IMG/VR virus record: IMGVR_UViG_2925891887_000001
DNA length: 64,000 bases
Source of the DNA: a virus
Lineage: Duplodnaviria > Heunggongvirae > Uroviricota > Caudoviricetes
Reading direction: 5' to 3' (one strand)
Within the stretch, counting starts at the first letter, position 1, and each line of letters starts with the position of its first letter. The translations under genes and the position numbers were made by a program. This document shows, one piece after another, positions 1 to 64,000 of this stretch. The notes beneath the pieces were generated by a model, which ran no database searches, was not told where the DNA came from, and saw nothing but the letters and a program-made list of their open reading frames with translations.

Positions 1-983
1 GTAATTTTAAGACCAAAGCAGAAGAGGTTGGTACTAAAGTGGGATCACCATGCTCTACTTGTGGCAAAGCCTACTGCGAAGAAGATCTATCAACGGTGAA
101 GGAGAATTTCATTGAACAAGCACGTCAGGAAATTGGTCAGGCGAAGACACTTGCAGAGGCAATGGCTAAACACAAAACGAATCTTGAGAAAGCGTTAAGC
201 ATTGAGTCTGCCCTTGTTAAAACGACACCTGATGTAACGGCTATCATTGCCCGGATTGAAGAGCTTACGAAACAACTCTCATCTTTGCGTCATCGTGAGA
301 AGGAGGTTGTCGCTATTGAGTCTCTTGTGACTCGTGCTCGTACTGAGGTCGATCGTATATCAAAAGAGATAAATCCGTTTATTGCTCTTATCGCCAGACA
401 CGAAGATAACCTGGTATCCAGTAAGTCTACCTTCAAGTCCTTAAAAGATGAGTTGAAGGCTATTCAGGAACAAACGTTGCTATTGGAAAAAGCTCGTCAG
501 GTCTACTCTCCTGCCGGGGTGCGTTCTCATATTTTGACGTCTGTTACGCCTTTCCTGAATACACGCACTGCCGAGTATCTCAATACGTTGTCTGACGGGA
601 ATATTACTGCTGAGTGGTCGACGATGGATGTCACTAAAAAAGGTGAGTATCGCGACAAATTCAACATTAGTGTGCAGAAGAAAGGTTCAAGTAAGTCGTT
701 CCAGACCCTCTCTGGTGGTGAGAAGCGGAAGGTTCGCATTGCGTGTTCTTTGGCATTGCAGGATCTGGTTAGTAACCGGGCGAGTAAAAACATCGATTTG
801 TTTATCGGCGACGAAATTGACGATGCACTCGATACAGCCGGTCTTGAACGCCTCATGGGTATTCTGGAGTCCAAAGCTCGCGAGCGAGGTACTGTGCTGA
901 TTATCTCCCATAAAGAGATGAAGTCATGGTTCCGGGAAACTATTACGCTGGAAGTTAAAGAGGGGCGCAGCTATGTCGTTTAA
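1..983 (+). CDS. SbcC/Rad50-like recombination ATPase, C-terminal part (5' end outside window)
   Basis: Frame is open from nt 3 with no stop before the listed GTG at 39. CxxC hook-like motif SPCSTCGKAYC, then a long coiled coil. ABC signature LSGGEKRKV, Walker B LFIGDEIDDALD, H-loop LIISHK. Confidence 0.75.
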   Translation, partial: NFKTKAEEVGTKVGSPCSTCGKAYCEEDLSTVKENFIEQARQEIGQAKTLAEAMAKHKTNLEKALSIESALVKTTPDVTAIIARIEELTKQLSSLRHREKEVVAIESLVTRARTEVDRISKEINPFIALIARHEDNLVSSKSTFKSLKDELKAIQEQTLLLEKARQVYSPAGVRSHILTSVTPFLNTRTAEYLNTLSDGNITAEWSTMDVTKKGEYRDKFNISVQKKGSSKSFQTLSGGEKRKVRIACSLALQDLVSNRASKNIDLFIGDEIDDALDTAGLERLMGILESKARERGTVLIISHKEMKSWFRETITLEVKEGRSYVV

Positions 984-1731
984 ATTAAGCCGCTCGCAGT
1001 TTTTGCAGGTATTTGCAGTGATGCAGTCGATAAAACTGATCAATGGGCATACTTCCAATGGTGCGGCTCCACGTATTCTGTGGGGCAGCAACAATATTGA
1101 CGGAGTACAATTTGCCGCGTTGCTTGGTCTAATATCCGAGACGCCATTGATGCAAAGTTTGAAATCACTACCACCTGGATGTATTGCGCCGATCCTGATT
1201 AATCCTTTTGTTGAGGGGGGATATCTTCCCAACGTCGGGCCTGGGTTTATTGCATCCCATGAAACTGAAGATCTTAACATTAATAGCGAAGGGTTCTTTG
1301 GGGGAATGGGTGCGCATCACTGTATGGCTTTCACGAACCTTATTCGACTTGCCAATAAGCGGGTGGATAGTTTGGCATCGCCAGGTGATGCTTTTACTGG
1401 TTTCCTTATCCAAAGGAGAGATAAAAAGTACAGTGCGGACAAACTACAGTTTGTTGGTAAGTATGGAGAAATGGTAGAAATCGAACTTCAGCTCCCTCAT
1501 GTTTTAGCAAACGATAGTGCAGACAGTCGGAGGCTGTTGGGCATCATGCGTCATTTCATAGCAAGTGGTGTTAAACATGCCGCAGATAAACATGCCGCAG
1601 ATAAACGTGTCACGCAGGAAAATGAGTATTCAGACTTTGCAAACTCTCCCCAACCAACGTTGCAAACGGCAATAGTAACCAATTCGTTGGAGGCGAGATT
1701 ATTGGAAAACCCTATATGGGGAACATGGTAA
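973..1731 (+). CDS. hypothetical protein (252 aa)
   Basis: Long ORF whose start overlaps the upstream gene end. No motif recognised. Confidence 0.5.
   Translation: MSFKLSRSQFLQVFAVMQSIKLINGHTSNGAAPRILWGSNNIDGVQFAALLGLISETPLMQSLKSLPPGCIAPILINPFVEGGYLPNVGPGFIASHETEDLNINSEGFFGGMGAHHCMAFTNLIRLANKRVDSLASPGDAFTGFLIQRRDKKYSADKLQFVGKYGEMVEIELQLPHVLANDSADSRRLLGIMRHFIASGVKHAADKHAADKRVTQENEYSDFANSPQPTLQTAIVTNSLEARLLENPIWGTW
1573..1606 (+). repeat. 15-nt in-frame tandem duplication (AAACATGCCGCAGAT, 2.3 copies)
   Basis: Direct reading of the sequence. It encodes KHAADKHAADK inside ORF 973-1731. Confidence 0.9.
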
Positions 1732-1740
1732 GGAGACTAT

Positions 1741-2310
1741 ATGAGTAAAAAAATCAGCGTAGTTGGTGTTGATCCCTCTATGAGCAACTTTGGGCTTGCT
1801 GTGGGCACTTTAGACCTTGAAACGGACGAACTTGAGATTCACGGCCTTACTCTTGTTGAGACTAAGGCGGGGAGTGACAAAAAGACCGTTCGTGTGAACA
1901 GTGACGATCTGCGTCGTGCCAGTGAAATATGGCGTGTTGCGAAGCCAATCATTGATAAGGCAAATATGGTTTTTTGTGAGCTACCGGTTGGGAGCCAAAG
2001 CTCTCGTTCGCAGACGTCTTACGGTATTTGTATCGGTGTACTTGCGTGTGTGGATAAGCCATTGATCCAGGTTACTCCAAACGAAATTAAGCATTTTGTC
2101 GGCAATAAACTTACTACATCGAAAGAAGAGATTATCCAGTGGGCTACGAAAAAACACCCTAAAGCACCGTGGCTGCGTCGTAAGCAATCTGGACAGGATG
2201 TTCTCGTGAACAAAAACGAACATTTGGCTGATGCGGTGGCTGCCATCCATACCGGTATGCAAACAGATCAGTTCCGCCAGGTGCGCGATGTTCTTAAGTC
2301 TCTCATTTGA
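1741..2310 (+). CDS. RuvC-like Holliday junction resolvase
   Basis: N-terminal VVGVDPS (Asp), FCELPVG (Glu) and C-terminal NEHLADAVAAIH match the RuvC/RNase H-fold acidic residue pattern. RBS GGAGA lies 6 nt upstream. Confidence 0.6.
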   Translation: MSKKISVVGVDPSMSNFGLAVGTLDLETDELEIHGLTLVETKAGSDKKTVRVNSDDLRRASEIWRVAKPIIDKANMVFCELPVGSQSSRSQTSYGICIGVLACVDKPLIQVTPNEIKHFVGNKLTTSKEEIIQWATKKHPKAPWLRRKQSGQDVLVNKNEHLADAVAAIHTGMQTDQFRQVRDVLKSLI

Positions 2311-2317
2311 TTTCATT

Positions 2318-2338
2318 GATAGGTAAGTACTTATCTAT
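2318..2338. repeat. GTAAGTA-type intergenic palindrome (GATAGGTAAGTACTTATCTAT)
   Basis: Near-perfect dyad starting 8 nt after the stop codon. Member of a family of at least 15 copies (see findings). Confidence 0.8.
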
Positions 2339-2344
2339 TAACAT

Positions 2345-2375
2345 GGGCCACTATATTTAGTGGCCCTCTTTATTT
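2345..2375 (+). terminator. intrinsic terminator
   Basis: GGGCCACTA/TAGTGGCCC 9-bp stem, 4-nt loop, then TCTTTATTT. Confidence 0.7.
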
Positions 2376-2383
2376 GGTGATAC

Positions 2384-4699
2384 ATGATAAGCATCGTAAA
2401 ACGTAACGGCCAAACAGAGCCGTTATCCGAAGAAAAATACAACCGCGTCGTAATGTATGGCGTAGAAGGCATTCGTGGTGTAAGCGCATCCGCTGTAGCA
2501 ATGGGAGCTGCGGCCAGCATTTTTGATGGGATGACCACCAGCCAGTTGCATGAGGCTTTGGTTAAATCTGCCGCTGATTTGATCTCACCAGAAGCACCAA
2601 ATTACTCACAGGTGGCTGCCCGCCTGAACATTTTTAAAATCCGCAAAGATGCCTTCGGTCGTTACGACTATCCGAACTTCTACCAACACATTGTCAAGAA
2701 CGTTAACAAGGGCGTTTATGACAAGGATTTGCTGACACATTATTCGTTTGAAGAGATCGAAGAACTCGGCAATTACATTAAGCCTAAACGTGACGATCTT
2801 TTTGGCTATGCAGCTACGGTGCAGTTGCAAAGCAAATACCTCGTTCAAAACCGTGTTACTGGTGAGATTCATGAGGGGCCGCAACATATCTATATGCTGG
2901 TAGGCATGTGTCTGTTCCAGAATTGGGAAGACGACTGCGCTGGCAAAACACGTATGGAGATGGTCAAAGGTTTCTATGACGTTACAAGTACGTTCAAACT
3001 GTCTCTGCCCACACCAATCATGGCCGGCGTCCGTACTCCAACCCGTCAGTTCTCCAGTTGTGTGCTGATTGAGTCTGGCGATAGTCTGAAAGGGATTAGT
3101 GCAGCTTCAGCCGCAATTATCGACTACGTTTCACGTCGTGCTGGAATTGGTATTGGTTTTGGCCGTATCCGTGCGCTGGGCAGCGAGATCCGCAATGGTG
3201 AAGCCACCCATACCGGAGTTATTCCATTCCTGAAGCATTTCCAGACGGCTGTTAAATCTTGTTCGCAAGGTGGTGTTCGTGGTGGCGCAGCAACAGCGTT
3301 TTACCCGATCTGGCATCTTGAAGTTGAAAGTCTGCTGGTGGTGAAAAATAACCGTGGTATTGATGAAAACCGCGTTCGCCATCTTGATTACGGCGTCATG
3401 AGTAACCGTCTAATGTACCGTCGACTCGTCAGAAGCGAGAACATCACTCTGTTCAGCCCGCATGATGTGCCTGATATGTACGAAGCCTTCTTCACAGACC
3501 AGGAGCTGTTTGAAAAGCTGTACCATAAATACGAAGCCGATGATTCAATTCGCAAGAAGTCAGTACCTGCCATTGAGCTGTTCTCATCTCTGATGCAGGA
3601 ACGAGCGTCCACGGGCCGAATTTATATTGCGAACGTCGATCATATTAATGAGCATGGCGCTTTCATTCCTGCTCTTGCACCTGTCCGCCAGTCAAACCTG
3701 TGTATGGAGATCACCCTACCCACCCGTCCACTGGCATTTACCGACGACCCGAACGGTGAGATCGCGCTATGCACTTTATCCGCTTTTAACCTCGGAGCCA
3801 TCCGTTCACTGGAGTCTCTTAAAGAGGTGGCGTTCTATGCCGTTGCTGCACTGGATTCGTTACTGGATTATCAAGACTATCCGATGGAGGCAGCCGAAGT
3901 GCCTGCCAAAGCTCGTCGTAGCTTGGGAATTGGTGTAACCAACTTTGCTTATTACCTGGCAAAGAATGGCGTTCGTTATTCTGATACCGCTGGCAATAAA
4001 CTGGTGCATGAAACATTCGAAGCTATCCAGTATTACCTTCTTGATGCCAGCTGCCGACTTGCTGAAGCAAAAGGTGAGTGTGACTGGTTTGAGCAGACCA
4101 AGTACGCAATTGGTCAGTTGCCGATCGACCATTACCGTTCTTCATTAGACGAAAGTGGCGAAACCAACTTTGAGTTAAAGATGCCGTGGGAAGAACTGCG
4201 TGAACGTATTGCAAAATACGGCCTTCGCAACTCCACACTGACGGCACAAATGCCATGCGAGACTTCCAGCCAGATCACTAATTCCACCAACGGCATCGAA
4301 CCGCCTCGTGGCCCGGTGTCGGTGAAATCTTCTAAGGACGGCATCGTTAAGATGGTCGTGCCTGAGTTTGAAAAACTGAAGGAACAGTATGAATACCTGT
4401 GGGATATGCCGGACAACCGCGGCTATCTGACAAAGGTGGCGATCATCCAGAAGTTCTTTGACCAGGCTATTTCAGCCAATACCAACTATGACCCTTCTCG
4501 CTTTGAAGGCGATAAAGTCCCAATGATGACGCTACTGTCAGATTTGCTTCTCGCCTACAAGATGGGAGTTAAAACGCTTTACTACCACAACACCAGAGAT
4601 GGGGCAGGAAAGCGTGATGACGACGAACCGCAAAATCCACTGACGCAAGCTGTAGCCGTCGAGCCAGAAGATGAGTGCGACGGAGCCTGCAAAATCTGA
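2384..4699 (+). CDS. nrdA: ribonucleoside-diphosphate reductase class Ia alpha subunit
   Basis: 771 aa. N-terminal ATP-cone (VKRNGQTEPL), active-site NLCMEI and CTLSAFNL, SQITNSTNGIEPP, C-terminal CDGAC redox pair. Followed by nrdB. Confidence 0.95.
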   Translation: MISIVKRNGQTEPLSEEKYNRVVMYGVEGIRGVSASAVAMGAAASIFDGMTTSQLHEALVKSAADLISPEAPNYSQVAARLNIFKIRKDAFGRYDYPNFYQHIVKNVNKGVYDKDLLTHYSFEEIEELGNYIKPKRDDLFGYAATVQLQSKYLVQNRVTGEIHEGPQHIYMLVGMCLFQNWEDDCAGKTRMEMVKGFYDVTSTFKLSLPTPIMAGVRTPTRQFSSCVLIESGDSLKGISAASAAIIDYVSRRAGIGIGFGRIRALGSEIRNGEATHTGVIPFLKHFQTAVKSCSQGGVRGGAATAFYPIWHLEVESLLVVKNNRGIDENRVRHLDYGVMSNRLMYRRLVRSENITLFSPHDVPDMYEAFFTDQELFEKLYHKYEADDSIRKKSVPAIELFSSLMQERASTGRIYIANVDHINEHGAFIPALAPVRQSNLCMEITLPTRPLAFTDDPNGEIALCTLSAFNLGAIRSLESLKEVAFYAVAALDSLLDYQDYPMEAAEVPAKARRSLGIGVTNFAYYLAKNGVRYSDTAGNKLVHETFEAIQYYLLDASCRLAEAKGECDWFEQTKYAIGQLPIDHYRSSLDESGETNFELKMPWEELRERIAKYGLRNSTLTAQMPCETSSQITNSTNGIEPPRGPVSVKSSKDGIVKMVVPEFEKLKEQYEYLWDMPDNRGYLTKVAIIQKFFDQAISANTNYDPSRFEGDKVPMMTLLSDLLLAYKMGVKTLYYHNTRDGAGKRDDDEPQNPLTQAVAVEPEDECDGACKI

Positions 4700-4704
4700 C
4701 ATAT

Positions 4705-4735
4705 GGTGGGGTGTATCCCCACCTTCTCTTTGATT
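4705..4735 (+). terminator. intrinsic terminator
   Basis: GGTGGGG/CCCCACC stem, 5-nt loop, T-rich tail. Confidence 0.65.
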
Positions 4736-4744
4736 TGTAAGCCT

Positions 4745-4775
4745 TGTTTAAACAAATAAGATAACAACTTGTTTA
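4745..4775 (+). promoter_or_regulatory. AAACAA-N-TTGTTT operator cassette upstream of nrdB
   Basis: TTGTTTAAACAA palindrome (4745-4756) and TAACAACTTGTTTA (4762-4775). Leader ends AAGGAAAAACACATG, as at 15018, 15741 and 18195. Confidence 0.5.
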
Positions 4776-4804
4776 AACACATCAAAAAGCAAAAGGAAAA
4801 ACAC

Positions 4805-5947
4805 ATGTCATATTCAACGTTCCGTTTGGGTGCTAATGATGCAACCAAAGAGCCTATGTTCCTCGGACAATCTGTCAACGTGGCACGTTACGATCAGCAA
4901 AAATACCGTGATTTTGAAAAGTTGATTGAACGTCAATTGTCTTTCTTCTGGCGGCCGGAAGAAGTTGATATTTCGAGCGATCGTATCGACTTCAACACGA
5001 AGCTGCGGGACCACGAACGTCACATTTTTCTGAGCAATCTCCGTTATCAAACGTTACTCGATTCAGTTCAGGGACGTAGCCCAAATGCAACGCTGCTGCC
5101 GCTTATCTCTATTCCTGAACTGGAAACGTGGGTTGAAACATGGTCTTTCTCTGAGACTATCCATAGCCGCAGCTACACCCACATTATTCGTGGCATGGTG
5201 GACGATCCGAGCATTGTTTTTGACGGTATTGTTACGGATGAAGAAATCATCAACCGAGCGATCAGTATCTCTGCTGAATATGACAGGCTTTATGGGATGA
5301 CCTGCGAGCGCCAGTCGTTAGGTGAGAAAGAGTTTGAACGTCTGTACGTAAATGAATATGGCTGGGAGCCATACCCTTTGCATCGTCAGCTTTTCCGCAC
5401 GTTGGTGTCCATTAATGCGCTTGAGGCGATCCGTTTCTACGTAAGTTTTGCATGTACGTTTGCCTTTGGTGAACGGAAGTTGCTTGAGGGTAACACCAAA
5501 ATTATGCGCTTTATTGCCCGTGATGAAGCTCTGCATTGCGAAGGAACTGAACGCATGATCCGCTTCATGCGTACCGGTCGCGAAGGTTTATTGTGGAAAG
5601 AGATTGCTGCTGATGAAGAAAACGTCATTTACGACACCATGAAATCAGTCGCCGAACAAGAAATGAACTGGGCAGACTATCTCTTCAAAGACGGTTCGAT
5701 GATTGGTTTAAACGCGGATATTCTCAAAACCTATGTAAAATACCGCACCAATCTGGCTATGAATCGTCTTGGCCTGAAGGCTTTATTTCCAGAAGTTACC
5801 ACTGATCCGCTGGTCTGGATGAACAAGTGGTTGTTAACCGACACACTGCAAATTGCACCACAAGAGGCAGAGCAAAGCACATATCTGGTAGGTCAGATAG
5901 ATTCTACCGTGGATAAGGCTTCTCTAAGCCAGTTTGCAGACCTGTAA
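4805..5947 (+). CDS. nrdB: ribonucleoside-diphosphate reductase class Ia beta subunit
   Basis: From [34 protein letters not shown] the protein is collinear with E. coli NrdB as I recall it. RBS AAGGAAAAA precedes ATG 4805. The listed start at 4769 is probably too far upstream. Confidence 0.95.
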
Positions 5948-6024
5948 ACCGATACAAAGCATTATGTGGCCTGGCAACGCTGGGCCACAATGGATCACAA
6001 GAATTAAGAAGGAACAAAACTAGC

Positions 6025-6894
6025 ATGAACTTTACCAAACTGACTGACCACCTGAAACTTGCCACCGATCGACTCATTGGATTTAAGCCAGAACCATATG
6101 AGTTGCATGAAGGCCATGGTGTAGCCACTGAAAGTATTTACAAGATGGTCGATCAGTTTCATGAACTCTTCCAGCATCCGAGACGCGTTATGCCGACACC
6201 AGCGCTGCTTCGTCTCCGTGCAAGCCTGATTCATGAAGAAGCTGTAGTGGAAGGTATTCCAGCCGCAATGAATGGGGATATTGAGCAACTGCTGGATGCA
6301 ATGGCCGACTTTTTATACGTTGGTGTTGGTACGATGGTCGCCATCAAAGGTGGTATTTCTACCGGCATGACCTATTACACGCAGGAACAGAGCATTGATC
6401 GCTTTATGCAGACAATTTTTGTGCCTGGTAACACTGTTTTCGATGATATGGCAATGCCATTTCAGGAAGCTCGTGAGGCGTCATGTATGCTCGAAGAGCT
6501 GGCAGATAAACTTGAGAACAAGACTGTTAAGGATTCTGAGCTGATTCAGGAACTGCGCCGTGTAATGAACAAAATCTATGTGGCGTGCATGATGACCTAT
6601 CGACTGGCTGATTTCCTCGGTATCAATGTTGTCGAGCTGGTTGGCGAAATTCATCGGTCCAACATGACAAAATTATGGCCTGCAGATGCCGAAGAGCGTC
6701 GCCATGCTGTGGCCAACTGCAAATACGACTCTTCTGACCTGGGATTTCGCCATGCTGATGGCACCGATAAGATGATCGGTTTTCGAATTTCCGATGGAAA
6801 GATTCTGAAGTCTCCAACCTATAGTGATGTCGATTTATCCTCCTTTGTTGAGCAAGCTAAAGCCTCAGCAATGTACGGAATGATCAAAAAATAA
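6025..6894 (+). CDS. putative all-alpha NTP pyrophosphohydrolase (MazG/HisE-like)
   Basis: RLRASLIHEEAVVEGIPAAMNGDIEQLLDAMADFLYV matches the EExxE...D/ExxD metal-binding helix pattern of MazG-like enzymes. It sits in the nucleotide-metabolism cluster. Confidence 0.4.
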   Translation: MNFTKLTDHLKLATDRLIGFKPEPYELHEGHGVATESIYKMVDQFHELFQHPRRVMPTPALLRLRASLIHEEAVVEGIPAAMNGDIEQLLDAMADFLYVGVGTMVAIKGGISTGMTYYTQEQSIDRFMQTIFVPGNTVFDDMAMPFQEAREASCMLEELADKLENKTVKDSELIQELRRVMNKIYVACMMTYRLADFLGINVVELVGEIHRSNMTKLWPADAEERRHAVANCKYDSSDLGFRHADGTDKMIGFRISDGKILKSPTYSDVDLSSFVEQAKASAMYGMIKK

Positions 6895-6962
6895 TTGTAG
6901 GTAGTTATCTATCTGTGTATATTGCATTTGCGCGTTAAATTTCTGAAACAACTATTCGTTTT

Positions 6963-6988
6963 TGGTGGCCTATGGCCACCATTTTTTT
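6963..6988 (+). terminator. intrinsic terminator
   Basis: TGGTGGCC/GGCCACCA stem, 3-nt loop, T7 run. Confidence 0.8.
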
Positions 6989-7065
6989 ATCTATCTGGTC
7001 TTGTTCTCTCAATAAATGTAAACTCACACAATGAATAAGTGGTTACTTATCTTTGTGAGGTTTTT

Positions 7066-8169
7066 GTGTCACTCCTTTTGAATCGTGAGCATACGAACGG
7101 TCAGGTAACAAACGCATCGTATGCAAAAGTTATTGAGACGGTGCTTAAAAGCGGCGTGCAGGCTGATGATCGCACAGGCACTGGTACTTTAAGCACCTGC
7201 TACGTTCCCTCTTACTACATGCTTACTGGTGGGACTGTGCCGCTTATTTCTGGAAAGGCGGTAAATCTTAAGCCACTACTTGTCGAACTTGAGTGGTATC
7301 TGAAAGGCACGGGCAACATCCAATTTCTCAAGGATAACGGCGTTAAGATTTGGGATGCATGGGCCGATGAGAATGGCGATTTGGGGCCGGTTTACGGTAA
7401 GCAGTGGCGTCGATGGGAAGATACCCGCATCGTGAGCCATAGTGAATATCTGAGCAAGATCGATACTTTCCGTGAACGCGGGTACAAAGTCGAGGGATAC
7501 CTGGGTATCAGTGAAGATCGCGTAGTGCTGTCCCGTGAAATCGATCAGCTACAGCGTATTGTCGATACACTGCGCACGAATCCTACCGATCGTCGCATCA
7601 TGCTTAACGCATGGAACGTAGGCGAGCTTGAGGATATGAAACTGCCACCTTGCCACTTTGTCTTCTCTTTGTGGAGTCGTGAGCTTGATTTTGAAACCCG
7701 TTTAACGATGGCAACTGACATTGGTCTTCAACACAGTCGCCTCGGTTATGAGTCTATCTACACCAAGATGCTATACGATCTGGAGATGGACGGCAGTGTT
7801 ACTGAAACTGAACTGGATGAACTTGGAATCCCCAAACGCATCCTCAACTCCTGCCTCGTACAGCGTAGCGTAGACACTTTTGTTGGTATGCCATTCAATA
7901 TTGCTGGCTATGGCATTCTCACTCATTTTCTCGCGAAGATTACGGGTCACATGGCCGGTGCATTTGTGCATTTTGGCTTTGACGTGCATTTGTACAACAA
8001 CCACATGGAAGGTGTGTGTGAGCTAATGCAACGACAGGCTCCAGAGCATTCAGATCCGGTCGTTATATTCCCTAATGAATGGTCTGAGCTGGATGATTTC
8101 AAATGGGACGAGATTCTTATTCTTGGCTATGCCCCTCTACCGTGGATCAAGGTTCCAGTGGCGGTGTGA
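7066..8169 (+). CDS. thyA: thymidylate synthase (ThyA family) with two large insertions
   Basis: DRTGTGTLS, GPVYGKQWR, DRRIMLNAWNVGELEDMKLPPCH (catalytic Cys), QRSVDTFVGMPFNIAGY (Asn consistent with dUMP specificity). GTG 7066 follows a GAGG RBS. The listed start at 7039 lies inside an intergenic palindrome. Confidence 0.85.
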   Translation: MSLLLNREHTNGQVTNASYAKVIETVLKSGVQADDRTGTGTLSTCYVPSYYMLTGGTVPLISGKAVNLKPLLVELEWYLKGTGNIQFLKDNGVKIWDAWADENGDLGPVYGKQWRRWEDTRIVSHSEYLSKIDTFRERGYKVEGYLGISEDRVVLSREIDQLQRIVDTLRTNPTDRRIMLNAWNVGELEDMKLPPCHFVFSLWSRELDFETRLTMATDIGLQHSRLGYESIYTKMLYDLEMDGSVTETELDELGIPKRILNSCLVQRSVDTFVGMPFNIAGYGILTHFLAKITGHMAGAFVHFGFDVHLYNNHMEGVCELMQRQAPEHSDPVVIFPNEWSELDDFKWDEILILGYAPLPWIKVPVAV

Positions 8170-8170
8170 T

Positions 8171-8584
8171 ATGGCAAGAGGTATGTATGTCTTATGCGAA
8201 ATTGAAGGTGTGCTGGCAAATACCAGCCATCGTAAATCTGTATCTGACTCGGATGCAGGCCAATTCATTGCCGGTGATGAACTCATTTTCCCCACCAGCC
8301 GTATGTTGCGTGGTTTTGCTCGCTCAGGGGCTGAAGTGGTGCTTATCAGTAGCCGCTCTGAAACTCTTGAAGCGCCCACTAAACGATGGCTGAAAGATTT
8401 TGGTGTTGATTACGACTGGCTTCACCTCGTACCGAATAGCACTAGTTATGAGAAGCATATTAAGCGCACATTAGCGGAGCATAAAGGCGATCTGCTTATC
8501 GCTGCGCTGGTGCACGATCCTCGACTCCGTGCCGCTTTAGCTGACTCTCATCATAGACCGGTCATCTATGAGGTGAGCAAATGA
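8171..8584 (+). CDS. HAD-fold-like protein, possible nucleotidase (motif I degenerate)
   Basis: ATG 8171 directly follows the thyA stop. N-terminal VLCEIEGVLA resembles HAD motif I (DxDGVL) but has Glu in place of both Asp. Context is nucleotide metabolism. Confidence 0.3.
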   Translation: MARGMYVLCEIEGVLANTSHRKSVSDSDAGQFIAGDELIFPTSRMLRGFARSGAEVVLISSRSETLEAPTKRWLKDFGVDYDWLHLVPNSTSYEKHIKRTLAEHKGDLLIAALVHDPRLRAALADSHHRPVIYEVSK

Positions 8585-9057
8585 AGATGATAGCTGCTGT
8601 TGGCCGTAACTATGAGATCGGCATAGCGAACGAACTGCCCTGGCGTTGTTCTACCGATCTGAAGCTATTTAAGAGACTCACCAAAAACGCCACTGTCGTT
8701 ATGGGGCGTAAAACGATGGAAAGTCTCAAACGCCCTCTTCCAGAGCGTCATAACCTCGTTTTGACGCGCTCTCATGGCTTTGTACCAAATGGATTCTACC
8801 CTGCTGGTGTGGATGATGTGTTGCGATTACCAGAGCCAGTGTGGGTGATTGGCGGGGAACAAATTTACTCGCTATTCATGCCGCATGTTGAAGAGATTTG
8901 GCTCTCCCACATCGGCGTTGATGTGCCAAACGCCGATGCATTCTTCCCGGCAAGCATGATGCGTAATTTAGGCTTTGTGCCTGTTGAAACAGCTTATACC
9001 CAACGAGCCAGCGAGGAAGAGCCTGGCTTTTCGCAGATCGTATACAGAAGGTCGTAA
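8581..9057 (+). CDS. folA: dihydrofolate reductase
   Basis: MIAAVGRNYEIGIANELPW...DLKLFKRLT...VVMGRKTMESL...RPLPERHNLVLTR is the classic DHFR pattern. ATGA overlap with the upstream gene. Confidence 0.9.
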   Translation: MKMIAAVGRNYEIGIANELPWRCSTDLKLFKRLTKNATVVMGRKTMESLKRPLPERHNLVLTRSHGFVPNGFYPAGVDDVLRLPEPVWVIGGEQIYSLFMPHVEEIWLSHIGVDVPNADAFFPASMMRNLGFVPVETAYTQRASEEEPGFSQIVYRRS

Positions 9058-9701
9058 TGGATTACCGGATTGGGATCACTGGTGCTCAGGGCAGTGGGAA
9101 AACAACCCTGGCTAAATATATCGACAAACATTACGGAATCCCTTACGTGGATGCTGGTGTCGGAAGTTTGATGAGCCGCCTCGGTGTTCGAGTAGGTGAT
9201 TCTATGCCTCTATATGAGCGGCTTCAGATTCAAATGGAAATAGCAAAGCATATAGAGCTACTTACACGTGGTGTTGAAGGCTTTGTTATCGATCGCACAC
9301 CTGCTGATGTTATGGCCTACACGTTGGATTTGGTCGGCCATACCAATGAAGATCGGTGTATTGAGTTAGCCCTCGATATCGAAAAGTTTTGCCACAAAAC
9401 TGCTATTTCAAACTTTAACGCCATTGCTGGCTTACGCCCGGGAGTCGCTCTCTCAGAGCGAGATTACTTGCGATCACAACGAGCATCATTAGACCGTCTG
9501 TATGTCGCTCGTATTGATGCGTTGATGTGCGGGGAACTGACAAAAATTCACCTGCATCCGCAAAGGGGAGATCTGCAAACCTTCGTCGTTTCCAACCGGT
9601 ATCGCACAGTTGAAGCAAGAGCCAGATCAGTGATGAGAATGCTAGATAACGCTGTAGAAAAGATAGAAAACCGGTTCTGTGGCCGAGTGACCGTTCATTA
9701 G
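9057..9701 (+). CDS. P-loop NTPase, putative (deoxy)nucleotide kinase
   Basis: Walker A GITGAQGSGKTTLAKY at the N-terminus, about 214 aa. Overlaps the DHFR stop (TAATG). Sits in the nucleotide-metabolism cluster. Confidence 0.45.
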   Translation: MDYRIGITGAQGSGKTTLAKYIDKHYGIPYVDAGVGSLMSRLGVRVGDSMPLYERLQIQMEIAKHIELLTRGVEGFVIDRTPADVMAYTLDLVGHTNEDRCIELALDIEKFCHKTAISNFNAIAGLRPGVALSERDYLRSQRASLDRLYVARIDALMCGELTKIHLHPQRGDLQTFVVSNRYRTVEARARSVMRMLDNAVEKIENRFCGRVTVH

Positions 9702-9762
9702 AAATTGTTCGCCTCTTCGACATTGCGACAATAAAACTCTCAAAATGGGTTAAGGATAAAAA

Positions 9763-10182
9763 ATGTTTAGTGAAATGTTGCTTGAAGATGAACTGGATCG
9801 GAAAACAACAGAGGCTTTGATTCGTGTAGCGGACGAACATTCCCGGTCGCTTATGAGCGATCGAGAGGCTCGTCTGGCTATTCGTGCCATATTCGAAACT
9901 GCGCAGGGGCTTGTTGGTACACAAGTGGGTGAAGCCATTAACATCGCCATGTCTCAGTTCAGTGAAGGCAGTAAAAAGCCTCTGTTTCCTATGCATTTGA
10001 TGCTGGCTGGTGGCACGGTGCTTTATATCTCTGTTTGTCTGGATAGCAACCAAATCAATATTCTCAACACTGTGTCAGGTAAGTGGAAAGATCCGATTGT
10101 CTGTGAAACCAGTGAAGAAACTTTGAAAAAAGCGGCTCAATTTGTACGTAGCGCACTACTTAAGGGCGCTAAGAAGTTGTAA
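9763..10182 (+). CDS. hypothetical protein (139 aa)
   Basis: ORF with an AAGGA RBS. Confidence 0.5.
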   Translation: MFSEMLLEDELDRKTTEALIRVADEHSRSLMSDREARLAIRAIFETAQGLVGTQVGEAINIAMSQFSEGSKKPLFPMHLMLAGGTVLYISVCLDSNQINILNTVSGKWKDPIVCETSEETLKKAAQFVRSALLKGAKKL

Positions 10183-10191
10183 GGAGTTCTG

Positions 10192-10749
10192 ATGACAACG
10201 ATTGTTGCAGGCATCGATATCGAGTCTACGGGACTGGATTTCCTTGCTGGTCATAAAATTATTGAAATCGCAATTACCCGCTATGAACTGGAGACACAGA
10301 GACATATTGATAGTCTGGAGATGCGTTTTAACCCTCGCAGAAACATAGATCCGAAAGCTCAAGCCGTTCATGGCATTTCATTGGAACAGCTCGCAGCTGA
10401 ACCTTTGTTGTCAAATCATGCCAGCGAAATTGGCGCTTATATGGGGGCATGTAGTGTGTGGGTTGCTCATAACGGCGAAGCATTTGATATACCATTTATT
10501 CGACACGAGTTTTCAGGGTATGGAGTAAGACTGCCAGAAGTTCCTGTTATAGATACTATGTTATCGGGATTTTGGGCCACAGAAGACGGAAAACGTCCCC
10601 GCCTTGAAGAGTTGGCCTTCTCTCTTGGCTTTATATACGATCATGCCAAAGCACATAGTGCCTTATATGACACAAACTTAATGATGCAATGCTTCTTTAA
10701 GGCACGTAATAAGTACGGATTTTTTAAATTACCCTCTGAAATTGTGTAA
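10192..10749 (+). CDS. DEDDh 3'-5' exonuclease (DnaQ/epsilon-like)
   Basis: Exo I GIDIESTGL, Exo II VAHNGEAFDIPFI, Exo III HSALYDTNL. RBS AAGGAG. Confidence 0.8.
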   Translation: MTTIVAGIDIESTGLDFLAGHKIIEIAITRYELETQRHIDSLEMRFNPRRNIDPKAQAVHGISLEQLAAEPLLSNHASEIGAYMGACSVWVAHNGEAFDIPFIRHEFSGYGVRLPEVPVIDTMLSGFWATEDGKRPRLEELAFSLGFIYDHAKAHSALYDTNLMMQCFFKARNKYGFFKLPSEIV

Positions 10750-10753
10750 AACA

Positions 10754-10794
10754 AAAGCCTACTTTAAAAAGTTTAAAGTAGGCTTTCTTTTAAA
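10754..10794 (+). terminator. intrinsic terminator
   Basis: 15-bp perfect stem AAAGCCTACTTTAAA/TTTAAAGTAGGCTTT, then CTTTT. Confidence 0.75.
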
Positions 10795-10907
10795 GAACAG
10801 TCGCCTTTCAATCATTTCCTGCCTGTATTTAATACTTTTCCGCCTGATAGGTTTAGTCAAAATGCAGCCATCGAAATGCAAATGTAACCAAACAGAAGGA
10901 GACTTAC

Positions 10908-11717
10908 ATGAGTTCGGTTGAAAATGTAATGACAAATGATGATCTGGACGAGCTGACAGCCATGTTGCAATCACTTGATGAACCGGTAAAAAAAGCTGCA
11001 CAGGTTGAAAATACTGATGATATTGACGATCTGTTGCTCGGCCTAGATGCTGGCGTAGCCATGAGTTCTGATGATGTTGCCGAAGAACTGTTCAATGAAG
11101 AAAAAGCAGGTGATTTCAGCTCTGCTTTAAATGAGTTGGAGTTAGCGCATGAGCCTATAAACGTAATTAACGCTGAAAGTGTTGAAGCTGCCGAAAACGA
11201 GCCAGAACAATTGGGATTTATTGAGGTTGAAGAGTGTGTTGAGGCTAATGATGAATTAAAAGTTCAACAGTCAAATGATAGCAATACAAATAAAAAAGCG
11301 CGTACTGCAAGAGGTCCTCGTTTTACTTTAAGTGATAAAGATGATTCGTTTTTCAATAAAGCGGGCTTAGAAAAAGATATTTTCTTAGACGCTTACGATA
11401 ACGCGCCTGTCAAAGCAAAGGATAAGATATTAAACCTTCTTAATTGGTTTAGCGGAGGTCCAGATATTAGTGTTTACACGGTAATTTCCATGAGACACCT
11501 TCTCACAGAAAAGAAGGCAACAAGTAATAGTATTAAGATTGCTTTAATGAGCAATCCAGAAAAACCGTATCCGCTTAATACTGCGTCAACTCAGGCTGGG
11601 CAAATGATGGCTGTATTTCCAGCGACAGGAATTGCCGTTAGAGACGGTGGAAATCTAACATTGAACGAAGAATCACCGATCGTTAAGAAGTTTGTCGCGG
11701 AGTACACTATTGGATGA
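10908..11717 (+). CDS. hypothetical protein with highly acidic N-terminal half (269 aa)
   Basis: RBS AAGGAG. The first roughly 120 aa are dominated by D/E. Confidence 0.55.
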   Translation: MSSVENVMTNDDLDELTAMLQSLDEPVKKAAQVENTDDIDDLLLGLDAGVAMSSDDVAEELFNEEKAGDFSSALNELELAHEPINVINAESVEAAENEPEQLGFIEVEECVEANDELKVQQSNDSNTNKKARTARGPRFTLSDKDDSFFNKAGLEKDIFLDAYDNAPVKAKDKILNLLNWFSGGPDISVYTVISMRHLLTEKKATSNSIKIALMSNPEKPYPLNTASTQAGQMMAVFPATGIAVRDGGNLTLNEESPIVKKFVAEYTIG

Positions 11718-11869
11718 CGTTCCCCTACTTAAAATAAAGCCCATAGAGAGCTTTATAGTACTGGGTAAGCCAATCACATACCCAGCACCACAAAAACGCG
11801 CCAGAGAGCTTCTCGTTTGCATTTCTGGCGTGTTTTATTTGATTGCCAGACATAAAATCAAATGCAAAA

Positions 11870-11889
11870 ATAGGTATATACTTACCTAT
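11870..11889. repeat. GTAAGTA-type palindrome (ATAGGTATATACTTACCTAT)
   Basis: Arms ATAGGTA/TACCTAT, ending 12 nt upstream of the methyltransferase ATG. Confidence 0.75.
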
Positions 11890-11900
11890 CGAGAAAGAAG

Positions 11901-12494
11901 ATGATTGCAGCCGAAAAAATCAAACAGCGAAAGCGCGACAACTCTCTTCGTGACCTCTGGAGAACACCTGACTGGCTGTTTTCTGCCATTCAACGTTATC
12001 TTGGAGTGACATTTGATGTTGACGTTGCCTGCAACAAGGACAATGCAAAGCTGCCTAATTTCATAGGCGTTGAGCGTGATGCTTTGAAATCTGAATGGGG
12101 ACAGCCAGGTACAATTGCCTTCCTCAATCCACCCTACTCCAAAATCTACCCCTGGATTGATGCGGCTATACGTGAGCAGGCTCGCGGAGTTACAACAGTG
12201 ATGCTAATTCCTCAATCCCTCGATACAAAGTGGTATGAGCGTGCAACAGAGTGTGCGAATGAGACGATTATTCTGTCTGGTGGCCGCGTAGCGTTTGTCG
12301 AGCCTGACGTAAATCTGGGTCAGGTAGAAGTAAACATCAACCCAGGTGGCAGTATGCTCGTTGTTTTTCGAGGATTCTGTCAGGACGCTGGGCACTCTAT
12401 AAGCAAGATCCCTTTGGACGTCATGAAAAGTCTGGGAGGGTATGATCCTGCGAATGTGATCAGGAAAAAAAGACCATCAAAGAAGGCTGCTTAG
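11901..12494 (+). CDS. phage Dam-type DNA N6-adenine methyltransferase
   Basis: WRTPDWLF near the N-terminus and catalytic FLNPPYS, about 197 aa, as in phage N6A methyltransferase (Dam) family proteins. Confidence 0.8.
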   Translation: MIAAEKIKQRKRDNSLRDLWRTPDWLFSAIQRYLGVTFDVDVACNKDNAKLPNFIGVERDALKSEWGQPGTIAFLNPPYSKIYPWIDAAIREQARGVTTVMLIPQSLDTKWYERATECANETIILSGGRVAFVEPDVNLGQVEVNINPGGSMLVVFRGFCQDAGHSISKIPLDVMKSLGGYDPANVIRKKRPSKKAA

Positions 12495-12499
12495 TTTGT

Positions 12500-12596
12500 T
12501 CTGGTGTCTGTAATTAGCCTGCTTCTGTATATATAAATAACTACATATTAATTATTAATATACGGAAGAAGGCTGTTTTGTATCAGAGACTCCAGA
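12500..12596. repeat. large AT-rich imperfect palindrome, copy 1
   Basis: Outer arms TCTGGTGTCT/AGAGACTCCAGA. Inner arms AGCCTGCTTCTGTATATAT.../...ATATACGGAAGAAGGCT. The 23-nt core CCTGCTTCTGTATATATAAATAA is identical to 39079-39101. Confidence 0.85.
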
Positions 12597-12679
12597 CCTG
12601 AACATCACTACAGAATCCACTAGAACCCCTTCCCAGACGCTTTAAAATCGATTTTATGAACCACTTTAAGGAAACCAAC

Positions 12680-12910
12680 ATGTCATACCCGACTAATGTC
12701 GTTGCGCTCGTAGAGAGCGATTTTCTGGCCCAGGCTCGTGAAATGATGAAAGATCGTGAGCAGGCTTTCAACTTGTACGAATGGGCAATTAAGTGCTTGC
12801 ATCTTGGCGAGCATCGCGAACTTGTTGAACAGCTTTTAGGTGAGTTGATCAATGAGGTGTTTGCCTTGAATGTTCAACTACATGGTAGAGAAAATAATCA
12901 ACCACAATGA
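12680..12910 (+). CDS. hypothetical protein (76 aa)
   Basis: ATG 12680 is preceded by AAGGAAACC. The listed start at 12656 lacks an RBS. Confidence 0.45.
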   Translation: MSYPTNVVALVESDFLAQAREMMKDREQAFNLYEWAIKCLHLGEHRELVEQLLGELINEVFALNVQLHGRENNQPQ

Positions 12911-13405
12911 TAGATAAGTACAAACTATTCATAAAGTGAATTGTAAGTGCTAAGATCTGATAGTTTCCAGTCGTAGACTGGAGACTCGACCTGATGGGTG
13001 GGGGTAAGCGTCACTGGCGTCAGGTTTAAAAAAGCTCACTACCAGCGTAGAACTGGTGCCGTTTAGGTGTCGGGGAAGGGGGAACCAAAGTGAGCAGAGA
13101 CAAGGGTCACTTTATGATTGTCGAGTCTGGGGTGTTTCGAGAGGTTGAATCCAGTACTCCCCTTCATAAAGTGTGGGAAGATCTCGGTTCTGGGGTGCTG
13201 TCATCCATAACTTCCCAAGTCTAAGCTGGCAGTAGACTTAGACCATAACTTTTCAGGTTATGAAACGACCAGGTTGGTGAGAGATTTTTATACTCACCTC
13301 CCTGGGAGAGTATTACCTGAAAAGACAACCTCTCACTTCGTTCGAGGTGAACTTCACTCACTTCGTTCGTTCAGTTCAGGTTTATAAAAACCTGTTCTGG
13401 GAAGT
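12911..13405 (+). other. highly structured non-coding region (candidate ncRNA or origin)
   Basis: No credible ORF. At least nine hairpins or long-range helices readable by eye, including GACTCGAC 12983-12990 with GTCGAGTC 13120-13127. Two diverged tandem units are marked by TTCATAAAGTG (12928, 13163) and AAGATCT (12952, 13178). Confidence 0.4.
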
Positions 13406-13430
13406 AATTTGTTTATTTTAATAATTATTA

Positions 13431-13455
13431 ACACGCACGCGTGTGCGCACGCGCG
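13431..13455. other. 25-nt perfectly alternating purine-pyrimidine GC-rich tract after an AT-rich block
   Basis: ACACGCACGCGTGTGCGCACGCGCG read directly. It is preceded by GTAATTTGTTTATTTTAATAATTATTAA. Confidence 0.9.
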
Positions 13456-13492
13456 AAGAAAAATCGGCGCGGCGCTTGATTCAGGAGTTTAT

Positions 13493-14083
13493 ATGACGAC
13501 GAAGACACCAGCCCGATCGCAAGCAAAAACTCGCAAAAAAGCCAAAAACAAAAATTCCCCCCGCACCAATCCCACAACGCCTGTCGTAGAGTTCAATCCC
13601 CAGCTTAAAACCGTGAAAATCTTTAGTGATGGCTCTTGCCTTAAAAATCCGGGTGGCCCGGGCGGTTACGGTATCGTTCTCCAGTATCGTGGTGAGGAAC
13701 GCGAGTTCTCAGATGGTTTTCATAGCACCACCAATAACCGCATGGAGATGATGGGGGCACTTATCGGGCTGGAGCGTTTGAAATATCCATGCAACGTTAT
13801 TTTGCACTCTGATAGCCAGTATCTGAAAAACGGCATGACACAGTGGATGAAATGGTGGAAACGCAATGGATGGATGACTTCTGACAAAAAACCGGTAAAG
13901 AATGTTGATCTGTGGAAGCGTCTGGATGAGGCCGCAAGTCGACATAATGTTCGCTGGAAGTGGGTTAAAGGTCACGCCGGGCATCGTGAAAATGAAATAT
14001 GTGATCGACTCGCGAAGATCGCAGCTTTTTCAGCAGCAGATATGCCTCACAAGAAAGATATTGGTTTTGTTTATAATAAATAG
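13493..14083 (+). CDS. rnhA: ribonuclease HI with a basic N-terminal extension of about 40 aa
   Basis: From [20 protein letters not shown]...TTNNRMEMM...DSQY...KPVKNVDLW...[18 protein letters not shown] the protein is collinear with E. coli RNase HI as I recall it. ATG 13493 follows CAGGAG. Confidence 0.9.
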
Positions 14084-14231
14084 TAAGTAAGTGTTTACCT
14101 ATCATTTTAAATCATGTATCTTATCGGCGTCAGGATGACAATGTGTCGGTAAGACACAGTTCCAGGATGGAACGAGAAAGGCGGCTGGCAATCGCCAGCC
14201 GCAACTCTTTCTGACACTGGATGGAGTCCAC

Positions 14232-14726
14232 ATGGCACGTCAAACCTATTTCACTTCTGTAACTAAACGCCCTCGTTCTTTACGTCAAATTTTGGCCGAA
14301 TTATTTAGCGGTCGTGTTATGTCACGCCTTGAAGAACTAGAGACTACCGTTCGGTTGCTGAATGAACGTTTAGATAATCAAGCGTCAGTTGTTGCGAACG
14401 TGGGGGCGATTGTTGCCTCTGGCTCTTCACGCGAAGCGAAAAATGCACGGCCTTTAGTGAAGGAGAAAAACAACAAGGACAGTTCGAATGGAAAATTTTC
14501 AAAGAAAGAGGCTGAAACCAATGGCCTACGTTCTCATTATAGTTTCACTGGCGACGGTAGCCGTTCCAGCCGGTCAGAGCCTTTTGATGCCGGATTCATC
14601 CACCACCACACCTTCGTCGACGACAATTATCACCACTCCAGTGGAGCGTCCTGTCACTCTGGATGGGATGGCGGTGGATGCGATACCTCAAGTTCATCCA
14701 GTTACTCAGGATCATGCTGTGACTAA
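14232..14726 (+). CDS. hypothetical protein, C-terminus rich in Ser/Gly/Cys/His (164 aa)
   Basis: ORF with a GGAG RBS. The tail reads SGASCHSGWDGGGCDTSSSSSYSGSCCD. Confidence 0.4.
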   Translation: MARQTYFTSVTKRPRSLRQILAELFSGRVMSRLEELETTVRLLNERLDNQASVVANVGAIVASGSSREAKNARPLVKEKNNKDSSNGKFSKKEAETNGLRSHYSFTGDGSRSSRSEPFDAGFIHHHTFVDDNYHHSSGASCHSGWDGGGCDTSSSSSYSGSCCD

Positions 14727-14739
14727 GGCGGTTGTATGA
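14521..14739 (+). CDS. alternative-frame ORF: small N-terminally anchored Thr/Pro-rich protein (72 aa)
   Basis: MAYVLIIVSLATVAVPAG hydrophobic start. AGAGG lies 10 nt upstream. Its stop overlaps the next ATG (ATGA at 14736-14739). It overlaps ORF 14232-14726 in another frame. Confidence 0.25.
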   Translation: MAYVLIIVSLATVAVPAGQSLLMPDSSTTTPSSTTIITTPVERPVTLDGMAVDAIPQVHPVTQDHAVTKAVV

Positions 14740-14924
14740 ACTGGTTTTCAAATCACTTTGGAAAAATTTGGCTGGCAATTCTTGCCCTCATGGCCGCCGG
14801 TTGGGTATCGAACATTATAAAACTTGTTTGCTCTGGCGATCTCCAGTTTCAGGCTGGCATGACCTTGGCTCGTGTAGTTGGGATTTTTGTTTTTCCAGTT
14901 GGTTCGGTACTTGGTTATTTCTGA
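14736..14924 (+). CDS. small membrane protein (62 aa, 2 predicted TM segments)
   Basis: Hydrophobic stretches IWLAILALMAAGWV and VVGIFVFPVGSVLGYF. Confidence 0.5.
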   Translation: MNWFSNHFGKIWLAILALMAAGWVSNIIKLVCSGDLQFQAGMTLARVVGIFVFPVGSVLGYF

Positions 14925-14967
14925 CGGCTGTTAGTGCATATGCATTGACCATCTCTGCGTAAGCAAT

Positions 14968-14994
14968 TTATGTAATTAGAAAACAACTTGTTTT
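14968..14994 (+). promoter_or_regulatory. promoter/operator cassette
   Basis: TGTAAT -10-like hexamer, then AGAAAACAACTTGTTTT (perfect 15-nt palindrome 14980-14994). Leader AAAGGAAAACACATG. Confidence 0.5.
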
Positions 14995-15017
14995 GACAAA
15001 TAATAAAAGGAAAACAC

Positions 15018-15443
15018 ATGTTAGGTTTCTTCAAAAAGAAAACTCGTAAAGCTGTTATCGAAGTCAAAAAAATGGAGAACCGTGATGCGGTTGAGGCCAC
15101 CGTGTGGGGCGCGTACATGATCTCCTATGCCGACGGCACATGTGACGCAAAAGAAATTGCCATTCTTGAGAAGACAATTGCAGCTCTGCCTGCGTTTTCT
15201 CCGTTTGCTGGTGAAATTGCCCAAATGAGCGCCAATATCCGTGCTCGTTACGAAGCGTCCCCTCGTTCTGCTAATGCACAGGCTATTCGTGAGCTGTCTG
15301 ATATTGCGGGTACTCCAGAGGCGGTCGATGTTCTGTGTCTGTGCCTTGATATTGCCGATCAGGACGGCATTGGTGAACAAGAAGAGCAGGCACTGAAAAA
15401 GATCGCCCAGGCGCTTCAGTTGTCACTGGATGCTTATCTCTAA
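15018..15443 (+). CDS. TerB-like (tellurite-resistance TerB fold) protein
   Basis: Two ADG-x-D/E-xxE repeats (YADGTCDAKEIAILEK and ADQDGIGEQEEQALKKIA), typical of the TerB family. Confidence 0.55.
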   Translation: MLGFFKKKTRKAVIEVKKMENRDAVEATVWGAYMISYADGTCDAKEIAILEKTIAALPAFSPFAGEIAQMSANIRARYEASPRSANAQAIRELSDIAGTPEAVDVLCLCLDIADQDGIGEQEEQALKKIAQALQLSLDAYL

Positions 15444-15601
15444 TGCTTGAGAGATTCCGGCTTGTGATCGTCATTGCTCTTCTGGTGATGGCGGTGTTGG
15501 TGGATTTTACGGGAAAGATGATGTCTGTCATTTCTGATGGCGTCCTCATTGGTCTGGCGATCTACTTCGCTTATCCGCTAGTCCGTAAAGCAACGTGTTA
15601 A
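15443..15601 (+). CDS. small membrane protein (52 aa), below the ORF-track cutoff
   Basis: TAATG overlap with the upstream stop. Translates to MLERFRLVIVIALLVMAVLVDF...GVLIGLAIYFAYPLV with two hydrophobic segments. A terminator follows directly. Confidence 0.45.
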   Translation: MLERFRLVIVIALLVMAVLVDFTGKMMSVISDGVLIGLAIYFAYPLVRKATC

Positions 15602-15604
15602 TGA

Positions 15605-15630
15605 CAAGGGCCAAATGGCCCTTGTGTTTC
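15605..15630 (+). terminator. intrinsic terminator
   Basis: CAAGGGCC/GGCCCTTG stem, AAAT loop, TGTTTC tail. Confidence 0.7.
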
Positions 15631-15690
15631 GTTGACCGAAATAGAGAGTTTGCACCTTTACGTTTAGCTTGCTCCCCTTTTATGCCACAT

Positions 15691-15722
15691 CACAATAAAG
15701 CCAATAAGAAAACAACTTGTTT
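15691..15722 (+). promoter_or_regulatory. promoter/operator cassette
   Basis: CACAATAAAGCCAATAAGAAAACAACTTGTTTA. Leader TAGGAAAAACACATG. Confidence 0.5.
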
Positions 15723-15740
15723 AAGCATTAGGAAAAACAC

Positions 15741-16307
15741 ATGTGCAAGAAATGCAAAGCGATAGCTGATGAACAAAACGCCTTATTCGAAGAAATGGAT
15801 GCTAATGAACTGGTCAAAATGTTAGCCATTCTTCGAGGAATAGAAGACGTTTCCATATTTGAGAGAGTGGTTACAGCACTTAATTTTGAGTCCACCTTTG
15901 AAGAGCCAACTCAGGTTGTAGCTTTAGCACATCATTTCGGTGTTCATTATCTTGCTGAAAAAGAGAGAGCTGATAAGTTGCAAGCGACTTTGGATATGGT
16001 GAGCGAGACTCCAGGACCTCATGACGGTAACAAAAGTGAGACGATTATTGCCAGCAAAGATCGTGAAATTGCCGGGCTTAAATCCTCTCTAACGATGTTG
16101 ATGTCTGCAATTAACCTTATGTCTTCTAAAGCAGGTTATAAAATGCCATCACTAAACAGCGACGATCCGATGGCCGTTCGCCAGCTTTTAGGTGCAATGG
16201 CCGACCAGCTCGAAGACACAAAGAGTCGCCTTGAAGACATGATGCGGGAGCTCACGCATCGCCATGACTTGAATAAGCAGCCGCACAAAACGCAATACGC
16301 ACTCTAA
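15741..16307 (+). CDS. hypothetical coiled-coil protein (188 aa)
   Basis: ORF downstream of a cassette, followed by a terminator. Confidence 0.55.
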   Translation: MCKKCKAIADEQNALFEEMDANELVKMLAILRGIEDVSIFERVVTALNFESTFEEPTQVVALAHHFGVHYLAEKERADKLQATLDMVSETPGPHDGNKSETIIASKDREIAGLKSSLTMLMSAINLMSSKAGYKMPSLNSDDPMAVRQLLGAMADQLEDTKSRLEDMMRELTHRHDLNKQPHKTQYAL

Positions 16308-16324
16308 TACAGCACCAGTCGACA

Positions 16325-16346
16325 GGGGGCGACAGCCCCCATTTTT
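16325..16346 (+). terminator. intrinsic terminator
   Basis: GGGGGC/GCCCCC stem, GACA loop, ATTTTT tail. Confidence 0.75.
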
Positions 16347-16401
16347 ACGCCTTAAATCTGCTGTAACGCCTATGAATGCAGCTTTTATGCCTTTTCAAGT
16401 T

Positions 16402-16436
16402 TGCGATAATTACACCAATCAGAAAACAAATTATTT
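16402..16436 (+). promoter_or_regulatory. promoter/operator cassette
   Basis: Extended -10 TGCGATAAT (16402-16410), then AGAAAACAAATTATTT (16421-16436). Confidence 0.55.
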
Positions 16437-16448
16437 AATGGTGTAATT

Positions 16449-18134
16449 ATGAATACAGCCCTTTCCATCATCGACGATGCCAGCTCAAACACGGCTATCG
16501 ACTATCGTCAGGAAATGAATGTCATCCACGAAATCGTGGCCGAGTGCGAGAAAGAGATCGCCTTCATGTATCAGGTACACGACTTCGTTTATGGCGACGA
16601 ACGCCACAACATGATTAATCGCCTGCTGAGACTAAACCATCGACCAGATGAAGATCGCTCGCGTTTAAATCGAGGTTGGTTGGATAAAGTCGATCTGGAA
16701 TGGGTGAAACAGAATATTTGGGCCGAGTACTGGAGGAAGGTCACGGACATGACTAACGTTTTGCTGATCATGCCAGCTTCCCGTCGAGATGAGTGGCGCG
16801 AGCAGTTTATAGAGGGCAAACAGGAAGTCATCAAAACTGACAGAACCGGCTACCAGATGAAGGTTAAAGAGTTCGTTGGTGTACCGGAGTTCAAAGCAGA
16901 AACGGTCATACCCACGATGCTTAATTTGCTGAATGACAGGCACAAATATCTCTCTGAGCGCGTGTATGGCTTGTTTAAGGCGCTGAGTCCTGCGCACAAG
17001 ACAAATAAGACAAACGGTTTCAGCGAGCGGCTGATAATCGCTGACTGCATTTCTGATTTCTGGCGGGACAGCGTTAGCGTGAACTATCGCAAAGAGGACT
17101 ACATCGACGATCTGCGTGTCTTGCTTCATTTCTTCGCGCACAAAGAATTTATTACCATCAATCGCACTGCTGAGGTGCTATCAGCTGCGTATCGGGCAAA
17201 CGACTGCCAGACCGGTGACTGGATGAACGTCGATGGAAATCTGATGCGCGTGAAGATGTTCAAGAACGGCAACGTTCACTTTGAAATACATCCTGACGTG
17301 GCCTGGAAGTTGAATGAGGTGCTGGCTTACAGTATGCCTGCTGCAATCCCCGCGCCATGTCGCACCGCGCCAAAAACACGGGCACCAAAGCAGTTCGGGT
17401 TAATCCAGAAGACGATCTCCGTGCCGGTTCGCACTGCGCTTCGTGACGGGCGATTGAGCAAAGACAAAGGCGTATGGTACTTCTCTGATTCAGCTCTCCA
17501 GAAGTCGCAGGTGGAAGAGCTTGAGCGCACACTGAGCTTCATTGGCGGCGTGCAGGAGAAAAAACACTGGCAGTTCCCGTATGAGATCGGCCATACGCTA
17601 AATACGATTGTGGCTACCGGATTAATACCGGATACAAAATCACACCAGTTCTACCCTACCCCACGCTTGATTGCTGAGTACGTTGCCAGAGCCACTGAAT
17701 TGAAGTCTGGTGAGAAGCTGCTGGAGCCTCAAGCCGGACGTGGGGATCTTCTGGCCTATATCAACGCCGATCTGGAAGATGTTACCTGCATAGAAATCGC
17801 ACCTCTCTTCGCTGATATCCTGCGCGGAAAAGGGTATACGAACACGATTTGCTGCGACTTCATAAAGTGGTCTGAGGACAACGTAGGTTATCAGTTCGAC
17901 AAAATCGTTATGAACCCGCCGTACTCGCTTGGTCGTCATAGAGAGCACACGCTGGCTGCGCTGGGGCATCTGAAAGTCGGCGGGCGTCTTGTAGCAGTAT
18001 TGCCGGGCACTGCGCCAATACTGGACTGGATGACGATGGATAATTACGTTTATGCCAGAGGGAAGTCGTTTACCAACGAGTTTGAAGACACAGGGATCAC
18101 AGTCAGCGTATACGTTTTCAAACGCGTTAAATGA
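16449..18134 (+). CDS. N6-adenine DNA methyltransferase with an N-terminal domain of about 400 aa of unknown function
   Basis: C-terminal SAM motif LLEPQAGRGDLL and catalytic IVMNPPYS. The N-terminal two thirds have no motif I recognise. Confidence 0.7.
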   Translation: MNTALSIIDDASSNTAIDYRQEMNVIHEIVAECEKEIAFMYQVHDFVYGDERHNMINRLLRLNHRPDEDRSRLNRGWLDKVDLEWVKQNIWAEYWRKVTDMTNVLLIMPASRRDEWREQFIEGKQEVIKTDRTGYQMKVKEFVGVPEFKAETVIPTMLNLLNDRHKYLSERVYGLFKALSPAHKTNKTNGFSERLIIADCISDFWRDSVSVNYRKEDYIDDLRVLLHFFAHKEFITINRTAEVLSAAYRANDCQTGDWMNVDGNLMRVKMFKNGNVHFEIHPDVAWKLNEVLAYSMPAAIPAPCRTAPKTRAPKQFGLIQKTISVPVRTALRDGRLSKDKGVWYFSDSALQKSQVEELERTLSFIGGVQEKKHWQFPYEIGHTLNTIVATGLIPDTKSHQFYPTPRLIAEYVARATELKSGEKLLEPQAGRGDLLAYINADLEDVTCIEIAPLFADILRGKGYTNTICCDFIKWSEDNVGYQFDKIVMNPPYSLGRHREHTLAALGHLKVGGRLVAVLPGTAPILDWMTMDNYVYARGKSFTNEFEDTGITVSVYVFKRVK

Positions 18135-18153
18135 TAGGTAAATACTTACTTAG
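18133..18153. repeat. GTAAGTA-type palindrome (GATAGGTAAATACTTACTTAG)
   Basis: Overlaps the stop codon of the methyltransferase gene. Confidence 0.65.
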
Positions 18154-18194
18154 TTTATGTAAGAATGTAGTAACTAAACGATAAGAGAAAACAC

Positions 18195-18899
18195 ATGAGC
18201 AACCTCCAGTTAGAGCATTTTAACGTCACAGGCCATTCCGATTTTCCTTTCAAGTTTACATTGAAAGGTTATGCAGAGGATGCGGTAGGCCAGATCATTA
18301 TTGATAAAGACATCGTTAAGTTTGAGGGGAATTTTGATGAATCCGCGAAAACATTCATAGACTTCGTTGCCAAACGTTGGAGCGAGCAATGGAAAAACCT
18401 GGAAAAGCGCGCCAATGAGTTTGATCGGTTCATGGATGCAATGGATACAGCAAAAGAGGCTCTTGATGCCGGGACTCCGTTAGATCTGGAGTCACTTTTC
18501 AACGGCGAAGTGGCCTCTGCGATGTTCGCCACCATGTTCGCGGGTGAGTTCGTCCGCAGCGGTGCCAAAAACTACCTTGAGCTGGATTACAACGTCCCTG
18601 CAATTGGCGATTTCGTCGTTACCATCCAACGCAAAGAAGGTAAGACGCCAGGTGAACGCGTCGCAGAGCTTGAGGCCGTTGTGGATCAGCGTAACGGAGA
18701 GTGTGACCGTTTGATCAACGAGCTTCATGCACTTCGGGAAGAAAGAATATGTGCGGGTAGCAATACACGTAATGCAGCGGATATCTACTTCCAGTTAGTT
18801 GAGGAATGCCAGATTCCACCAGGTGGCTCTCTTGTCGATTACGTCAGACATTTAATGGCGGAAGTTAACTCCAGCCATAAAGATGGTGAGGTGCGCTGA
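18195..18899 (+). CDS. hypothetical protein (234 aa)
   Basis: ORF with the AGAGAAAACACATG leader. Confidence 0.55.
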   Translation: MSNLQLEHFNVTGHSDFPFKFTLKGYAEDAVGQIIIDKDIVKFEGNFDESAKTFIDFVAKRWSEQWKNLEKRANEFDRFMDAMDTAKEALDAGTPLDLESLFNGEVASAMFATMFAGEFVRSGAKNYLELDYNVPAIGDFVVTIQRKEGKTPGERVAELEAVVDQRNGECDRLINELHALREERICAGSNTRNAADIYFQLVEECQIPPGGSLVDYVRHLMAEVNSSHKDGEVR

Positions 18900-19279
18900 T
18901 GTTTGGCATTGACGCACAGCGTATAGCCGCTTTTGCAAAAAGCCCTCTTGATAATCCCTTGTCTCGTAGTGAGCAAATGGAGCTGGCAAGGCTTTTTATT
19001 CACATTCAAAAACAGGCAGACGTTTTCAATAACATGCCTAATCAACCTATTCTGGATGGTCACATCCAGATGGTCATTAACAGTCATGAGAAAGGCTGGG
19101 CTGCAATCGTCCCCTGCACAATTACATACAGGTTGGCGAAAGAGGTTCAAGAGTTTCGAAAAGCCAGTGTCGAATCGGAGTCTACCAAAGCCGCAATAAA
19201 CACTCTTATTCGCATGGGGTTCACATGGACCGGTGGAGCCTACTGGCAAGCACCTCACCCCATTTTATCCGGCAATTAG
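18899..19279 (+). CDS. hypothetical protein (126 aa)
   Basis: ATG overlaps the upstream stop (TGATG). Confidence 0.5.
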   Translation: MFGIDAQRIAAFAKSPLDNPLSRSEQMELARLFIHIQKQADVFNNMPNQPILDGHIQMVINSHEKGWAAIVPCTITYRLAKEVQEFRKASVESESTKAAINTLIRMGFTWTGGAYWQAPHPILSGN

Positions 19280-19330
19280 ACGCTACAAATCCTTCGGCAT
19301 GAATAAATAAAGGCCATAAGTTGTGGCCTT

Positions 19331-19390
19331 AAATAAATTGTTTTCTACCTTTTCTTATTTGTGAAAATAACCACAACTAGAAAACAACGG
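19331..19390 (+). promoter_or_regulatory. promoter cassette with upstream and downstream operator elements
   Basis: AAATAAATTGTTTTCT (19331-19346), extended -10 TGTGAAAAT (19360-19368), TAGAAAACAACGG (19378-19390). Paralogous to 22953-23017 and 27992-28028. Confidence 0.55.
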
Positions 19391-19398
19391 AGTTAAGA

Positions 19399-19441
19399 AT
19401 GTCTAGTATTTCCGAAGCTCATATGTTCGCCGCTGGCGCTC
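19399..19441 (+). pseudogene. phage ORF truncated after 14 codons by an IS1 end
   Basis: ATG 19399 follows GGAG. MSSISEAHMFAAGAR runs straight into the IS1 terminal repeat at 19442. Confidence 0.6.
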
Positions 19442-19568
19442 GGTGATGCTGCCAACTTACTGATTTAGTGTATGATGGTGTTTTTGAGGTGCTCCAGTGG
19501 CTTCTGTTTCTATCAGCTGTCCCTCCTGTTCAGCTACTGACGGGGTGGTGCGTAACGGCAAAAGCACC
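19442..19568 (+). mobile_element. IS1 left-end fragment (127 bp: IRL plus first 24 codons of insA)
   Basis: Exact reverse complement of 55086-55212, the end of the complete IS1 in this window. Starts GGTGATGCTGCCAACTTACTGAT. Similarity stops after AAAGCACC. Confidence 0.95.
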
Positions 19569-19577
19569 ACCTTTTTA

Positions 19578-20678
19578 TCACACTGCGCGGAATGCGATTT
19601 CGCCAGGTATTACTTCACCTTGCCAATACATTTGGGCAGCAACGCGATCTGCGAGGTCACGATAAATAGCCGTAAATTCACTATCTGGACGACTAATAAC
19701 GGTTGGTGTTCCGTTATCCAGATCTTCACGAAGAGAGATATGAAGTGGCATTTGGCCTAACAACTGCGTGTTGTATTTCTCGGCCAGTTTCTGTGCGCCA
19801 CCGGTGCCAAAAATTGGCTCGTGATGACCGCAGTTACTGCAAATATGCACACTCATGTTTTCAACGATACCCAGTACCGGCACTTCGACTTTTTCGAACA
19901 TCACAATGCCTTTCTTCGCATCGATCAGCGCGATGTCTTGCGGCGTAGTTACCACAACCGCACCAGTTACAGGAATGTTCTGCGCCAGCGTCAATTGAAT
20001 ATCACCAGTGCCCGGTGGCATATCGAGAACGAGATAGTCCAGATCAGGCCACAGTGTTTCCTGCAACATCTGCATCAGCGCCTTGCTGGCCATCGGTCCA
20101 CGCCACACCATTGCATTGTCGTCGGTGACCAGATAACCAATAGAGTTGGTTGCCAGGCCATGAGACATGATAGGTGCCATGTGAGTACCGTCCGGTGAGG
20201 TTGGACGTTGGTTTTCCGCGCCCAGCATGGTTGGAATTGATGGACCATAGATATCGGCATCCAAAATACCAACTTTCGCACCTTCAGCAGCCAACGCCAG
20301 TGCCAGGTTTACCGCCGTGGAGGATTTACCCACGCCGCCCTTGCCCGAGCTGACGGCGATAATGTTCTTAACGCCATTAATGCCTGGTTGGTTTTTGACG
20401 CGCTTAAGCGTGGCAATGTTGTACGACAGCTTCCAGTCAATAGCCTTTGCGCCAGTGATACGGAGCAGATCACCACTACATTGCTCTTTCAGGTCTTCAA
20501 AAGGCTTATTCCACACGAAAGGCATGATTAGTTCGACATGCAGTGTGTCATCCATCAACGCAACATGGTGTAACGCTTTAAGCGTAGTCAGGTTGTGTTT
20601 CAGGGTTGGGTGCTGAAAATTAGCCAGCGTACCGGCTACCATTGCTCTCAGGGCATCCGGCGATTTGGACTCGCTCAT
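19578..20678 (-). CDS. mrp: Mrp/ApbC Fe-S cluster carrier ATPase (host chromosomal gene)
   Basis: 366 aa. Deviant Walker [10 protein letters not shown] and CSNCGH motif. Nearly collinear with enterobacterial Mrp/ApbC as I recall it. Divergent from metG, as on the chromosome. Confidence 0.9.
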
Positions 20679-20835
20679 CCCGTCTCCTTTATTTTAATTT
20701 GCGCAATTGTCGCCTTGTAGTGTACTCCAGCTACGACATTTAATCATTTATGAGAAATGCTGTTATCACATGGCAGACATAAGGCCATTTTGTTACTATC
20801 AAGCCCCTTTTCACTACAAAGAAGTAATGCCTACT

Positions 20836-22869
20836 ATGACCCAAGTCGCGAAGAAAATTCTGGTGACGTGCGCGCTGCCGTACGCTAACGGCTCAATCCA
20901 CCTCGGCCATATGCTGGAGCACATCCAGGCTGATGTCTGGGTTCGTTACCAGCGAATGCGCGGCCACGAGGTTAATTTCATCTGTGCCGACGATGCCCAC
21001 GGTACGCCGATCATGCTGAAAGCACAGCAGCTTGGTATCACACCGGAGCAGATGATTGGCGAAATGAGTCAGGAACACCAGACTGATTTCGCAGGCTTTA
21101 ACATCAGCTATGACAACTATCACTCGACGCACAGCGAAGAGAACCGTCAGTTGTCTGAGCTTATCTATACTCGCCTGAAAGAGAACGGTTTTATTAAAAA
21201 CCGTACTATCTCTCAGTTGTACGACCCGGAAAAAGGCATGTTCCTGCCGGATCGTTTTGTGAAAGGCACCTGCCCGAAATGTAAATCCCCGGATCAATAC
21301 GGCGATAACTGCGAAGTCTGCGGCGCGACCTACAGCCCGACTGAATTGATCGAGCCGAAATCGGTGGTTTCTGGTGCTACCCCGGTAATGCGTGATTCTG
21401 AACACTTCTTCTTTGATCTGCCCTCTTTCAGCGAAATGTTGCAGGCATGGACCCGCAGCGGTGCGTTGCAGGAGCAGGTGGCAAATAAAATGCAGGAGTG
21501 GTTTGAATCCGGCCTGCAACAGTGGGATATCTCCCGCGACGCGCCATACTTTGGTTTTGAAATTCCGAACGCGCCGGGCAAATATTTCTACGTCTGGCTG
21601 GACGCACCGATTGGCTACATGGGTTCTTTCAAGAATCTGTGCGACAAGCGCGGCGACAGCGTAAGCTTCGATGAATACTGGAAGAAAGACTCCACCGCCG
21701 AGCTGTACCACTTCATCGGTAAAGATATCGTTTACTTCCACAGCCTGTTCTGGCCTGCCATGCTGGAAGGCAGCAACTTCCGCAAGCCGACCAACCTGTT
21801 TGTTCATGGCTATGTGACGGTGAACGGCGCGAAGATGTCCAAGTCTCGCGGCACCTTTATTAAAGCCAGCACCTGGCTGAATCATTTTGACGCTGACAGC
21901 CTGCGTTACTACTACACTGCGAAACTCTCTTCGCGCATTGATGATATCGATCTCAACCTGGAGGATTTCGTTCAGCGCGTGAATGCCGATATCGTGAACA
22001 AAGTGGTTAACCTGGCGTCCCGTAACGCTGGCTTTATCAATAAGCGTTTTGACGGTGTGCTGGCAAGCGAGCTGGCTGACCCGCAGTTGTACAAAACCTT
22101 CACTGATGCCGCTGAAGTGATTGGTGAAGCGTGGGAAAGCCGCGAATTTGGTAAAGCTATCCGTGAAATCATGGCACTGGCTGACCTGGCTAACCGCTAT
22201 GTCGACGAGCAGGCTCCTTGGGTAGTCGCAAAACAGGAAGGTCGCGATGCTGACCTGCAGGCGATTTGCTCAATGGGCATCAACCTGTTCCGCGTGCTGA
22301 TGACTTACCTGAAACCGGTACTGCCGAAACTGACAGAACGTGCGGAAGCATTCCTGAATACGGAACTGACCTGGGATGGCATCCAGCAACCGCTGCTGGG
22401 CCATAAAGTGAATCCGTTCAAAGCACTGTATAACCGTATCGACATGAAACAGGTGGAAGCATTGGTGGAAGCGTCTAAAGAAGAAGTGAAAGCTACTGCC
22501 GCGCCAGTTACTGGCCCGCTGGCAGACGACCCGATTCAGGAAACCATCACCTTTGACGACTTTGCCAAAGTTGACCTGCGCGTGGCACTGATCGAAAACG
22601 CAGAGTTTGTTGAAGGTTCTGACAAACTGCTGCGCCTGACGCTGGATCTCGGCGGTGAAAAACGCAATGTCTTCTCAGGCATCCGTTCTGCTTATCCAGA
22701 CCCACAGGCACTGATTGGTCGTCACACCATTATGGTGGCTAACCTGGCTCCGCGTAAGATGCGCTTCGGCATCTCCGAAGGTATGGTGATGGCTGCTGGC
22801 CCCGGCGGGAAAGATATCTTCCTGTTAAGCCCGGATGCTGGTGCTAAACCTGGCCACCAGGTTAAGTAA
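20836..22869 (+). CDS. metG: methionyl-tRNA synthetase (host chromosomal gene)
   Basis: [25 protein letters not shown] (HLGH), [17 protein letters not shown] zinc knuckle, KMSKS, C-terminal tRNA-binding domain. The listed start at 20707 is an upstream in-frame extension. Confidence 0.95.
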
Positions 22870-22891
22870 TTAAGCAACCTCTGTTCGCAAT

Positions 22892-22916
22892 GCCCGGCAA
22901 CACGCTGGGCATTTTC
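22892..22916 (+). terminator. metG terminator
   Basis: GCCCGGC/GCTGGGC stem (one G-U pair), 5-nt loop, ATTTT tail. Confidence 0.6.
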
Positions 22917-22952
22917 ATATAGACACAATCCCTCCTGATTTACACAAGCCTT

Positions 22953-23017
22953 AAAACAATTTGTTTTCTACCTTTTGTTGATTGAGATAATAAGCCACAT
23001 AAGAAAACAAATTGTTT
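22953..23017 (+). promoter_or_regulatory. promoter cassette with two operator palindromes
   Basis: AAAACAATTTGTTTT (22953-22967, perfect), extended -10 TGAGATAAT (22983-22991), AAACAAATTGTTT (23005-23017). Confidence 0.6.
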
Positions 23018-23030
23018 CGGAGTGGTTGAA

Positions 23031-23330
23031 ATGTTGAACATTACCCAAGCCTACCAGGTGGCATTGATCAGTTCATCTCATACATCAGAGGAAGATGCTC
23101 GCCGATTCATGATCGCAAGCAATGAGCTGGATTGGGTTTCACAAATTGATGGCGGTTGTATTGTCCACGCCGGGTTACAGGATGATGTCTGGAAAGACGA
23201 CTTGCGTCGATATGGTATATCCGAAGGCGCGATTGCTAACATTCAGAAAGTACTTGATGTAGGCTTTGACTCTGTACATTTTGATTGTGGTGCGCCGATC
23301 GTTGAAGGGCTTGAGTGCTGGTGTTGGTAG
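23031..23330 (+). CDS. hypothetical protein (99 aa)
   Basis: ATG 23031 follows GGAGTGG. Confidence 0.5.
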   Translation: MLNITQAYQVALISSSHTSEEDARRFMIASNELDWVSQIDGGCIVHAGLQDDVWKDDLRRYGISEGAIANIQKVLDVGFDSVHFDCGAPIVEGLECWCW

Positions 23331-23461
23331 AGTGTATAAGCGGATCAATGAGTTACGGAAACAGTTAATAATGAGGAGCTTGTAATAAGCTGTATACCCT
23401 AGAAAAGCTAGACTAGGGAATAAAATGACGTGAAACTGGGCGAGACAGTAAATAATTCCGA

Positions 23462-24691
23462 ATGATAATTGAACAAATAACCCCTTGCTCGGAGCTTGGA
23501 ATGACTGATACCGCTTTTTCAAAATCGTTACAAAAAGAAGTCGATCCTGAGCAGTACTTGGCGCTAAAGAATTTAGATGACAGCTCGGTTCATGCTATTG
23601 CCCGTGACGATATCATCTGCCCCATTTGCAAAGTTGGAGGTGGTTCGTTCGTTAGAGCCACTAGGAATGGTGGCTATCACAAGAAGGCGCATTTCAGATT
23701 TACCGGTGAAGATGGTCAAGGCCATCATCCATCATGTGATTTCTATGGAGATAGACTAACATCTGAGGTGAAGCAGCACCTTGTCTCATTCACAAAAGAT
23801 CGAACAAAGTATTCGCAGGTAATACGAAAGCTGGTCTGTGCCGGCATACAGGAAGGGATATTTACTCAAGAAAAAATGTGGCAGATGAGGGAATGGTTCT
23901 TCAATAAGCGAAAGGATTCCACATTTGAAATATGGTTAGAAAGCGAGCATTTAGACTGGCTTTATTATATTAGTGGGTTACGTGATGCATATCTAGCATG
24001 GACAACTCCTGATATTCTACCTTTCGCGCCCATTCAGGTTACTGTGCCTGGTTTTTCTTGGAAGCGTGCGATTGACAAAGAGGTGCTAAGAGTTCACATC
24101 AAGACTCTCCAGCAATTGCGTGAAATTTCAGTCTCACATAGAGACATTGCTGTAATCTTAGAACACATAAACAATAATCGTGACCGCACAATTCTCGATC
24201 CATCGCATTTGGAGGACGAGATAAGTAAGACCTGTAAGCTTACTAGTTTTGTGATGGGCAATTACATTGAGTTTCAGACAAAAACGGTTAGCGACAGAGC
24301 ATACGGGGAAGCTAAGTTTCTGGCATTTGCAGCACTTTTGTTGTTCGTGTCAGATTGGGACCTCAACATTGCTATTGGTAAGTTTTCTAAGATTGCCAGA
24401 GTGAAGGAGGTTGATGACATGCTGGCTGGTAATTTCATTGGTCTTAATCCTTACTTCCGATACGACCTGGCTAATGCAGTGAAGAGATTGCAGGATAACT
24501 GGCCGATTGAATACCAAGAGTTGGAGCATTGGAATGTTGAGAAATCCATGCGTGACGCATATGAAAAGTGGCGTGCGACAGAGCCTGAATTCGCTCCACC
24601 CCTATTGCCAGACTTGTATATTGCCAAACATGAGAAAGAAGTCGCACAAGACGAGCAAGTCAGGCAGTGGATTAAGAACGGGGATGTTTGA
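23462..24691 (+). CDS. hypothetical protein with an N-terminal Cys/His zinc-ribbon-like motif (409 aa)
   Basis: CPICKVGGGSF...HKKAHFRFTGEDGQGHHPSCD. Lower GC than its surroundings. The start is uncertain, with an alternative ATG near 23501 after GGAG. Confidence 0.55.
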   Translation: MIIEQITPCSELGMTDTAFSKSLQKEVDPEQYLALKNLDDSSVHAIARDDIICPICKVGGGSFVRATRNGGYHKKAHFRFTGEDGQGHHPSCDFYGDRLTSEVKQHLVSFTKDRTKYSQVIRKLVCAGIQEGIFTQEKMWQMREWFFNKRKDSTFEIWLESEHLDWLYYISGLRDAYLAWTTPDILPFAPIQVTVPGFSWKRAIDKEVLRVHIKTLQQLREISVSHRDIAVILEHINNNRDRTILDPSHLEDEISKTCKLTSFVMGNYIEFQTKTVSDRAYGEAKFLAFAALLLFVSDWDLNIAIGKFSKIARVKEVDDMLAGNFIGLNPYFRYDLANAVKRLQDNWPIEYQELEHWNVEKSMRDAYEKWRATEPEFAPPLLPDLYIAKHEKEVAQDEQVRQWIKNGDV

Positions 24692-24820
24692 GTGTAATTA
24701 GCTTAATCAATCAGTTGATAATGGCGGTCACAATTTGATTCTTTTCTATAAGAATCCGTTGATCGCCACTACTCTTCTTCCATACCTGCAATCACACCTT
24801 TAAATATCAATAGGTTAACG

Positions 24821-24850
24821 TTGTTTATACCAATAAGAAAACAACTAAAT
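24821..24850 (+). promoter_or_regulatory. promoter cassette (half operator)
   Basis: TTGTTTATACCAATAAGAAAACAACTAAAT. The AAAACAACTAAATAACA part recurs at 25069-25085. Confidence 0.4.
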
Positions 24851-24898
24851 AACAGATCAACGAAACATCAACGCTTTCACCCGATTTGGTCTAAAAAA

Positions 24899-24927
24899 TT
24901 GACGTTTTCACACATCACTTCTTATAC
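24899..24927 (+). promoter_or_regulatory. sigma70-like promoter
   Basis: TTGACG, a 17-nt spacer, then TTATAC. Confidence 0.4.
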
Positions 24928-25673
24928 CCGTAATTCTACGCAGCAGATAGCGCTACAGCGTCCAAATTTCACCACAGACGACTCAACACACTACCAACAA
25001 AAACACACGCTCAAAATCGCTCCCGTTGCGTTACACAACCATATAAACAACTTATTTTCAGGTATAACAAAACAACTAAATAACACACATGCCATTACCC
25101 AAAACAACCAACCTCTTTATGGCAGGCTACCGAAAAGACCCACCTCTTCTCCCCAGGCTACCGGACAACCAACCTAACTTTCACAGGCAATCCGAAAACA
25201 TTCATACGCGCGATACCCACGACACGCCATTACCCAAACAGCGAAGAAACACCAGAATCACTGAAAACCCAACGAAGCCTGTTACCGCAAGGATTCTCTC
25301 AATCCCAAAAGACACGAAACAGAACAATCACGGGAAACGCCATTACCCAATACACGAATAACTACAAAAGCCTTTCACACACTCCAGACAAACAACTCAA
25401 ACACAATAACGAAAGGAATCGCCCACCTGCCATTACTCCATACACGGAGAAGAACAATCACCAAAACGACGAGAACACCCCATAGAAGAACCACCGCAAA
25501 ACGAACGAAACCACATACACCGACAGAGAGAACAACACACCCAATTCACCAACAGAAATAGTCGCCGTATAGAACGTTCTGGAAGGAGTGAGCATTAACG
25601 CCTATAGAGAGGTTGAGACAGATAAAACACAACATGTATAGCGAAGAAGCCAGGTATGTATAAGTGGGGAGGG

Positions 25674-25697
25674 AAGGAGGGGTGTCGCCTCCTTTTT
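25674..25697 (+). terminator. intrinsic terminator
   Basis: AAGGAGG/CCTCCTT stem, 7-nt loop, T5 run. Confidence 0.65.
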
Positions 25698-25760
25698 CGT
25701 ATTTATTCAACTCCTGATTTTATCCCCCGTAACACCCCTACGGTCAGCCTTCGGTCCATA

Positions 25761-25893
25761 CAGGGAAAAGGTTGCATCCCGCTACAGAAACGGCTGGGTT
25801 GCCTTCGGGGAACGGCTGGAGGTTTTCAGGGAAACGGTCGAGTTGCCTGTGTGGATTTCGGGAAAAGGCTCGATGCCGGTTCAGGAACGGTGG
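25761..25893 (+). repeat. direct-repeat (iteron-like) array 1, six copies of the (C)GGGAAA(A/C)GG(C/T)NG type
   Basis: Copies start at 25761, 25785, 25806, 25827, 25859 and 25882, with spacings of 24, 21, 21, 32 and 23 nt. Confidence 0.75.
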
Positions 25894-26204
25894 CGTACCG
25901 GTATAGCGAGAGGGAGAGTTGCGGCTACCCACCTGTAATGTGCGGGAAGAAGAGAGGCGCTCACGTAGGCGGACTTGCTTACCGCTGGATTCCCTCTGAA
26001 TGCCCAGCTACAGCGTAATTGTGCCAGACAGCCAGCGGGTCACAATCGATTTCAGTAGGTTTTTGGGGAGAGGATTACTCTGCCACCAGCCACTTTCGGC
26101 CACTAAATCAGAATAATGTAAAAAGTGCACTCGGTACTGAACCTGAAAACTCACTGCCAAAACCACATTCACCGGAATAAAATCCTTTTTCGCCTGTGCG
26201 TTAT

Positions 26205-26240
26205 TGCGATAATAACACCAACAAGTAAACAACATGTTTA
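26205..26240 (+). promoter_or_regulatory. promoter/operator cassette
   Basis: Extended -10 TGCGATAAT (26205-26213), then TAAACAACATGTTTA (26226-26240). Confidence 0.55.
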
Positions 26241-26271
26241 GACGTTATATAAACGAAGTGAGGATGAAGAG

Positions 26272-26490
26272 ATGATTAAGATGCCTGTGACGGTTGAGGT
26301 GTGGGGCGTGGATTCCCTGGCTGAGTGTCTGGATGCAGTGGGGCCGGAGTTGTACCGCAAGTTGTGGTCGTTCGTCCCGGCAGAAGGGGAACCGCCCAAG
26401 GGGAAGGATATCTGGCACCTGCTGAGTGAAGATGAAAAGCGGGAGCTGGTGGACGCGGTACACAGCGAGTTCCCGGGCGACGAAGATTAA
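26272..26490 (+). CDS. hypothetical protein (72 aa)
   Basis: ORF after GAGGATGAAGAG, followed by a terminator. Confidence 0.5.
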   Translation: MIKMPVTVEVWGVDSLAECLDAVGPELYRKLWSFVPAEGEPPKGKDIWHLLSEDEKRELVDAVHSEFPGDED

Positions 26491-26497
26491 GAGTGAG

Positions 26498-26518
26498 GCC
26501 ACCAGCACGGTGGCTTTT
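26498..26518 (+). terminator. intrinsic terminator
   Basis: GCCACC/GGTGGC stem, 5-nt loop, TTTT tail. Confidence 0.7.
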
Positions 26519-26580
26519 GTCGCTATTAACCTCCGGGCAGCGCAACACCGTAACGATATACTTTGTGGCCGTTTTCTTAC

Positions 26581-26617
26581 TGGTATTGTTTACGCAATTT
26601 AGAAAACAACATGTTTA
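26581..26617 (+). promoter_or_regulatory. promoter/operator cassette
   Basis: TGGTATTGT, then AGAAAACAACATGTTTA. The 57-bp unit 26561-26617 is duplicated at 27045-27101. Confidence 0.55.
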
Positions 26618-26628
26618 AGGATTGCTTT

Positions 26629-26958
26629 ATGTTTACAAATATCGACATCAACCAAATCAAGAAATTAACTCAAAAAGAGTTTGATCAGTTTTATGAGTTA
26701 GAAGGTTGGTCTTCCACTCTGATCAATTCAAGATGGGTGCTGGAGCTGATGACTCGTGATGACGCACCTGCTTTGATGATTTGCGACATGGGTGAAGATG
26801 CTGACTTTATGGATATGAGCGAATTTTGTGTGGACACATACAACCGCAGCCAGAAGTACTACTTCACATGCGATAGCGAAAATGACGTGATTTCTAAGGT
26901 CTATCTTCACCTCGTCCAGCATTGGGACGTTCAGGAGTTTCTTGAAGTATTCGAGTAA
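26629..26958 (+). CDS. hypothetical protein (109 aa)
   Basis: ATG 26629 follows AAGGA. Confidence 0.5.
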   Translation: MFTNIDINQIKKLTQKEFDQFYELEGWSSTLINSRWVLELMTRDDAPALMICDMGEDADFMDMSEFCVDTYNRSQKYYFTCDSENDVISKVYLHLVQHWDVQEFLEVFE

Positions 26959-27064
26959 CCCCAACCAAAGCCAGCATTGCTGGCTTAATTTCTCTATAGA
27001 CGCAGGGAAGAACCTGCATATCGCTCATGCGCCTGATCAATATGCTTTGTAGCCGTTTTCTTAC

Positions 27065-27101
27065 TGGTATTATTTACGCCATTGAGAAAACAAGTTGTTT
27101 A
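27065..27101 (+). promoter_or_regulatory. promoter/operator cassette
   Basis: TGGTATTAT, then GAGAAAACAAGTTGTTTA. Confidence 0.55.
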
Positions 27102-27111
27102 CGGAGTTGTA

Positions 27112-27423
27112 ATGAAAAAATCATTGGTTCTTGGTCTGGACAAAGACCAGAAGAGAAAAGAGAAGCCTGCGCTGGTTGCTCAATTAACTTTGCTGGACAT
27201 CGTTGCCAATGGGACCTCTATTCGTCTGTTCCGTGAAACAGCGGTGTCTTTCGATAAAAACACCTTTACTCGTTATGTAATGAATGTTCGTCGCCAGCGT
27301 GGAAAAGGCTGGGTGGCATTTCAAAGAATGTGGCCGGAACATCAGCTCGAACTGGCTTTGATGGAAGTTAACCGCGTGGCCCAGCAAGAGATTCAGAGAG
27401 CATCAGTGATGGCAATAGCCTGA
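27112..27423 (+). CDS. hypothetical basic protein (103 aa)
   Basis: ATG 27112 follows ACGGAG. Confidence 0.5.
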   Translation: MKKSLVLGLDKDQKRKEKPALVAQLTLLDIVANGTSIRLFRETAVSFDKNTFTRYVMNVRRQRGKGWVAFQRMWPEHQLELALMEVNRVAQQEIQRASVMAIA

Positions 27424-27457
27424 TAATGTGCAAGTGGCAATTAGTCGACAGTACGAC

Positions 27458-27485
27458 AGCCCCGCCATCCTTACGGGGCTTTTTT
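27458..27485 (+). terminator. intrinsic terminator
   Basis: AGCCCCG/CGGGGCT stem, 9-nt loop, T5 run. Confidence 0.8.
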
Positions 27486-27490
27486 GTATT

Positions 27491-27506
27491 GTAAGTACAT
27501 ACTTAC
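27491..27506. repeat. GTAAGTA-type palindrome (GTAAGTACATACTTAC, perfect arms)
   Basis: Read directly. Lies 44 nt upstream of ATG 27550. Confidence 0.85.
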
Positions 27507-27549
27507 GATCATAGAATAGAAAAATAACCAATACACTACGGAGAGTGAA

Positions 27550-27945
27550 ATGACCGTTAAACGCGAAAAACTGACAGTTGATGTTTACTATGCCTCTGAA
27601 ACCGCCGAAGGTAAGAATGTGGCAAAAATCACCGTTGTTACGTACAACACCGAAACTGGTGCCGAAGTACAGGCCAGTACGATCGTGCGTAAAGGTGATG
27701 CCTCCGGCGGCGAGTACGCGACTCAATACCAGTCCATTCTCGATGCAACTGACCCGCTGCTGCTGAAAATCGAGAACTACTTCCGCCAGGTTGATGAAGA
27801 GGTGTTTGAAACCATGATGAATATGGTTAACACCGTATTCGCCTCCAGCCTGAATACCAACACTACCTGGATTGGTCAGTACGGCCTGCGCATTACCTCT
27901 GGCATTCCTGCCGACACCTTAATCCCTGAAAGCGTATTCGCTTAA
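27550..27945 (+). CDS. hypothetical protein (131 aa)
   Basis: ORF after ACGGAGAG. Confidence 0.55.
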   Translation: MTVKREKLTVDVYYASETAEGKNVAKITVVTYNTETGAEVQASTIVRKGDASGGEYATQYQSILDATDPLLLKIENYFRQVDEEVFETMMNMVNTVFASSLNTNTTWIGQYGLRITSGIPADTLIPESVFA

Positions 27946-27953
27946 TCCTCTTT

Positions 27954-27979
27954 AAATGGCGCGTAAACCGCGCCATTTT
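27954..27979 (+). terminator. intrinsic terminator
   Basis: AAATGGCGCG/CGCGCCATTT stem, 5-nt loop. Confidence 0.65.
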
Positions 27980-27991
27980 ATTAAGCCCGAT

Positions 27992-28028
27992 AACAATTTG
28001 TTTTCTGCCTTATCTGATTTGTGAAAAT
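27992..28028 (+). promoter_or_regulatory. promoter cassette with upstream operator
   Basis: AACAATTTGTTTT (27992-28004), then TGTGAAAAT (28020-28028). Confidence 0.5.
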
Positions 28029-28062
28029 GATTTCACTGAAGCAAGTTAATAAGGAAACCATC

Positions 28063-28437
28063 ATGGGACTTGATATCTATATCGAGACACAGCCTAAAAA
28101 CGATCTGAATAACGAGGCATCCAGAAAGCAGGTTGCTTACTTCCGTAAGTTCAATGCGCTCGTTGGGTGGATGGAGCGCAACGTAGGTGAAGTCGAAAAT
28201 TGTGAGCTTTTAGAATTAACGATGAATGACATTTGTTTTCTGAAGGCTCATTTGATGCACATAAACGAAAGTAATTGCGAAGAGTACTTGCCTACCCGGG
28301 AAGGTTTTTTCTTCGGCAGTCAGGAGTACGATGAAGGTTACTGGCATGATGTGGGGCAGTTGAAAGAGCTTGTGGAAGATCTGATTAAGAACCACGACTT
28401 TCACAATAACAGACTGACCTTCTGCGCCTGGTGGTAA
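28063..28437 (+). CDS. hypothetical protein (124 aa)
   Basis: ATG 28063 follows AAGGAAACC. Confidence 0.5.
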   Translation: MGLDIYIETQPKNDLNNEASRKQVAYFRKFNALVGWMERNVGEVENCELLELTMNDICFLKAHLMHINESNCEEYLPTREGFFFGSQEYDEGYWHDVGQLKELVEDLIKNHDFHNNRLTFCAWW

Positions 28438-28439
28438 AT

Positions 28440-28583
28440 ATGGGCGATTTCAAGAAACGCCTGAAGGAAAGAGCCGAGATGGTCAGAAAGCAAAACGCCT
28501 CTTCTGTCATCAGATACGCAAGGCAGTTTAGTCGCAACAACAAATCAGTTGAGGAAAAGATCCTTAGCGTAATCGTGCGATAA
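28440..28583 (+). CDS. small basic protein (47 aa), below the ORF-track cutoff
   Basis: ATG lies 3 nt after the upstream stop. Translates to MGDFKKRLKERAEMVRKQNASSVIRYARQFSRNNKSVEEKILSVIVR. A hairpin follows at 28589-28612. Confidence 0.35.
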   Translation: MGDFKKRLKERAEMVRKQNASSVIRYARQFSRNNKSVEEKILSVIVR

Positions 28584-28734
28584 TTATTAAGGCCATCAGC
28601 ATTGGTGGCCTTAAATGACCATCTTGTTTCCCGCAGGCTAAAAACACCAACCTCTTACCTCCAGGCAACCGACAAACCCACCTGTTCCCGTCCGGCTACC
28701 GCAACTTTCCACTTTGACGCCTTATTCGTACAAC

Positions 28735-28766
28735 GATAATTAACACCAACAAGAAAACAATTTGTT
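28735..28766 (+). promoter_or_regulatory. promoter/operator cassette
   Basis: GATAAT (28735-28740), with TTGACG at 28714-28719. Then AAAACAATTTGTT (28754-28766). Confidence 0.55.
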
Positions 28767-28787
28767 ATTTACGATAAGGAATTAATC

Positions 28788-29270
28788 ATGAATTTTATCG
28801 CTACTGTAAACGCACCCGCACATGGCAATATCGCTGTAACGTTCTCTGACATTGAAAAACGAGTACTTGGTGCATGGCGCGACAATGAGACGGTAGAACT
28901 GTCAGCACAAGAAAAATGCATTATTGCACGCGACATCATTGGCAATCGTCGTTACTCGCGGGTATTTGAGAAAGCGTATGTGGTAAATTCTGGATTCGGA
29001 ACGTTCGTCTTTCCGGTGCGCTCCGGGCGATTCTGCCAGTCCAAGCTGATTGAGTTCGCTACGCAGATTTCTTTCTGGATTAAAACTCAATCGTCGTTCA
29101 AATTTTCCGACGATGAAGCAGTATCGCAGGGGATGCGGATCGCCAACAATGCAATTAAATGCAAAAACATTACGTATACCGCTGGCGTTGATACATGGAA
29201 ACTGTTTTGCGCTAACTTTATGCTGAATGTATACGCAAGCAACCGCATCCACATCCTTGATGGCGTGTAA
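28788..29270 (+). CDS. hypothetical protein (160 aa)
   Basis: ORF after TAAGGAAT. Confidence 0.55.
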   Translation: MNFIATVNAPAHGNIAVTFSDIEKRVLGAWRDNETVELSAQEKCIIARDIIGNRRYSRVFEKAYVVNSGFGTFVFPVRSGRFCQSKLIEFATQISFWIKTQSSFKFSDDEAVSQGMRIANNAIKCKNITYTAGVDTWKLFCANFMLNVYASNRIHILDGV

Positions 29271-29276
29271 CTGAGA

Positions 29277-29300
29277 AGAGGGCCAGAAACGGCCCTTTCT
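29277..29300 (+). terminator. intrinsic terminator
   Basis: AGAGGGCC/GGCCCTTT stem. The loop itself contains an iteron-like CAGAAACGG. Confidence 0.55.
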
Positions 29301-29438
29301 CTATAGCCACCAGCTGCCGCAGGGAAATTTTCAGAAACGGCGAGGAACGTATTCATGAGCCGACGGGGAACGGCCAGGATTTTTTCGGGAAACGGCTGCA
29401 TTTGCCTTTGTGTAGAAAAAACATCGGGAAGCTGGTGG
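29284..29438 (+). repeat. direct-repeat (iteron-like) array 2, same motif family as 25761-25893
   Basis: Copies at 29284, 29320, 29332, 29342, 29364 (CGGGGAACGGCCAGG), 29386 (CGGGAAACGGCTGC) and 29425. Three of them are spaced by exactly 22 nt. Confidence 0.7.
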
Positions 29439-29796
29439 AATCCAACCAGCGGTTGTCGGACAGGTGAGCGGGGAAAATTATGATGACTTTCGTCACCTGA
29501 GACATCCAGATTTCTTTCGTAGCATAATCACATACGTGATTAAGTGGTGTGATTATGTGAAAAATCACGCGCACATAATACGCGAGCGGATACGGAACAA
29601 AACAAAATGCCGATCCGCGCCGACAAATAAACGCGGATCATAAAGCAAGACTAAAAGCCAATGATTAACTATGCGCTATAACGCGTTTTAAGCGCGTTAA
29701 TGTGTTAAGTAATGGGTATGTACTGGCAAGGATATAAAAGCGCGTCTATGGCGTTATTTTGGCGCTTATTTTTATGTTGTTGGAGTGAGTTAAAGA

Positions 29797-29826
29797 CAAT
29801 AAAAAACGCGCCATCAATGGCGCGTT
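29797..29826 (-). terminator. intrinsic terminator of the minus-strand island operon
   Basis: AACGCGCCAT/ATGGCGCGTT 10-bp stem, followed on the minus strand by T6. Confidence 0.75.
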
Positions 29827-29847
29827 ATTGTGGAAGTATTGGAAACG

Positions 29848-29871
29848 AAAAAAGCGCCCATAGTGGGCGCT
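29848..29871 (-). terminator. intrinsic terminator (first of a tandem pair)
   Basis: AGCGCCCA/TGGGCGCT stem with T5 on the minus strand. The same hairpin family occurs at 30349-30369. Confidence 0.75.
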
Positions 29872-29876
29872 CGATT

Positions 29877-30107
29877 TTATTTGTGTAAACTGATTTTAAA
29901 TCCCATTTCTACGAACGCTTTTAACATTAAAAATATATCAGCGTCGTTCACGTCTGCTTTTTTTCGCTCCTGGTCGCTCAATAAGTCAATTTTGCGCGTC
30001 GTTTCATCTATAAGCTCGACTACACGCCCAGCGTAACCAGCGATCCCAGCGATGCGATTAACATAATATTCATTATGGACGTTAACGCCAGCGATAAGAA
30101 CAAACAT
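29877..30107 (-). CDS. hypothetical protein (76 aa)
   Basis: ORF in the AT-rich island with AAGGAG upstream on the minus strand. Confidence 0.45.
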   Translation of the reverse strand: MFVLIAGVNVHNEYYVNRIAGIAGYAGRVVELIDETTRKIDLLSDQERKKADVNDADIFLMLKAFVEMGFKISLHK

Positions 30108-30128
30108 GATTAAGCTCCTTAAAAAAAA

Positions 30129-30332
30129 TTAAATAGAATTTTGAAGTTTTCCGATTAATGCGCTTAAGCGTAAGTATTCACGTTTGCGCTTGCAATCTCG
30201 CTTGCTGTTAAGCAAATCAGAAAACGTAAAATTTAATTGGTCGCGTTGCGCGATCAAATCGTCGATTAATTCCAGTTTATAAGCGCGATAATTTGCGCGA
30301 TATTCTGCGCGGATCTTGTCATAGCTGACCAT
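30129..30332 (-). CDS. hypothetical protein (67 aa)
   Basis: ATG 30332 follows AAAGGAGC. The listed start at 30377 lies inside a hairpin. Confidence 0.45.
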   Translation of the reverse strand: MVSYDKIRAEYRANYRAYKLELIDDLIAQRDQLNFTFSDLLNSKRDCKRKREYLRLSALIGKLQNSI

Positions 30333-30380
30333 CTTTAAAGCTCCTTTAAAGCGCCCATTGTGGGCGCTTGATTCCATTAA

Positions 30381-31040
30381 TTACGCTTTAAAAGCATCAG
30401 CTAAATAATTGTAGAAATCATTCTTGATAAAGCGATATTGCTGTGTACCAGCTTTGGCGCTCCCAGCTCCTTTGACTTTTTCAACAAGTCCGAGACGTTC
30501 GCAAAGATTGATCAACTGGTTGGCTTGAGTATAGCCAGCGTCCAATTTAATTTCACACGCTTTTTTAGCTTCATTCATTAAATCGAAAACAGCGCCATTG
30601 GTGAACGTGTCGATCTCGTCGTTAATCATATCGATTAAAGCGAATACACGAGATCCAGACATATCAGCGATGGAATAAACGCATTTACCAGATTTAATGG
30701 ATTTAACCAGATAAACCAGTTTTTCCAGTGAATAACTATTAGTCATTGCATCACGGAAAAATACTTCTGGCGCTTGTTTGCTTGCTTTAATCGCATAGTA
30801 GAAAACAGAGCATAATTTTTCGTCTTCTACTGCGTTTACGACGTTGTTGATGAAGTAAGCAAGTTTAGTGGTCGCAGCTTGCATATTTGCTTTGTCTGCT
30901 TTGGTGTGCGTACCATTTTTATAATGTTCGTTATATGTTTGAGTTGCCAGATCTGCTTTTTCGCGCAGCTCGTCGGATACAATAGATGCAGCTTCAATGA
31001 TGGACTTTTTAGAAATGATAATGTTAGCCATGATGGACAT
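30381..31040 (-). CDS. hypothetical protein (219 aa)
   Basis: ORF in the AT-rich island. No motif recognised. Confidence 0.55.
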   Translation of the reverse strand: MSIMANIIISKKSIIEAASIVSDELREKADLATQTYNEHYKNGTHTKADKANMQAATTKLAYFINNVVNAVEDEKLCSVFYYAIKASKQAPEVFFRDAMTNSYSLEKLVYLVKSIKSGKCVYSIADMSGSRVFALIDMINDEIDTFTNGAVFDLMNEAKKACEIKLDAGYTQANQLINLCERLGLVEKVKGAGSAKAGTQQYRFIKNDFYNYLADAFKA

Positions 31041-31284
31041 CCTTACGAAAAATTAAAATGAATTTATTTTTTACTGTCGTTAGCTAGCTCGCTTTCGACG
31101 AGTTCAATTATCGATACGTGAAAAAAGATTGCAAGTATTTTTTTTAAATTTTCTGCAGGGATGAAAGTCCTAGAAATAAAAGCGAGATCGTCGAAGGTGT
31201 TCCCTAAATAAATAATCAATTCGGGCCTTTAACCTTATATATTTATACGGAGTGGCATCGAAAGAGTTTTAAATGAATGGCATG

Positions 31285-31314
31285 TAAAATAATAACCGGA
31301 CTTAGCCGGTTATT
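31285..31314 (-). terminator. intrinsic terminator
   Basis: AATAACCGG/CCGGTTATT stem downstream of gene 31327-31851. Confidence 0.6.
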
Positions 31315-31326
31315 ACCCTTATAGAT

Positions 31327-31851
31327 TTAAAATGGAAGGATTCGTTCAACCCAATCGAAGAAAACAAGTATTTTTCTGCCGTCTTCTAACTTAAGAGTGA
31401 CCTGGCAAGCATCAACGCCTCTTGACACCCCTTCTATTTCACGACCGTCTGTCATGTAGACCCTTATAGATTGGTCGTTTTGATAAGCCTTGCGACATAT
31501 CGCAAAAAAGTCACGGCGTGATGGCTGATTGTCAACATAGTCTGGATGTATTGTTAGCCTACCTTTGAACTCGCGAGCAATGTCATCGATTACACCTGAT
31601 TCAATTGTGCTAATGCGCTCAAGTGGGAGTCTTATACGATTTTCTTTATCATATGGAATCGGGCATAAATCTAGCTTATTGCGTGAAGGCATTGTCCCCT
31701 GAACGTACATGCAAAACACCTGACCGTCTTCAAGCGTGACTCTTACAGGAATGTTGTTCTTCCGCCAGAACATAAGTATGTTCTCAGCATGTTCGTAGTC
31801 TCGCGGCCAGACTTCAGCCGGTATGCCGTAGGTGATGTCCAATGTTCTCAT
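31327..31851 (-). CDS. hypothetical protein with an internal duplication (174 aa)
   Basis: Two copies of the pattern hRVxhxDGxxh...G (IPVRVTLEDGQVFCMYVQG and SIRVYMTDGREIEGVSRG). ATGA overlap with the upstream gene. Confidence 0.55.
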   Translation of the reverse strand: MRTLDITYGIPAEVWPRDYEHAENILMFWRKNNIPVRVTLEDGQVFCMYVQGTMPSRNKLDLCPIPYDKENRIRLPLERISTIESGVIDDIAREFKGRLTIHPDYVDNQPSRRDFFAICRKAYQNDQSIRVYMTDGREIEGVSRGVDACQVTLKLEDGRKILVFFDWVERILPF

Positions 31852-32447
31852 TCTGATACTCTTAGAGGTGTTTTCAGCAATCCAAATTTAAATTCTTTAT
31901 TACCAACGACCAAGAAGGGGACTTCAACATAGATTTTTTTATCGACGGATTTAGAGTTCGCTGTTTTCTTGATGTCGCGAACGATACGTTTTGTTGTGTT
32001 TTCATCAATAAACAATACCTTCCCACTGGTATTCCCTTCAGTCTTAGCATAAGTGACAATAGGTTCTTCATTGCCAACTCTGATGTTCACTTGGCAACCC
32101 GTTGTAGCCATTTCATCACAATAGAGTGTACCGTCTTGAATTTCTAAAACAATTCCAGATGGCTTCATGGCCTCGTTAGAGCTTACATTAGCGTTTTCTG
32201 GTACTGCGGTCCCGTTAATTTGCAACCGTAATCTTTCTGTTCCTGCATGAAGTATTGTTTCTTCTGCGTTATCTGAGAATCTATACCAGACTGGTTGAAT
32301 CAGACCTCGTGATTTGTATTTTAGTACGTCTTCAGAAGTATACATGCTGTACGTTTTTTGCATGTCAGAGACGAAATCTGATAATGCGTTGGCGGAAAAC
32401 GCCGGGAGGCATATACAAGCAAGGAATAACGAAAGTTTCATTTTCAT
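31848..32447 (-). CDS. predicted secreted/periplasmic protein (about 199 aa)
   Basis: Signal-peptide-like MKMKLSLFLACICLPAFSANA. The listed start at 32462 is a TTG. Confidence 0.55.
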   Translation of the reverse strand: MKMKLSLFLACICLPAFSANALSDFVSDMQKTYSMYTSEDVLKYKSRGLIQPVWYRFSDNAEETILHAGTERLRLQINGTAVPENANVSSNEAMKPSGIVLEIQDGTLYCDEMATTGCQVNIRVGNEEPIVTYAKTEGNTSGKVLFIDENTTKRIVRDIKKTANSKSVDKKIYVEVPFLVVGNKEFKFGLLKTPLRVSE

Positions 32448-32462
32448 ATCATGATAATCCAA

Positions 32463-32951
32463 TTATTTAACATCACACTTTCTAATTTTTTCTATTTGTT
32501 CTAATTTTTCATGATCATCATTTAGATTTCCTTTGACTATCTCCGTTTCAAGTTTGCTGATTAGCATGTTAAGTGCGTTGTAGTTATTGCATTTTACTTT
32601 GTAGGCGTAGTATGACCTTGTCCCTGGTTTTTGTACACCCATATCATTAAAGTTAGAGCTTAAAGTATAACCTTCAAGTTCAACCCCTTTTATTGTTGGA
32701 AGAATTATATTTAATGGTTCTAATTTAAATGGGTAGATATAAATATGTGATATGAAGTACTCTTCTGAAGAGATTTTCTTCATGTCTTTTGTGATTGAAA
32801 CTGAATATTTACGGTCCCGAGCGATATAAAATTTTGTACATTTGTACGGCTCTAAGTTGAATAGATAATATCTGTCTTTAAAAAGAACATCTTTTCCATG
32901 TGATATTTTATGTCGTAAAGAGTTAATTATTTTGTTTATAGAAATACTCAT
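32463..32951 (-). CDS. hypothetical protein (162 aa), extremely AT-rich gene
   Basis: K/I/Y/N-rich ORF. First gene of an apparent three-gene operon. Confidence 0.5.
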   Translation of the reverse strand: MSISINKIINSLRHKISHGKDVLFKDRYYLFNLEPYKCTKFYIARDRKYSVSITKDMKKISSEEYFISHIYIYPFKLEPLNIILPTIKGVELEGYTLSSNFNDMGVQKPGTRSYYAYKVKCNNYNALNMLISKLETEIVKGNLNDDHEKLEQIEKIRKCDVK

Positions 32952-33096
32952 CTACAGTATCCGACCTTAGTTATCAATTGAAAAGCCTACAAATATCGTT
33001 CAGCCAATCAAGAAATTTTTTCAGCCGGAGGTATGTACTTCAAAAAATGTGATGAATGTCACATGCAGGTGCTCTCATACACCTGCATGTAGACTA

Positions 33097-33663
33097 TTAA
33101 TCATTCAATAATCTATATTTTCTTTTGATTAAATCTTCACCTTTTTTGGTGAACACAAAACCAAATTGCGATTTTTTGTTCAGCCTAAGGACTCTGTTAT
33201 CCAACGCATCGGTTGATGGAATCAATGTTTGATCATCTATCCAATTAAGTAGCGTAAGAAAGTTCAGCAGCCTCAACGTTGTTGTGCGAAGCTCTTTCGA
33301 TATATTTTCAATGCTGGCAATTCGTCTTTCTTTTTTCTCAGGTGGTACAGATAATTGTTCTTGAGGTTTCGTGGGTAGATAATCAATTTCGTTTGCTGAA
33401 TCGAATGATATGTGTGGCGTAATTTTGCTAAAAAAGCCTTTCGCTGACTCACTTGATAATAAACCAGACCTATTCATATCGTTTGTTATTCTGTACAGGA
33501 GTGGACTGTGTTTCATTTCAGGATAACGTTGATAAAAGTTAAGCAATTCAAAAGCAGCATTAGCACCAACAAGAAAATCAGAAGGATCGCTGACTTTCCA
33601 GAAAGAATGATTTTTCTTAGCGCCAGTGGTGTCAACAAATGATAATTCTTTTAACCAACTCAT
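33097..33663 (-). CDS. hypothetical protein (188 aa)
   Basis: ATG 33663 follows AAAGGAGC. A hairpin at 33061-33090 lies downstream. Confidence 0.5.
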   Translation of the reverse strand: MSWLKELSFVDTTGAKKNHSFWKVSDPSDFLVGANAAFELLNFYQRYPEMKHSPLLYRITNDMNRSGLLSSESAKGFFSKITPHISFDSANEIDYLPTKPQEQLSVPPEKKERRIASIENISKELRTTTLRLLNFLTLLNWIDDQTLIPSTDALDNRVLRLNKKSQFGFVFTKKGEDLIKRKYRLLND

Positions 33664-33728
33664 GATGTGCTCCTTTCTAACAAGTGAGCACATCATAGAA
33701 TTAGTAGATAGGGGGTAAATATGAAATG

Positions 33729-34007
33729 TTACGGCAACCTGCTCAGTATTTCCTCTAGATCTTTTTTTGTCATATTGGAGTTCTCATAGATGCGCATGAT
33801 TTTCTCACGCGTCTTAGCGGAAACCCCAACGGCAGATGTGACTTTGTCAAATTCAGCCATAGTCATCGTCTCCAGAATGGCATTGATAACTTCAGCCTTA
33901 GACATCTTGATTTTTTTCTCTTTGAGTTTTATTTGAAATTTTCCAAGTTTTTCATTGGCCTTATCAGACAATGCCACTTGGCAATAAGTTGTTTTCTTTT
34001 CGCTCAT
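33729..34007 (-). CDS. hypothetical protein (92 aa)
   Basis: Start lies 2 nt downstream of the helicase stop. Confidence 0.5.
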   Translation of the reverse strand: MSEKKTTYCQVALSDKANEKLGKFQIKLKEKKIKMSKAEVINAILETMTMAEFDKVTSAVGVSAKTREKIMRIYENSNMTKKDLEEILSRLP

Positions 34008-34009
34008 AA

Positions 34010-35569
34010 CTAATCTCGTTTCAGAACTCCAAAATCGAATGCGCCATCAACAGGCAATACACCTTCTGCAAAGCCAGGTGTGGTGTCGATGATGTGTTTT
34101 CGCTCATAAGAGTGAGACAACAGGTATTTGTTGCTAATGTCAATGAAATCAGTGATAAAACACACGTTTGCCTGATTCTTCTTGGCTCGTAAGCCACGAC
34201 CGACACGTTGTCTCATTTCAACTTCTGCTTTCCCACCACCAGCAAGAATGACCGCACCAACGCTTGGCACATCAACACCGACATCCAGAATAGTCGAGCC
34301 TATTAAAACATCTATGTCGCCAGACGCTAAACTGTTCAGCTTTGCTTGCCTTGTCGACTGGTTCGATTCCCCATAAATGAAGTCAACTCTAAGGCCGGAC
34401 TCTTTCATCATTTCCATCAGGATTTGCCCGTGGCGTTTAAGACGAACCAGAGTCATACAATTGAGAGAATGTTGCTTATAGAGCAATGCTTCGCGAACAA
34501 TGGCCTCATTACGTCCCAAATTATACACGATCCCCAACTGATAAGCCTTTTGGTAGGCAGTGCTCATACCTACTCTAAAATTGAGGTGTTTGTTGGCAAG
34601 TTCTGCCTTGATTCTGGCCTCGTCCGGCTTGTAGGCAACTTTATGATAAAGGAAGTATGGCTTTGCCAGAATGCCTCTATCAATCAGGTACTTTTCCGTG
34701 ACTTTTATTTCAATTCGCCCGGCCACTGCCATCAGACGCATGTTGGCTTCCGTAGAATCCTTCATGAACGGCGTTGCCGTAAGCGCCAGGCGATAGTCTG
34801 CGTTCGCACATAATCTGGCAATGTCATAGAAATTAGAGCCTGAAGACTCATGCGCCTCTTCCAGAATAAGAAGAGAGACACTTGAAAGGAAGCGTTTCAC
34901 CAAGTCCCGACGTTTGAGGTGGTAGCTCTTCTTATCTGGAGTTGCATCGCGTGGTGGTTCTTCAAGGAAACTTGCCAGAGTTTGAACTGTAGCGACGTTG
35001 ATATGTCGTGATACCTGGAACTCACCCGAGCCAATGACTCCAACCTTTTGGTCTTTTAACCACGGTTCGCCATTTTCGGCGCGGTAGTCGATGGATCTCT
35101 GGAAGTTTTCGGCCATCTGAAACATCAGAACAGAGCGGGTTGTTAAAAATAATGTCATTCGACCGATACGTGCAGCTGCTTTGCAGGCAACATTAGATTT
35201 CCCGCCACCAGTAGCGATCTGCGCAATCATCATTCCCTCTCGAACCAGTGTTTCCACAGTCTGATCCTGATATGCATAATCAGGATTGTATGGGAATGGG
35301 TTGACCGCCGGATTTGGCTTTCCAAGCGCCGGAGCTTTGTCTTTGCGGATATGAACACATTTGATGCCCGCCTTGTTCAAGTTCGCCGCTACAGGCTTGG
35401 CAAAGCCAGCAGGGAACGAGTTTTTACTCCAGTTGAACATCGTGCTTGTGCCCTTCCAGTCGCCAGTCTCGACTTCGTAGCTCAACATCTGTTGCACCAG
35501 TTGCTTTACCTTGTCATCTGCGCCAGAAATAAGTGCATTTACTGCGTTAGATACAATCCGAACAGTCAT
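34010..35569 (-). CDS. SF2 (DEAH-type) DNA helicase
   Basis: Motif I IATGGGKS, motif II LILEEAHE, motif III LTATP, motifs V-VI VGVDVPSVGAVILAGG...QRVGRGLR. Confidence 0.85.
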   Translation of the reverse strand: MTVRIVSNAVNALISGADDKVKQLVQQMLSYEVETGDWKGTSTMFNWSKNSFPAGFAKPVAANLNKAGIKCVHIRKDKAPALGKPNPAVNPFPYNPDYAYQDQTVETLVREGMMIAQIATGGGKSNVACKAAARIGRMTLFLTTRSVLMFQMAENFQRSIDYRAENGEPWLKDQKVGVIGSGEFQVSRHINVATVQTLASFLEEPPRDATPDKKSYHLKRRDLVKRFLSSVSLLILEEAHESSGSNFYDIARLCANADYRLALTATPFMKDSTEANMRLMAVAGRIEIKVTEKYLIDRGILAKPYFLYHKVAYKPDEARIKAELANKHLNFRVGMSTAYQKAYQLGIVYNLGRNEAIVREALLYKQHSLNCMTLVRLKRHGQILMEMMKESGLRVDFIYGESNQSTRQAKLNSLASGDIDVLIGSTILDVGVDVPSVGAVILAGGGKAEVEMRQRVGRGLRAKKNQANVCFITDFIDISNKYLLSHSYERKHIIDTTPGFAEGVLPVDGAFDFGVLKRD

Positions 35570-35633
35570 AAACCTCTTTCCTTAGTGCCTTTTGTATGTT
35601 ATTTGGCTATTATAATAAGTAAGTGATTACTTA

Positions 35634-36332
35634 ATGGATTGTAGCAATAAAATGGATGTAAAAATCACGATTTTGCAGGTTGATGTTGCCAACCTTCGCC
35701 CGAATACCTGGAACACCAATTCGGTTGGTGCGCAGAATTTCGAAAAACTGAAAGGTTCTATCGAAAAATTGGGCTTTTTTAAGCCAATTTTGGCTCGTGA
35801 ACTTGAAGATGGATTTTTTGAAATCCTCGGCGGCGAACATCGCTGGCGTGCCGCTATTGAGCAAGGAATTTCAACGGTTCCGGTGCTTTCTGTGGGCAAA
35901 ATTAGCGATGTCGTAGCTAAACAGATGTCACTGGTGGACAACGAGCGATACGGTGAAGACGACCAAATCGCATTGCAACGCTTCATTGAAGAAATTCAGT
36001 CAGAGCTTGACTATCAACTGTCTGAAATCGCCCCGTATGACGACGAAATCTCGATGGTTTTAGCAAAAGAGGCGGCAATCGACCTTGAAGCACTGGAGGC
36101 GTTGTCTCGTGGTAGTGATGAGCCTGTCGATACCGACAAACGAGAGAAAACCGAACGTGTGGGTGCGGAACATCAGACCATGCGCTTCAAAGTAACTTTC
36201 GATGCGTCAGATCGTGTTGCAGAAACCATAAAAAACATCATTAAAGAGCAGGCTATTAACACCGGTAATGAAATGGAGAACGCTGGTGAGGCTCTGGTGT
36301 GGCTGGTCGACTACTACAAGGAGCGTATGTAA
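35634..36332 (+). CDS. ParB/Srx-fold N-terminal domain protein 1
   Basis: LRPNTWNTN...FKPILARELEDGFFEILGGEHRWRAAIEQGISTVPV matches the ParB N-terminal domain GxxR box. Acidic C-terminus. Confidence 0.65.
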   Translation: MDCSNKMDVKITILQVDVANLRPNTWNTNSVGAQNFEKLKGSIEKLGFFKPILARELEDGFFEILGGEHRWRAAIEQGISTVPVLSVGKISDVVAKQMSLVDNERYGEDDQIALQRFIEEIQSELDYQLSEIAPYDDEISMVLAKEAAIDLEALEALSRGSDEPVDTDKREKTERVGAEHQTMRFKVTFDASDRVAETIKNIIKEQAINTGNEMENAGEALVWLVDYYKERM

Positions 36333-37000
36333 TGACCAAAAAGTTTGAAATCGTATATCGCGACCCGGCAGATCTTATTCCCTATGAGATGAATGCCAAA
36401 AAGCATGATGAACAGCAGATCCGAGATCTGGCCGCAGCCATTAAAAAGCGCGGATTTGACCAGCCAATTACGGTCGATAAGAACGACGTAATTATTACTG
36501 GCCACGGCCGCCGTGAGGCTGCAATTTTTGCTGGACTTGAGCGCGTACCGGTTATTGTTCGCGATGATCTCAGTGATGACGAGGTTCGTGCGAAGCGCCT
36601 TGAAGATAACCGACTTGCCAGCATTGATTACGATGCAATTAAGCTACAGAAAGAGCTTGAGTCGCTTGTTCTGGACGATATCGAGGTTTTCGGCTTTGAA
36701 GAGCGTGAGTTGAATGTTCTCGTTGGCAGTATGACAGAAGAAATGGACACCGACTCGCTAGTTATCGATCTTGGCGAAGAAACTAAACGACAGAAGGATG
36801 AACACACCGTGATCAGTCGTGAAGTTGCAGCGGAAGAAGTACGTGTTGTCGACGTATTGGGCTTTAAAACGCTCCCTGCTGGCTCTGCCATTGTTGTTGG
36901 TGATTTGCTTGCCCACATGGAAGAAATGACGGGAGAAAGCGGGGTAGACGCATTTGTGGCATATGCGGAGAAGATCTCTTCCGGGGAGATGGCTGCATGA
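36332..37000 (+). CDS. ParB/Srx-fold N-terminal domain protein 2
   Basis: LIPYEMNAKKH...FDQPITVDKNDVIITGHGRREAAIFAGLERVPVIV. TAATG overlap with the upstream gene. Confidence 0.65.
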   Translation: MTKKFEIVYRDPADLIPYEMNAKKHDEQQIRDLAAAIKKRGFDQPITVDKNDVIITGHGRREAAIFAGLERVPVIVRDDLSDDEVRAKRLEDNRLASIDYDAIKLQKELESLVLDDIEVFGFEERELNVLVGSMTEEMDTDSLVIDLGEETKRQKDEHTVISREVAAEEVRVVDVLGFKTLPAGSAIVVGDLLAHMEEMTGESGVDAFVAYAEKISSGEMAA

Positions 37001-37635
37001 GCAAATACATCATCAACGTATCGTTTCAGACACGCGTAAATAAAACCACGCGCACGTTGGAAATCGCTGAGTCGTTCGGGCTTGGCCTGGACGAAAAAGA
37101 GTGGACGCTTTACGACAATCTGGAGCTGGAAGTGAAGCAGGGCGATGTGGTGTACATTACCGGCCAATCCGGTTCCGGCAAATCCGTTGTGCTGCGCGAG
37201 CTGCAACACCAGATGAAGGATGAAGGGCTATCTGTGGCCTCCATCGATGATTTTACCTTCGATAATGAGGTTAACGTCATTGACCAACTGGGCAAAACTA
37301 CCAGTGATGCGCTTGGGTTGTTATCTATGGCTGGTCTGAACGATGCATATCTGTTTGTTCGCAAGCCTTCTGAAATGTCAGACGGTCAGAAATATCGTCT
37401 CAAGATTGCCAAACTGATTGAGTCAGGCGCTAAAGTGTGGGCTGCTGACGAGTTCGGCGCTGTTCTCGACCGTGTAACCGCTCAGGTTGTGGCATCTAAC
37501 CTCCAGCGTGCCGCTCGAAAGGTTGGTGCGACGGTAATGGTGGCGACGACTCACGAAGACCTGAAGAACGCGCTGCGCCCGGATATGCAGATCACCAAGC
37601 ACTACAAAGAACGCGTGAAGGTGGAATATGCCTGA
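36997..37635 (+). CDS. stand-alone ABC-type ATPase
   Basis: Walker A ITGQSGSGKSV, signature-like MSDGQKYRLKIA, Walker B VWAADEFGAVLD, H-loop ATTHE. ATGA overlap. Confidence 0.7.
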   Translation: MSKYIINVSFQTRVNKTTRTLEIAESFGLGLDEKEWTLYDNLELEVKQGDVVYITGQSGSGKSVVLRELQHQMKDEGLSVASIDDFTFDNEVNVIDQLGKTTSDALGLLSMAGLNDAYLFVRKPSEMSDGQKYRLKIAKLIESGAKVWAADEFGAVLDRVTAQVVASNLQRAARKVGATVMVATTHEDLKNALRPDMQITKHYKERVKVEYA

Positions 37636-37882
37636 TTTGAAGATCGTAGAGCTGAAGCCATCGAAAGAGACTGATAACAACAACGTGGAAGTCATCCGCC
37701 TGCTGGAAGAAGCACTTCAGCACGCCAGAGAAGGAAAAAGCCAGAGCCTGGCGCTGTTGATGATCAACAACGACGGCAGTGTTCTTGATTGCTGGCATAA
37801 CGGCGGGCGCCCGTATGTCATGGTAGGGGCGATGGAGTCTCTTCGCCTGGATTTCATCAATGCCAATATCGAGCGCAGGTGA
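37628..37882 (+). CDS. hypothetical protein (84 aa)
   Basis: Overlaps the upstream gene by 8 nt and the downstream gene by 4 nt. Confidence 0.5.
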   Translation: MPDLKIVELKPSKETDNNNVEVIRLLEEALQHAREGKSQSLALLMINNDGSVLDCWHNGGRPYVMVGAMESLRLDFINANIERR

Positions 37883-38778
37883 TCGAGATGGCAGATATCA
37901 TCATCAAACGCTACCGCCCTGAAGAGTTTCCGCGTCATCTGGACTTTCTGGAGCGAATGACTGTCACAAAGGGAACTGTAGAGGACTGGCACGCTCTTAA
38001 GTCGCTTCACTACAAAACAGACGGCAAACCTTTCGCGCCAACTTACTATCGCTGCGAACTTGATGACCGTCTGGTGGGCGTCGTGGTTATGGCTTACCCG
38101 AAACTACTGCTGGCACCTCGCCACCGCATGTTTCCTAAGTTGAAACCAACCACTAATACCACCGTGGCTAACCAGTACTGGGGTCGGTACGTGAATAACA
38201 ACTTTGCGGTGATCAGTCGCTCAGTTGTGGATACTCAGTATCGTGGCGTAGGCGTCTCTTATCGAATGATTAACCTGGTTAGCAGGATGCATGACCGGCC
38301 AATCATTGAGATCCAGTCCTCGATGAGCAAATACAATCCCTTCGCCATGAAAGCAGGGTTTAAGTTCATCCGCCCTGAGCGACCGAAGAGCTATGAAAGT
38401 GCACTGCGTGTATTCCAGCGCCATTTCCGTTCCGACCCGGGTGATAACGAGGCGATCGTCAAAGAGTTGTTCGCAATGAGCGAGTCTCGTCGTCGCCGTG
38501 CACTGCGTGATCTGGTGGCGGACTACCACAAGAACAGTTCCCTGGCAAAAGCTGGGCGGAATCGTGGCACGACGATTCAGGACATTGCCGACAGTCTGGT
38601 GGACGAGGCCAGCATTGTGAAGCTGCTCAAGGACATTCACAACCTGAGCTTTACGTCTCCGTTGTATGGTGTGTACCGAAACCCTGACTTTGGCCGTCGA
38701 CTGCCTGACACGCTGCCACTGCTGGCATTCGACAAACAACCTTTGGATAAACCGTTAGAAATTGCTTTACCGGCATAA
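37879..38778 (+). CDS. GNAT-fold acyltransferase-like protein with a C-terminal extension
   Basis: FAVISRSVVDTQYRGVGVSYRMINLV matches GNAT motif A (R/Q-x-x-G-x-G/A). SKYNPFAMKAGFKFI matches motif B. Confidence 0.55.
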   Translation: MIEMADIIIKRYRPEEFPRHLDFLERMTVTKGTVEDWHALKSLHYKTDGKPFAPTYYRCELDDRLVGVVVMAYPKLLLAPRHRMFPKLKPTTNTTVANQYWGRYVNNNFAVISRSVVDTQYRGVGVSYRMINLVSRMHDRPIIEIQSSMSKYNPFAMKAGFKFIRPERPKSYESALRVFQRHFRSDPGDNEAIVKELFAMSESRRRRALRDLVADYHKNSSLAKAGRNRGTTIQDIADSLVDEASIVKLLKDIHNLSFTSPLYGVYRNPDFGRRLPDTLPLLAFDKQPLDKPLEIALPA

Positions 38779-38787
38779 GGATTTGCC

Positions 38788-39054
38788 ATGACGTTAACCG
38801 ATAAACAAAAGGACATCATCAAAACGCTCAATCTCGGTTATGAGCGAGGTCATCTACTTGACCTGGACGAATTGCTTGAAGTTTTGCCGTACAAGACAAC
38901 CAAGCAAAGTATCCAGTTCTCAATTCGCGCTCTGATAAAAAAGGGGCTGGTGGAGAAAGGGCATACGCGCCAACGCAGTGACAATCGCTATCACCGCCGA
39001 ACTCTTGGGTTAACTACTTTAGGTCGAGCCAAAGCGAAGTTACTGGTGATGTAA
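38788..39054 (+). CDS. small winged-helix-like DNA-binding protein
   Basis: LDELLEVLPYKTTKQSIQFSIRALIKKGLVEK resembles a MarR/wHTH recognition helix followed by a wing. Confidence 0.4.
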   Translation: MTLTDKQKDIIKTLNLGYERGHLLDLDELLEVLPYKTTKQSIQFSIRALIKKGLVEKGHTRQRSDNRYHRRTLGLTTLGRAKAKLLVM

Positions 39055-39056
39055 TC

Positions 39057-39154
39057 GGTCTGGGAGCTTATTTAAAGACCTGCTTCTGTATATATAAATA
39101 ATAAGTAACTTATTAAATATATACGGAAGCAGGCTTCGTAAGACATGCCAGACC
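39057..39154. repeat. large AT-rich imperfect palindrome, copy 2
   Basis: Outer arms GGTCTGG (39057-39063) and CCAGACC (39148-39154). Inner arms CCTGCTTCTGTATATATAAATAATAAGT/ACTTATTAAATATATACGGAAGCAGG. Paralogue of 12500-12596. Confidence 0.85.
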
Positions 39155-39168
39155 TAATTAAACACCCC

Positions 39169-39210
39169 AGAAAACAAGTTGGTTAGCAGATGCAGTAAAC
39201 AAGTTGTTTT
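39169..39210 (+). promoter_or_regulatory. two tandem operator-type sites upstream of the packaging genes
   Basis: AGAAAACAAGTTGGTT (39169-39184) and TAAACAAGTTGTTTT (39196-39210). The hairpin AGAGCGC/GCGCTCT (39211-39230) follows. Confidence 0.5.
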
Positions 39211-39249
39211 AGAGCGCATGGACGCGCTCTGTGTGTTTTAGAGGGATCT

Positions 39250-39882
39250 ATGACGGTCGAAAAAGACGAGGTAAAAACTCGCCTGACACCAGCGGAGTGG
39301 GCCGAAGCTGAAGCCAAATGGACGTCAGGCGAATATACACTCTCAAAGCTGGAGGAAGAGTACGGCATTCGTCGTGAAACACTCTCCAGACATTTCAAAA
39401 AGCGAGGATTAGAGAAAGGCGCGGACTCTGTTGGGAAGATGGTTCGTGAGTCTCTTAAATCTGACGCAGAGCTTCGCGCTAAAGCCCGTGCGGAAAAGAT
39501 AGAAGAACGTCGTACACGTTATGACGGCTGGGCGTATGCGTTGGGGCAGATGGTGATGGTCGAAGTCACTACGGCCAAACGTGAGGGTAAGCCTTTAGGG
39601 GCGATTGAGGATTCTCTCAAGAGCTTACAGAGAGCCAGTAATACCCTTGCAAAATGCTTTGAAGTTTCGTCCAAAGCATTGGGCATGGATCATGCGGAAA
39701 ATGACGAGGAAGAAATTCCGAACCTGGTATTTGGTGAGCTTACGCCTTCCCAGGTGGCGAAATTACGTCAGGAAGACGACGAGCCTGAAATCATCGATGA
39801 CGAATTGCTTGAGACGTTGGAAGAAGAAGCTCTAAGCGAATTTGATGCGACAGATGATGGAAGTGAAGGGGAGGACGAATAA
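39250..39882 (+). CDS. terminase small subunit
   Basis: Lies directly upstream of TerL and overlaps it (TAATG). N-terminal HTH-like YTLSKLEEEYGIRRETLSRHFKKRG. Acidic C-terminus. Confidence 0.6.
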   Translation: MTVEKDEVKTRLTPAEWAEAEAKWTSGEYTLSKLEEEYGIRRETLSRHFKKRGLEKGADSVGKMVRESLKSDAELRAKARAEKIEERRTRYDGWAYALGQMVMVEVTTAKREGKPLGAIEDSLKSLQRASNTLAKCFEVSSKALGMDHAENDEEEIPNLVFGELTPSQVAKLRQEDDEPEIIDDELLETLEEEALSEFDATDDGSEGEDE

Positions 39883-41138
39883 TGGCAATCCCGTCCTCGC
39901 TCAGTCTTGTGCAACTGCATTCTGGACAGATGAAAGTCTTCCAGTCTCCGCATCGATTTAAAGTTGTTTGTGCTGGTCGACGCTGGGGAAAATCCCGGTT
40001 GTCGATCTCCACTATTATTCGTGCGGCGGCAAAGGAAAAAAAGCAAAGGGTCTGGTATGTCGCTCCTACTTACCAGATGGCTCGCCAGATTTTGTGGGAC
40101 GATCTACAGGAAGTTCTGCCTCGTAAGTGGGTTAGGAAAAAGAACGACACCACGATGACAATCGTGTTGAAGAACGGTTCGGAGATCGCCCTCAAAGGTG
40201 CTGATAAGCCTGACACTCTGCGCGGCGTAGCGTTGCATTTTGTAGTGCTTGATGAATTTCAGGATATGAAGGCTGACACCTGGTACAAGGTGTTACGACC
40301 TACTCTTTCATCGACACGCGGCGGTGCACTGATCATTGGTACGCCAAAAGGCTTCTCGGAATTTCACAAACTGTGGACTATAGGCCAGAACGTAGAGCTG
40401 CAAAGAAAGGGACAGTGGAAGAGCTGGCAGTTTGTAACTGCCGATTCTCCGTTTGTGCCTACGGCGGAAATTGAAGCTGCTAAGAACGATATGGACCCCA
40501 AATCGTTCGCTCAGGAGTACCTGGCCAGCTTTGAGAACATGTCCGGGCGCGTTTACTACCCGTTCGATCGTAACGTGCATGTAAAACCGCTTCAGTTCAA
40601 CCCTCGGTTGCCTATATGGGTAGGGCAGGACTTCAACATTGACCCGATGTCTTCAGTAATTTTGCAACCTCAGCCAAATGGTGAGCTATGGGCAATTGAT
40701 GAATTGGTGCTCTTTTCCTCTAACACGGCAGAAGTTTGTGATGAGCTTGAGAGACGCTTCTGGCGCTGGAAATCACAGGTAACGGTATTTCCAGATCCGG
40801 CAGGTGCTTATCGCCAACATGCTCGTGGGGAGTCTGACGTAGACATATTCAAAGAGAAGGGATTCTTACGTGTCGATTATTCGAAAAAGCACCCGCCAAT
40901 TGCGGATCGTGTTAATGCTGTTAACCGAATGCTGATGTCCGCATCTGGAGATATCCGGCTGTATATCGATCCGAAGTGCAAGCATTTGATTGATTCACTG
41001 GAAAAAGTCATCTACAAGCCTGGAACACGAGATATGGATAAGACAGGTGGCATTGAGCATAGTGCAGACGCATTGGGCTATCCAGTACATCGTAGGTATC
41101 CAGTCAAAAACCGTGTTATTCTTGGTGGTTCTCGATAG
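39882..41138 (+). CDS. terminase large subunit
   Basis: Walker A-like VCAGRRWGKS and Walker B FVVLDEFQD. C-terminal nuclease-type acidic motifs GQDFNIDP and FPDPAG. Confidence 0.85.
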   Translation: MAIPSSLSLVQLHSGQMKVFQSPHRFKVVCAGRRWGKSRLSISTIIRAAAKEKKQRVWYVAPTYQMARQILWDDLQEVLPRKWVRKKNDTTMTIVLKNGSEIALKGADKPDTLRGVALHFVVLDEFQDMKADTWYKVLRPTLSSTRGGALIIGTPKGFSEFHKLWTIGQNVELQRKGQWKSWQFVTADSPFVPTAEIEAAKNDMDPKSFAQEYLASFENMSGRVYYPFDRNVHVKPLQFNPRLPIWVGQDFNIDPMSSVILQPQPNGELWAIDELVLFSSNTAEVCDELERRFWRWKSQVTVFPDPAGAYRQHARGESDVDIFKEKGFLRVDYSKKHPPIADRVNAVNRMLMSASGDIRLYIDPKCKHLIDSLEKVIYKPGTRDMDKTGGIEHSADALGYPVHRRYPVKNRVILGGSR

Positions 41139-41153
41139 GTAAGTAATTATCTA
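41134..41153. repeat. GTAAGTA-type palindrome (GATAGGTAAGTAATTATCTA)
   Basis: Overlaps the TerL stop, 12 nt upstream of the portal ATG. Confidence 0.7.
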
Positions 41154-41164
41154 AGGTTATTCAA

Positions 41165-42739
41165 ATGGAATTGAACGACAAACAAATTAAGGATCTGGTG
41201 GCGCGACGCCACCCGGAATACGAAAAGAAAAAAGAACATTGGGACTTCCTCGCCAGCACTTACGCTGGCGGGCGTGGTTGGTTTACAGACAATATCTTTC
41301 GTTACTTTAAAGAGGGAGATCAGGAGTTTAAGGAGCGAGTTGAACGTGCTTATCGCTTCAACCACACTCGTGAGGTGGTAAACCTCATCAACAAATATCT
41401 CTTTAAAGAAGACATTCATAGAAATATCGAAGAGGCACCAGAGCAGATCCGCAATTTCTGGAAACGTGCGACTCGCCAGAATGCCTCTATTGACTCATTT
41501 ATGGCCGCTATTGATTTGCAGTCGTCTATTTACGGTCGCATATGGGTTGTTGTCGATAGCACGATGAGTGGTGATGTTGAGTCAGTAGCTGACGAGAAAA
41601 AGAAAGATGCTCGCGCCTACGCCTACTGGATTTCACCTCAGCAAATGCTGGATGTGGCATGGGACGACGACGGGAATATGTTGTGGGCGTTAATTGTGGA
41701 AGTCGCTCGTGATGACGCAGATCCTTTTACTTCTACAGGTCAGGAATACCAACGTTATCGTCTGTGGACACAAAACGAGTGGTATCTGTTCCGTGAGGAA
41801 GTGAAGAAGGGCGCTGGTGGAGCAGGTCGCCGTCAGGCAAAAGTTATTTTAGAGGATAGCGGTGAGCATAATCTCGGCGTAGTTCCTGTGTTTCCTGTTG
41901 ATTGTATTGGAGAAAGTGAATCACCGTATTTCAGCCCATCGTTGATCGATGATATCGCTTATCTTGATCGTGCGGTTGCAAACTATCTGTCAAACCTTGA
42001 TGCCATTATTCAGGATCAGACATTTAGCCAGTTGGCTATACCGGTACAGTCGCTTTTACCTGGTGATGAAAACCACACTAAAGTGCTTGAAATGGGCACA
42101 AAGCGAGTCTTCACCTACGATTCTGAAGGTGGAAACCAGCCGTTTTATCTGTCACCAGACCCGAAACAAGCTCAGATGATCATCACTACGATTAAGACGG
42201 TGATTAACGAAATCTACCATTCAGTTGGTGTAGCTGGTGAGCGAACGAAGCAGGACAACGCACAGGGAATCGATAATTCATCTGGTGCCGCAAAAATGTA
42301 TGACTTCCAGCGTGTAAATAGCTTGCTTGTCACAAAAGCAGAGCGTCTGGAAAGGGCTGAACGCCAAATCATGCTACTGGTTGCGAAATGGATGGGGGCA
42401 GATCTGGACGAAGACCACTCTTTAATTGCGTATCCAGAAAGTTTCGATATTCGTGGCCTTACTGATGAATTTTCTGTTGCCGAGAAACTGTCATTACTTC
42501 AGGCACCGGACTCTGTACGTCGTCACCAGATGGAAATGCTTATTGAGAAGATTTTCCCGAACATTACTGAGGCGATGAAAAAGGAATTTGATAAAGATCT
42601 CTTGAATTTTCCTCCAAAAAATGATCTAAATACCCTTGAAAATAAGTCAGTACTTACTTATGATCGTGGTGCAGCCCAAGAAAGCGGGCAAGATCAACCC
42701 CGAGGGAATGGGGACTCATCTACTCAAGAGAACGAGTGA
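41165..42739 (+). CDS. portal protein
   Basis: 524 aa, immediately after TerL. Confidence 0.65.
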   Translation: MELNDKQIKDLVARRHPEYEKKKEHWDFLASTYAGGRGWFTDNIFRYFKEGDQEFKERVERAYRFNHTREVVNLINKYLFKEDIHRNIEEAPEQIRNFWKRATRQNASIDSFMAAIDLQSSIYGRIWVVVDSTMSGDVESVADEKKKDARAYAYWISPQQMLDVAWDDDGNMLWALIVEVARDDADPFTSTGQEYQRYRLWTQNEWYLFREEVKKGAGGAGRRQAKVILEDSGEHNLGVVPVFPVDCIGESESPYFSPSLIDDIAYLDRAVANYLSNLDAIIQDQTFSQLAIPVQSLLPGDENHTKVLEMGTKRVFTYDSEGGNQPFYLSPDPKQAQMIITTIKTVINEIYHSVGVAGERTKQDNAQGIDNSSGAAKMYDFQRVNSLLVTKAERLERAERQIMLLVAKWMGADLDEDHSLIAYPESFDIRGLTDEFSVAEKLSLLQAPDSVRRHQMEMLIEKIFPNITEAMKKEFDKDLLNFPPKNDLNTLENKSVLTYDRGAAQESGQDQPRGNGDSSTQENE

Positions 42740-42760
42740 TAAGTAACAAAAGGAATTTTT

Positions 42761-43648
42761 ATGAATCTGTGGCAAATGCTTTTGGCCCGTCGTGGTCTGA
42801 TGGATGTCGCTGAAGCGCATGAGCGTGGAGGCGCTGGCGGTGTAGCTGCTGATAATGAGCAGAGCACACAAGATCCTGACAAACAGGGTGAACAAAAAGA
42901 GCAGCCGAAGGGCGATGACGAATACGCTGGCATGACTCAGGAAGAGTTACTGGCCGAACTTCGTAAAACCAAGAAAGCTGGTGCTGAACTGCTGAAGGAG
43001 AACATGAAGCGCAAAGAGAAAGAGCGCACATTGGCCGATCAGCTTGCTCAGTACGGTGATATCGACCCGGCGCGTGCTCGCCAGCTTTTAGAAGCTGAAC
43101 AGGCCGCAGAAAATGCACGTCGTGAGGCGGAGCAAGCTGAACTGGAGCGTCGTGGTGAGTTCGATGCTGTTAAAAAACAGATGATCGAAGCACACCAGGC
43201 AGAGCTGGCACAGCGTGACGAACGTTATACAGCACTGGAAAGTGAAAACGCATCACTGAAATCTCAATTAGTCGAGATGACCGTGGGCGCTTCCTTCAGT
43301 AACTCTCTCTTCCTACGTGACAAAGTTCTGATGACCCCGGCAAAAGCCCGCGTGATCTACGGTTCTCATTTTGAAGTGGGTGAAGACGGTAGCGTAGTGG
43401 GTTATGACAAACCGGCAGGTCATAAAGAACGAGCTGTTCTGGTTGACGGTGAAGGTAAGCCGTTGCCGTTTGAATCCGCGATTGAACGCATTGTGCGGGC
43501 AGATCCGGAAGCTGACGCATTGATGCGTAGCGAAGCCAAGCAGGGTGTAGGCTCACATTCCAAATCGACCTACACAATATCCCAACCGAAGAACAAGTCG
43601 ACTATGGATAAGTTGGCCTCCGGTCTGGGGAAAATTGGACTTAAGTAA
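42761..43648 (+). CDS. putative scaffolding protein
   Basis: Lies between the portal and capsid genes. Long E/A/K/R-rich coiled coil. Confidence 0.5.
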   Translation: MNLWQMLLARRGLMDVAEAHERGGAGGVAADNEQSTQDPDKQGEQKEQPKGDDEYAGMTQEELLAELRKTKKAGAELLKENMKRKEKERTLADQLAQYGDIDPARARQLLEAEQAAENARREAEQAELERRGEFDAVKKQMIEAHQAELAQRDERYTALESENASLKSQLVEMTVGASFSNSLFLRDKVLMTPAKARVIYGSHFEVGEDGSVVGYDKPAGHKERAVLVDGEGKPLPFESAIERIVRADPEADALMRSEAKQGVGSHSKSTYTISQPKNKSTMDKLASGLGKIGLK

Positions 43649-43673
43649 CATCTAAATCAAAGGGAATTGATAG

Positions 43674-44549
43674 ATGCCATTACTGCGTGAAGAAGCTGAA
43701 AAGCTGTCTAACAACGAACTTGAACAGGGTGTGATCGAAACTATCATCGATCGCGATGACCTGTTTGCCATCCTGCCTTTTATGAAAATTAATTCAAAGG
43801 CATATCTGTACAACCGTGAAAAAACGCTGAGCGAAGCTACTTTCATTGATGTGAACGACACCATCACCGAAGGTGCAGCAACCTTCGAAGAGAAAGTTGC
43901 GAAGCTGCGCATTCTGGCTGGCGACGTTGACGTCGACAAATTCCTGGCTACCACTATGGCTGATACCAACAACCAGCTGGCTATCCAGGTTCGTCAGAAA
44001 GTCAAAGGTCTGGCTCGTGCCTTCCGTCGCAATCTGATTGTTGGCGACTCCACCACTAACAACAAGGCGTTTGACGGCATTCCACGCCTGATGCACGCAG
44101 ATCAGAAGATCGATATCGCCGGTGCATCTATGACTTTCTCCATGTTCGACGAACTGGTCGATGCGGTGAAAGATCTTGGTGCTGACTGCATCATGATGCG
44201 TTCAGAGCACCTGCGTGCTTACCGTGCGCTGCTGCGTACAGTAAACGTAGGTCCGTCTGAAATCATGATGGAGAACTTCGGTCGTCCGATGCTGTGCCAT
44301 AACGACGTTCCGTTTATCGTAAACGACTTCATTCCGACCGATGCTGGCAAAGCAAGCATCTACTGCCTGCATCTGTCAGAAGAGAACGGCGTTACTGGTC
44401 TGTATGGCGGCGACAACGCAGGTATCGTTGTTGAAAACATTGGTACTGTACAGAACAAAGACGCAGTACGTACCCGTGTGAAGTGGTACTGCTCTCTGGC
44501 GAATAAGCACGATAAGGCTATCGCTGCACTGACCAATGTAAAAATTTAA
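43674..44549 (+). CDS. major capsid protein
   Basis: 291 aa. Position after the scaffold gene, strong codon bias, and a strong terminator follows. Confidence 0.65.
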   Translation: MPLLREEAEKLSNNELEQGVIETIIDRDDLFAILPFMKINSKAYLYNREKTLSEATFIDVNDTITEGAATFEEKVAKLRILAGDVDVDKFLATTMADTNNQLAIQVRQKVKGLARAFRRNLIVGDSTTNNKAFDGIPRLMHADQKIDIAGASMTFSMFDELVDAVKDLGADCIMMRSEHLRAYRALLRTVNVGPSEIMMENFGRPMLCHNDVPFIVNDFIPTDAGKASIYCLHLSEENGVTGLYGGDNAGIVVENIGTVQNKDAVRTRVKWYCSLANKHDKAIAALTNVKI

Positions 44550-44559
44550 TCAGTGTTGT

Positions 44560-44577
44560 AGATAAGTAATTATCTAT
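44560..44577. repeat. GTAAGTA-type palindrome (TAGATAAGTAATTATCTA)
   Basis: Read directly. Confidence 0.8.
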
Positions 44578-44581
44578 GTTT

Positions 44582-44609
44582 AAGGGTGGGCTATACGCCC
44601 ACCCTTTTT
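44582..44609 (+). terminator. intrinsic terminator after the capsid gene
   Basis: AAGGGTGGGC/GCCCACCCTT 10-bp stem plus a T run. Confidence 0.85.
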
Positions 44610-44622
44610 GTAGGAGCAAGAA

Positions 44623-45543
44623 ATGCCAGAACAAAAGATGAAGATTACGGAAGAGGCATTTTCGGATTTTACGGGGCATATGTGCCGCGCCGGATTTACC
44701 AATTCTATCTCCGATGAACCTTTAACCGAGCGGCAACAAAGTCAGCTATCTGCTTGTTTGCAGGCGGTTCCCTTCTCCCAATCCGTAAACATAACTCCGG
44801 CTTCACCATCAGTTTTGGTTGGGAAAACTGTTCAACTTAGTGCAGGTATTAGTATGGGTAAGAGTGCCAGTTCATTTACCTGGAAGTCAGCCAATGATCA
44901 AATTGCAACCGTTAACGGCACTGGATTAGTAACTGGCGTAGCCCCAGGCAAAGTGAAAATTACCGCAACTGATCAGGAAACCCAGCTTTCCGCGTCAGTG
45001 GAAGTCACCGTAAATCCGGTAGCCGTTAAATCCGTAACGGTAACGCCAGACTCAACCTCTGTTGAGAAAGGGAAATCAGTCAGTCTGAAAGCGAATGTTC
45101 AGCCGTCAAATGCGACGAATAAGGCAGTTACCTGGTCTTCCAAAAATGAAGACAAGGCAACGGTAGACCAGAGCGGGAACGTTACTGGTGTAGAAGTTGG
45201 CACTGCGACGATTGAGATCGTTTCCCAAGATGGCAGCAAAAAGGCAACTGCAACGGTGGAAGTAACTGCGCCTGTTGTGGCTGTTACCGGCGTCGAAATC
45301 GACCCAAATAGCACAACCGTTGAGGCAAACAAAACTGTTCAGCTGACCGCAAATGTCGAGCCGGCAGGAGCCACAAATAAAACCGTTACTTGGGAATCCA
45401 AAAATACCGAGTTTGCAACGGTGGACAGCGAAACCGGTGTTGTAACTGGTGTTGCGGCTGGTACTGCCACAATCGAGGTTACTACCCAAGATGGTAGCCA
45501 CAAAGCGACAGCGACCGTAGAGGTCACTGCCGCACAGGAATAA
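44623..45543 (+). CDS. Ig-like (Big_2-type) repeat protein, probable capsid decoration protein
   Basis: Four repeats of the pattern VTVTPxSxSVxxGKTVQLxAxVxPxxATNKxVTWxSxNxxxATVDxxGxVTGVxxGTATI. Confidence 0.7.
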   Translation: MPEQKMKITEEAFSDFTGHMCRAGFTNSISDEPLTERQQSQLSACLQAVPFSQSVNITPASPSVLVGKTVQLSAGISMGKSASSFTWKSANDQIATVNGTGLVTGVAPGKVKITATDQETQLSASVEVTVNPVAVKSVTVTPDSTSVEKGKSVSLKANVQPSNATNKAVTWSSKNEDKATVDQSGNVTGVEVGTATIEIVSQDGSKKATATVEVTAPVVAVTGVEIDPNSTTVEANKTVQLTANVEPAGATNKTVTWESKNTEFATVDSETGVVTGVAAGTATIEVTTQDGSHKATATVEVTAAQE

Positions 45544-45587
45544 CCGATATTGGGCGGCGAAAGCCGCCCAAGAGGAGAGAAAGCGTT

Positions 45588-46022
45588 ATGAAACCAGCAA
45601 AAATTGTTTTATTAGAACCGCAATTTTCCGGTTATTCGGGAATGCTGTGTGGCGTTCAGTTCGAGAACGGGGTATCCGTAGCGGAGTTGCCTTTTATCGA
45701 TCAGCAAAGGATTTGTGCCTCAATGCGAGCATCAACAGTCGAGGGCAAAAATGTTTCTCCGTCTGCCGCATACAGTGATCGTGGCGAGTTGACCGCAGAC
45801 CTGATTACCGAGCCAGCAGCACCTGGCATTGTGCCAATGAAACGTGGGACACCAGATGAACCGGCCAAACAGATCCAGACTTTCACACGAGAAGAGTTGG
45901 AGTCAATTGCAGACAATGAAGGCATTGCCGGTCTACGTGTGATTGGTAATCAGGTTGGTGTCAAAGCGAAAGGAATTGTCGAGATGATTGAAGGCATCCT
46001 GAAAGCACAAGGCGGTGAGTAA
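45588..46022 (+). CDS. hypothetical head-module protein (144 aa)
   Basis: Called by position. The C-terminal REELESIADNEGIAGLRVIGN resembles an HeH/Rho-N-like motif. Confidence 0.45.
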   Translation: MKPAKIVLLEPQFSGYSGMLCGVQFENGVSVAELPFIDQQRICASMRASTVEGKNVSPSAAYSDRGELTADLITEPAAPGIVPMKRGTPDEPAKQIQTFTREELESIADNEGIAGLRVIGNQVGVKAKGIVEMIEGILKAQGGE

Positions 46023-46855
46023 TGGCGCAGATCGACTCGTATCGTAGCGGTGAAGCTGTTTCCCTTTCATTTGCCTTCAACGTGCTGGATATCGAATCTG
46101 CTACCTACACAGTAAAGGACAGCACCGGGGCTATTCTCGTTGATGGCGAGCCGCTAGAAATTACCAGCGGTCAAATGTCGATTCCGGTTGTCGTGTCGGC
46201 TGAATATAACCAGCTCTCTGAGAAAGAGCGAGATCTGCGGTACGTCATTGTGAAGGCTGTTGCATCGGGTCTGACGCATGAAGAGCGGCAAATGTATGTT
46301 CTGCTGAATAGTTTTGAACTGTCGATACCAGAACAGTCGTTTGCAACTGTCGCTGATGCTCAAATGCAGGCGATCGATATGCTGAATGGGGACACTTTGC
46401 TGTCGGATGGTGAAGGCTTAATGCGCAAGCGTCTCATTGAGGCTACCAGACGAATTAAAACTTTACCGTTCTCAATCCGCAAAATTCTACGTATCGACTT
46501 TGACCGATACGATCGCCCTCAAAATATGCTGAATGTGTATGACATTCCGTGGGGAGCAGATGGAGCGTACCGGCATGATTTAGTCGATTGGGAAAAGATG
46601 ACGCAGGAGAAGTTTGAAGAGTTCCCTGACTACTTCAAAGAAGCGTTGATGCTTGCCGTTGTCAACGAAGCGTGTGAGATCGCAAATGGCAATGATGTAG
46701 CCGCAGCACGAGAGGATGGCATTTTGTCAGAGTCCATCGGTGAAACAACCAACATGTACCGTACCGGTAAAGCTGCAAACGTGCATGTGGCTCGTAGTAC
46801 CTGGCGCTTGCTGGTCAGTTACATCAACAACCGTATGATTGTTCGCCGTGCGTAA
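46022..46855 (+). CDS. hypothetical head-tail connector candidate (277 aa)
   Basis: Called by position. TAATG overlap. Confidence 0.4.
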   Translation: MAQIDSYRSGEAVSLSFAFNVLDIESATYTVKDSTGAILVDGEPLEITSGQMSIPVVVSAEYNQLSEKERDLRYVIVKAVASGLTHEERQMYVLLNSFELSIPEQSFATVADAQMQAIDMLNGDTLLSDGEGLMRKRLIEATRRIKTLPFSIRKILRIDFDRYDRPQNMLNVYDIPWGADGAYRHDLVDWEKMTQEKFEEFPDYFKEALMLAVVNEACEIANGNDVAAAREDGILSESIGETTNMYRTGKAANVHVARSTWRLLVSYINNRMIVRRA

Positions 46856-46934
46856 CGCCAGTCGCATTATTTACTTTTGGTCGAAAGGGTTTTTGGCCAG
46901 TAATGAGAGCGACCGACAACAACAGGGAGAGAGC

Positions 46935-47279
46935 ATGAATATTTCATGGCAAACAGAAATTGCGATCTACCGCTTTGGCGCAAAGAACGTTTACGGTGAG
47001 GCGCAATTACAATTCGTCAGGAAGACGAATGTCGGCGTGGTTAAGTTCGAACAGAGTAATGAGAAATCGTCAGTTCGTGCTGATAGCTCTGGTAGTCGTG
47101 GTAAGGCGAGTCTGGAGCTGTTTGATGCTGTGTTAGTAGTCCCTTTAGAAGCGGCTGTACAACTTGATGATGTACTGATCCTTGAAGGTCAAAAATTAAA
47201 GGTGTCCAGTGTTCATCGCCGCTGGGGGCTACGAGGAAGACCTGGGCATCTTGAAGTAGGGGCGAATATATGGGTCTGA
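46935..47279 (+). CDS. putative head-closure/head-tail adaptor protein (114 aa)
   Basis: ATG 46935 follows GGGAGAG. Called by position and size. Confidence 0.4.
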   Translation: MNISWQTEIAIYRFGAKNVYGEAQLQFVRKTNVGVVKFEQSNEKSSVRADSSGSRGKASLELFDAVLVVPLEAAVQLDDVLILEGQKLKVSSVHRRWGLRGRPGHLEVGANIWV

Positions 47280-47743
47280 AATACGATGCGCATCAGTTCA
47301 AACGTGCGGGGAATAGACTCAACAACAGCCAGAAAGCATTTAAGCGATATCTTATTCGGGACATGGAAAAGCTGGCGCGTTTGGTTGAGCGCCTCAGCCG
47401 TGCAATGGCCCCGCTGGAAACCGGATCTCTGGAGACAGCCATCTTTGCCAGGGTGATTAAAGAAGGTTATTCAGGGCTGCGCATTGAGCTTTCTGTGTCT
47501 GGAGCAAAACCACGTCAGGGGCATCCGGGCGTAGAAGTCGGTGACTATGCTAAGTACATGGAGCTGGGTAAATACCGACTCGGTTATCTTTCTCGAATGA
47601 AGAACGTGACAAACCCACCAATTGCCGGTGTTAAACCCCGTGTTGGGCCACACTTTCTGGAAAGAGCGGTGGAAATTAGCGAGAAGCAGTTCTCAGAAGC
47701 GATTCTTGAGGCTGCCAGAAAAGCCGGATTTACGAGAGGTTAA
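47270..47743 (+). CDS. HK97 gp10-like head-tail joining protein
   Basis: MAPLETGSLETAIFARV matches the P-x-x-TG-x-L motif of the gp10 family. Position is consistent. Confidence 0.5.
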   Translation: MGLKYDAHQFKRAGNRLNNSQKAFKRYLIRDMEKLARLVERLSRAMAPLETGSLETAIFARVIKEGYSGLRIELSVSGAKPRQGHPGVEVGDYAKYMELGKYRLGYLSRMKNVTNPPIAGVKPRVGPHFLERAVEISEKQFSEAILEAARKAGFTRG

Positions 47744-47744
47744 T

Positions 47745-48128
47745 GTGTTTATTGAAGCGTTTGCAAGTTTGATGCAGAAGGCAAAGATTGGCACGGTCGG
47801 GACTGACATTTTCTGTCACTACTTGCCTGCCAATGTGAAATCTGGCGTCCTGCTTATTAACCCAAATACCGGTATCAGCATCGATCATGAGCTACAGGGC
47901 TTTTACCACGAATCATTCACAATAATTGTGCGTGGTTCGTCAATTACTACGACGGTTGAGAAAGCCAATAAAATCATTGAGATGTTTCCAGTAGAGGAAA
48001 CGGAATCTGGTGGTGTTTATTTTCGACTGGTACGACCGATGGCGATGCCAATCATTTATCCCAAAAATGATGGGGCATTAATAGAAGCAGGCATTCCTAT
48101 TGAATTTGCTGGCTATTTATTGAATTAA
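47745..48128 (+). CDS. putative tail terminator/tail completion protein (127 aa)
   Basis: GTG 47745 follows GAGAGG, directly after the upstream stop. Last gene before the major tail protein. Confidence 0.4.
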   Translation: MFIEAFASLMQKAKIGTVGTDIFCHYLPANVKSGVLLINPNTGISIDHELQGFYHESFTIIVRGSSITTTVEKANKIIEMFPVEETESGGVYFRLVRPMAMPIIYPKNDGALIEAGIPIEFAGYLLN

Positions 48129-48136
48129 CTCAATTG

Positions 48137-48152
48137 GTAAGTATATACTTAC
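48137..48152. repeat. GTAAGTA-type palindrome (GTAAGTATATACTTAC, perfect 16 bp)
   Basis: Read directly. Confidence 0.9.
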
Positions 48153-48202
48153 TATTAGCGCAATGAATGCGTAGAATTAACGGAAAAAGGAGTTTTCCAT
48201 CA

Positions 48203-48949
48203 ATGTCTAATACCCATGTAAAAAACATCAAACTTGGTGCCTGTAAGGTGTCGTTTGGTGGTGTGGATTTGGGTTACACCAAAGGTGGTGTTCAGGTTGA
48301 AATCGCAACCGAAACGCTGAAAGTGACCGTAGACCAGCTGGGCCAGACCACGATCTCCGAGCTGATCCAGGGCCGCAACATCACCATTACTGCGCCGCTG
48401 GCTGAATCCGTGTTGAAAAACATGGTCGATCTGATGCCAGGTTCCACGCTGAGTTCTGGCGAAGATACCGTAACCATCACGTCTGCGCAGGGAGTGAACC
48501 TGATCGACGTTGCGAAAGAGTTGGTGCTGACCCCGCAGGATGCGACGGATTATGTTCTGACCATCCCTAAAGCAGCAACCGCGGGTAACTTCACCATGAC
48601 CTACCAGTCTGACGACGTTCGCGTGTTCTCAGTTGAGTTTTCCGCTTACCCGGACGACGCTGGCGTGTTGGGGAAAATGAGCCTCCCAAAGCCGGTTGAG
48701 AGCGTCACGCTGACCCCGTCTTCACCGACCGTAAAAGTGGGCACTAAAGTTCAATTGAGCGCAACCTTCACCCCGGCCGATGCAACCAATAAGACTGGCG
48801 TGTGGAGCTCTGATGCGACTGATAAAGCGACCGTAGATCAGAACGGACTGGTAACTGGTAAAGCTGTCGGTTCAGCCAATATCACCTTCACAACTAATGA
48901 CGGTGCCAAGAAGGCGACCAAAGCCGTCTCTGTAACTGCCGCAAGCTAA
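48203..48949 (+). CDS. major tail protein with a C-terminal Ig-like (Big_2) domain
   Basis: ATG 48203 follows AAAGGAG. The C-terminal VTLTPSSPTVKVGTKVQLSATFTPADATNKTGVWSSD...ATVDQNGLVTGKAVGSANI is an Ig-like domain, as in lambda gpV. Lies upstream of G/GT. Confidence 0.75.
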   Translation: MSNTHVKNIKLGACKVSFGGVDLGYTKGGVQVEIATETLKVTVDQLGQTTISELIQGRNITITAPLAESVLKNMVDLMPGSTLSSGEDTVTITSAQGVNLIDVAKELVLTPQDATDYVLTIPKAATAGNFTMTYQSDDVRVFSVEFSAYPDDAGVLGKMSLPKPVESVTLTPSSPTVKVGTKVQLSATFTPADATNKTGVWSSDATDKATVDQNGLVTGKAVGSANITFTTNDGAKKATKAVSVTAAS

Positions 48950-49011
48950 ATTGTGATAACCCAAGAGGCCCATGGATGGGCCTCTGTATGAGTTTAAAAG
49001 GATTTTAACCA

Positions 49012-49329
49012 ATGACCAAATTACTCGATCTCGATTCCATTCTGCCTCCGAAGAAAAGCATCAAATTTGGCGGTCAGGAATATCCCATCGTTGAAATGAC
49101 GGTAGGTCTGTTCGTTTCCATCAAGCAGATGGAAGGCAAAGATCTCATGAACATGTCTCCTGTTGAGCAAGTGACAGCTTATGCAGATCTGGTTCGTAAG
49201 GTTATCCCTTCAGTACCTGACGAAGTTCTTGAAAAACTGACTGTTCCGCAACTCCAGCAGATCTTCACCTTCGCTATGGAAGTGATTGATGAAGAAAACG
49301 AAAAAGCGGCTGGCGAAGGGGCAAAGTAA
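49012..49329 (+). CDS. tail assembly chaperone (gpG-like)
   Basis: 105 aa, between the major tail and tape measure genes. Confidence 0.7.
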   Translation: MTKLLDLDSILPPKKSIKFGGQEYPIVEMTVGLFVSIKQMEGKDLMNMSPVEQVTAYADLVRKVIPSVPDEVLEKLTVPQLQQIFTFAMEVIDEENEKAAGEGAK

Positions 49330-49679
49330 TTTCCCGCGATGAATCCGGGACAAGGACCGTCTCAATAGATCTCGGATTCTATTTCAGTCGTGTAGTTGCT
49401 CACTACGCCGTGTCGCCATTAGAGCTACTGAACGTTCCTCTCACGATGTTCTGGATGCTCAGTCGCAATATAGACCGTCTGCGTGCGGAAGAGGATGTCC
49501 GCAACTTACAAGTCGCTCGTGCGTCCCAGGCGGATGGCGAGGCTGTGAAGGCGTTCATGGAGGGTTTGCAACTCAGGATTGGAAGACCAGTCGTAACAGA
49601 TAAAGTCTACGATCCAAGCCAGGATAAGGCAGACCCTGACGCCAAAGAGCAACTGATGCAAATATTTGGCAGAGGATGA
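49012..49679 (+). CDS. tail assembly chaperone G-T fusion via programmed -1 frameshift
   Basis: The -1 frame is open from 49293 to 49679 and overlaps the end of G. Candidate slip sites are GAAAAAG (49300-49306) and CAAAG just before the TAA (49322-49329). Confidence 0.55.
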
Positions 49680-49686
49680 CAAGGGA

Positions 49687-52600
49687 ATGTCACAAAACGT
49701 AGAGTTTATCCTGTCGCTGGAAGACAAACAGTTTACAGCGTCAATCGATCGTGCGGGGAAACTGCTTACTCGATTTGGTGAGCAGGTAACAAAGCCTGCT
49801 CAAAAAATCCAAACCTTTGAACGCTCTTTGGGTTCGGTCGCCCGTATCATTGGCGTTCTGGAAAGCAAGCTCGATTCTACGGCAGATAAACTACAGGATG
49901 TAGCTGCCGGTTTTGAGCTTGCTTCAGATGCTACGCGTAAAATGCGTGGCAACATCACCAGCCTCAATTCTGGTCTTAAAGCCCTGATTGAGCGCGTCGA
50001 TACGACAACTTCTTCAGTAGATAAACTCACCGCGTCATTACGTAAAGTGCAATCAGAGCTAAATGATTTCTCTGATTGGGCGACCTATGCAAGCAAAAGC
50101 GCAAGCCGCTTTGGTACGGAGGTCAAAGAAGCCTCTGCGTCCGTGAGTGGCATGAATACGCGCCTTAATACCACGACGAAGCGACTCAGTAATTGGGGTG
50201 TCTCAACGAGTCAGGCTGCCGAGGGACTGAAAAAGGTTCGTGAGCAGATGGACGAAGTTATCGGACGTCAGCAACTGATTAGCAAGCCGGTACGCGTTCG
50301 TACATCTGGAGGTAGCGATGGTGGCAGCGGGCGGCGTAGCGGCTCTGGCCATAGCGGTAAAAGTAACGAAGGAGGTATGTTCTCTGGCCTTCGTGGCAAC
50401 ATTTTCCTGCTTGGCGAGATCGGAGATGCAGCCAGAACGGTTACTGACATCATGTTTGGGTGGCAGAAGCCTATTGTTGAAGCTGCGGCCGAAATGGAAC
50501 GTATGCGGGTGATGCTTCGAGGGTTGAATAAGGAGAAGTCCAACCCGGGCCAGGCTGCCGCTGATGATATGAAGTACATCGTAGACATGGCTCAAAATGC
50601 GCCGTTCGCGATGCAGGCGTTAACAGACTCCTTCGTGAAGTTTCGTTCTGCTGGCTTAGATCCAACCGATGGTTCTCTGAAGGCGCTGGTGGACTCCGTT
50701 GCTCGTTTTGGTGGTGATAGTGAGCTGTTGAAACGTGCGGCTGTGGCCGTTCAGCAGATGTCCGGTAAGGGCGTTGTGTCAATGGAAGAGCTACGTCAGC
50801 AATTAGGTGAAGCCGTTCCTAACGCGATGCAGGCAATGGCAGACGCCGCAGGCATCACTATGGGGGAACTGACTAAAGCCGTTGCCAGCGGTACGGTTGA
50901 GGCAAAACAGGCGTTGTCTCTGATGTTTGTTGGTCTGCGTGCGGAGAATGAGAACGCAGCGAAAGACATGATGCAAACCTACACAGGTGCGCTGGCGCAA
51001 CTTCAGACGTCATTCACGTTATTTGCTGATCGGGTTGGTCAGGCCGGATATCTGGATTCTCTATCGAAGGGGATGAAAGAACTGGCTTCAATCATGAATA
51101 GCGCCGAAGGGATTTCGTTTGCCAATTCTTTAGGTTCGGGGTTAACAACGGCAATCGATGGGTTGCGTCAGCTTGCTCAATGGTTAGCAAAGAACCAAGA
51201 GCTGGTAATTAATCTCGGTAAGGTCGTGGCCGCGATGGTTGCGTTCAAACTGATGCGAGCAGGGATCATGGGGGTAGTTGGCGCTGGGAGCCAGATGGTT
51301 AGCACCTTTGCCACGATGGCGACCGCCATACAGACTCCATTTAACCTCGGCGCTACAGCAGTAACTCGATTCAATCGTGCGGCACGTATGGGGCTGGCTC
51401 CGATCCCCTCTCTTATTTTCGCCATCCGTGGGGCGATTACGGGGCTTAAAGGCGCTTTTGCTGGATTAACGGCGTTCATTGCAGCAAACCCTATAGGGGC
51501 AGCATTTACAGTTGCCACAGTAGCTGTTGCTGGCCTAATCACGTACATGACCATGCTCCGCAGCGAAACTTCAAAGGTCGTTGACGAGATTAGGAAAATA
51601 CCAGAGGCGATGACGGCGGCCAAACGTGCACAGATGGCGGAGTATAAAGCGCGTCTTGAGCAACAAATCACGCAAAAGGAACAAGAGTTAAAATCTGGCG
51701 AAAAGGTGGTTTATGGGCCGGGTATGGCCGGAACTACAGTAAAGATTAATCAGGATGAACGTAAGCGTATAGAAAATGAGCTAAATGACCTTCGTGAGAA
51801 ACGCGATAAAACTACTGGGGCAATTGAACGCGGAGACACTGCTGTAGCCAAACGTCTTGCAAAAGATGCGGCAGAATCACAGATAGAGAAAATACGGGAA
51901 GAGAATAGAGACTTTGCGGCAACATTCGCTAAAGCTCGTCAAGAGGCTCTGGATAAGATCCAGAAAATCAATGATGACGGTTCACTTTCAGATGACGAAA
52001 AGAACAAGCTATTGGCACCGTTACGTGAAACGGTAAACAAAAGCTATCTGGAGCCTGCGCAAAAACTGGTTGATTCACTTTCTTCTCGTAAGAATGCGAC
52101 CGAGAAGCAAATTGCGACTCTTAATGATCAGCTTGAAAAAGCCAAAAAGGATGGAAATACCGAGCAGATCCAGAAACTGCAAGGCAGTATTCGTGGTTAT
52201 CAGGAGCATTTGGAAGCCGTTGCTCAGGAGCTGACTCAGGCAGAGTTCGAGAGAGATAACGCGGCCAAAACTGGTAAGGGCGTAATGTCAAACCAGGGGA
52301 CTGTTCTTGGGTTAGGTACAACTGATAAAGCTGCTCAGAAGGCGCTGGCGCAATATATGCGAAACCAGATGGATTCTGCGACTTATCAGCGTACTTTGCC
52401 TGACGGCACTCCGATGATGGACTTCGAAGGTAAGCCGATTATTGGGCCTAAACAACTCAAGACGCAGCTTAATTTGCAGAAAGCATCCAGCGCCAGCTCT
52501 CTGGAGAAAATGAGCGATGAAGAGCGTGCCGCAGCCATTGCTGCACTGACTAAAGCTCGTGAACAGGATGCCGCAGCCGCCGAGAAAGCAGCCCAACGAT

Positions 52601-54261
52601 CAGCTAACGCCTCGCAGCGTGCGGCCAAGAAGGAACAGGCAGCGCAACAGAAACTGGCAGCCGGATACCAGAAGGCTCTGGACAAAGCCGATCAGCTTAT
52701 GGGGCAAATGGGTGAAAGCTCTAAGGCTACGGTATCGTTTGATCAGTCTCTTCGCGATACAACGAAATCGCTGACAGATTTGGCTAATGCGGTTCCTAAC
52801 GAGTTCATCACTCAAGAGATGATCGACAAGGCGAAAAAACGTCTTGAAGACCTCAAAAATGCGACACCTGAATATCGCGAGATGTTTAATCGCCGCAATG
52901 TTGAGCAGATGATCTCCACCTGGGCACCGGAGGCGGATTCCATTATTAGTGCTGGCTATACGCCGTCTCGCGAAGAGAAAGTTGCTGATTTCGAAGACAC
53001 CTACAACCGCAATCTCAAAGCGTTGATAGAACTTCGTGATAAGGCGTCTGATCCTAAAGTTGTGGCGCTTTATACAAAGAAAATCAATCAACTGATTGCT
53101 GCTGGCAATACCGCGCTTATTAAAGAGACGGGGACTGCGACGCAGAAGTTGGCACTGGAATACGAAAACCTGGCAGAGCAGATCGAAAGCACCTGGACTG
53201 ATTTGTTTAGTGGCTTAACTGATGTCCTGACTGATTTCGTTATTAACGGGAAGATGAGCTTCTCCAGCCTATCTCAGTCCATTTTGAAAGATATCACCAA
53301 TATGGTCGTGAAGTCGCAAATCACGCTGCCTCTAATGAACATGTTGGGGATGGGAACCACCGCAGCTGGTAGTTCACAGAGTGGCAATTTGCTCACTGGA
53401 GTTGCTTCTGCCGTTGCCAATCAAGGTGTACGAATGGGCAACACTGTTAATGGCGACAAGTCGGTAGGAGAAGCCACGAAGGAGACGTCCAGTTCGGTAA
53501 CTGGATTGGGGCAAACAACACAGCAGACCACCAGCGCAATTGGCACAGCAACAAATGCGATTGGTAGCTGGGTATCGGGGCTATTTGATAGCACCGAAGC
53601 CAAAGATGCTGAGACAAAAGCAGTGAAGGACTCCATCTTCTCGATGCAGAACCTCAGCTCTGTTACCGGCGCTCTGTCTGCCGCGTTTGCAATGCTTGGA
53701 GCTAATGCTTCCGGCTCTGGTAATAAGTGGTTGAATTTCGGCGCGACAGTTGCATCTGGTTTGGTTTCAGTATGGGCTGGTGGTGGATTCGATGGATTGA
53801 TGTCCGGTTCTTCTGGCTCAACTTCCGGGTTCAACAATCTGACCAGTTCTGCTGCCGATGGCACGAATGGTATTCCTGCAATTCCGAAGTTTGCAAATGG
53901 TGGCATATTCGGAAAAGACGGCGTGATCCCGCTCCGGGCATACCAGAAAGGCGGTATCGCCAACTCACCTCAATTGGCGTTGTTTGGGGAAGGCGATATG
54001 AATGAGGCGTATGTTCCATTGCCTGATGGCCGAACAATCCCTGTAACGCTCAGTACCGATGGTATGAGTGGAGGCGGAAATGTTCTTTCTCCTGTATCAA
54101 TTGAGATCAACGTCCATAGTGACGGTAGCACGACAGAATCCGGCGATACAGAAAGCATATGGAACAATGCCGCTCAACGGATGAAAGCAATCGCGCTTGA
54201 GACTATCGCTCAAGAGAAACGCCCTGGCGGATCACTCAACCCAAACACTCAACGTAACTAA
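49687..54261 (+). CDS. tail tape measure protein
   Basis: About 1524 aa with long helical regions, hydrophobic central segments and a Gly-rich C-terminal part. Position is canonical. Confidence 0.9.
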   Translation: MSQNVEFILSLEDKQFTASIDRAGKLLTRFGEQVTKPAQKIQTFERSLGSVARIIGVLESKLDSTADKLQDVAAGFELASDATRKMRGNITSLNSGLKALIERVDTTTSSVDKLTASLRKVQSELNDFSDWATYASKSASRFGTEVKEASASVSGMNTRLNTTTKRLSNWGVSTSQAAEGLKKVREQMDEVIGRQQLISKPVRVRTSGGSDGGSGRRSGSGHSGKSNEGGMFSGLRGNIFLLGEIGDAARTVTDIMFGWQKPIVEAAAEMERMRVMLRGLNKEKSNPGQAAADDMKYIVDMAQNAPFAMQALTDSFVKFRSAGLDPTDGSLKALVDSVARFGGDSELLKRAAVAVQQMSGKGVVSMEELRQQLGEAVPNAMQAMADAAGITMGELTKAVASGTVEAKQALSLMFVGLRAENENAAKDMMQTYTGALAQLQTSFTLFADRVGQAGYLDSLSKGMKELASIMNSAEGISFANSLGSGLTTAIDGLRQLAQWLAKNQELVINLGKVVAAMVAFKLMRAGIMGVVGAGSQMVSTFATMATAIQTPFNLGATAVTRFNRAARMGLAPIPSLIFAIRGAITGLKGAFAGLTAFIAANPIGAAFTVATVAVAGLITYMTMLRSETSKVVDEIRKIPEAMTAAKRAQMAEYKARLEQQITQKEQELKSGEKVVYGPGMAGTTVKINQDERKRIENELNDLREKRDKTTGAIERGDTAVAKRLAKDAAESQIEKIREENRDFAATFAKARQEALDKIQKINDDGSLSDDEKNKLLAPLRETVNKSYLEPAQKLVDSLSSRKNATEKQIATLNDQLEKAKKDGNTEQIQKLQGSIRGYQEHLEAVAQELTQAEFERDNAAKTGKGVMSNQGTVLGLGTTDKAAQKALAQYMRNQMDSATYQRTLPDGTPMMDFEGKPIIGPKQLKTQLNLQKASSASSLEKMSDEERAAAIAALTKAREQDAAAAEKAAQRSANASQRAAKKEQAAQQKLAAGYQKALDKADQLMGQMGESSKATVSFDQSLRDTTKSLTDLANAVPNEFITQEMIDKAKKRLEDLKNATPEYREMFNRRNVEQMISTWAPEADSIISAGYTPSREEKVADFEDTYNRNLKALIELRDKASDPKVVALYTKKINQLIAAGNTALIKETGTATQKLALEYENLAEQIESTWTDLFSGLTDVLTDFVINGKMSFSSLSQSILKDITNMVVKSQITLPLMNMLGMGTTAAGSSQSGNLLTGVASAVANQGVRMGNTVNGDKSVGEATKETSSSVTGLGQTTQQTTSAIGTATNAIGSWVSGLFDSTEAKDAETKAVKDSIFSMQNLSSVTGALSAAFAMLGANASGSGNKWLNFGATVASGLVSVWAGGGFDGLMSGSSGSTSGFNNLTSSAADGTNGIPAIPKFANGGIFGKDGVIPLRAYQKGGIANSPQLALFGEGDMNEAYVPLPDGRTIPVTLSTDGMSGGGNVLSPVSIEINVHSDGSTTESGDTESIWNNAAQRMKAIALETIAQEKRPGGSLNPNTQRN

Positions 54262-54459
54262 CTATCGACTGCCCCGACCGGGGCAGTCTCACAAGGATGT
54301 GAGATGGAAAGACAAACGTTTAATTGGTATCCAGATTACGAATCTGAAAAGAGCGTAAAACCGAATGTAACGGTACTTAATTTTGGTGATGACTACGAGC
54401 AGCGACAGGCTCAAGGTCTTAATCGTATTAAAGAAGAATGGTCGGGTAATGACTCCAAC

Positions 54460-54963
54460 TTATTGATAGTGTTTTATGTTCAGATAATGCCCGATGACTT
54501 TGTCATGCAGCTCCACCGATTTTGAGAACGACAGCGACTTCCGTCCCAGCCGTGCCAGGTGCTGCCTCAGATTCAGGTTATGCCGCTCAATTCGCTGCGT
54601 ATATCGCTTGCTGATTACGTGCAGCTTTCCCTTCAGGCGGGATTCATACAGCGGCCAGCCATCCGTCATCCATATCACCACGTCAAAGGGTGACAGCAGG
54701 CTCATAAGACGCCCCAGCGTCGCCATAGTGCGTTCACCGAATACGTGCGCAACAACCGTCTTCCGGAGCCTGTCATACGCGTAAAACAGCCAGCGCTGGC
54801 GCGATTTAGCCCCGACATAGCCCCACTGTTCGTCCATTTCCGCGCAGACGATGACGTCACTGCCCGGCTGTATGCGCGAGGTTACCGACTGCGGCCTGAG
54901 TTTTTTAAGTGACGTAAAATCGTGTTGAGGCCAACGCCCATAATGCGGGCAGTTGCCCGGCAT
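54460..54963 (-). CDS. insB: IS1 InsB' (expressed as InsAB' by a -1 frameshift)
   Basis: 167-aa ORF overlapping the insA end. The A6C slippery run (TTTTTT on the plus strand near 54903) lies in the overlap. Confidence 0.9.
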
Positions 54964-55157
54964 CCAACGCCATTCATGGCCATATCAATGATTTTCTGGT
55001 GCGTACCGGGTTGAGAAGCGGTGTAAGTGAACTGCAGTTGCCATGTTTTACGGCAGTGAGAGCAGAGATAGCGCTGATGTCCGGCGGTGCTTTTGCCGTT
55101 ACGCACCACCCCGTCAGTAGCTGAACAGGAGGGACAGCTGATAGAAACAGAAGCCAC
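54882..55157 (-). CDS. insA: IS1 InsA
   Basis: [40 protein letters not shown]..., 91 aa. Confidence 0.95.
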
Positions 55158-55423
55158 TGGAGCACCTCAAAAACACCATCATACACTAAATCAGTAAGTT
55201 GGCAGCATCACCGAATGGTCGTTAACCTTTACCAGATCATACAACGAAATTAATGCAATCGATGACTTCCTGACTGAGCGAGCAGGCGTTGAGTCGTTCT
55301 ATTGGGTTAATCCAAGAGGAAAACGGATTGTAGTTGTATGTGACAGTCATACGGTCAAGCGATATCAGGGGTACTGTGTCTTAACTGCTACATTCAGACA
55401 AGTATTTGAGGCTTAAGTATCTG

Positions 55424-55448
55424 GATAAGTAAGTACTAATTTACTATC
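55424..55448. repeat. GTAAGTA-type palindrome (GATAAGTAAGTACTAATTTACTATC)
   Basis: Imperfect dyad between genes M and L. Confidence 0.6.
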
Positions 55449-55499
55449 ATTGTGGCGCTGACAGGATGTTAGCGCCTACTTATTTCAAGGATGAAACAA

Positions 55500-56197
55500 T
55501 GGGAATTAAAGCTGATATTCAGAGCTTATCTCCCTCTGCACTCATTGAGTTGTTCGTACTGGATATGTCGAACACAACTTCAGGGGGGAAGTTATTCTTC
55601 CACGCCGGAACAAACGAACTGATGCAACCTGTCGTCTGGCAAGGAGTGACATACGAGCCGTGGCCAATCAAAGCATCAGGCTTTGACAAAACTGGCCAGG
55701 GAACGTTGCCACGTCCAAAAATTCAGGTATCGAACTTTGCCGGAACCGTCTCTGCGGAAGTTCAGGCGAACGACGATCTTGTTGGCTGCCGCATTATTCG
55801 CAAGATGACGCTGGCTCGCTTCCTCGATGCCGTTAATTTTAAAGACGGCAACCCAACAGCAGATCCAAACCAACATTTCCCGGATGAAATGTGGTTTATC
55901 GAACAGAAAACGCTCGAAACTCATCAGGTTGTCGAGTTTGAGTTGTCCAGTGTGTTCGATTTGATGGGGGTGCAACTGCCGTATCGTCAGATCATTAAAA
56001 ACACCTGCCCGTGGAAATACCGAGGGCCAGAATGCGGCTATACCGGTCCATATTTCGACAAAAATAACCAGCAGACGTCTATGTCTGGTGCTGATTACTG
56101 CACAAAACGTTATGACGCCTGTAATGCGCGTCGGAATTATTTTGCCAACGGAGTGATCCATTTTGGCGGGTTTATTGGAGCTACGCGATATGGGTAA
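55500..56197 (+). CDS. minor tail protein L (lambda gpL-like)
   Basis: Collinear with lambda gpL as I recall it (WQG..Y.P.PI...GF, ARFLDAVNF, NTC.W.YRG.ECGY.GP, C-terminal Cys cluster). ATG 55500 follows AAGGA. Confidence 0.85.
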
Positions 56198-56987
56198 TAA
56201 AGCAATCCCTGAGCTTGGCTCTGATGTTATGCAGCAAATCTATCTCTGCGCCATAAATCGCTACCCTAATGAAGCGTGTGGCTTTCTGGTGAGAACTAAT
56301 GGCGACAAATATCGCTTTATGGAAGCGCGAAATGTTTCGGAGAACCCGCAGAACACTTTTGTAATGCACGTTGACGACATTATAGCGGCAGAGGATGCAG
56401 GTGACGTAATCGCAATCTGGCATTCACATACTGATGAATCAGCAGAAGCATCTGATGCCGATCGTGCAGGCTGTGAAGCGACGGAAGTTCCGTGGATGAT
56501 TCTGGCTATTCGCAAGAATGTTGAGGGAGATGCCCCTTTCCATTTTAGCGAGATGAATGTGATCACACCTGATGGTTTCGAAATGCCATACCTGGGTAGA
56601 CCGTATGTATTTGGCGTATTCGATTGCTGGATGTTGTGTCGGGACTATTTGAAGCGTGAGTTTAACGTCGAGCTTAACCCGAACGCACACCTGCATATTC
56701 CATCGTGGTACACCGGCGATAACGACATTCTCGACCAGAACTACCGAAACGAAGGGTTGGTACGGCTTGCGCCTGGAACAGAGCCTCAACGTGGGGACGT
56801 CTTCTTTATTCAATACGGGAAAATGCCAGATCACTGCGCGGTTTATATCGGCGATGGAATGATTCTTCATCACCAGATCGACCGTCTTAGTTGTCGTGCT
56901 TATTACGGCGGAATGTATCAGAAACATACGACGCATCACTTGCGTCACAGAGACTTGCTCAAGGGAGATGAGACGTGTCTGAGTTAG
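56190..56987 (+). CDS. tail tip assembly protein K (MPN/JAB plus NlpC/P60 domains)
   Basis: EACGFLV...IWHSHTDESAEASDAD (JAMM-like), then FDCWMLCRDY (NlpC/P60 Cys). Overlaps the L stop. Confidence 0.8.
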   Translation: MGNKAIPELGSDVMQQIYLCAINRYPNEACGFLVRTNGDKYRFMEARNVSENPQNTFVMHVDDIIAAEDAGDVIAIWHSHTDESAEASDADRAGCEATEVPWMILAIRKNVEGDAPFHFSEMNVITPDGFEMPYLGRPYVFGVFDCWMLCRDYLKREFNVELNPNAHLHIPSWYTGDNDILDQNYRNEGLVRLAPGTEPQRGDVFFIQYGKMPDHCAVYIGDGMILHHQIDRLSCRAYYGGMYQKHTTHHLRHRDLLKGDETCLS

Positions 56988-57568
56988 TTCATGTGCAGCT
57001 TGGCGGACCTATGGCTAAACATTTTGGTCGCCACTGGCATCTAAAGGTGCGCAATACAAAACAGGCTCTGGATTTAATTGAAGCCAACAAGCCTGGGTTT
57101 AAAGCATGGATGAAGCGCAATATCAAAACCTATGACAGTTACCACATCCAGATCACCAATAAACAGGGCCACAAGTGGTCTGTTGACGAAAGTGAATATC
57201 AGATGATGGGGCAGTCTGACAACATTGCCAAAATCCGCATTACACCTGTTCCGCGAGGAAGCGGTGGATCTGCTTTTGGGTGGTTTCAGACGGTAGTAGG
57301 GGCCGCTTTGTTGGTTGTATCGGCGGTAGTGATGCCTGCTTTAGCACCTCTCGGTTTGTCACTGATGATGGGCGGCATATCACAAATCATATCGCCGCAA
57401 GCCACTAACGAAAGTGTGAGACAGGCAGATAACTCGAACTCTTATTATTTCGACGGCCCTCAAAATACAGAAAACCAGGGCAACCCAGTACAACTTATCT
57501 ATGGCGAGGAAATTCTGGTTGGCTCACAGGTTGTGAGTTCTTCAATCACGATTGACCAGCTAATGTAA
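56975..57568 (+). CDS. tail assembly protein I (lambda gpI-like)
   Basis: Lies between K and J. Hydrophobic segment GWFQTVVGAALLVVSAVVMPALAPLGLSLMMGG and C-terminal PVQLIYGE. Confidence 0.75.
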   Translation: MSELVHVQLGGPMAKHFGRHWHLKVRNTKQALDLIEANKPGFKAWMKRNIKTYDSYHIQITNKQGHKWSVDESEYQMMGQSDNIAKIRITPVPRGSGGSAFGWFQTVVGAALLVVSAVVMPALAPLGLSLMMGGISQIISPQATNESVRQADNSNSYYFDGPQNTENQGNPVQLIYGEEILVGSQVVSSSITIDQLM

Positions 57569-57585
57569 ACAAGGATTTTTTGAAC

Positions 57586-60500
57586 ATGGAACAGTTCAAG
57601 AAGAAAAAGCTACCGCTGTTTATTGCCGGTGCGGGTGGTAAAAAAAGCAGCAAAAGCTCTAGTCGTACACCGGTTGAAGCCGACGATACCGTAAATTCTC
57701 GTGCAATGGCCGCTATCCTCGATCTTCTTGGGGAAGGGGTAATTGGCGGCTTAGTAAATGGCGCAAGATCTATTTTTATCGACGATCTGCCGATTGTAAA
57801 TGAAGACGGTTCCTCCAACTTCAGCGGAATCACATGGGATTTTCGCGACGGTTCACAAGACCAGACTCCAATGTCTGGCTTTGATTTCGTTGAAACGCCT
57901 AAATCCGTCAATATCCAGTTAAAAAAAACACATTATGTAACGGTTTCAATCGATAACGATGAAGCTGATCGGGTTCGTGTCATCATGAAGTTTCCTTCTT
58001 TGCGAAGCATAGATAAAAAAACTGGTGACACGAACGGTACGACTGTTGAGTACAAGTTCCAGATAGCAAATGGCGACTCAACATTTGTAGATGTGGTCGC
58101 GGAAGGTGAAAAAAGCGTTGGCATTAAGCTAACAGCAAAGAAGACCGGCGTTTATTACCGTAGCTACGAGCTGAAGCTGCCTAAGCCTGGACGCGCATAC
58201 AAGGTTCGTGTAGTCCGTATTACCGATGATAACAGTAGCCAGTATCTCTATAACGATACATGGGTGGATTCAATCGGGGAAATTGTCGATACACCGATGA
58301 ACTATCCAAACTCTGTTTTGGTTGGATTGAAGGTAAACTCTGAGCAATTCGGCAGCACCATGCCATCTCGCTCTTATCTGGTGCGTGGCCTAAAAATTCG
58401 AGTACCTTCAAACTATAACGAGTCCAGTAACACTTACGCTGGGGTATGGGATGGCACTTTTAAGCTGTTGTCTTCTTCGAACCCCGCGTGGATTCTCTTT
58501 GATTTGCTGACCAATGCTCGATATGGCCTTGGTCAGTATGTGTCGGAATCTATGATTGACCTTGGCCAGTTGTACCAGATTGGTCGATATTGTGACGAAG
58601 AGGTCGATGATGGCTTTGGTGGCAAAGAGAAACGCTTTGCAATCAATACGCAGATCACCAGTCGACAGGACGCATACCGGCTAATTCAGGATATTGCCGG
58701 AGCATTCCGCGGCATGGTGTTTTGGGCTGGTGGGATGGTTAACATCATGCAGGATAGCCCATCAGATCCGGTAATGATGTTTACCAACTCTAACGTCAAA
58801 GATGGATTGTTTACCTATAAAGGTTCTGCGCGTAAAGATCGCCCATCCGTTGCGCTCGTAACCTACAACAACAAGGAGGACGGTTATAAGCAAAACATCG
58901 AGTACGTCGAAGATCAGGACGCAATGCGCCGTTATGGTGAGCGTAAAACAGAAGTCGTAGCATTTGGCTGTACAAGCCGAGGGCAGGCTCACCGAGTTGG
59001 TTTGTGGCTTTTATATACCGCCAGAATGGAGTCGGATGTAATTACATTTACTGCCGGCTTAGACGCGTCATTTCTGATGCCTGGTGAAACCGTTCTGATT
59101 CAGAACAAATATCGCGCAGGCAAACGTAACTCAGGTCGAATTGTGGCGTTTACCAAAAACAGCGTCACACTCGATGCGCCTGTGTCGTTAGCCAAAGGCG
59201 GCTGCTTTATTCGAATACTGAATCAGGAAGGCAAAATCGTTGAACGCGATGTTCTTGAAACTGGCGAAAATATAACAAAAGTTACGTTTTCAAAAGCCCT
59301 GTCTTCGGCTGAAACGCCTGTTTTGAACGGCGTCTGGACTATTACAGAACCAGACCTCGAACCTATGCGCGTTCGCATCGTTAACATCGCGCAGGGGGAA
59401 ACGCCGGGTAGCTTTGACATCACCGCTGTTGAGAACAATCCGTCTAAATATGAGGCAATCGACAATGGTGCAACGCTGATCCCACAGAATACGACGGTAT
59501 TGGACCCAACTTACTCCAAGCCATCTAATCTGCAAATCACTGAAGGGACTTATCTCTCAAGCCCGGGCAACCTGTCAGTAAAACTGACTGCAACATGGGA
59601 AGGGAAATCTCCAGAGTATTGGATCAGTTGGCGACGTTCTGATGAAAACAATGTATCGAACTGGCAATCGGCGCGTGTAACCGAAGAGCAATACGAAATC
59701 GTTAATGTCGCGGAGAATGGACGCTACGACTTCCAGCTGTATGCGGTTTCATTCAACGGTAAAAAAACAGAGATTATCAGTACCGTTTATCAGGTGTTGG
59801 GCACAATGACACCGCCGGATGCCCCAACGTCATTAACGGCCGTTGGAGACTATCGTAATGTGATACTGAATTGGGTTAATCCAGATTCGGTAGACCTTGA
59901 TCACATTAATGTTTACGCATCCCAGACCAACAATCTGGATACGGCGAAACTGATCGCAGAGTCTGCAAGCACCACCTTTACACATGCTGGTCTTGGGGAT
60001 AGCGAAACGTGGTATTACTGGGTTCGAGCATCGAACAAGCGAGGTATGTTAAGTCCTCCGAACTCAAACTTGGGTACAGAGGCGACAACTCGCGATGTAC
60101 TGTCGTTCCTGACTGGCAAAATTACATCTTCCGAGCTTGGTCAGGCTCTGCTTGAGGACATCAACAGCAAAGCCTCTCAAGAAGCAGTTGACGAGTTAAA
60201 TGAGCATATCAACCAGAGCGTCGAATCTTTGGAGGGGGCGGTAAACGACGTTAAGGAAGATATAGCTGAATTAGATAAGCAGTTCAGCGATAACCTCGCG
60301 GATTTTGAAATAAAATTCAACGAGCGTAGCGATGCTTTGGAGAACGCACAAACCGAGCTTAAAGGTGAGGTTTCGGCAACGATCGACAAGGTCAATGAAG
60401 CGTTTGAAAAAATTGATGCTACTGATGCTGCAATTGTTGAAATCGAAAACACCGTATCTGAACACGATAAAGCTCTCGCTAATACAGTCGAGGCAATAAA

Positions 60501-62313
60501 GGCTGCAAGAGATGAAGCGGCGGCTCTTATTGCTAAGGAAAGCGAGGCTCGTGTTGAAGGCGATGCTGCAAACGCTAAACAACTGGAAGTGTTGCAGTCA
60601 ACGGTAGAGGAAAGCTCCGCTGCCGTTGAAGAAATGAAAAAGACGGTTGCAGAGGTCGATCGTGCCAGTGCAGAACTGACTACGAACATTGAAGCGTTAG
60701 CTAAAACAAATATTGACCTGGCTCTTCGTCAAGATGAAGACCAGCACAAGCAGATGGTCAATAACGCGAAGATCGCAACAACACAGAAAACCTTTGCTGA
60801 TGATATGTCCGCAATGGCCACGAAGGTTGAGGAAATTCGCGTAGAAATTGGCGAAGACATTAAGGCCAGTATTCTGGAAGAGTCCACCGCTCGTGCCGAT
60901 GGCGATGAAGCGTTGGCAAAGCGTGTCACTCAGCTGCAATCTAAGTTTGAAGGAGATATCAGCGCGGCGATTAGTACAGAGCAGGAGGCTCGTACATCTG
61001 CCGATGAAGCTCTGACGACACAAATCACTCAGCTTGAGTCGAAAGTAAGCAACGATATCGTCGCAGCTATTAAGGAAGAGCAAGAAGCCCGAGCAACGGA
61101 AGATTCGGCTCTGGCAAGCCAGATCACCCAACTTCAGGCAAAAGTTGATGATGATATTTCTGCTGCAATACGCAGTGAGCAGGAGGCCCGAGCAAGCGGG
61201 GACTCTGCGTTAGCCAAACAAATAAACCAGCTTCAGTCAAAGGTTGACGGTGATATATCCGCTGCCATCACTCAGGAGCAGGAGGCCAGAGCAAGTGCTG
61301 ACCAGGCGCTCTCACGAGAAATTAACAGCCTGCGAGCACAAACCGGAACTGATATTGCCGCAGCGGTTGCTGTAGAGACAAAAGCAAGGACTGATGCCGA
61401 TAGTGCATTGTCTACCCAGATTACGTCTCTTACAGCAAAAGCTAATGATCTCAAGGCGTCTCTTGCCAGAGAAACAACGGCTCGTGCAGATGGTGATACC
61501 GCTTTAACAAAAGAGGTTTCAAGTTTAAAAGCACAGACAGCGAAAGATATTAGTGCGGCCGTTGCAGTTGAAACGCAGGCTCGAACTGATGCTGACTCGG
61601 CGTTGTCGTCTCAGATCACCAAGCTGACCTCTCAATACAAAGAGGATATTAAAGCGGCTGTAGCAACCGAAACGAAAACGCGTACAGAGCAAGATGCTGC
61701 ATTGGCGACTCAAATCACAAACTTAGAGTCTCAAACGGCAGCCAACATTTCCGCGGCGGTCACAACTGAAACGAAAGCGAGAACGCAGGCAGATAATGCT
61801 CTGAGTGGGCGAATCGATACTCTGAAAGCAGAGGTGAATGGAAATACCGCGACAATTCAACAGCAGGCAACAGCTATTGCTGATACCAACAAAAAAGTGT
61901 CAACCGCGTGGACGTTGAAAATGGAGACTTCAACGAGCGGAGGGCAGAAGTATGTTGCCGGTATTGCGCTTGGTATTGACACCACTGGGCTATCTCAGTT
62001 TTTGGTTCAGGCGGACAGGTTTGGTTTGGTCAACTCTGTTAACGGGAAGATCACAACGCCATTTGTTATCGAAAACAGTATCGCCTATATGAATGGAGCG
62101 TATATCAAGGATGGCACAATCACCAATGCAAAAGTAGGCGATCTGCAATCTACCAATTTTGTTAGCGGTAGATCTGGATGGCGGTTCGGCAAAAATGGAA
62201 CGCTTGAGATCAACGGTAATAGCGGCGGCAATGGGCGATTGGTTATAAATGGTCAGCGGATTGACGTTTATGACGATAACAACGTCCTACGAGTAAGAAT
62301 TGGCCGTCTGTGA
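57586..62313 (+). CDS. tail tip/host specificity protein J (lambda gpJ-like) with an extended coiled-coil repeat region
   Basis: N-terminus is collinear with lambda gpJ (TP.EA.D...S...A.I.D...EG.I.G). FN3-like segment near 59800-60060. Ten tandem repeats of about 33 aa at 60877-61850. ATG 57586 follows AAGGA. Confidence 0.9.
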   Translation: MEQFKKKKLPLFIAGAGGKKSSKSSSRTPVEADDTVNSRAMAAILDLLGEGVIGGLVNGARSIFIDDLPIVNEDGSSNFSGITWDFRDGSQDQTPMSGFDFVETPKSVNIQLKKTHYVTVSIDNDEADRVRVIMKFPSLRSIDKKTGDTNGTTVEYKFQIANGDSTFVDVVAEGEKSVGIKLTAKKTGVYYRSYELKLPKPGRAYKVRVVRITDDNSSQYLYNDTWVDSIGEIVDTPMNYPNSVLVGLKVNSEQFGSTMPSRSYLVRGLKIRVPSNYNESSNTYAGVWDGTFKLLSSSNPAWILFDLLTNARYGLGQYVSESMIDLGQLYQIGRYCDEEVDDGFGGKEKRFAINTQITSRQDAYRLIQDIAGAFRGMVFWAGGMVNIMQDSPSDPVMMFTNSNVKDGLFTYKGSARKDRPSVALVTYNNKEDGYKQNIEYVEDQDAMRRYGERKTEVVAFGCTSRGQAHRVGLWLLYTARMESDVITFTAGLDASFLMPGETVLIQNKYRAGKRNSGRIVAFTKNSVTLDAPVSLAKGGCFIRILNQEGKIVERDVLETGENITKVTFSKALSSAETPVLNGVWTITEPDLEPMRVRIVNIAQGETPGSFDITAVENNPSKYEAIDNGATLIPQNTTVLDPTYSKPSNLQITEGTYLSSPGNLSVKLTATWEGKSPEYWISWRRSDENNVSNWQSARVTEEQYEIVNVAENGRYDFQLYAVSFNGKKTEIISTVYQVLGTMTPPDAPTSLTAVGDYRNVILNWVNPDSVDLDHINVYASQTNNLDTAKLIAESASTTFTHAGLGDSETWYYWVRASNKRGMLSPPNSNLGTEATTRDVLSFLTGKITSSELGQALLEDINSKASQEAVDELNEHINQSVESLEGAVNDVKEDIAELDKQFSDNLADFEIKFNERSDALENAQTELKGEVSATIDKVNEAFEKIDATDAAIVEIENTVSEHDKALANTVEAIKAARDEAAALIAKESEARVEGDAANAKQLEVLQSTVEESSAAVEEMKKTVAEVDRASAELTTNIEALAKTNIDLALRQDEDQHKQMVNNAKIATTQKTFADDMSAMATKVEEIRVEIGEDIKASILEESTARADGDEALAKRVTQLQSKFEGDISAAISTEQEARTSADEALTTQITQLESKVSNDIVAAIKEEQEARATEDSALASQITQLQAKVDDDISAAIRSEQEARASGDSALAKQINQLQSKVDGDISAAITQEQEARASADQALSREINSLRAQTGTDIAAAVAVETKARTDADSALSTQITSLTAKANDLKASLARETTARADGDTALTKEVSSLKAQTAKDISAAVAVETQARTDADSALSSQITKLTSQYKEDIKAAVATETKTRTEQDAALATQITNLESQTAANISAAVTTETKARTQADNALSGRIDTLKAEVNGNTATIQQQATAIADTNKKVSTAWTLKMETSTSGGQKYVAGIALGIDTTGLSQFLVQADRFGLVNSVNGKITTPFVIENSIAYMNGAYIKDGTITNAKVGDLQSTNFVSGRSGWRFGKNGTLEINGNSGGNGRLVINGQRIDVYDDNNVLRVRIGRL

Positions 62314-62342
62314 TGGTGGAAAAAAAATTTTATATCGGTAAA

Positions 62343-62362
62343 AATAGGTAGGTATATACTTA
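62343..62362. repeat. GTAAGTA-type palindrome (AATAGGTAGGTATATACTTA)
   Basis: Lies between J and the tail fibre gene. Confidence 0.6.
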
Positions 62363-62406
62363 ATGGCGGGCAAGGATAGCCCGCCAAATCAAGGAGCATA
62401 TTCAAC

Positions 62407-64000
62407 ATGTGGTACAGGGAAGGTACTATCACATTTACACAGGGCAGCAATACTCTGGTTGGGGCAGGGACAGCCTGGAACGTAACAGCTAATGGTGTGT
62501 TGCCGGGGATGATCGTCATTGGCCCCGACAATAAGCTGTATGAGATCAAGCGCGTAACCAGTGATACGAACATTGTTCTCTCAGAACCTTATACCGGCGA
62601 AACTCAGTCTGAAGTTCCGTGCCGAATCATTACGACCTATGAAGGCGACTTAACACAGTTTAGCGCGCGCTTTACTGCGCTAATGTCGCGTATGTCGGCT
62701 GATTCCAAGTCCATACGCAGTTGGTTGACTGCGCTGGATGAGGTGACAATCGAGCGTGAAGACGGTACAGAAGTGACCGTTAAGCCGCTAATGCAGATCG
62801 TCAACGAGCACAACGAAAACGTTGAGTGGTATAAAAATAACACTGACGCGATTGATGCTGCTGGCGACAAAGCTCGTGAGGCGGCGGCCAGTGCTGCCGC
62901 AGCAGCAAAAAGCGCCAATGCCGCTGGAGAAAAAGCCTCTCAAGCGTCTCAAAGTGCATCCGCTGCGGCATCCTCACAAAGTGCCGCAAGTGCGAGTGCA
63001 ACTGCTGCGAAAAAATCTGAAACGAATGCTGCAGCGTCACAAAAATCTGCAGCCACTTCTGCATCCACCGCGACCACGAAGGCGTCAGAAGCTGCCACCT
63101 CAGCCCGGGATGCGGCGGCCTCAAAAGAGGCAGCGAAATCATCAGAAACGAGCGCAGCCTCGAGCGCCAGTAATGCCGCTTCCTCGGCAACGGCGGCAGG
63201 AAATTCCGCGAAGGCGGCAAAAACGTCCGAGACGAACGCCAGGTCTTCTGAAACGGCAGCGGGACAGAGCGCCTCGGCTGCGGCAGGCTCAAAAACAGCG
63301 GCTGCGTCGTCTGCCAGTGCCGCGTCAACAAGTGCCGGGCAGGCCTCAGCCAGTGCCACCGCCGCCGGAAAATCGGCAGAAAGTGCCGCATCGTCTGCTT
63401 CAACTGCCACAACGAAGGCTGGCCAAGCCACTGAACAGGCCAGCGCAGCAGCGAGGTCTGCTTCCGCAGCGAAGACATCCGAAACGAACGCGAAAGCGTC
63501 GGAAACCCGTGCAGAATCCTCAAAAACGGCAGCCGCATCGTCCGCCAGTTCGGCGGCGTCATCGGCATCATCGGCGTCTGCTTCAAAAGATGAGGCGACC
63601 AGACAGGCGTCAGCAGCGAAGGGCAGCGCCACGACGGCATCCACGAAAGCAACAGAGGCGGCAGGCAGTGCGACGGCAGCATCTCAGAGCAAAACTGCTG
63701 CTGAATCCGCTGCGACCCGTGCGGAAGCTGCTGCTGATCGTGCTGAAGAGATTGCCGGTGCAGTTGCGATGGAAGACGCAAGCCTTACAACTAAAGGTGT
63801 TGTGAAACTTAGCAGTGCTGTCGACAGCACCAGTGAATCGCTGGCCGCAACGCCAAAAGCAGTTAAAGCAGCCAATGACAATGCGAATAGCAGGGTGCCA
63901 TCTAACCGAAAAGTTAACGGTAAAGCACTGACTGCGGATATCAAATTAACGCCGAAAGATATTGGTACTTTAAATTCAGTAACGATGTCTTTCTCTGGCG
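62407..64000 (+). CDS. side tail fibre protein, N-terminal part (3' end outside window)
   Basis: ATG 62407 follows AAGGAG. My own translation gives MWYREGTITFTQGSNTLVGAGTAWN..., then a long Ala/Ser/Thr/Lys helical repeat region, then KGVVKLSSAVDSTSESLAATPKAVKAA (conserved tail-fibre motif). The ORF runs to the window end, so it is absent from the ORF track. Confidence 0.85.
   Translation, partial: MWYREGTITFTQGSNTLVGAGTAWNVTANGVLPGMIVIGPDNKLYEIKRVTSDTNIVLSEPYTGETQSEVPCRIITTYEGDLTQFSARFTALMSRMSADSKSIRSWLTALDEVTIEREDGTEVTVKPLMQIVNEHNENVEWYKNNTDAIDAAGDKAREAAASAAAAAKSANAAGEKASQASQSASAAASSQSAASASATAAKKSETNAAASQKSAATSASTATTKASEAATSARDAAASKEAAKSSETSAASSASNAASSATAAGNSAKAAKTSETNARSSETAAGQSASAAAGSKTAAASSASAASTSAGQASASATAAGKSAESAASSASTATTKAGQATEQASAAARSASAAKTSETNAKASETRAESSKTAAASSASSAASSASSASASKDEATRQASAAKGSATTASTKATEAAGSATAASQSKTAAESAATRAEAAADRAEEIAGAVAMEDASLTTKGVVKLSSAVDSTSESLAATPKAVKAANDNANSRVPSNRKVNGKALTADIKLTPKDIGTLNSVTMSFSG

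Follow-up and report, generated by a model that had tools for sequence, protein, structure and literature searches.

The AT-rich stretch of an SSU5-type phage-plasmid is a composite of family-wide backbone and a variable cargo slot

The 64,000-nt stretch of DNA analyzed here (the window) is an E. coli SSU5-type phage-plasmid; it is a 99% match to E. coli SSU5-like plasmids and also matches SSU5, pHCM2, and pMT1. Its AT-rich run of seven minus-strand genes is a composite and not one imported island. Positions 29877-31851 are family-wide backbone, made up of the 219-aa, 67-aa, and 76-aa genes and a FljA-family gene, and 31852-33728 is one filling of a fixed cargo slot, whose three genes alone are accessory. 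These three are lineage-restricted ORFans under purifying selection. The reading we favor, with about an even chance of being correct, is that the stretch is a mosaic accessory arm of the phage-plasmid backbone and the slot a conversion module for the prophage state.

Composition and Gene Content

The GC content of 29797-33696 is 0.377 compared with a window mean of 0.469 (sd 0.043, 500-bp windows), which bears out an earlier note describing the region as AT-rich. The lowest 500-bp value in the window, 0.306, falls at 32501-33000, and the 199/204-, 162-, and 188-aa genes have the lowest GC of the stretch (0.29-0.39). All seven ORFs have the coordinates and strand that the note gave them, the helicase and 92-aa genes it called coupled are separated by 2 nt, and the 204-aa and 174-aa ORFs share the 4 nt of the ATGA overlap it reported. 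Its view that the proteins are uncharacterized and none can be recognized fails, since the 174-aa product is a full-length FljA-family protein (PF03614; E 3e-80; 268 bits, cut-off 24). The idea of an acquired cargo island survives in part: the 199/204-, 162-, and 188-aa genes are accessory (64, 22, and 177 PLSDB plasmids, respectively, in a family of about 800 members), but the other four genes are backbone, so there was no single seven-gene import. The presence/absence comparison among relatives makes the contrast plain, with the 174-aa gene in 830 plasmids and the 162-aa gene in 22 (tblastn).

Table 1. Features of the AT-rich stretch and its borders (positions in the window)
Feature	Coordinates	Strand	Remarks
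92-aa gene coupled to helicase gene	33729..34007	-	core; left border of cargo slot
Hairpin over 188-aa gene start	33653..33704	-	core arms 33686-33697 and 33661-33672
188-aa cytoplasmic ORFan (w188)	33097..33663	-	F1, phrog_13473
Hairpin, 11-12 bp	33061..33090	-	just past 188-aa stop; terminator-like
162-aa cytoplasmic ORFan (w162)	32463..32951	-	F4, phrog_25050, GC 0.29
199-aa periplasmic protein, 204 aa from TTG start (w204)	31848..32447	-	F2, phrog_18942
174-aa FljA-family gene	31327..31851	-	PF03614; core gene of SSU5-type phage-plasmids
Hairpin TAATAACCGG-N6-CCGGTTATTA, then TTTT	31290..31315	-	directly 3' of fljA-like stop codon
TTGCAA-16-GATAAT of 219-aa gene	31134-31107	-	promoter-like match
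219-aa backbone gene	30381..31040	-	phrog_1513
Backbone hairpin copy 1	30349..30369	-	between 219-aa stop and 67-aa start; mini-cassette left border
67-aa gene	30129..30332	-	phrog_6145; optional mini-cassette member
76-aa gene	29877..30107	-	phrog_1585; optional mini-cassette member
Backbone hairpin copy 2, AGCGCCCA-N3-TGGGCGCT	29852..29872	-	terminator after 76-aa gene; right border of 67-/76-aa mini-cassette
Second tandem intrinsic terminator, AACGCGCCAT-N-ATGGCGCGTT then T-run	29805..29826	-	closes 219/67/76-aa unit

Backbone Genes and Hairpins

The 92-aa gene that borders the slot is found in 787 plasmids (tblastn) and is highly divergent, with identities of 37-100%. Of 100 related loci fetched, 93 contain a recognizable 219-aa gene, whose protein is 62-100% identical, with only two loci below 84%. 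The 76-aa and 67-aa genes are backbone genes that occur widely but vary individually; they combine with the flanking hairpins in four ways: the 67-aa gene alone between two hairpins (29 loci), both genes between them (23), the 76-aa gene alone (21), or a hairpin only (11). The 82-aa ORF annotated at 30129-30377 most likely starts at 30332 and encodes 67 aa, a start that leaves the hairpin at 30350-30368 intergenic. The database name of this gene, 'CorA/MIT transporter', is implausible.

The hairpin AGCGCCCA-N3-TGGGCGCT has exactly two copies in the 64 kb (29853-29871 and 30350-30368) where chance would give none, and both copies lie where the earlier note had located them. Its tandem terminators are likewise sound, as 29852-29872 and 29805-29826 both score as intrinsic terminators, the latter with a 9-pair stem that includes 6 G-C pairs and precedes TTTTATTG. 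The hairpins are not the island's own family, as had been claimed, but occupy the same two sites in SSU5, pHCM2, and Klebsiella and Enterobacter relatives. Copy 1 is at the same site in all nine of the relatives first examined, pMT1 has the first copy only, beside an IS1541 insertion, and no copy lies upstream of the 219-aa gene end in about 100 loci. Because they are kept at the same sites across relatives, the hairpins belong to the backbone, and they bracket a second small cassette that holds the 67- and 76-aa genes.

The FljA-Like Gene

The 174-aa protein has motifs in common with chromosomal FljA, which is encoded downstream of flagellin genes, at an overall identity of 36-41%. FljA acts post-transcriptionally on fliC mRNA, and plasmid-borne fljA renders E. 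coli non-motile (PMC2652032). Among the plasmids carrying the fljA-like gene are 341 in Klebsiella, and the gene is also present in Y. pestis pMT1; its retention in such non-flagellate hosts makes it unlikely that flagellin mRNA is the only target. No fliC-leader-like sequence is found within the window, and no paper ties the SSU5-type gene to motility. Between close relatives its alleles are deeply diverged (dS 1.39 versus 0.12 in flanking genes, omega about 0.1). The hairpin at 31290-31315 is likely the end of a transcription unit made up of the 162-, 204-, and 174-aa genes.

A Cargo Slot Refilled Gene by Gene

The slot is bordered by the 92-aa gene on one side and the fljA-like gene on the other, and its content varies among close relatives. 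Of 96 loci, 93 have an exported protein adjoining the fljA-like gene, and three relatives have an empty slot. By plasmid count (tblastn), the exported-protein families F0, F2, F5, and F7 number 655, 64, 61, and 76, and the sum of 856 corresponds to about one exported protein per plasmid. The slot of nearly every relative holds exactly one exported protein by the fljA-like gene. These proteins fall into three unrelated superfamilies: the F0 lipoprotein, F5 and F7 (united by phrog_2320), and F2, which is the type in the window. Cytoplasmic ORFans of the 162-like and 188-like kinds are optional extra contents, and in one relative the slot is occupied by an HNH-nuclease fusion.

The breakpoints that separate the window from its relatives coincide with the borders of single genes (31329 against relative L009, 31840, 32448, 32983, and about 33725-33754), and as divergence starts and stops at individual genes, the filling was assembled piecemeal. 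Between close relatives, dS is 0.04-0.12 in the helicase and 219-aa genes and 1.39 or saturated in the fljA-like gene. Slot modules are swapped gene by gene via recombination, with each gene under purifying selection.

The Accessory Proteins

For the three accessory proteins, no homologue of known function is detectable in Pfam, NCBIfam, PADLOC, or PDB sequences, among 5.8 billion proteins, or in a HMMER scan of 1.84 billion representatives. In each of the three families the ORFs stay intact in members as distant as 41-52% identity. The structure predictions suggested by the earlier note gave AF2 models of low confidence, with a pLDDT of 56 for the 204-aa protein, for which Foldseek returned no fold match, and an unusable 40 for the 188-aa protein.

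The 204-aa gene, which overlaps the fljA-like start by ATGA, occurs mainly in Escherichia and Shigella (tblastn, PLSDB) and has an omega of 0.13-0.14. Its signal peptide ends in an invariant FSANA|LSD, two cysteines are also invariant, and 45 columns, including the signal-peptidase site, are invariant down to 45% identity. The protein has no match in Pfam, PDB, or PADLOC, and a role in lysogenic conversion or exclusion is plausible. It is found without the 162-aa gene in Shigella sonnei and many other plasmids. The cytoplasmic, secreted, and small-domain trio of the earlier note therefore does not hang together as a module, and the third protein of the trio is moreover the core FljA homologue.

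The 162-aa protein matches just 2 clusters among the 5.8 billion proteins and itself alone among the 1.84 billion representatives, and it differs from a close allele by 6 non-synonymous changes and no synonymous ones. Families F4 (its own), F6, and F11 have in common a core of about 75 residues; hhalign joins F4 to F6 at 94.5% and to F11 at 85.5%, a link cross-confirmed by PHROG scanning. Its chain to the HNH domain is indirect, running through F4 to F11 (about 85%) and F11 to F12 (about 48%), values that come from small-database statistics. The fusion of a 162-like domain to HNH in one relative hints at a conflict or defense role.

The 188-aa gene falls into two clades, at 92% identity or more and at about 41% (tblastn, PLSDB), and when present is always at this one locus, where it directly follows the 92-aa gene. 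Its start at 33663 is preceded by an AGGAG Shine-Dalgarno, and the protein matches the full PHROG profile. The hairpin at 33653-33704 has an MFE of -28.1 kcal/mol (z -7.8; 0 of 200 shuffles equally stable), and its arms pair at every position in 8 distinct sequences from both clades, with one compensatory C-G to G-C swap. Four other translation starts that were tested lack structure. Judged from these sequences, the conserved hairpin is predicted to sequester the Shine-Dalgarno and AUG of the 188-aa gene. The hairpin at 33061-33090 that was said to follow the 188-aa gene is strong (-24.7 kcal/mol, z -5.4), but its T-run begins 13 nt downstream, so it is no canonical terminator.

Expression in Lysogens

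Expression values for homologues come from E. coli LF82 lysogenic for the phage-plasmid Cyrano (PMC9928086 Table S1; log2 units). The fljA-like CYRAN_114 is expressed at 4.2 in LB and at 7-8 in DMEM and macrophages, an increase of about 16-fold, and the adjoining lipoprotein gene reaches up to 9.4; for comparison, the repressor lies at 6.4-10.3 and capsid genes at 3-4 (PMC9928086). CYRAN_113 (219-aa homologue) is silent in lysogens and goes up only along with capsid genes, CYRAN_112 (76-aa homologue) is near the detection floor, CYRAN_116 (188-aa homologue) is weakly expressed, and CYRAN_117 (92-aa homologue) is 12-fold over background (PMC9928086).

Possible Functions

If the slot is a conversion module for the prophage state, the periplasmic 199-aa protein would act at the envelope, where its most likely role would be to exclude incoming phage or DNA, or else to alter the cell surface. 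It would be translated jointly with the FljA-like protein, which by homology may bind an mRNA leader and block translation. The 188-aa gene would be insulated by its hairpin, which may keep the ribosome-binding site locked on read-through transcripts; so locked, the gene would be translatable only from its own promoter or once the hairpin opens. The 162-like domain would be a cytoplasmic accessory, possibly one with a part in conflict or defense.

Other readings can be weighed against the same observations. The FljA-like protein could keep host fliC mRNA from being translated in lysogens, lowering motility, flagellin antigen, and adsorption of flagellotropic phage, with the neighboring exported proteins as unrelated morons. 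The full-length PF03614 match and the motifs in common with genuine FljA favor this, as do the non-motility conferred on E. coli by plasmid-borne fljA (PMC2652032) and the rise of the Cyrano homologue in DMEM and macrophages (PMC9928086). We nonetheless consider it unlikely, as an intact gene under purifying selection is found in flagella-less Klebsiella and on Y. pestis pMT1, identity to chromosomal FljA is low, and the literature does not join the gene to motility. The hosts LF82, S. Typhi CT18, and O104:H4 are moreover H-typeable, and so still make FliC. Slightly less probable again is that the genes work for the phage's own benefit, with the FljA-like protein regulating translation of phage-plasmid mRNAs and the ORFans acting early or against host defense during lytic growth or establishment, and not in lysogenic conversion. 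This would fit a FljA homologue kept whatever the motility of the host, a locked ribosome-binding site with low expression of the 188-aa gene in lysogens, a location in the helicase/ParB-like early region, and the deep allelic diversity typical of conflict genes. A periplasmic or lipoprotein product is odd for intracellular takeover, however, and in Cyrano lysogens expression of the fljA-like gene and of the exported-protein gene next to it is near repressor level while the structural, 219-aa, and 76-aa genes are silent (PMC9928086).

A seven-gene acquired island whose trio forms a dedicated anti-phage defense or exclusion system, the proposal of the earlier note, is improbable. The GC trough is genuine, the 162-, 204-, and 174-aa genes are tightly packed and closed by a hairpin, one relative has an HNH-nuclease protein in its slot, and in Klebsiella an SSU5-like plasmid lowered both the phage burst and the uptake of plasmids (PMC8969562). 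Against this, four of the seven genes are backbone, one of them being the FljA-like member of the trio, the 204-aa gene travels without the 162-aa gene, breakpoints run gene by gene, and PADLOC matches no protein of the stretch to any defense model. It is harder still to believe that the three ORFans amount to AT-rich filler under no selection or to decaying remnants, with no current function. Their phylogenetic range is extremely narrow, their GC is low, three relatives do without any filling, and all the changes between the 162-aa gene and its close allele are non-synonymous; but the low omega of the 204-aa gene, the conservation of its signal peptidase site and cysteines, the intact ORFs in all three families, and the compensatory change in the 188-aa start hairpin speak for current function.

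Comparison with Known Systems

Curing an SSU5-like plasmid from Klebsiella raises both plasmid uptake and phage burst (PMC8969562). Counting against an exclusion role, the slot in the window, placed between the 92-aa and fljA-like genes, is not beside tail-fiber or receptor-binding genes, where classical exclusion lipoproteins of the Llp kind are encoded.

An SSU5-type phage-plasmid

The seven genes discussed here lie at 29797-33696 of the window, referred to below as the stretch. The 4.6 kb around it is 99.3% identical to the E. coli plasmid NZ_CP070135.1 and 94.7% identical to both p2009EL-2050 of E. coli O104:H4 and "Escherichia phage CMS-2020a", and segments of it align at 78-81% with Salmonella phage SSU5 and with Klebsiella phage-plasmids. 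The window region matches 769 PLSDB plasmids by megablast, nearly all of them replicons of 100-115 kb that are non-mobilizable. In annotated relatives the genes follow a common order, in which ParB-like genes are succeeded by a DEAD-box helicase gene and then the 92-aa gene; after a variable segment come a "transcriptional regulator / repressor of phase-1 flagellin", a gene of roughly 216 aa, and small genes. Given these matches and the shared gene order, the window is therefore an SSU5-type phage-plasmid. Judged by sequence, the family takes in the window, pHCM2 of S. Typhi, and pMT1 of Y. pestis. SSU5-type phage-plasmids are frequent in clinical Enterobacteriaceae, with about 800 in PLSDB that include pHCM2, pMT1, and plasmids of XDR S. 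sonnei, and they are mostly labelled cryptic and have been studied little.

Composition and gene content of the stretch

The earlier note had read the stretch as a single AT-rich island of seven minus-strand genes. Its AT-rich trough is real, with a GC content well below the window mean of 0.469 (sd 0.043, 500-bp windows), and all seven ORFs do lie on the minus strand where it had placed them. The helicase and 92-aa genes are indeed coupled, the 204- and 174-aa ORFs do overlap by ATGA, and the proposed 162-204-174 transcription unit is supported by a hairpin and TTTT directly after the stop of the 174-aa gene. An ORF listed as 82 aa most likely starts at 30332 to give a 67-aa product, as RefSeq and a PHROG profile agree on this start, which would leave the hairpin at 30350-30368 intergenic.

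Coordinates and base composition of features in the window (genes named by product length, so that w188 encodes 188 aa)
Feature	Coordinates	GC	Remark
The stretch	29797-33696	0.377	seven genes, minus strand
GC minimum of the window	32501-33000	0.306	500-bp windows
Slot (accessory part)	31852-33728	0.354	between 92-aa and fljA-like genes
Helicase gene		0.472
92-aa gene	33729-34007		core
w188	start 33663	0.356	good AGGAG Shine-Dalgarno
Start-site stem of w188	33653-33704 (-)		12 bp
Promoter-like TTTACC-16-TATGAT	33719-33692		-10 inside 5' arm of stem
Hairpin after w188 stop	33061-33090
w162		0.292
w162 stop/w204 start	32462-32465		TAA abuts TTG
w204		0.393	204 aa from TTG, 199 aa from ATG
fljA-like gene	31327-31851	0.442	174 aa
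Third insertion point	31041-31326		empty
w219		0.388
Upstream cassette hairpin	30349-30369
w67	30129-30332	0.392
w76		0.398
Cassette bracketed by hairpins	29852-30369		w67 and w76
First tandem terminator	29852-29872		after w76
Second tandem terminator	29805-29826		after w76
Breakpoint	31329		fljA-like stop
Breakpoint	31839/31840		fljA-like start
Breakpoint	32448		w204 start
Breakpoint	32983		just upstream of w162
Breakpoint	33725-33754		3' end of 92-aa gene
CA-rich segment	24750-25650		strand-skewed

The single island itself dissolves when relatives are compared. The genes for the 174-, 219-, 67-, and 76-aa proteins are spread throughout the family, and these four of the seven therefore belong to the backbone, leaving the slot as the sole accessory part. 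The 219- and 174-aa genes are core, w67 and w76 are widespread backbone genes that vary separately, the slot shows 15 architectures in 96 loci, and breakpoints fall at gene borders. The 219-aa protein is found in 93 of the 100 related loci fetched at 62-100% identity (at least 84% in all but two). Searches of the nine window proteins examined gave no integrase or transposase family match (Pfam, NCBIfam, PHROGs), a tRNA scan of 28000-36000 returned no tRNA, and nothing in 28-36 kb scored above threshold in Rfam.

Several smaller features of the region can be recorded here. The abutting stop of w162 and TTG of w204 make termination-reinitiation coupling possible, and a downstream ATG must serve the 204-type gene in relatives that lack the 162-aa gene. 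In databases, the 67-aa protein goes by the inherited label 'MIT family metal ion transporter CorA' (SSU5_119, phrog_6145), which cannot be right for a protein that is too small, soluble, and devoid of a membrane segment. A third insertion point lies between the fljA-like and 219-aa genes, where some relatives carry an extra 83- or 99-aa gene (locus L009, 4086-4337; locus L104, 6344-6643). Elsewhere in the window, the CA-rich segment has a GC skew of -0.45, an AT skew of +0.46, few ORFs, and several degenerate direct repeats, including GCCATTACCCAA... in three copies and a 31-nt unit in three copies; TRF called no tandem array in it, and it may be iteron- or centromere-like.

A FljA homologue without flagellin

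None of the proteins had been recognized in the earlier note, and for the 174-aa protein this can now be amended. It matches Pfam PF03614 (Flag1_repress) with an E-value of 3e-80 and 268.4 bits against a cut-off of 24, and the alignment of residues 5-171 covers the whole profile (positions 1-170 of 170). A further match is to phrog_1444, 'transcriptional repressor'. The chromosomal FljA proteins of Atlantibacter and Franconibacter are 39-41% identical to it and are encoded directly 3' of the flagellin gene in the canonical fljBA layout; a GTDB scan for FljA relatives yielded 8 loci only, and in one locus (L019) the FljA homologue lies directly 3' of a 498-aa flagellin gene. Motifs common to the phage-plasmid and flagellin-linked proteins are DITYG..AEVWPRDY, RRDFF.IC, IRVYM.DGR.IEG..GV.ACQV, and FDWV.RI, and identity to chromosomal FljA reaches only 36-41%. 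A flagellin gene is never seen upstream of the fljA-like gene in the window or its relatives, its place being taken by the 199-aa periplasmic protein, a lipoprotein, or another exported protein. By sequence, then, the 174-aa protein belongs to the FljA family, but its gene lacks the usual context.

The gene is present in 830 PLSDB plasmids by tblastn, mainly from Klebsiella (341), Escherichia (228), Enterobacter (92), Yersinia (62), and Salmonella (60). FljA-type proteins act post-transcriptionally on fliC mRNA, and a plasmid-borne fljA rendered E. coli non-motile (PMC2652032). Klebsiella and Y. pestis, which have no flagella, keep the gene under purifying selection, and this speaks against flagellin mRNA as the sole target. 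The window holds nothing resembling a mimic of the E. coli fliC leader (best E 0.32), and a literature search brought up no publication dealing with the FljA homologue in SSU5-, pHCM2-, or pMT1-type elements. A tandem Sm/Hfq-like fold was considered, as residues 123-165 give a sub-threshold Hfq/LSM match (E 5.7e-4) and the two halves align weakly by hhalign (IPVRVTLEDGQ with SIRVYMTDGRE, E 0.008, probability 5%); the protein may have such a fold, but these two results are insufficient and the candidate was set aside.

The slot and its alternative fillings

The slot was compared across 96 loci with both the 92-aa and fljA-like genes, assembled from the window, PLSDB, GTDB, and IMG/VR. Its length in these loci ranges from 115 to 2,943 bp. 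The commonest filling is a lipoprotein gene (family F0), which sits 4 nt upstream of the fljA-like gene in the layout of SSU5, pMT1, and pHCM2.

Fillings of the slot among the 96 loci
Filling	Loci
F0 (140-154-aa lipoprotein, phrog_890), 4 nt upstream of fljA-like	39
F0 on opposite strand	11
w188-w162-w204 (window type)	10
w188-like, F6 (w162-like), F7 (exported)	10
F5 (266-aa lipoprotein) with or without w188	9
w204-like alone	7
w188-like and w204-like	5
Empty	3

What stays constant is the presence of an exported protein, whose gene adjoins the fljA-like gene in 93 of the 96 loci. Counts in PLSDB agree with about one per plasmid, since the four exported families F0 (655), F2, the w204 type (64), F5 (61), and F7 (76) add up to 856 against 830 plasmids with the fljA-like gene. 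Heuristic prediction finds a lipobox in 52 of 52 F0 and 9 of 10 F5 proteins. F5 and F7 have a domain in common (hhalign 73%; both match phrog_2320, at E 1e-19 and 2e-17), so that the exported proteins make up three unrelated superfamilies. In PLSDB, F2 and F5 occur mainly in Escherichia, and F7 mainly in Klebsiella. The gene just upstream of the exported-protein gene, whichever family the latter belongs to, is where w162-like genes are always found. These comprise F4 (w162 itself), F6, and F11, which have a core of about 75 residues in common (hhalign F4 to F6 94.5%, F4 to F11 85.5%), and the Klebsiella F6 protein matches the PHROG of w162 at E 5e-6. At the same position, locus L030 (IMGVR_UViG_3300015177_000008) encodes a 377-aa fusion protein. 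The N-terminal half is F11-like (27% over 176 aa; hhalign E 2e-4), and an HNH nuclease makes up the C-terminal half (Pfam HNH E 3e-6, above cut-off; PADLOC HNH and mREase_IV 2-3e-5).

The window's own accessory proteins are narrowly distributed. By tblastn against 72,556 PLSDB plasmids, w204 is found in 64 plasmids (mostly of Escherichia and Shigella), w162 in 22, and w188 in 177 as two clades (at least 92% and about 41% identity), while the 92-aa gene is found in 787. Among 5.8 billion proteins there are 2 clusters for w162, 14 for w204, and 10 for w188, all of near-identical or lineage-restricted relatives. A w162 profile searched against 1.84 billion representatives retrieved its own family only, w188 appears in more than 2,500 data blocks and always at the same locus, and w204 occurs in one phage record only. 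None of the three contains a Pfam domain, and FljA was the sole informative match for the nine window proteins in Pfam, NCBIfam, PHROGs, and PADLOC. Sequence searches of the PDB with w188, w204, w162, F5, F0, and the FljA homologue returned nothing below E 0.09. The AF2 models of w204 (pLDDT 56; Foldseek against PDB best E 0.03, TM <0.3) and w188 (pLDDT 40) were unusable. A resemblance of the w188 C-terminus to a KilA-C/ANT winged-helix domain was considered and dropped, as nothing in Pfam backed it even with an E of up to 5 allowed.

Conservation says more about w204. A heuristic prediction places a signal sequence at MKMKLSLFLACICLPAFSANA/LSD, with the cleavage-site residues and two cysteines invariant in 9 homologues, and 45 columns are invariant down to 45% identity, the FSANA/LSD cleavage site and both cysteines included. 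The two conserved cysteines suggest a periplasmic disulfide. The accessory genes are real genes, as shown for w204 by these 45 invariant columns and an omega of 0.13-0.14 at a dS of 0.29.

Recombination at gene borders

Between the window and its close E. coli relative L009, dS is 0.12 for the helicase and 219-aa genes, 0.88 for the 92-aa gene, and 1.39 for the fljA-like gene. Two K. pneumoniae plasmids repeat the pattern, with flanking-gene dS of 0.04 and 0.08 and a saturated fljA-like gene. Omega is about 0.1 throughout in both comparisons. Low divergence of the flanks, high divergence of the fljA-like gene, and low omega together indicate old alleles exchanged by recombination, not fast evolution. 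The 92-aa gene, itself core, varies from 37 to 100% identity among relatives whose helicase is 82-100% identical; its N-terminus gives the impression of a ribbon-helix-helix strand and helix.

Nucleotide alignments place the five breakpoints at gene borders, and partial gene sets are found. [quoted passage not shown] The filling has thus been built gene by gene, and the 162-204-174 "operon" is a mosaic of independent modules.

Hairpins, terminators, and the start site of w188

The hairpin AGCGCCCA-N3-TGGGCGCT, which the earlier note had listed at two places, occurs exactly twice in the 64 kb, with none expected. It is not a family private to imported DNA, as GCGCCCA-N3-TGGGCGC stands at the same places in 9 of the 9 relatives first examined. 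By this sequence comparison, it is a conserved backbone element and not a signature of imported DNA. In about 90 loci, the hairpin pair brackets a presence/absence cassette 3' of the 219-aa gene, which holds w67 (29 loci), w67 and w76 as in the window (23), w76 (21), or neither, leaving the hairpin alone (11). No copy was seen upstream of the 219-aa gene end in these loci. Most simply, the hairpin is a re-used terminator, and it is probably also a recombination border for the cassette. In pMT1, IS1541 lies just beyond the cassette. The tandem terminators proposed after the 76-aa gene both pass an intrinsic-terminator scan. The upstream cassette hairpin, followed by only TTT, and the hairpin after the w188 stop (z -5.4), whose T-run lies 13 nt downstream, are doubtful as terminators because of these short or distant T-runs.

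A hairpin of another kind covers the start of w188, where the stem pairs the Shine-Dalgarno sequence and AUG with an MFE of -28.1 kcal/mol (z -7.8; 0 of 200 shuffles as stable). Both w188 clades, at only 41-43% protein identity to each other, retain the stem. All its cells pair in 8 distinct sequences, with one wobble change and a single compensatory swap of C-G to G-C, while the loop and the sequence upstream vary. At w162, w204, the fljA-like gene, and w219, the start is unstructured (z -0.2 to +1.2). As the -10 of the promoter-like sequence, which matches consensus at only 9 of 12 positions, lies inside the 5' arm, transcripts from this putative promoter would be without that arm. Read-through from the strongly expressed helicase/92-aa unit would then be untranslatable for w188, and only own-promoter transcripts would be usable. 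With this predicted lock at the start and a strong hairpin after the stop, w188 may form an insulated unit.

Expression in lysogens

The fljA-like allele and the w188 of Cyrano are each 98% identical to those here, and transcription of Cyrano in E. coli LF82 has been measured by RNA-seq.

Expression of Cyrano genes in E. coli LF82, log2(fpkm+5) (PMC9928086 Table S1)
Gene	LB overnight	DMEM 1 h	DMEM 6 h	Macrophage 1 h	Macrophage 6 h	Remark
fljA-like	4.2	7.2	7.0	8.1	8.0
CYRAN_115 (adjacent lipoprotein)	4.8	8.0	9.2	9.3	8.7	range 4.8-9.4; positional equivalent of w204, different family
92-aa gene	6.8	9.0	9.9	8.9	8.7
w188 homologue	3.0	4.1	5.7	5.7	5.9
219-aa gene	2.5	2.8	3.1	3.6	5.6
Major capsid	2.9	4.2	3.6	4.0	7.6
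Repressor	6.6	9.2	7.5	10.3	9.9

In Cyrano, the fljA-like gene and its exported neighbor behave like lysogeny-expressed genes, and those for the 219- and 76-aa proteins follow a lytic pattern. The 92-aa gene is the highest-expressed gene of this block in the LF82 lysogens.

What the slot may do

Any account of function starts from the established points, namely the anatomy of the slot, its distribution and recombination pattern, the FljA-family membership, the predicted signal peptide, and the computed ribosome-binding-site lock; the anatomical account is one in which we have high confidence. The slot could be a prophage-state conversion module, in which an exported protein, co-translated with an RNA-binding translational repressor (the FljA homologue), would act at the envelope, most likely by excluding incoming phage or DNA or else by altering the surface. 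Such a module is favored by the lysogen expression pattern, the swapping of unrelated exported proteins at a fixed position, deep allelic diversity of the kind typical of conflict loci, the genus bias of the families, and the HNH fusion. Curing of an SSU5-like plasmid from K. pneumoniae, which increased both plasmid uptake and phage burst (PMC8969562), is counted in its favor as well. An envelope or exclusion role is weakened by the lack of similarity to known exclusion or defence proteins in the family searches, the unusable models, a position away from the tail-fibre genes, and the three empty slots, and we regard it as possible rather than probable. A cytoplasmic and periplasmic defence trio, as the earlier note had it, conflicts with the gene-by-gene mosaicism and with four of the genes being core. 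The ORFans themselves may nonetheless serve in defence. On this point, PADLOC-DB 2.0 left eight of the nine window proteins blank at E up to 1, with a sole match to SspC that is noise (E 0.032, 9.9 bits), and PADLOC found nothing in the slot proteins of relatives apart from the HNH fusion.

The envelope module can also be put in a more specific form, which we consider unlikely. SSU5-type phage-plasmids, among them pHCM2, pMT1, and those of XDR Shigella sonnei, would share a conserved host-conversion unit of two genes, for the FljA homologue and the adjoining exported protein. As an RNA-binding protein, the FljA homologue would silence translation of the mRNA for a surface protein of the host, which in motile hosts would be flagellin; the exchangeable partner would remodel or shield the envelope, and the unit would be on in host-like conditions. 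A switch of this type is suggested by the roughly 16-fold rise of the unit in cell-culture medium and macrophages in LF82. If true, phage-plasmids would encode a post-transcriptional control over the surface antigens of bacteria, and recombination would maintain the diversity of its alleles. The function of the slot genes could help to explain reported plasmid phenotypes such as reduced phage burst, reduced plasmid uptake, and altered virulence.

Comparison with known systems

Start-site-sequestering hairpins are known from phage mRNAs, including those of T4 genes e, soc, and I-TevI and the Mu mom/Com system. In its predicted fold, the w188 hairpin is like those of T4 late genes and Mu mom in pairing the Shine-Dalgarno sequence and AUG within a stable, conserved stem.

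With its full-length PF03614 match and common motifs, the 174-aa protein is like FljA of Salmonella fljBA, which represses phase-1 flagellin, as well as the products of fljA(z66) on plasmid pBSSB1 and of E. coli fljA-like genes. Also as in fljBA, its gene lies immediately 3' of an exported-protein gene with which it is predicted to be co-transcribed. Unlike fljBA, the upstream gene encodes a periplasmic protein or lipoprotein instead of flagellin, and unlike chromosomal fljA, it is a core gene of about 800 phage-plasmids, among them those of non-flagellate Klebsiella and Y. pestis.

The exported slot proteins can be set beside moron and exclusion proteins such as Cor of phi80 and N15, Llp of T5, and Bor and Lom of lambda. 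Like these, they are small exported products at a fixed position in a temperate phage, with unrelated alternatives at one position and, in Cyrano, a positional equivalent of another family that is expressed in lysogens. Unlike Cor- and Llp-type proteins, they are not encoded next to receptor-binding (tail-fibre) genes, and they have no similarity to annotated families in Pfam or PHROGs, so that the likeness to Cor and Llp is one of description only. The slot also resembles the P2 and P4 hotspots for alternative defence and anti-defence genes in its conserved position between core genes, its recombination-exchanged content, and its AT-rich ORFan cargo, and one slot allele encodes the HNH nuclease that matches PADLOC HNH and mREase_IV. 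It differs from them in that its cargo matches no described defence system and in that an exported protein, rather than a cytoplasmic effector, is what it constantly holds. By analogy, the slot would work like the cargo hotspots and moron positions of other temperate phages, with fillings that belong to no described family. This locates the main fixed cargo slot of SSU5-type phage-plasmids, which nearly always holds an exported protein beside a little-studied FljA homologue. On present evidence, it is an ordinary phage moron hotspot with ORFan content and not a new class of system, and what is unusual about it is its constant partner, the FljA homologue.

Follow-up and report, generated by a model that had tools for sequence, protein, structure and literature searches.

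The closest described relatives of the locus reported here belong to COG2401, a family annotated as 'ABC-type ATPase fused to a predicted acetyltransferase domain' (MK0520-like). For systems that combine an ABC ATPase with a GNAT, addition of an acyl group to a base of DNA was predicted by Iyer, Zhang, Burroughs and Aravind (NAR 2013, as cited in Viruses 2021;13:63, PMC7824862). Acyl transfer to a DNA base by COG2401-type proteins is a published, computational prediction, and to share a function with this family is to share that prediction only. The RNA cytidine N4-acetyltransferases TmcA and NAT10 join a P-loop ATPase to a GNAT and a nucleic-acid-binding tail. In phage Mu, the GNAT-fold enzyme Mom carries out an acyl-type modification of DNA adenine; its gene lies at the Mu genome end and is expressed late, and the DNA is modified before packaging. 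ParB-like proteins are also recurrent partners of DNA-modifying enzymes, as in DpdB of the Dpd 7-deazaguanine system and in ParB-methyltransferase fusions. Phage ParB-like proteins have been experimentally shown to be required as activators of DNA T-dioxygenases; in the clade E 5mYOX thymidine dioxygenase systems, a short ParB/Srx protein with a conserved nucleotide-binding domain lies beside, and is sometimes fused to, the putative DNA enzyme (bioRxiv 10.1101/2025.08.14.668559).

The genes analyzed here form a previously undescribed split member of this computationally predicted ABC-plus-GNAT kind, the function of which is known only as a prediction. An earlier note on this DNA had not recognized the combination as a described system, a view superseded by the existence of COG2401 and by the detectable homologue of the P3/P5 family (defined below) in pT24, an example phage of the prediction by Iyer et al. 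as cited.

Organization and conservation of the locus

The window, the whole stretch of 64,000 nt that was analyzed, belongs to an SSU5-like phage-plasmid and shares 99% identity with Escherichia phage Cyrano. Six open reading frames, P1–P6, occupy 35634-39054 on the + strand as the earlier note had claimed, and the flanking divergent helicase and terS that it named are both present.

34010..35569, − strand: divergent ResIII/DEAD/UvsW-like helicase (Pfam ResIII 1.6e-14, DEAD, Helicase_C)
35634..36332, + strand: P1, ParB/Srx-family protein 1 (Pfam ParB_N 3.3e-13, phrog_723 2e-79)
36332..37000, + strand: P2, ParB/Srx-family protein 2 (Pfam ParB_N 1.3e-8, phrog_930 6e-112)
36997..37635, + strand: P3, soluble minimal ABC ATPase (Pfam ABC_tran 5.9e-13)
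37628..37882, + strand: P4, 84 aa, facultative, inserted between P3 (ABC) and P5 (GNAT) (phrog_796 only)
37888..38778, + strand: P5, GNAT-fold, acyl-CoA acyltransferase-like protein with a family-specific C-terminal domain (alternative GTG start at 37879)
38788..39054, + strand: P6, 88-aa protein, closing gene of the module (phrog_900 1.9e-45)
39079..39133, no strand: 55-nt near-perfect palindrome (inverted repeats I1 and I3), 25 nt past the P6 stop
39210..39241, + strand: terminator-like GC hairpin and T-run between the module and terS, from a consensus scan; over the whole region it does not exceed shuffle expectation
39250..39882, + strand: terS-like DNA-binding protein (phrog_867 2e-100 'DNA binding domain', and position)
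39882..41138, + strand: large terminase subunit terL (Pfam Terminase_6N 3e-9, Terminase_3, Terminase_6C)

All six proteins have PHROG matches (1e-45 to 1e-165), and codon comparison of the window with SSU5 revealed strong purifying selection, so the six genes are not chance reading frames. P3 and P5 are the most constrained, with 55 synonymous versus 4 non-synonymous codon differences in P3 and 92 versus 5 in P5. Base-by-base inspection located the reported junctions: TAATG at 36330-36334, where the P2 start overlaps the P1 stop, ATGA at 36997-37000 between P2 and P3, an 8-nt overlap at 37628-37635 between P3 and P4, and GTGA at 37879-37882. The last, read as a P4/P5 overlap, probably becomes a 5-nt gap, since ATG 37888 is the likelier P5 start: it is preceded by the Shine-Dalgarno sequence AGGTGA, and database homologues are 296 aa long. 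The Cyrano annotation places the P1 start 18 nt downstream.

The module is syntenic in other phages, from E. coli phage-plasmids to marine, Ectothiorhodospira, Pseudomonas and Rhizobium phages, down to ~42-47% protein identity, which is how the neighbourhood check proposed in the earlier note turned out. Its translationally coupled six-gene operon is better described as a five-gene core (P1, P2, P3, P5 and P6) with a facultative P4, which is found in 38/80 close relatives and missing from the other 42/80. Cyrano has no P4, unrelated small ORFs fill the slot in distant relatives, and searches of Pfam, PDB and PADLOC with P4 matched nothing. With that amendment, synteny and gene fusions support a functionally linked, non-partition unit.

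The divergent helicase has the same placement in phage nickie and in three distant loci (L083, L085 and L086), and is a conserved neighbour that forms part of the context of the module. On the other side, the terS-like stop overlaps the terL start, and this placement relative to terL is kept in all related loci. The core of the palindrome is retained in most close relatives, and the GenBank records of SSU5 and Cyrano are linearized inside the spacer that holds it. We regard the palindrome as a candidate cis site (a loading site, a pac-proximal element or a bidirectional hairpin) and only infer that it belongs to the module.

Component proteins and their fused relatives

The motifs quoted previously for P1, P2, P3 and P5 all occur in the translations, and Pfam backs the ParB N-terminal domains (P1 3e-13, P2 1e-8) and the ABC ATPase (P3 6e-13). 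P1 carries the motif ILGGEHRWRAA. Its family profile best matches Spo0J, the Myxococcus and Caulobacter ParBs and Noc (E ~1e-13) over the N-domain only, and by this profile its nucleotide-binding domain is of the CTP-clamp ParB type. CTP binding by P1 is putative, the first Arg of the ParB GERR box being His. We looked for an HTH and a C-terminal dimerization domain, but alignments to solved ParBs end at the N-domain; the full-length AF2 model is poor (pLDDT 51.5) and unreliable past residue 105, where pLDDT falls below 50. P2 (motif ITGHGRREAA) is a paralogue of P1 (33% identity, E=7e-10). Its ParB part also matches phrog_498 'DNA methyltransferase' (1e-31) and PADLOC MTase_II (2.8e-17), and its N-domain resembles the ParB domain fused to phage DNA methyltransferases.

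P3 carries a Walker A (GQSGSGKS), signature (SDGQKYR), Walker B (AADEFGAVLD), H-loop (TTHED) and D-loop, and matches the ABC half of a fused ABC-GNAT protein at 3e-45 (phmmer). Among 31 fused proteins, the Walker A, signature, Walker B-Glu, D-loop and H-loop are invariant. P5, with motifs YRGVGVS and NPFAMKAGF, has a GNAT fold with the acyl-CoA pyrophosphate-binding motif and is homologous to the C-terminal half of the fusions. The acyl-CoA motif and the ABC motifs are invariant in split and fused families alike, and the predicted catalytic motifs of P3 and P5 are intact. A profile search with P5 returned 965 relatives, the long ones being ABC_tran+GNAT fusions in 10/10 tested. By homology, P3 and P5 are the N- and C-terminal halves of the COG2401 fusion, in the same order and likewise phage- or virus-borne. 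In contrast to the single COG2401 polypeptide, they are separate genes that abut directly or enclose P4, and therefore constitute a split variant of the family. The present locus further differs from the fusions in its variable insertion slot, two ParB-like paralogues, winged-helix-like gene and fixed place upstream of terS/terL.

Physical association with ParB recurs elsewhere in the family. Triple ParB+ABC+GNAT fusions of ~640-660 aa, borne by some archaeal (pro)viruses, occur in Bathyarchaeia, and P1 aligns to the N-terminus of these archaeal proteins (BLASTP E=1e-11). In Nitrososphaeria and in Gordonia phages, ParB-like genes directly adjoin the gene for the ABC-GNAT fusion. A ParB was detectable near the fused gene at 0/80 viral and 12/80 genome loci, however, so ParB guidance is not essential to the enzyme. 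In this respect the family departs from the known ParB-activated systems, as it also does in the partner itself, an ABC ATPase and GNAT rather than a dioxygenase, transglycosylase or methyltransferase, and, at this locus, in the pairing of two ParB paralogues.

Structural comparison of P5 against the PDB with Foldseek ranked TmcA first (E 2.4e-5, TM 0.30), Mu Mom third and NAT10 seventh, and Mom was the top match among viral models. TmcA and NAT10 together account for ranks 1, 2 and 7 and align over most of P5, albeit with TM-scores of ~0.3 and small margins between these nucleobase-acylating GNATs and the next matches. This remote-homology check, also proposed earlier, yielded no profile relationship between the P5 family and Mom (hhalign probability 0.3%, E=0.18), so the likeness is at the level of the fold only. 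Mom also works without an ABC ATPase or ParB, whereas P5 has an extra conserved C-terminal domain of ~130 aa. Similarly, a Pfam search found no TmcA-type domain in P5 and no RecD-like helicase or GNAT_acetyltr_2-type match; the ATPase of TmcA and NAT10 is a RecD-like helicase and their substrate is RNA.

P6 is probably a winged-helix DNA-binding protein, as suggested by weak matches to Sta1 (0.0025), Lrs14 (0.0042), LexA_DNA_bind (0.072) and the C-terminus of PADLOC CARF3 (4.5e-5); the earlier wHTH-like label is backed by these weak profile matches only (Sta1/Lrs14 E ~3e-3). Orthologues in L085, L086 and nickie (gp154), at 5e-7 to 7e-5, make it the conserved last module gene of the bacterial split lineage.

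Partition, transport and defence

Databases name these genes 'ParB/RepB/Spo0J family partition protein' and 'ABC transporter', which would have P1 and P2 maintain the phage-plasmid and P3 serve as a transporter ATP-binding subunit. The element is indeed a plasmid prophage (PMC9928086), and P1 and P2 share with ParABS the ParB N-terminal (CTP-binding) domain (Pfam ParB_N), P1 being closest to the CTP-dependent clamp ParBs. Nonetheless, no cognate ParA lies beside P1 and P2, where the neighbouring ATPase is ABC-type by Pfam; a ParA-like gene with a small downstream ORF sits elsewhere (SSU5_033/034). In lysogens, where the element is kept as a plasmid, the operon is silent. Transcriptome values for CYRAN_119-123 in the Cyrano lysogen are 5.0-9.5; the median background is 9.8 and the cut-off 49. 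The ParA/MinD-like CYRAN_99, at 91.7, exceeds background 9-fold (PMC9928086 S1 Table). The same module also occurs in phages and integrated archaeal proviruses without an evident plasmid lifestyle. For transport, a membrane partner is missing: P1–P6 contain no transmembrane segment (no 19-residue stretch at Kyte-Doolittle 1.6), and among homologues the ABC domain is fused to GNAT, and to ParB, rather than to a permease. The partition/transporter annotation is thus contradicted and extremely improbable; the module is neither a partition system, as the earlier note had held, nor a transporter.

Stand-alone defence or anti-defence cargo, another option raised previously, is disfavoured. A PADLOC search of P1–P6 gave only generic P-loop and ParB-domain MTase_II matches and no specific catalogued defence system, and the module belongs to the constant core of these genomes, not to their variable cargo.

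Proposed DNA acyl-modification and its alternatives

The conserved gene block most likely encodes one DNA-bound enzyme machine. Our best reading, with a probability of roughly 0.4, is a late, packaging-linked, ParB-guided DNA acyl-modification system, which coincides with the DNA-modification option of the earlier note and with the prediction of Iyer et al. as cited. P1, P2, P3, P5 and P6 would form a single nucleoprotein machine, active in the lytic/late phase only, with P1 and P2 as ParB-type nucleotide-dependent DNA clamps or adaptors, P3 as a soluble ABC ATPase closing as an ATP-sandwich dimer, P5 as a GNAT enzyme using acyl-CoA, with a C-terminal domain of its own, and P6 as a small winged-helix DNA binder. 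The ParB-like proteins would load on phage DNA, possibly at the operon-adjacent palindrome, and take the ABC-GNAT enzyme with them over replicated or concatemeric DNA. As P3 turns over ATP, it would present a base to P5, which would transfer an acyl group from acyl-CoA to the nucleobase just before or during packaging, leaving the virion DNA with a protective mark. The timing would be analogous to that of Mu Mom, and the coupling of an ATPase to a base-acetylating GNAT to that of TmcA/NAT10. We infer DNA as the substrate, base acylation as the chemistry, ParB loading at the palindrome and the role of P6. A nucleic-acid target is supported by the top Foldseek ranks of TmcA, Mom and NAT10, by the CTP-clamp likeness of P1, by the ParB-methyltransferase likeness of P2 and by the precedent of the phage ParB-like activators of DNA T-dioxygenases. 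Counting against modification are the missing profile link to Mom, the lack of a TmcA-type Pfam domain, the His in the GERR box and the poor P1 model, as well as a literature in which no DNA modification is reported for SSU5-like phages.

Terminase and head genes accompany the module very closely, a linkage that agrees with a role in packaging or in the virion no less than with modification. It lies beside terS/terL or within the head-gene module in enterobacterial, Pseudomonas, Rhizobium and Gordonia phages and in archaeal proviruses, and in split-lineage relatives, as here, it is always immediately upstream of terS-terL. The fused gene is directly adjacent or translationally coupled to a terL homologue at 48/80 viral and 46/80 archaeal genome loci. 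In Gordonia phage Mariokart the genes are 1-2, at the physical left end ahead of the terminase, and the fused gene is often found at contig or prophage ends. So strikingly strong a linkage keeps the packaging option of the earlier note live, even if we judge it unlikely. Here the ParB-like proteins and P6 would recognize a site close to pac or to the end of the genome, such as the palindrome directly after P6, and the ABC ATPase-GNAT would assist or regulate the terminase with no DNA base modified; variants would have it arrange the substrate DNA or clear it, govern initiation, or acetylate the terminase or the portal. Yet a terS-like gene is already there, most tailed phages do without such proteins in packaging, and this model leaves unspecified the chemistry implied by the invariant acyl-CoA motif and the catalytic-type residues. 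Moreover, capsid, portal or tail genes adjoin in place of terL at some archaeal loci, and the ABC-GNAT genes of pT24 and Jace are away from terL.

The same embedding in the head-morphogenesis module of archaeal proviruses would suit a DNA-targeted protein acetyltransferase, a GNAT that ParB and the ABC ATPase deliver to proteins on DNA. Its targets might be, for instance, components of the host nucleoid or chromatin, RNA polymerase or proteins of defence systems. In one version, the module's own proteins would be loaded into the head and enter the cell with the phage DNA to shield it, as P1 Dar and the 'polyvalent' proteins do. Host RNA polymerase is a known acetylation target of phage GNATs, and polyvalent proteins that are injected can contain ParB and GNAT domains (PMC7824862). 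This proposal is doubtful, given that the proteins carry no capsid-targeting signal, that the best Foldseek matches of P5 are nucleobase-acylating GNATs, and that late timing would be odd for host takeover.

If the DNA acyl-modification reading holds, genes that databases list under plasmid partition and ABC transport would in fact encode a DNA-modifying machine.

Composition of the module in an SSU5-like phage-plasmid

The window is an SSU5-like phage-plasmid, and in the 3.4-kb module region it shares 99% identity with Escherichia phage Cyrano (pLF82, a phage-plasmid prophage of E. coli LF82) and with CMS-2020a, and 86% with genes SSU5_125-130 of Salmonella phage SSU5. Translation and a base-level check located all six open reading frames, the sequence motifs and the overlapping junctions described in the earlier note. 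The features discussed here are as follows.

34010-35569, minus strand: helicase
35634-36332, plus strand: P1, ParB-like
36332-37000, plus strand: P2, ParB-like
36997-37635, plus strand: P3, ABC ATPase
37628-37882, plus strand: P4, 84-aa insert
37888-38778, plus strand: P5, GNAT fold
38788-39054, plus strand: P6, 88 aa, probably winged-helix
39079-39133: palindrome of 55 nt, near-perfect with an AT-rich center, 25 nt after the P6 stop
39210-39241: GC-rich hairpin followed by TGTGTTTT, immediately 5' of the terS ribosome-binding site
39250-39882: terS-like gene
39882-41138: terL

The proposed six-gene unit held for five core genes (P1, P2, P3, P5 and P6) but not for P4, which is facultative, being present in 38 of 80 close relatives, missing from the other 42, and missing from Cyrano. 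The P5 frame stood as well, but its start is probably ATG 37888, which has a good Shine-Dalgarno sequence and yields 296 aa as in database homologues. Pfam assigns ParB_N to P1 and P2 and ABC_tran to P3, and all six proteins match PHROG families (1e-45 to 1e-165) labeled 'ParB-like partition protein', 'ABC transporter' or 'ABC transporter ATP-binding subunit', the last of which is a misnomer for the GNAT-like P5. Codon comparison between the window and SSU5 revealed strong purifying selection, most so for P3 (55 synonymous and 4 non-synonymous differences) and P5 (92 and 5, respectively). Neither P4 nor P6 has sequence relatives in the PDB.

Between the ABC and GNAT genes lies an insertion hotspot, filled here by P4 (37628-37882), and the same slot is found in the compared loci L083, L085 and L253. 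Half of the close relatives have P4 there and the rest have nothing; among distant relatives the slot carries unrelated small ORFs, such as nickie gp156 and a 104-aa ORF in L083, or, in L085, three ORFs including Pfam Phage_gp49_66 and RyR. Upstream of the helicase, positions 30000-34000 have a GC content of 0.36-0.40 versus 0.46-0.50 elsewhere, with gene content that is not the same in Cyrano and SSU5. A 92-aa ORF there (33729-34007) is the counterpart of CYRAN_117, a Cyrano gene read ~12-fold above background in the lysogen (PMC9928086).

A split ABC-GNAT protein and its ParB-like partners

P5 is a GNAT with a conserved C-terminal domain of ~130 residues; across the family, neither the acyl-CoA pyrophosphate-binding motif R122-x-x-G125-x-[S/A/G] nor residues H44, Y45, R114 and E144 vary. 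A first-pass scan of viral contigs with the P5 family returned close relatives only, and a profile search covering 1.84 billion representative proteins returned 965 relatives. Apart from stand-alone proteins of ~300 aa, these are mostly 440-560 aa long with the GNAT-like part at the C-terminus, and an N-terminal ABC_tran domain was present in 10/10 long relatives scanned. These long relatives have the ABC_tran-GNAT organization of COG2401, and P3 and P5 are one protein in split form. P3 aligns with the ABC portion of one fused protein (3e-45), and both the ABC and the GNAT motifs are invariant in 31 fused proteins. The name of COG2401, 'ABC-type ATPase fused to a predicted acetyltransferase domain', is already attached to P5 homologues in the Cyrano annotation and at JGI. 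Remote fused homologues with extra parts (P0154, P0163, P0178 and P0188; loci L131/L134, 5580-9362) include one with a C-terminal TFIIB repeat, one with a LAGLIDADG intein inside the ABC domain, and others with an apparent N-terminal family-B DNA polymerase (1260 aa), which are possible gene-calling artefacts.

Comparison of the P5 fold against the PDB with Foldseek ranked TmcA first (2.4e-5), Mu Mom third (7.6e-5) and NAT10 seventh, and the best match among viral predicted structures was a Mom protein (3.1e-5). Margins over ordinary GNATs were small and TM-scores low, and hhalign detected no profile relationship between the P5 family and Mu Mom, so the likeness to the nucleobase-acylating GNATs TmcA, Mom and NAT10 is a hint, not proof. 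Sequence and profile searches of the PDB with P5 gave no match.

The P1 family profile best matches the CTP-dependent clamps Spo0J, Myxococcus and Caulobacter ParB, and Noc (E about 1e-13), whereas matches to 'ParB nuclease' (5e-4) and serine-kinase relatives are far weaker. These matches are confined to the N-terminal domain, and the conserved positions correspond to ParB boxes I-III (NPN, GEHRxxAA and N..RGE). The N-terminal domain of P2 is nearest to ParB domains fused to phage DNA methyltransferases (phrog_498, 1e-31; PADLOC MTase_II, 3e-17). Homologue searches with P1 alone or with its family profile found near-identical Klebsiella and E. coli proteins only; P1 was therefore modeled from a shallow alignment, and the full-length model is poor (pLDDT 51.5).

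Archaeal genomes (Bathyarchaeia, Nitrososphaeria and Caldarchaeales) contain 547 relatives. In several proteins of ~640-660 aa a P1-like ParB domain precedes ABC-GNAT (family HMM matches 1e-11 to 1e-13); BLASTP of P1 against one such triple fusion gave 29% identity over 211 residues (E=1e-11), and Pfam ParB_N is detected in another entry, P0247, at 4e-4. Other loci place a stand-alone ParB-like gene directly after the fused gene (Pfam ParB_N, 1e-10). In Gordonia phage Mariokart, genes 1 (ParB-like) and 2 (fused ABC-GNAT) overlap by 4 nt, an arrangement shared by genes 85 and 86 of phage Jace. Natural fusions also back the link between ParB and ABC-GNAT. ParB was detectable within ±8 kb of the fused gene in 0/80 fused-family viral loci, and ParB is thus a recurrent rather than obligatory partner. 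In Jace, a Rhodococcus/Gordonia phage (L256, 5471-7550), the next gene after the ParB-like and ABC-GNAT pair encodes a PanD-like aspartate decarboxylase, which might supply a β-alanine-type donor if acyl transfer occurs as predicted.

Linkage to terminase genes and genome ends

The order helicase (minus strand), ParB, ParB, ABC, zero to three unrelated small ORFs, GNAT, P6-like and, further on, terS-like, terL, portal and capsid is kept at 42-47% identity. The gene-neighborhood check proposed earlier found this order in Tara marine, Ectothiorhodospira and JGI contigs; syntenic relatives also include Pseudomonas phage nickie, Rhizobium RHEph10-like phages and Stenotrophomonas phages. Among 80 fused-family viral loci, a terL homologue is the ORF ending at the fused-gene start in 45, directly follows the fused gene in 3 more, and lies within 8 kb in 57. 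Similarly, terL directly adjoins the fused gene in 46/80 archaeal genome loci and is nearby in 11. Three loci scored as lacking terL have HK97-type capsid, portal or baseplate-like proteins as neighbors, and the Mariokart pair forms the physical left end, ahead of the terminase. Two further neighbors were observed: a staphylococcal-nuclease-family gene (Pfam SNase, 6e-13) directly 3' of fused ABC-GNAT in a Nitrososphaerota genome (L173, 9473-9970), and a small gene 3' of the GNAT gene in the marine relative L083 (7900-8133) that matches Pfam 'Sequestin' (PF21825) and has no detectable homology to P6.

The palindrome at 39079-39133 reads CCTGCTTCTGTATATATAAATAATAAGT, a central A, then ACTTATTAAATATATACGGAAGCAGG. 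Its core is retained in most close relatives and not clearly conserved in distant ones, and the SSU5 and Cyrano GenBank records are linearized within the P6-terS spacer that contains it. A tie between palindrome and module is speculative. The hairpin (39210-39231) may be a terminator or attenuator that separates the module from terS and terL; these roles, loading site for the palindrome and terminator for the hairpin, are inferred.

Candidate functions and significance

Database annotations of the module as partition or transport genes are, with high confidence, wrong. In LF82 lysogen transcriptomes, CYRAN_119-123 read 5.0-9.5, below the prophage median of 9.8 and a moron cut-off of 49, whereas the MinD/ParA-like CYRAN_99 reads 91.7 (PMC9928086 S1 Table). 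SSU5 carries its ParA-like gene elsewhere, followed by a small ORF, and integrated archaeal proviruses and phages without an evident plasmid lifestyle possess the module too. Silence of the operon in the lysogen and a ParA-like gene elsewhere bear out the earlier view that P1 and P2 are not part of a ParA/ParB partition pair, and that reading was rejected. A transporter was rejected for the lack of transmembrane segments in P1-P6, and defence-system membership for the lack of a specific PADLOC match.

We conclude with high confidence that the five core genes encode one late-expressed nucleoprotein machine. Our leading, still tentative reading (probability about 0.4) is a ParB-assisted, ATP-dependent acyl-CoA:DNA base acyltransferase that would mark phage DNA around packaging. 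Some phage thymidine dioxygenases have been shown experimentally to modify DNA only with a co-expressed ParB-like protein (preprint 2025, 10.1101/2025.08.14.668559), which is a precedent for ParB-like partners of DNA-modifying enzymes. Two less likely rivals are still live. One is a packaging accessory complex, favored by how exceptionally tightly the module is linked to terL and genome ends; in the other, the module would be a DNA-targeted or virion-delivered protein acetyltransferase. A bolder and rather less probable version of the base-acyltransferase reading is that the module installs a chemically new acyl-CoA-derived base mark, guided by a ParB-type clamp and coupled to packaging, as an ancient unrecognized class of viral DNA hypermodification. 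If so, its mechanism would parallel that of RNA ac4C writers, which combine ATPase and GNAT, and the machine would be conserved all the way from HK97-type proviruses of archaea to the SSU5-like phage-plasmids found in E. coli, Klebsiella and Salmonella.

The combination, which the earlier note did not recognize as a described system, is of a kind predicted computationally in 2013: in a 2021 review (PMC7824862), Iyer et al. cite their own NAR 2013 paper for predicted DNA-base acylation by ABC+GNAT systems, with Tenacibaculum phage pT24 as an example. Since pT24 gp038 is a fused-family homologue (tblastn 7e-10; family HMM 5e-40), the module belongs to this predicted system, differing from the COG2401 type as a split variant with two ParB paralogues. 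Literature searches found no experimental study of the SSU5 module genes and nothing relevant on the COG2401/MK0520 family. Four findings were absent from the papers compared (for the 2013 prediction, the 2021 review) and are apparently new: how strongly the module is linked to terminase and head genes in viruses of both bacteria and archaea, the proteins that join ParB, ABC and GNAT in one chain, the facultative ABC-GNAT insertion slot, and operon silence in lysogens.

Hundreds of phage-plasmids from clinical Enterobacteriaceae carry the module genes, and their systematic mislabeling as partition proteins or ABC transporters misleads both plasmid typing and phage annotation. A possible new DNA modification with a tractable route would not surprise specialists in the field; both SSU5 and the Cyrano prophage of E. 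coli LF82, which can be induced, are genetically tractable systems in which to separate the readings. Overall, strong purifying selection acts on the ParB, ABC ATPase and GNAT combination, which is widespread in bacterial and archaeal viruses. If the acylation prediction is true, it would represent a new DNA modification bearing on restriction evasion, sequencing artefacts and enzyme tools; if the module is instead a packaging factor, terminase accessories would gain a new class.

Follow-up and report, generated by a model that had tools for sequence, protein, structure and literature searches.

An IS1 insertion in the tail gene M of an SSU5/Cyrano-type phage-plasmid of Escherichia coli and its predicted tail defect

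Cyrano (pLF82), a close relative of the element studied here, is a phage-plasmid that forms siphovirions with tails of ~259 nm, is induced 39-fold by ciprofloxacin and is present at ~5.5 copies per cell (PMC9928086). For at least one SSU5-like phage-plasmid of E. coli, induction with mitomycin C yielded no particles (PMC9600943). A 2025 survey of the SSU5 group reported that insertions of ISEc9/blaCTX-M-15 avoid the structural-gene region, and that some near-identical plasmids of the group differ solely by the gain or loss of an IS. The distal tail protein of lambda is gpM; as a hexameric ring, it attaches the gpL/gpJ tip to the gpV tube (PMC10721106, PMC7291167). Hallmarks of IS1 are a length of 768 bp, imperfect inverted repeats, an A6C frameshift and a target duplication of 8 or 9 bp (PMC12428005). 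P1-like phage-plasmids have been documented turning into plasmids by loss of phage functions, and the same paper lists inactivation by transposase integration among the costs of gene flow (Pfeifer and Rocha, 2024; PMC10879196). The kind of event that we report is already known: descriptions exist both of prophage genes inactivated by an IS and of phage-plasmids decaying into plasmids (PMC10879196).

Here, we characterized a 64,000-nucleotide stretch of DNA (hereafter the window) in which IS1 interrupts a tail gene. Judged by its identity over the tape measure gene and M, which is 98.9% to Cyrano (pLF82) and 77.9% to Salmonella phage SSU5, the backbone is that of an SSU5/Cyrano-type phage-plasmid of E. 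coli of ~109 kb. The nearest annotated record is NZ_CP195468.1, the circular 109,442-bp plasmid p22AR0322A of a human screening isolate from New Zealand, which carries RepB, two ParB-family genes, terminase, portal, major capsid, tape measure and M-L-K-I-J together. Across complete E. coli genomes, the 24-kb morphogenesis region has 449 matching places, every one on a plasmid and none on a chromosome. The order of the structural module is the same as in SSU5, Cyrano/pLF82 and pECOH89, and the window's element is itself a circular replicon of ~109 kb with RepB and ParB; unlike in those relatives, where M is intact, M is interrupted here. Since Cyrano, with its intact M, yields siphovirions, the undamaged form of the tail module demonstrably works in a close relative. 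A literature search on the strain and plasmid names gave no match.

Table 1. Features at the insertion site and in the adjoining tail genes (positions in the window)
Feature	Position	Strand	Remarks
Tape measure protein gene	49687-54261	+	Intact, directly 5' of M; 1524 aa by PGAP start
M, 5' part (codons 1-47)	54304-54444	+	PGAP: 'phage tail protein, incomplete, missing C-terminus' (NZ_CP195468.1)
Junction ORF	54304-54525	+	73 aa: 47 M residues and 26 from IS1 right end, then stop
Target duplication, left copy	54436-54444		GAATGGTCG
Complete IS1	54445-55212	minus	768 bp; computation and PF03811, PF12759 and PF03400 matches
IS1 IRR	54445-54467		
insB' frame, open	54460-54963	minus	DDE_Tnp_IS1 full length (PF03400 1-131/131, E 2e-78)
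insA	54882-55157	minus	91 aa, GTG start; identical to K-12 InsA
A6C (AAAAAAC) programmed -1 frameshift site	54900-54906	minus	IS1 position 307
IS1 IRL	55190-55212		
Target duplication, right copy	55213-55221		GAATGGTCG
M, 3' part (codons 48-111 and stop)	55222-55416	+	PGAP: 'incomplete, missing N-terminus'
L	55499-56197	+	Intact ORF; Phage_tail_L
K	56190-56987	+	Intact ORF; Prok-JAB and NLPC_P60
I	56975-57568	+	Intact ORF
J	57586-62313	+	Intact ORF; J domains on record

The inserted element (Table 1) begins with GGTAATGACTCC, its IRR, and ends with GGCAGCATCACC, its IRL, and the inverted repeats are imperfect, with 18 of the first 23 terminal bases matching. All three IS1 Pfam families (Zn_ribbon_InsA, HTH_Tnp_IS1 and DDE_Tnp_IS1) score above their cut-offs over their full length, and a -1 shift at the A6C site gives, by translation, an uninterrupted 232-aa InsAB'. 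The copy is of the 'consensus' type of K-12 IS1A and IS1E in its length, imperfect repeats, insA/insB' frames with A6C and 9-bp duplication, and is identical to K-12 IS1A at 766 of 768 nt; of the two substitutions relative to K-12 IS1A, one replaces S by R in the transposase. In NZ_CP195468.1, PGAP labels it 'IS1-like element IS1A family transposase, programmed frameshift'. An initial annotation of this DNA had placed a 768-bp IS1 with intact insA and insB' here on the minus strand, and our coordinates and open frames agree with it. From its intact ORFs and fresh duplication, the complete IS1 is predicted to be functional in transposition.

Both copies of GAATGGTCG are exact and the identity stops at 9 bp on each side, which confirms the perfect 9-bp duplication first noticed in the initial annotation. 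The probability that an exact 9-bp repeat abuts both ends of the element by chance is ~4^-9 = 4e-6, and a scan of both strands of the 64-kb window found no further occurrence of the 9-mer. Comparison with relatives, which had been proposed as a check, gave an empty site with a single GAATGGTCG and an uninterrupted M in both NZ_CP062914.1 and phage Cyrano. Exact duplication of a 9-mer that relatives carry only once at this site is the mark of a real transposition. The target is AT-rich, with 32% GC within +/-25 bp vs. 47% for the window.

When the two parts of M are joined, they form a 336-nt ORF of 111 aa and a stop, which IS1 breaks after codon 47 (codon 47/48). A restored ORF resembling lambda gpM had been anticipated, and this stands; the length of 112 aa that was given for it does not, as it includes the stop. 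The restored protein matches PF05939 (Phage_min_tail) from end to end (1-108/108, 120.6 bits vs. a cut-off of 39, E 5e-35), phrog_14 'minor tail protein' (E 2e-36) and the lambda 'Tail tip protein M' 8iyk_M (E 9.7e-10, residues 4-107), and its gene lies between the tape measure gene and the tip genes in the order TMP-M-L-K-I-J. The Pfam match, the match to 8iyk_M and the synteny uphold the assignment as a gpM homologue. Like lambda gpM (8iyk chain M), which has 109 aa vs. 111 aa here, the protein belongs to the same Pfam family and is encoded at the same place between tape measure and L; the two sequences are only distantly similar (E 1e-9), and the presumed role of M in SSU5-type tails is assigned from homology and synteny. 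RefSeq already flags both halves of M in p22AR0322A as pseudogene fragments around IS1.

The tail genes on either side of M are intact. For a protein identical to that of the window's tape measure gene, TMP_3 and Tape_meas_lam_C are on record in Pfam. Downstream of J, a side tail fibre gene extends from 62407 to 64000 and beyond the window, with an ORF open for 1432 aa from its ATG. This gene was considered as the site of a second lesion, as the PGAP annotation of NZ_CP195468.1 has it as a pseudogene 'missing N-terminus' (from 62872 of the window), and the candidate was rejected: the ORF is open over 1432 aa and identical DNA is called intact in the sibling plasmid described below, which makes the pseudogene an annotation artefact. 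IS1 is the sole structural lesion within the window. Between the stop of M and the start of L, at 55454-55476, there is a hairpin, GGCGCTGACAGGATGTTAGCGCC, with a 10-bp stem followed by a weak T tract, although counts in the scan are at chance level. Over 54000-55700, the consensus scan for promoters and terminators gave counts at the level of shuffled sequence and so does not bear on polarity or read-out.

The empty site is also present in a near-isogenic sibling. Plasmid pCR-0543_1 (NZ_JBSWAS010000002.1; strain 205, urine, Houston) has an intact M and a single copy of GAATGGTCG; over 63.2 kb, just 1 substitution separates it from the window. Compared with p22AR0322A, it differs by 7 substitutions in ~108.7 kb and otherwise only by the IS1 of p22AR0322A and an ISEc12 of its own, so that the sister plasmids differ mainly by one private IS each. 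Because an empty-site sibling lies just 1 SNP away in 63.2 kb, the insertion is evolutionarily recent; the initial annotation had called the event recent, and the sibling supports that claim more strongly than could then have been known. Over 64 kb, 2 SNPs (2028 and 57092) distinguish the window from NZ_CP195468.1, and in each case the window has the base of the sibling. Two SNPs between IS1-bearing copies imply that the broken M has been inherited for some time. On these comparisons of sequence, the IS1 insertion in M (IS1::M) is recent in evolutionary terms, yet stably inherited.

We also considered whether the window is NZ_CP195468.1 itself and rejected this, given the differences at 2028 and 57092. 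Both substitutions are private to p22AR0322A and each alters the RefSeq protein accession; one falls in a gpI-like tail assembly protein 3' of IS1 and the other in a RuvC-family protein. The two protein changes are compatible with relaxed selection, though a sample of two is far too small to conclude. As for the private element of pCR-0543_1, ISEc12 (IS21 family, istA/istB) occupies ~34813-37395 of that plasmid, which corresponds to the intergenic positions 25384-25388 of the window, where the site is empty. The two aligned segments overlap by 5 bp at this site.

The same junction was found in four assemblies including the window, namely the window, NZ_CP195468.1, GCA_033900625.1 (left junction) and GCA_053293165.1 (right junction), and contigs break at the insertion site in two more, GCA_024387605.1 and GCA_022140405.1. 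GCA_033900625.1 is identical to the window through the left junction and up to 126 nt into IS1, and the contig of GCA_053293165.1, which begins 125 nt inside IS1, matches the window without a difference over the right junction as far as 64000. In GCA_024387605.1, a 108,672-bp contig, approximately the plasmid minus IS1, has 54444 as its last base, and in GCA_022140405.1 a contig begins at 55218. The six assemblies come from New Zealand and other sources at least. Over 7.8-10.4 kb, the flanks of the carriers match the window without a single mismatch, and the position and orientation of IS1 are the same in all, which points to one insertion inherited by descent.

Carriers were located through contigs encoding the exact tape measure or J protein, in the 24 longest-contig blocks of 232 and of 260, and proportions drawn from them are biased; in most contigs of those blocks, the 111-aa M is intact. 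The exact L protein occurs in 11,517 blocks, with M intact in all of the longest contigs examined. The 5,426 complete E. coli genomes contain 218 plasmid records with M; the gene has its full length in 216 of them, and the IS1::M junction occurs in p22AR0322A only (1 of ~218 M-carrying records). No PLSDB record has the junction, and neither PLSDB nor the complete E. coli genomes contain IS1 at this site of M on another backbone. Searches with the exact 36-nt left junction gave 0 matches in genome_contigs, viral_contigs and metagenome_contigs, and an exact look-up of the 73-aa fusion ORF returned no record.

We consider it very probable that a single IS1 transposition broke M and that the resulting tail-defective phage-plasmid persists as a plasmid, passed down vertically. 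In the mechanism that we propose, one transposition would have placed a complete IS1 into codon 47/48 of M on an SSU5/Cyrano-type phage-plasmid. The InsAB' DDE transposase would have been made through the -1 shift at A6C, and repair of the staggered target cut would have left the 9-bp duplication. By ORF analysis, the junction ORF is the only translatable product derived from M. The frame of the 3' part is open only from 55198 and has no ATG, GTG or TTG, and the last 64 codons are untranslatable alone because an in-frame start codon is absent. Without the ring of M, the tail tube would not be linked to the L/J tip complex, and we predict that the element with IS1::M is tail-defective. The prediction is a reasonable one given that lambda gpM is the distal tail protein whose ring anchors the tip to the tube, and the presumed essentiality of M is extrapolated from that distantly similar protein (E 1e-9).

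A second effect may be added to the loss of M. IS1 insertions are classically polar in both orientations, as are those in the gal and lac operons in the literature of 1968-1976. L, K, I and J should accordingly be under-expressed, as IS1 would lower the transcription that reaches them. Like the gal and lac mutations, the present insertion places IS1 in the first small gene of an operon, where expression of the genes that follow is expected to be lost whichever way IS1 points; unlike them, it affects a phage late operon, in which transcription may be antiterminated.

Upon induction, replication, DNA packaging and lysis would proceed and tailless, non-infectious filled heads would be released, an outcome to be expected where the genes for replication, packaging and lysis are untouched. 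Such heads would be a dead end for horizontal spread. The element would then persist through plasmid replication and partition (RepB, ParB); the initial annotation had suggested maintenance as a plasmid, and an SSU5-type phage-plasmid with RepB and ParB fits that suggestion, plasmid-only maintenance being the likely state. The allele would have arisen once, on a backbone near-identical to pCR-0543_1, followed by vertical inheritance into the sampled isolates.

By analogy to its relative Cyrano with ~5.5 copies per cell, the element is probably multicopy, and since the assembly is a consensus, a minority of IS-free copies that complement in trans may exist. It is conceivable, though unlikely, that the insertion is real and its phenotype is masked, such that the element still spreads in virions by means of IS-free copies, the M of a co-resident prophage or the dispensability of M. 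IS-free copies could represent heteroplasmy or rare precise excision in an element that is multicopy in Cyrano, the contigs of GCA_024387605.1 and GCA_022140405.1 that stop at the site would be consistent with a mixed population, and the presence of the allele in several assemblies could reflect continued horizontal spread. However, IS1 is the consensus in the complete assemblies, and M supplied in trans would leave polarity on L through J to be overcome as well. Given their divergence, lambda-type M proteins are no obvious substitute, and the retention of full-length M in nearly all plasmid records that carry it (216/218) argues against dispensability. The identical flanks and the 0-2 SNPs among carriers, moreover, fit clonal descent.

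If the tail defect is real and unmasked, it could also have been favoured. Knock-out of M would be adaptive if tail loss were selected in the host lineage as a step from phage-plasmid to pure plasmid, a reading we regard as rather improbable. The allele is old enough to have accrued 2 SNPs between carriers and to have been sampled repeatedly, and the P1-like phage-plasmids provide a documented precedent for such a conversion. On the other hand, induction and lysis are still possible despite the tail defect, which leaves the benefit to the host unclear. Decay is absent elsewhere, the other structural ORFs being intact and identical to those of the sibling, and the allele is rare (1 of ~218 complete records); hitch-hiking in a clone accounts for the data equally well. 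Like the defective P1-like phage-plasmids (PMC10879196), the element would have lost a phage function and persist through plasmid functions; unlike them, in which many phage genes were lost and oriT or conjugation parts were gained, it has one fully reversible lesion and is otherwise intact. IS1::M is at most the very first step towards plasmid conversion. Equally improbable, in our estimation, is that the element is a tailless lineage that has spread between unrelated E. coli host clones. If it has, such spread would need a route beyond its own virions, for instance helper-phage tails, transduction or mobilisation, and the first step of conversion from phage-plasmid to plasmid would have been caught in progress.

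IS1 favours AT-rich DNA and particular hotspots, and the target in M is AT-rich. Independent, repeated insertions at a hotspot might thus explain the several carriers in place of one ancestral event. We hold this to be highly improbable, given that the carriers share position and orientation, that their flanks have 0 mismatches over 7.8-10.4 kb and that, across PLSDB and the complete E. coli genomes, IS1 occupies this site on this backbone only. An assembly artefact, in which mis-joined, repeat-ended contigs would have put IS1 into M while the real plasmid has M intact, had been named in the initial annotation as a reading that would overturn its own, and although IS1 is highly repeated (a median of 10 matching places per E. 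coli genome) and short-read contigs do break at it, we exclude such an artefact as next to impossible because the same junction is present in independent assemblies: IS1 lies in M in both the window and the complete record NZ_CP195468.1, GCA_033900625.1 reads through the left junction and GCA_053293165.1 through the right one, each matching the window without a mismatch, contigs the size of the whole plasmid (108,672 and 108,924 bp) end at the site or ~125 nt into IS1, and GAATGGTCG, present once in relatives, is exactly duplicated here.

A single transposition into M, inherited by descent, is therefore the reading that we carry forward. IS1::M is a slightly unusual but conventional case of a known process, and its recurrence in several isolates is the notable part. 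It is a rare, yet persisting, exception to the avoidance of the structural region recorded in the 2025 survey. Together, pCR-0543_1 with its intact M and the IS1::M plasmids form a natural isogenic pair, with which it could be tested whether virion transfer is a requirement for SSU5-type phage-plasmids in clinical E. coli. The pair could also show how long such an element survives as a plasmid once infectivity is gone.

Several other features of the window and of M deserve mention. A remnant of IS1 at 19442-19571 comprises 130 bp with the IRL end and the start of insA, is identical to the full copy at 129 of 130 positions and lies inverted relative to it. It is present in pCR-0543_1 as well and stems from an earlier IS1 event on this plasmid. 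Recombination between the remnant and the full IS1 would invert ~35 kb. The remnant directly adjoins apbC, which together with metG forms a block of chromosomal-type housekeeping genes (apbC is also named mrp; window 19578-22869). The apbC-metG block, which the window's element has in common with pECOH89 (NC_023916.1), occurs in ~33 PLSDB plasmids including the latter, and most of those PLSDB matches leave nt 1-264 of the query, which include the IS1 remnant, uncovered. Within M, nt 268-300 (window 55348-55380) match over 33 bp and at 100% a CRISPR-annotated feature in the chromosome of E. coli EC42405 (NZ_CP043414.1, 1175319-1175351), which appears to be a spacer aimed at tail gene M. Lastly, a dihydrofolate reductase gene at ~8581-9057, for which the NCBI name is dfrA51 (trimethoprim-resistant), lies in a nucleotide-metabolism cluster with thymidylate synthase and nrdAB; dfrA51 in phage-plasmids is the subject of a 2025 paper (PMC12217456).
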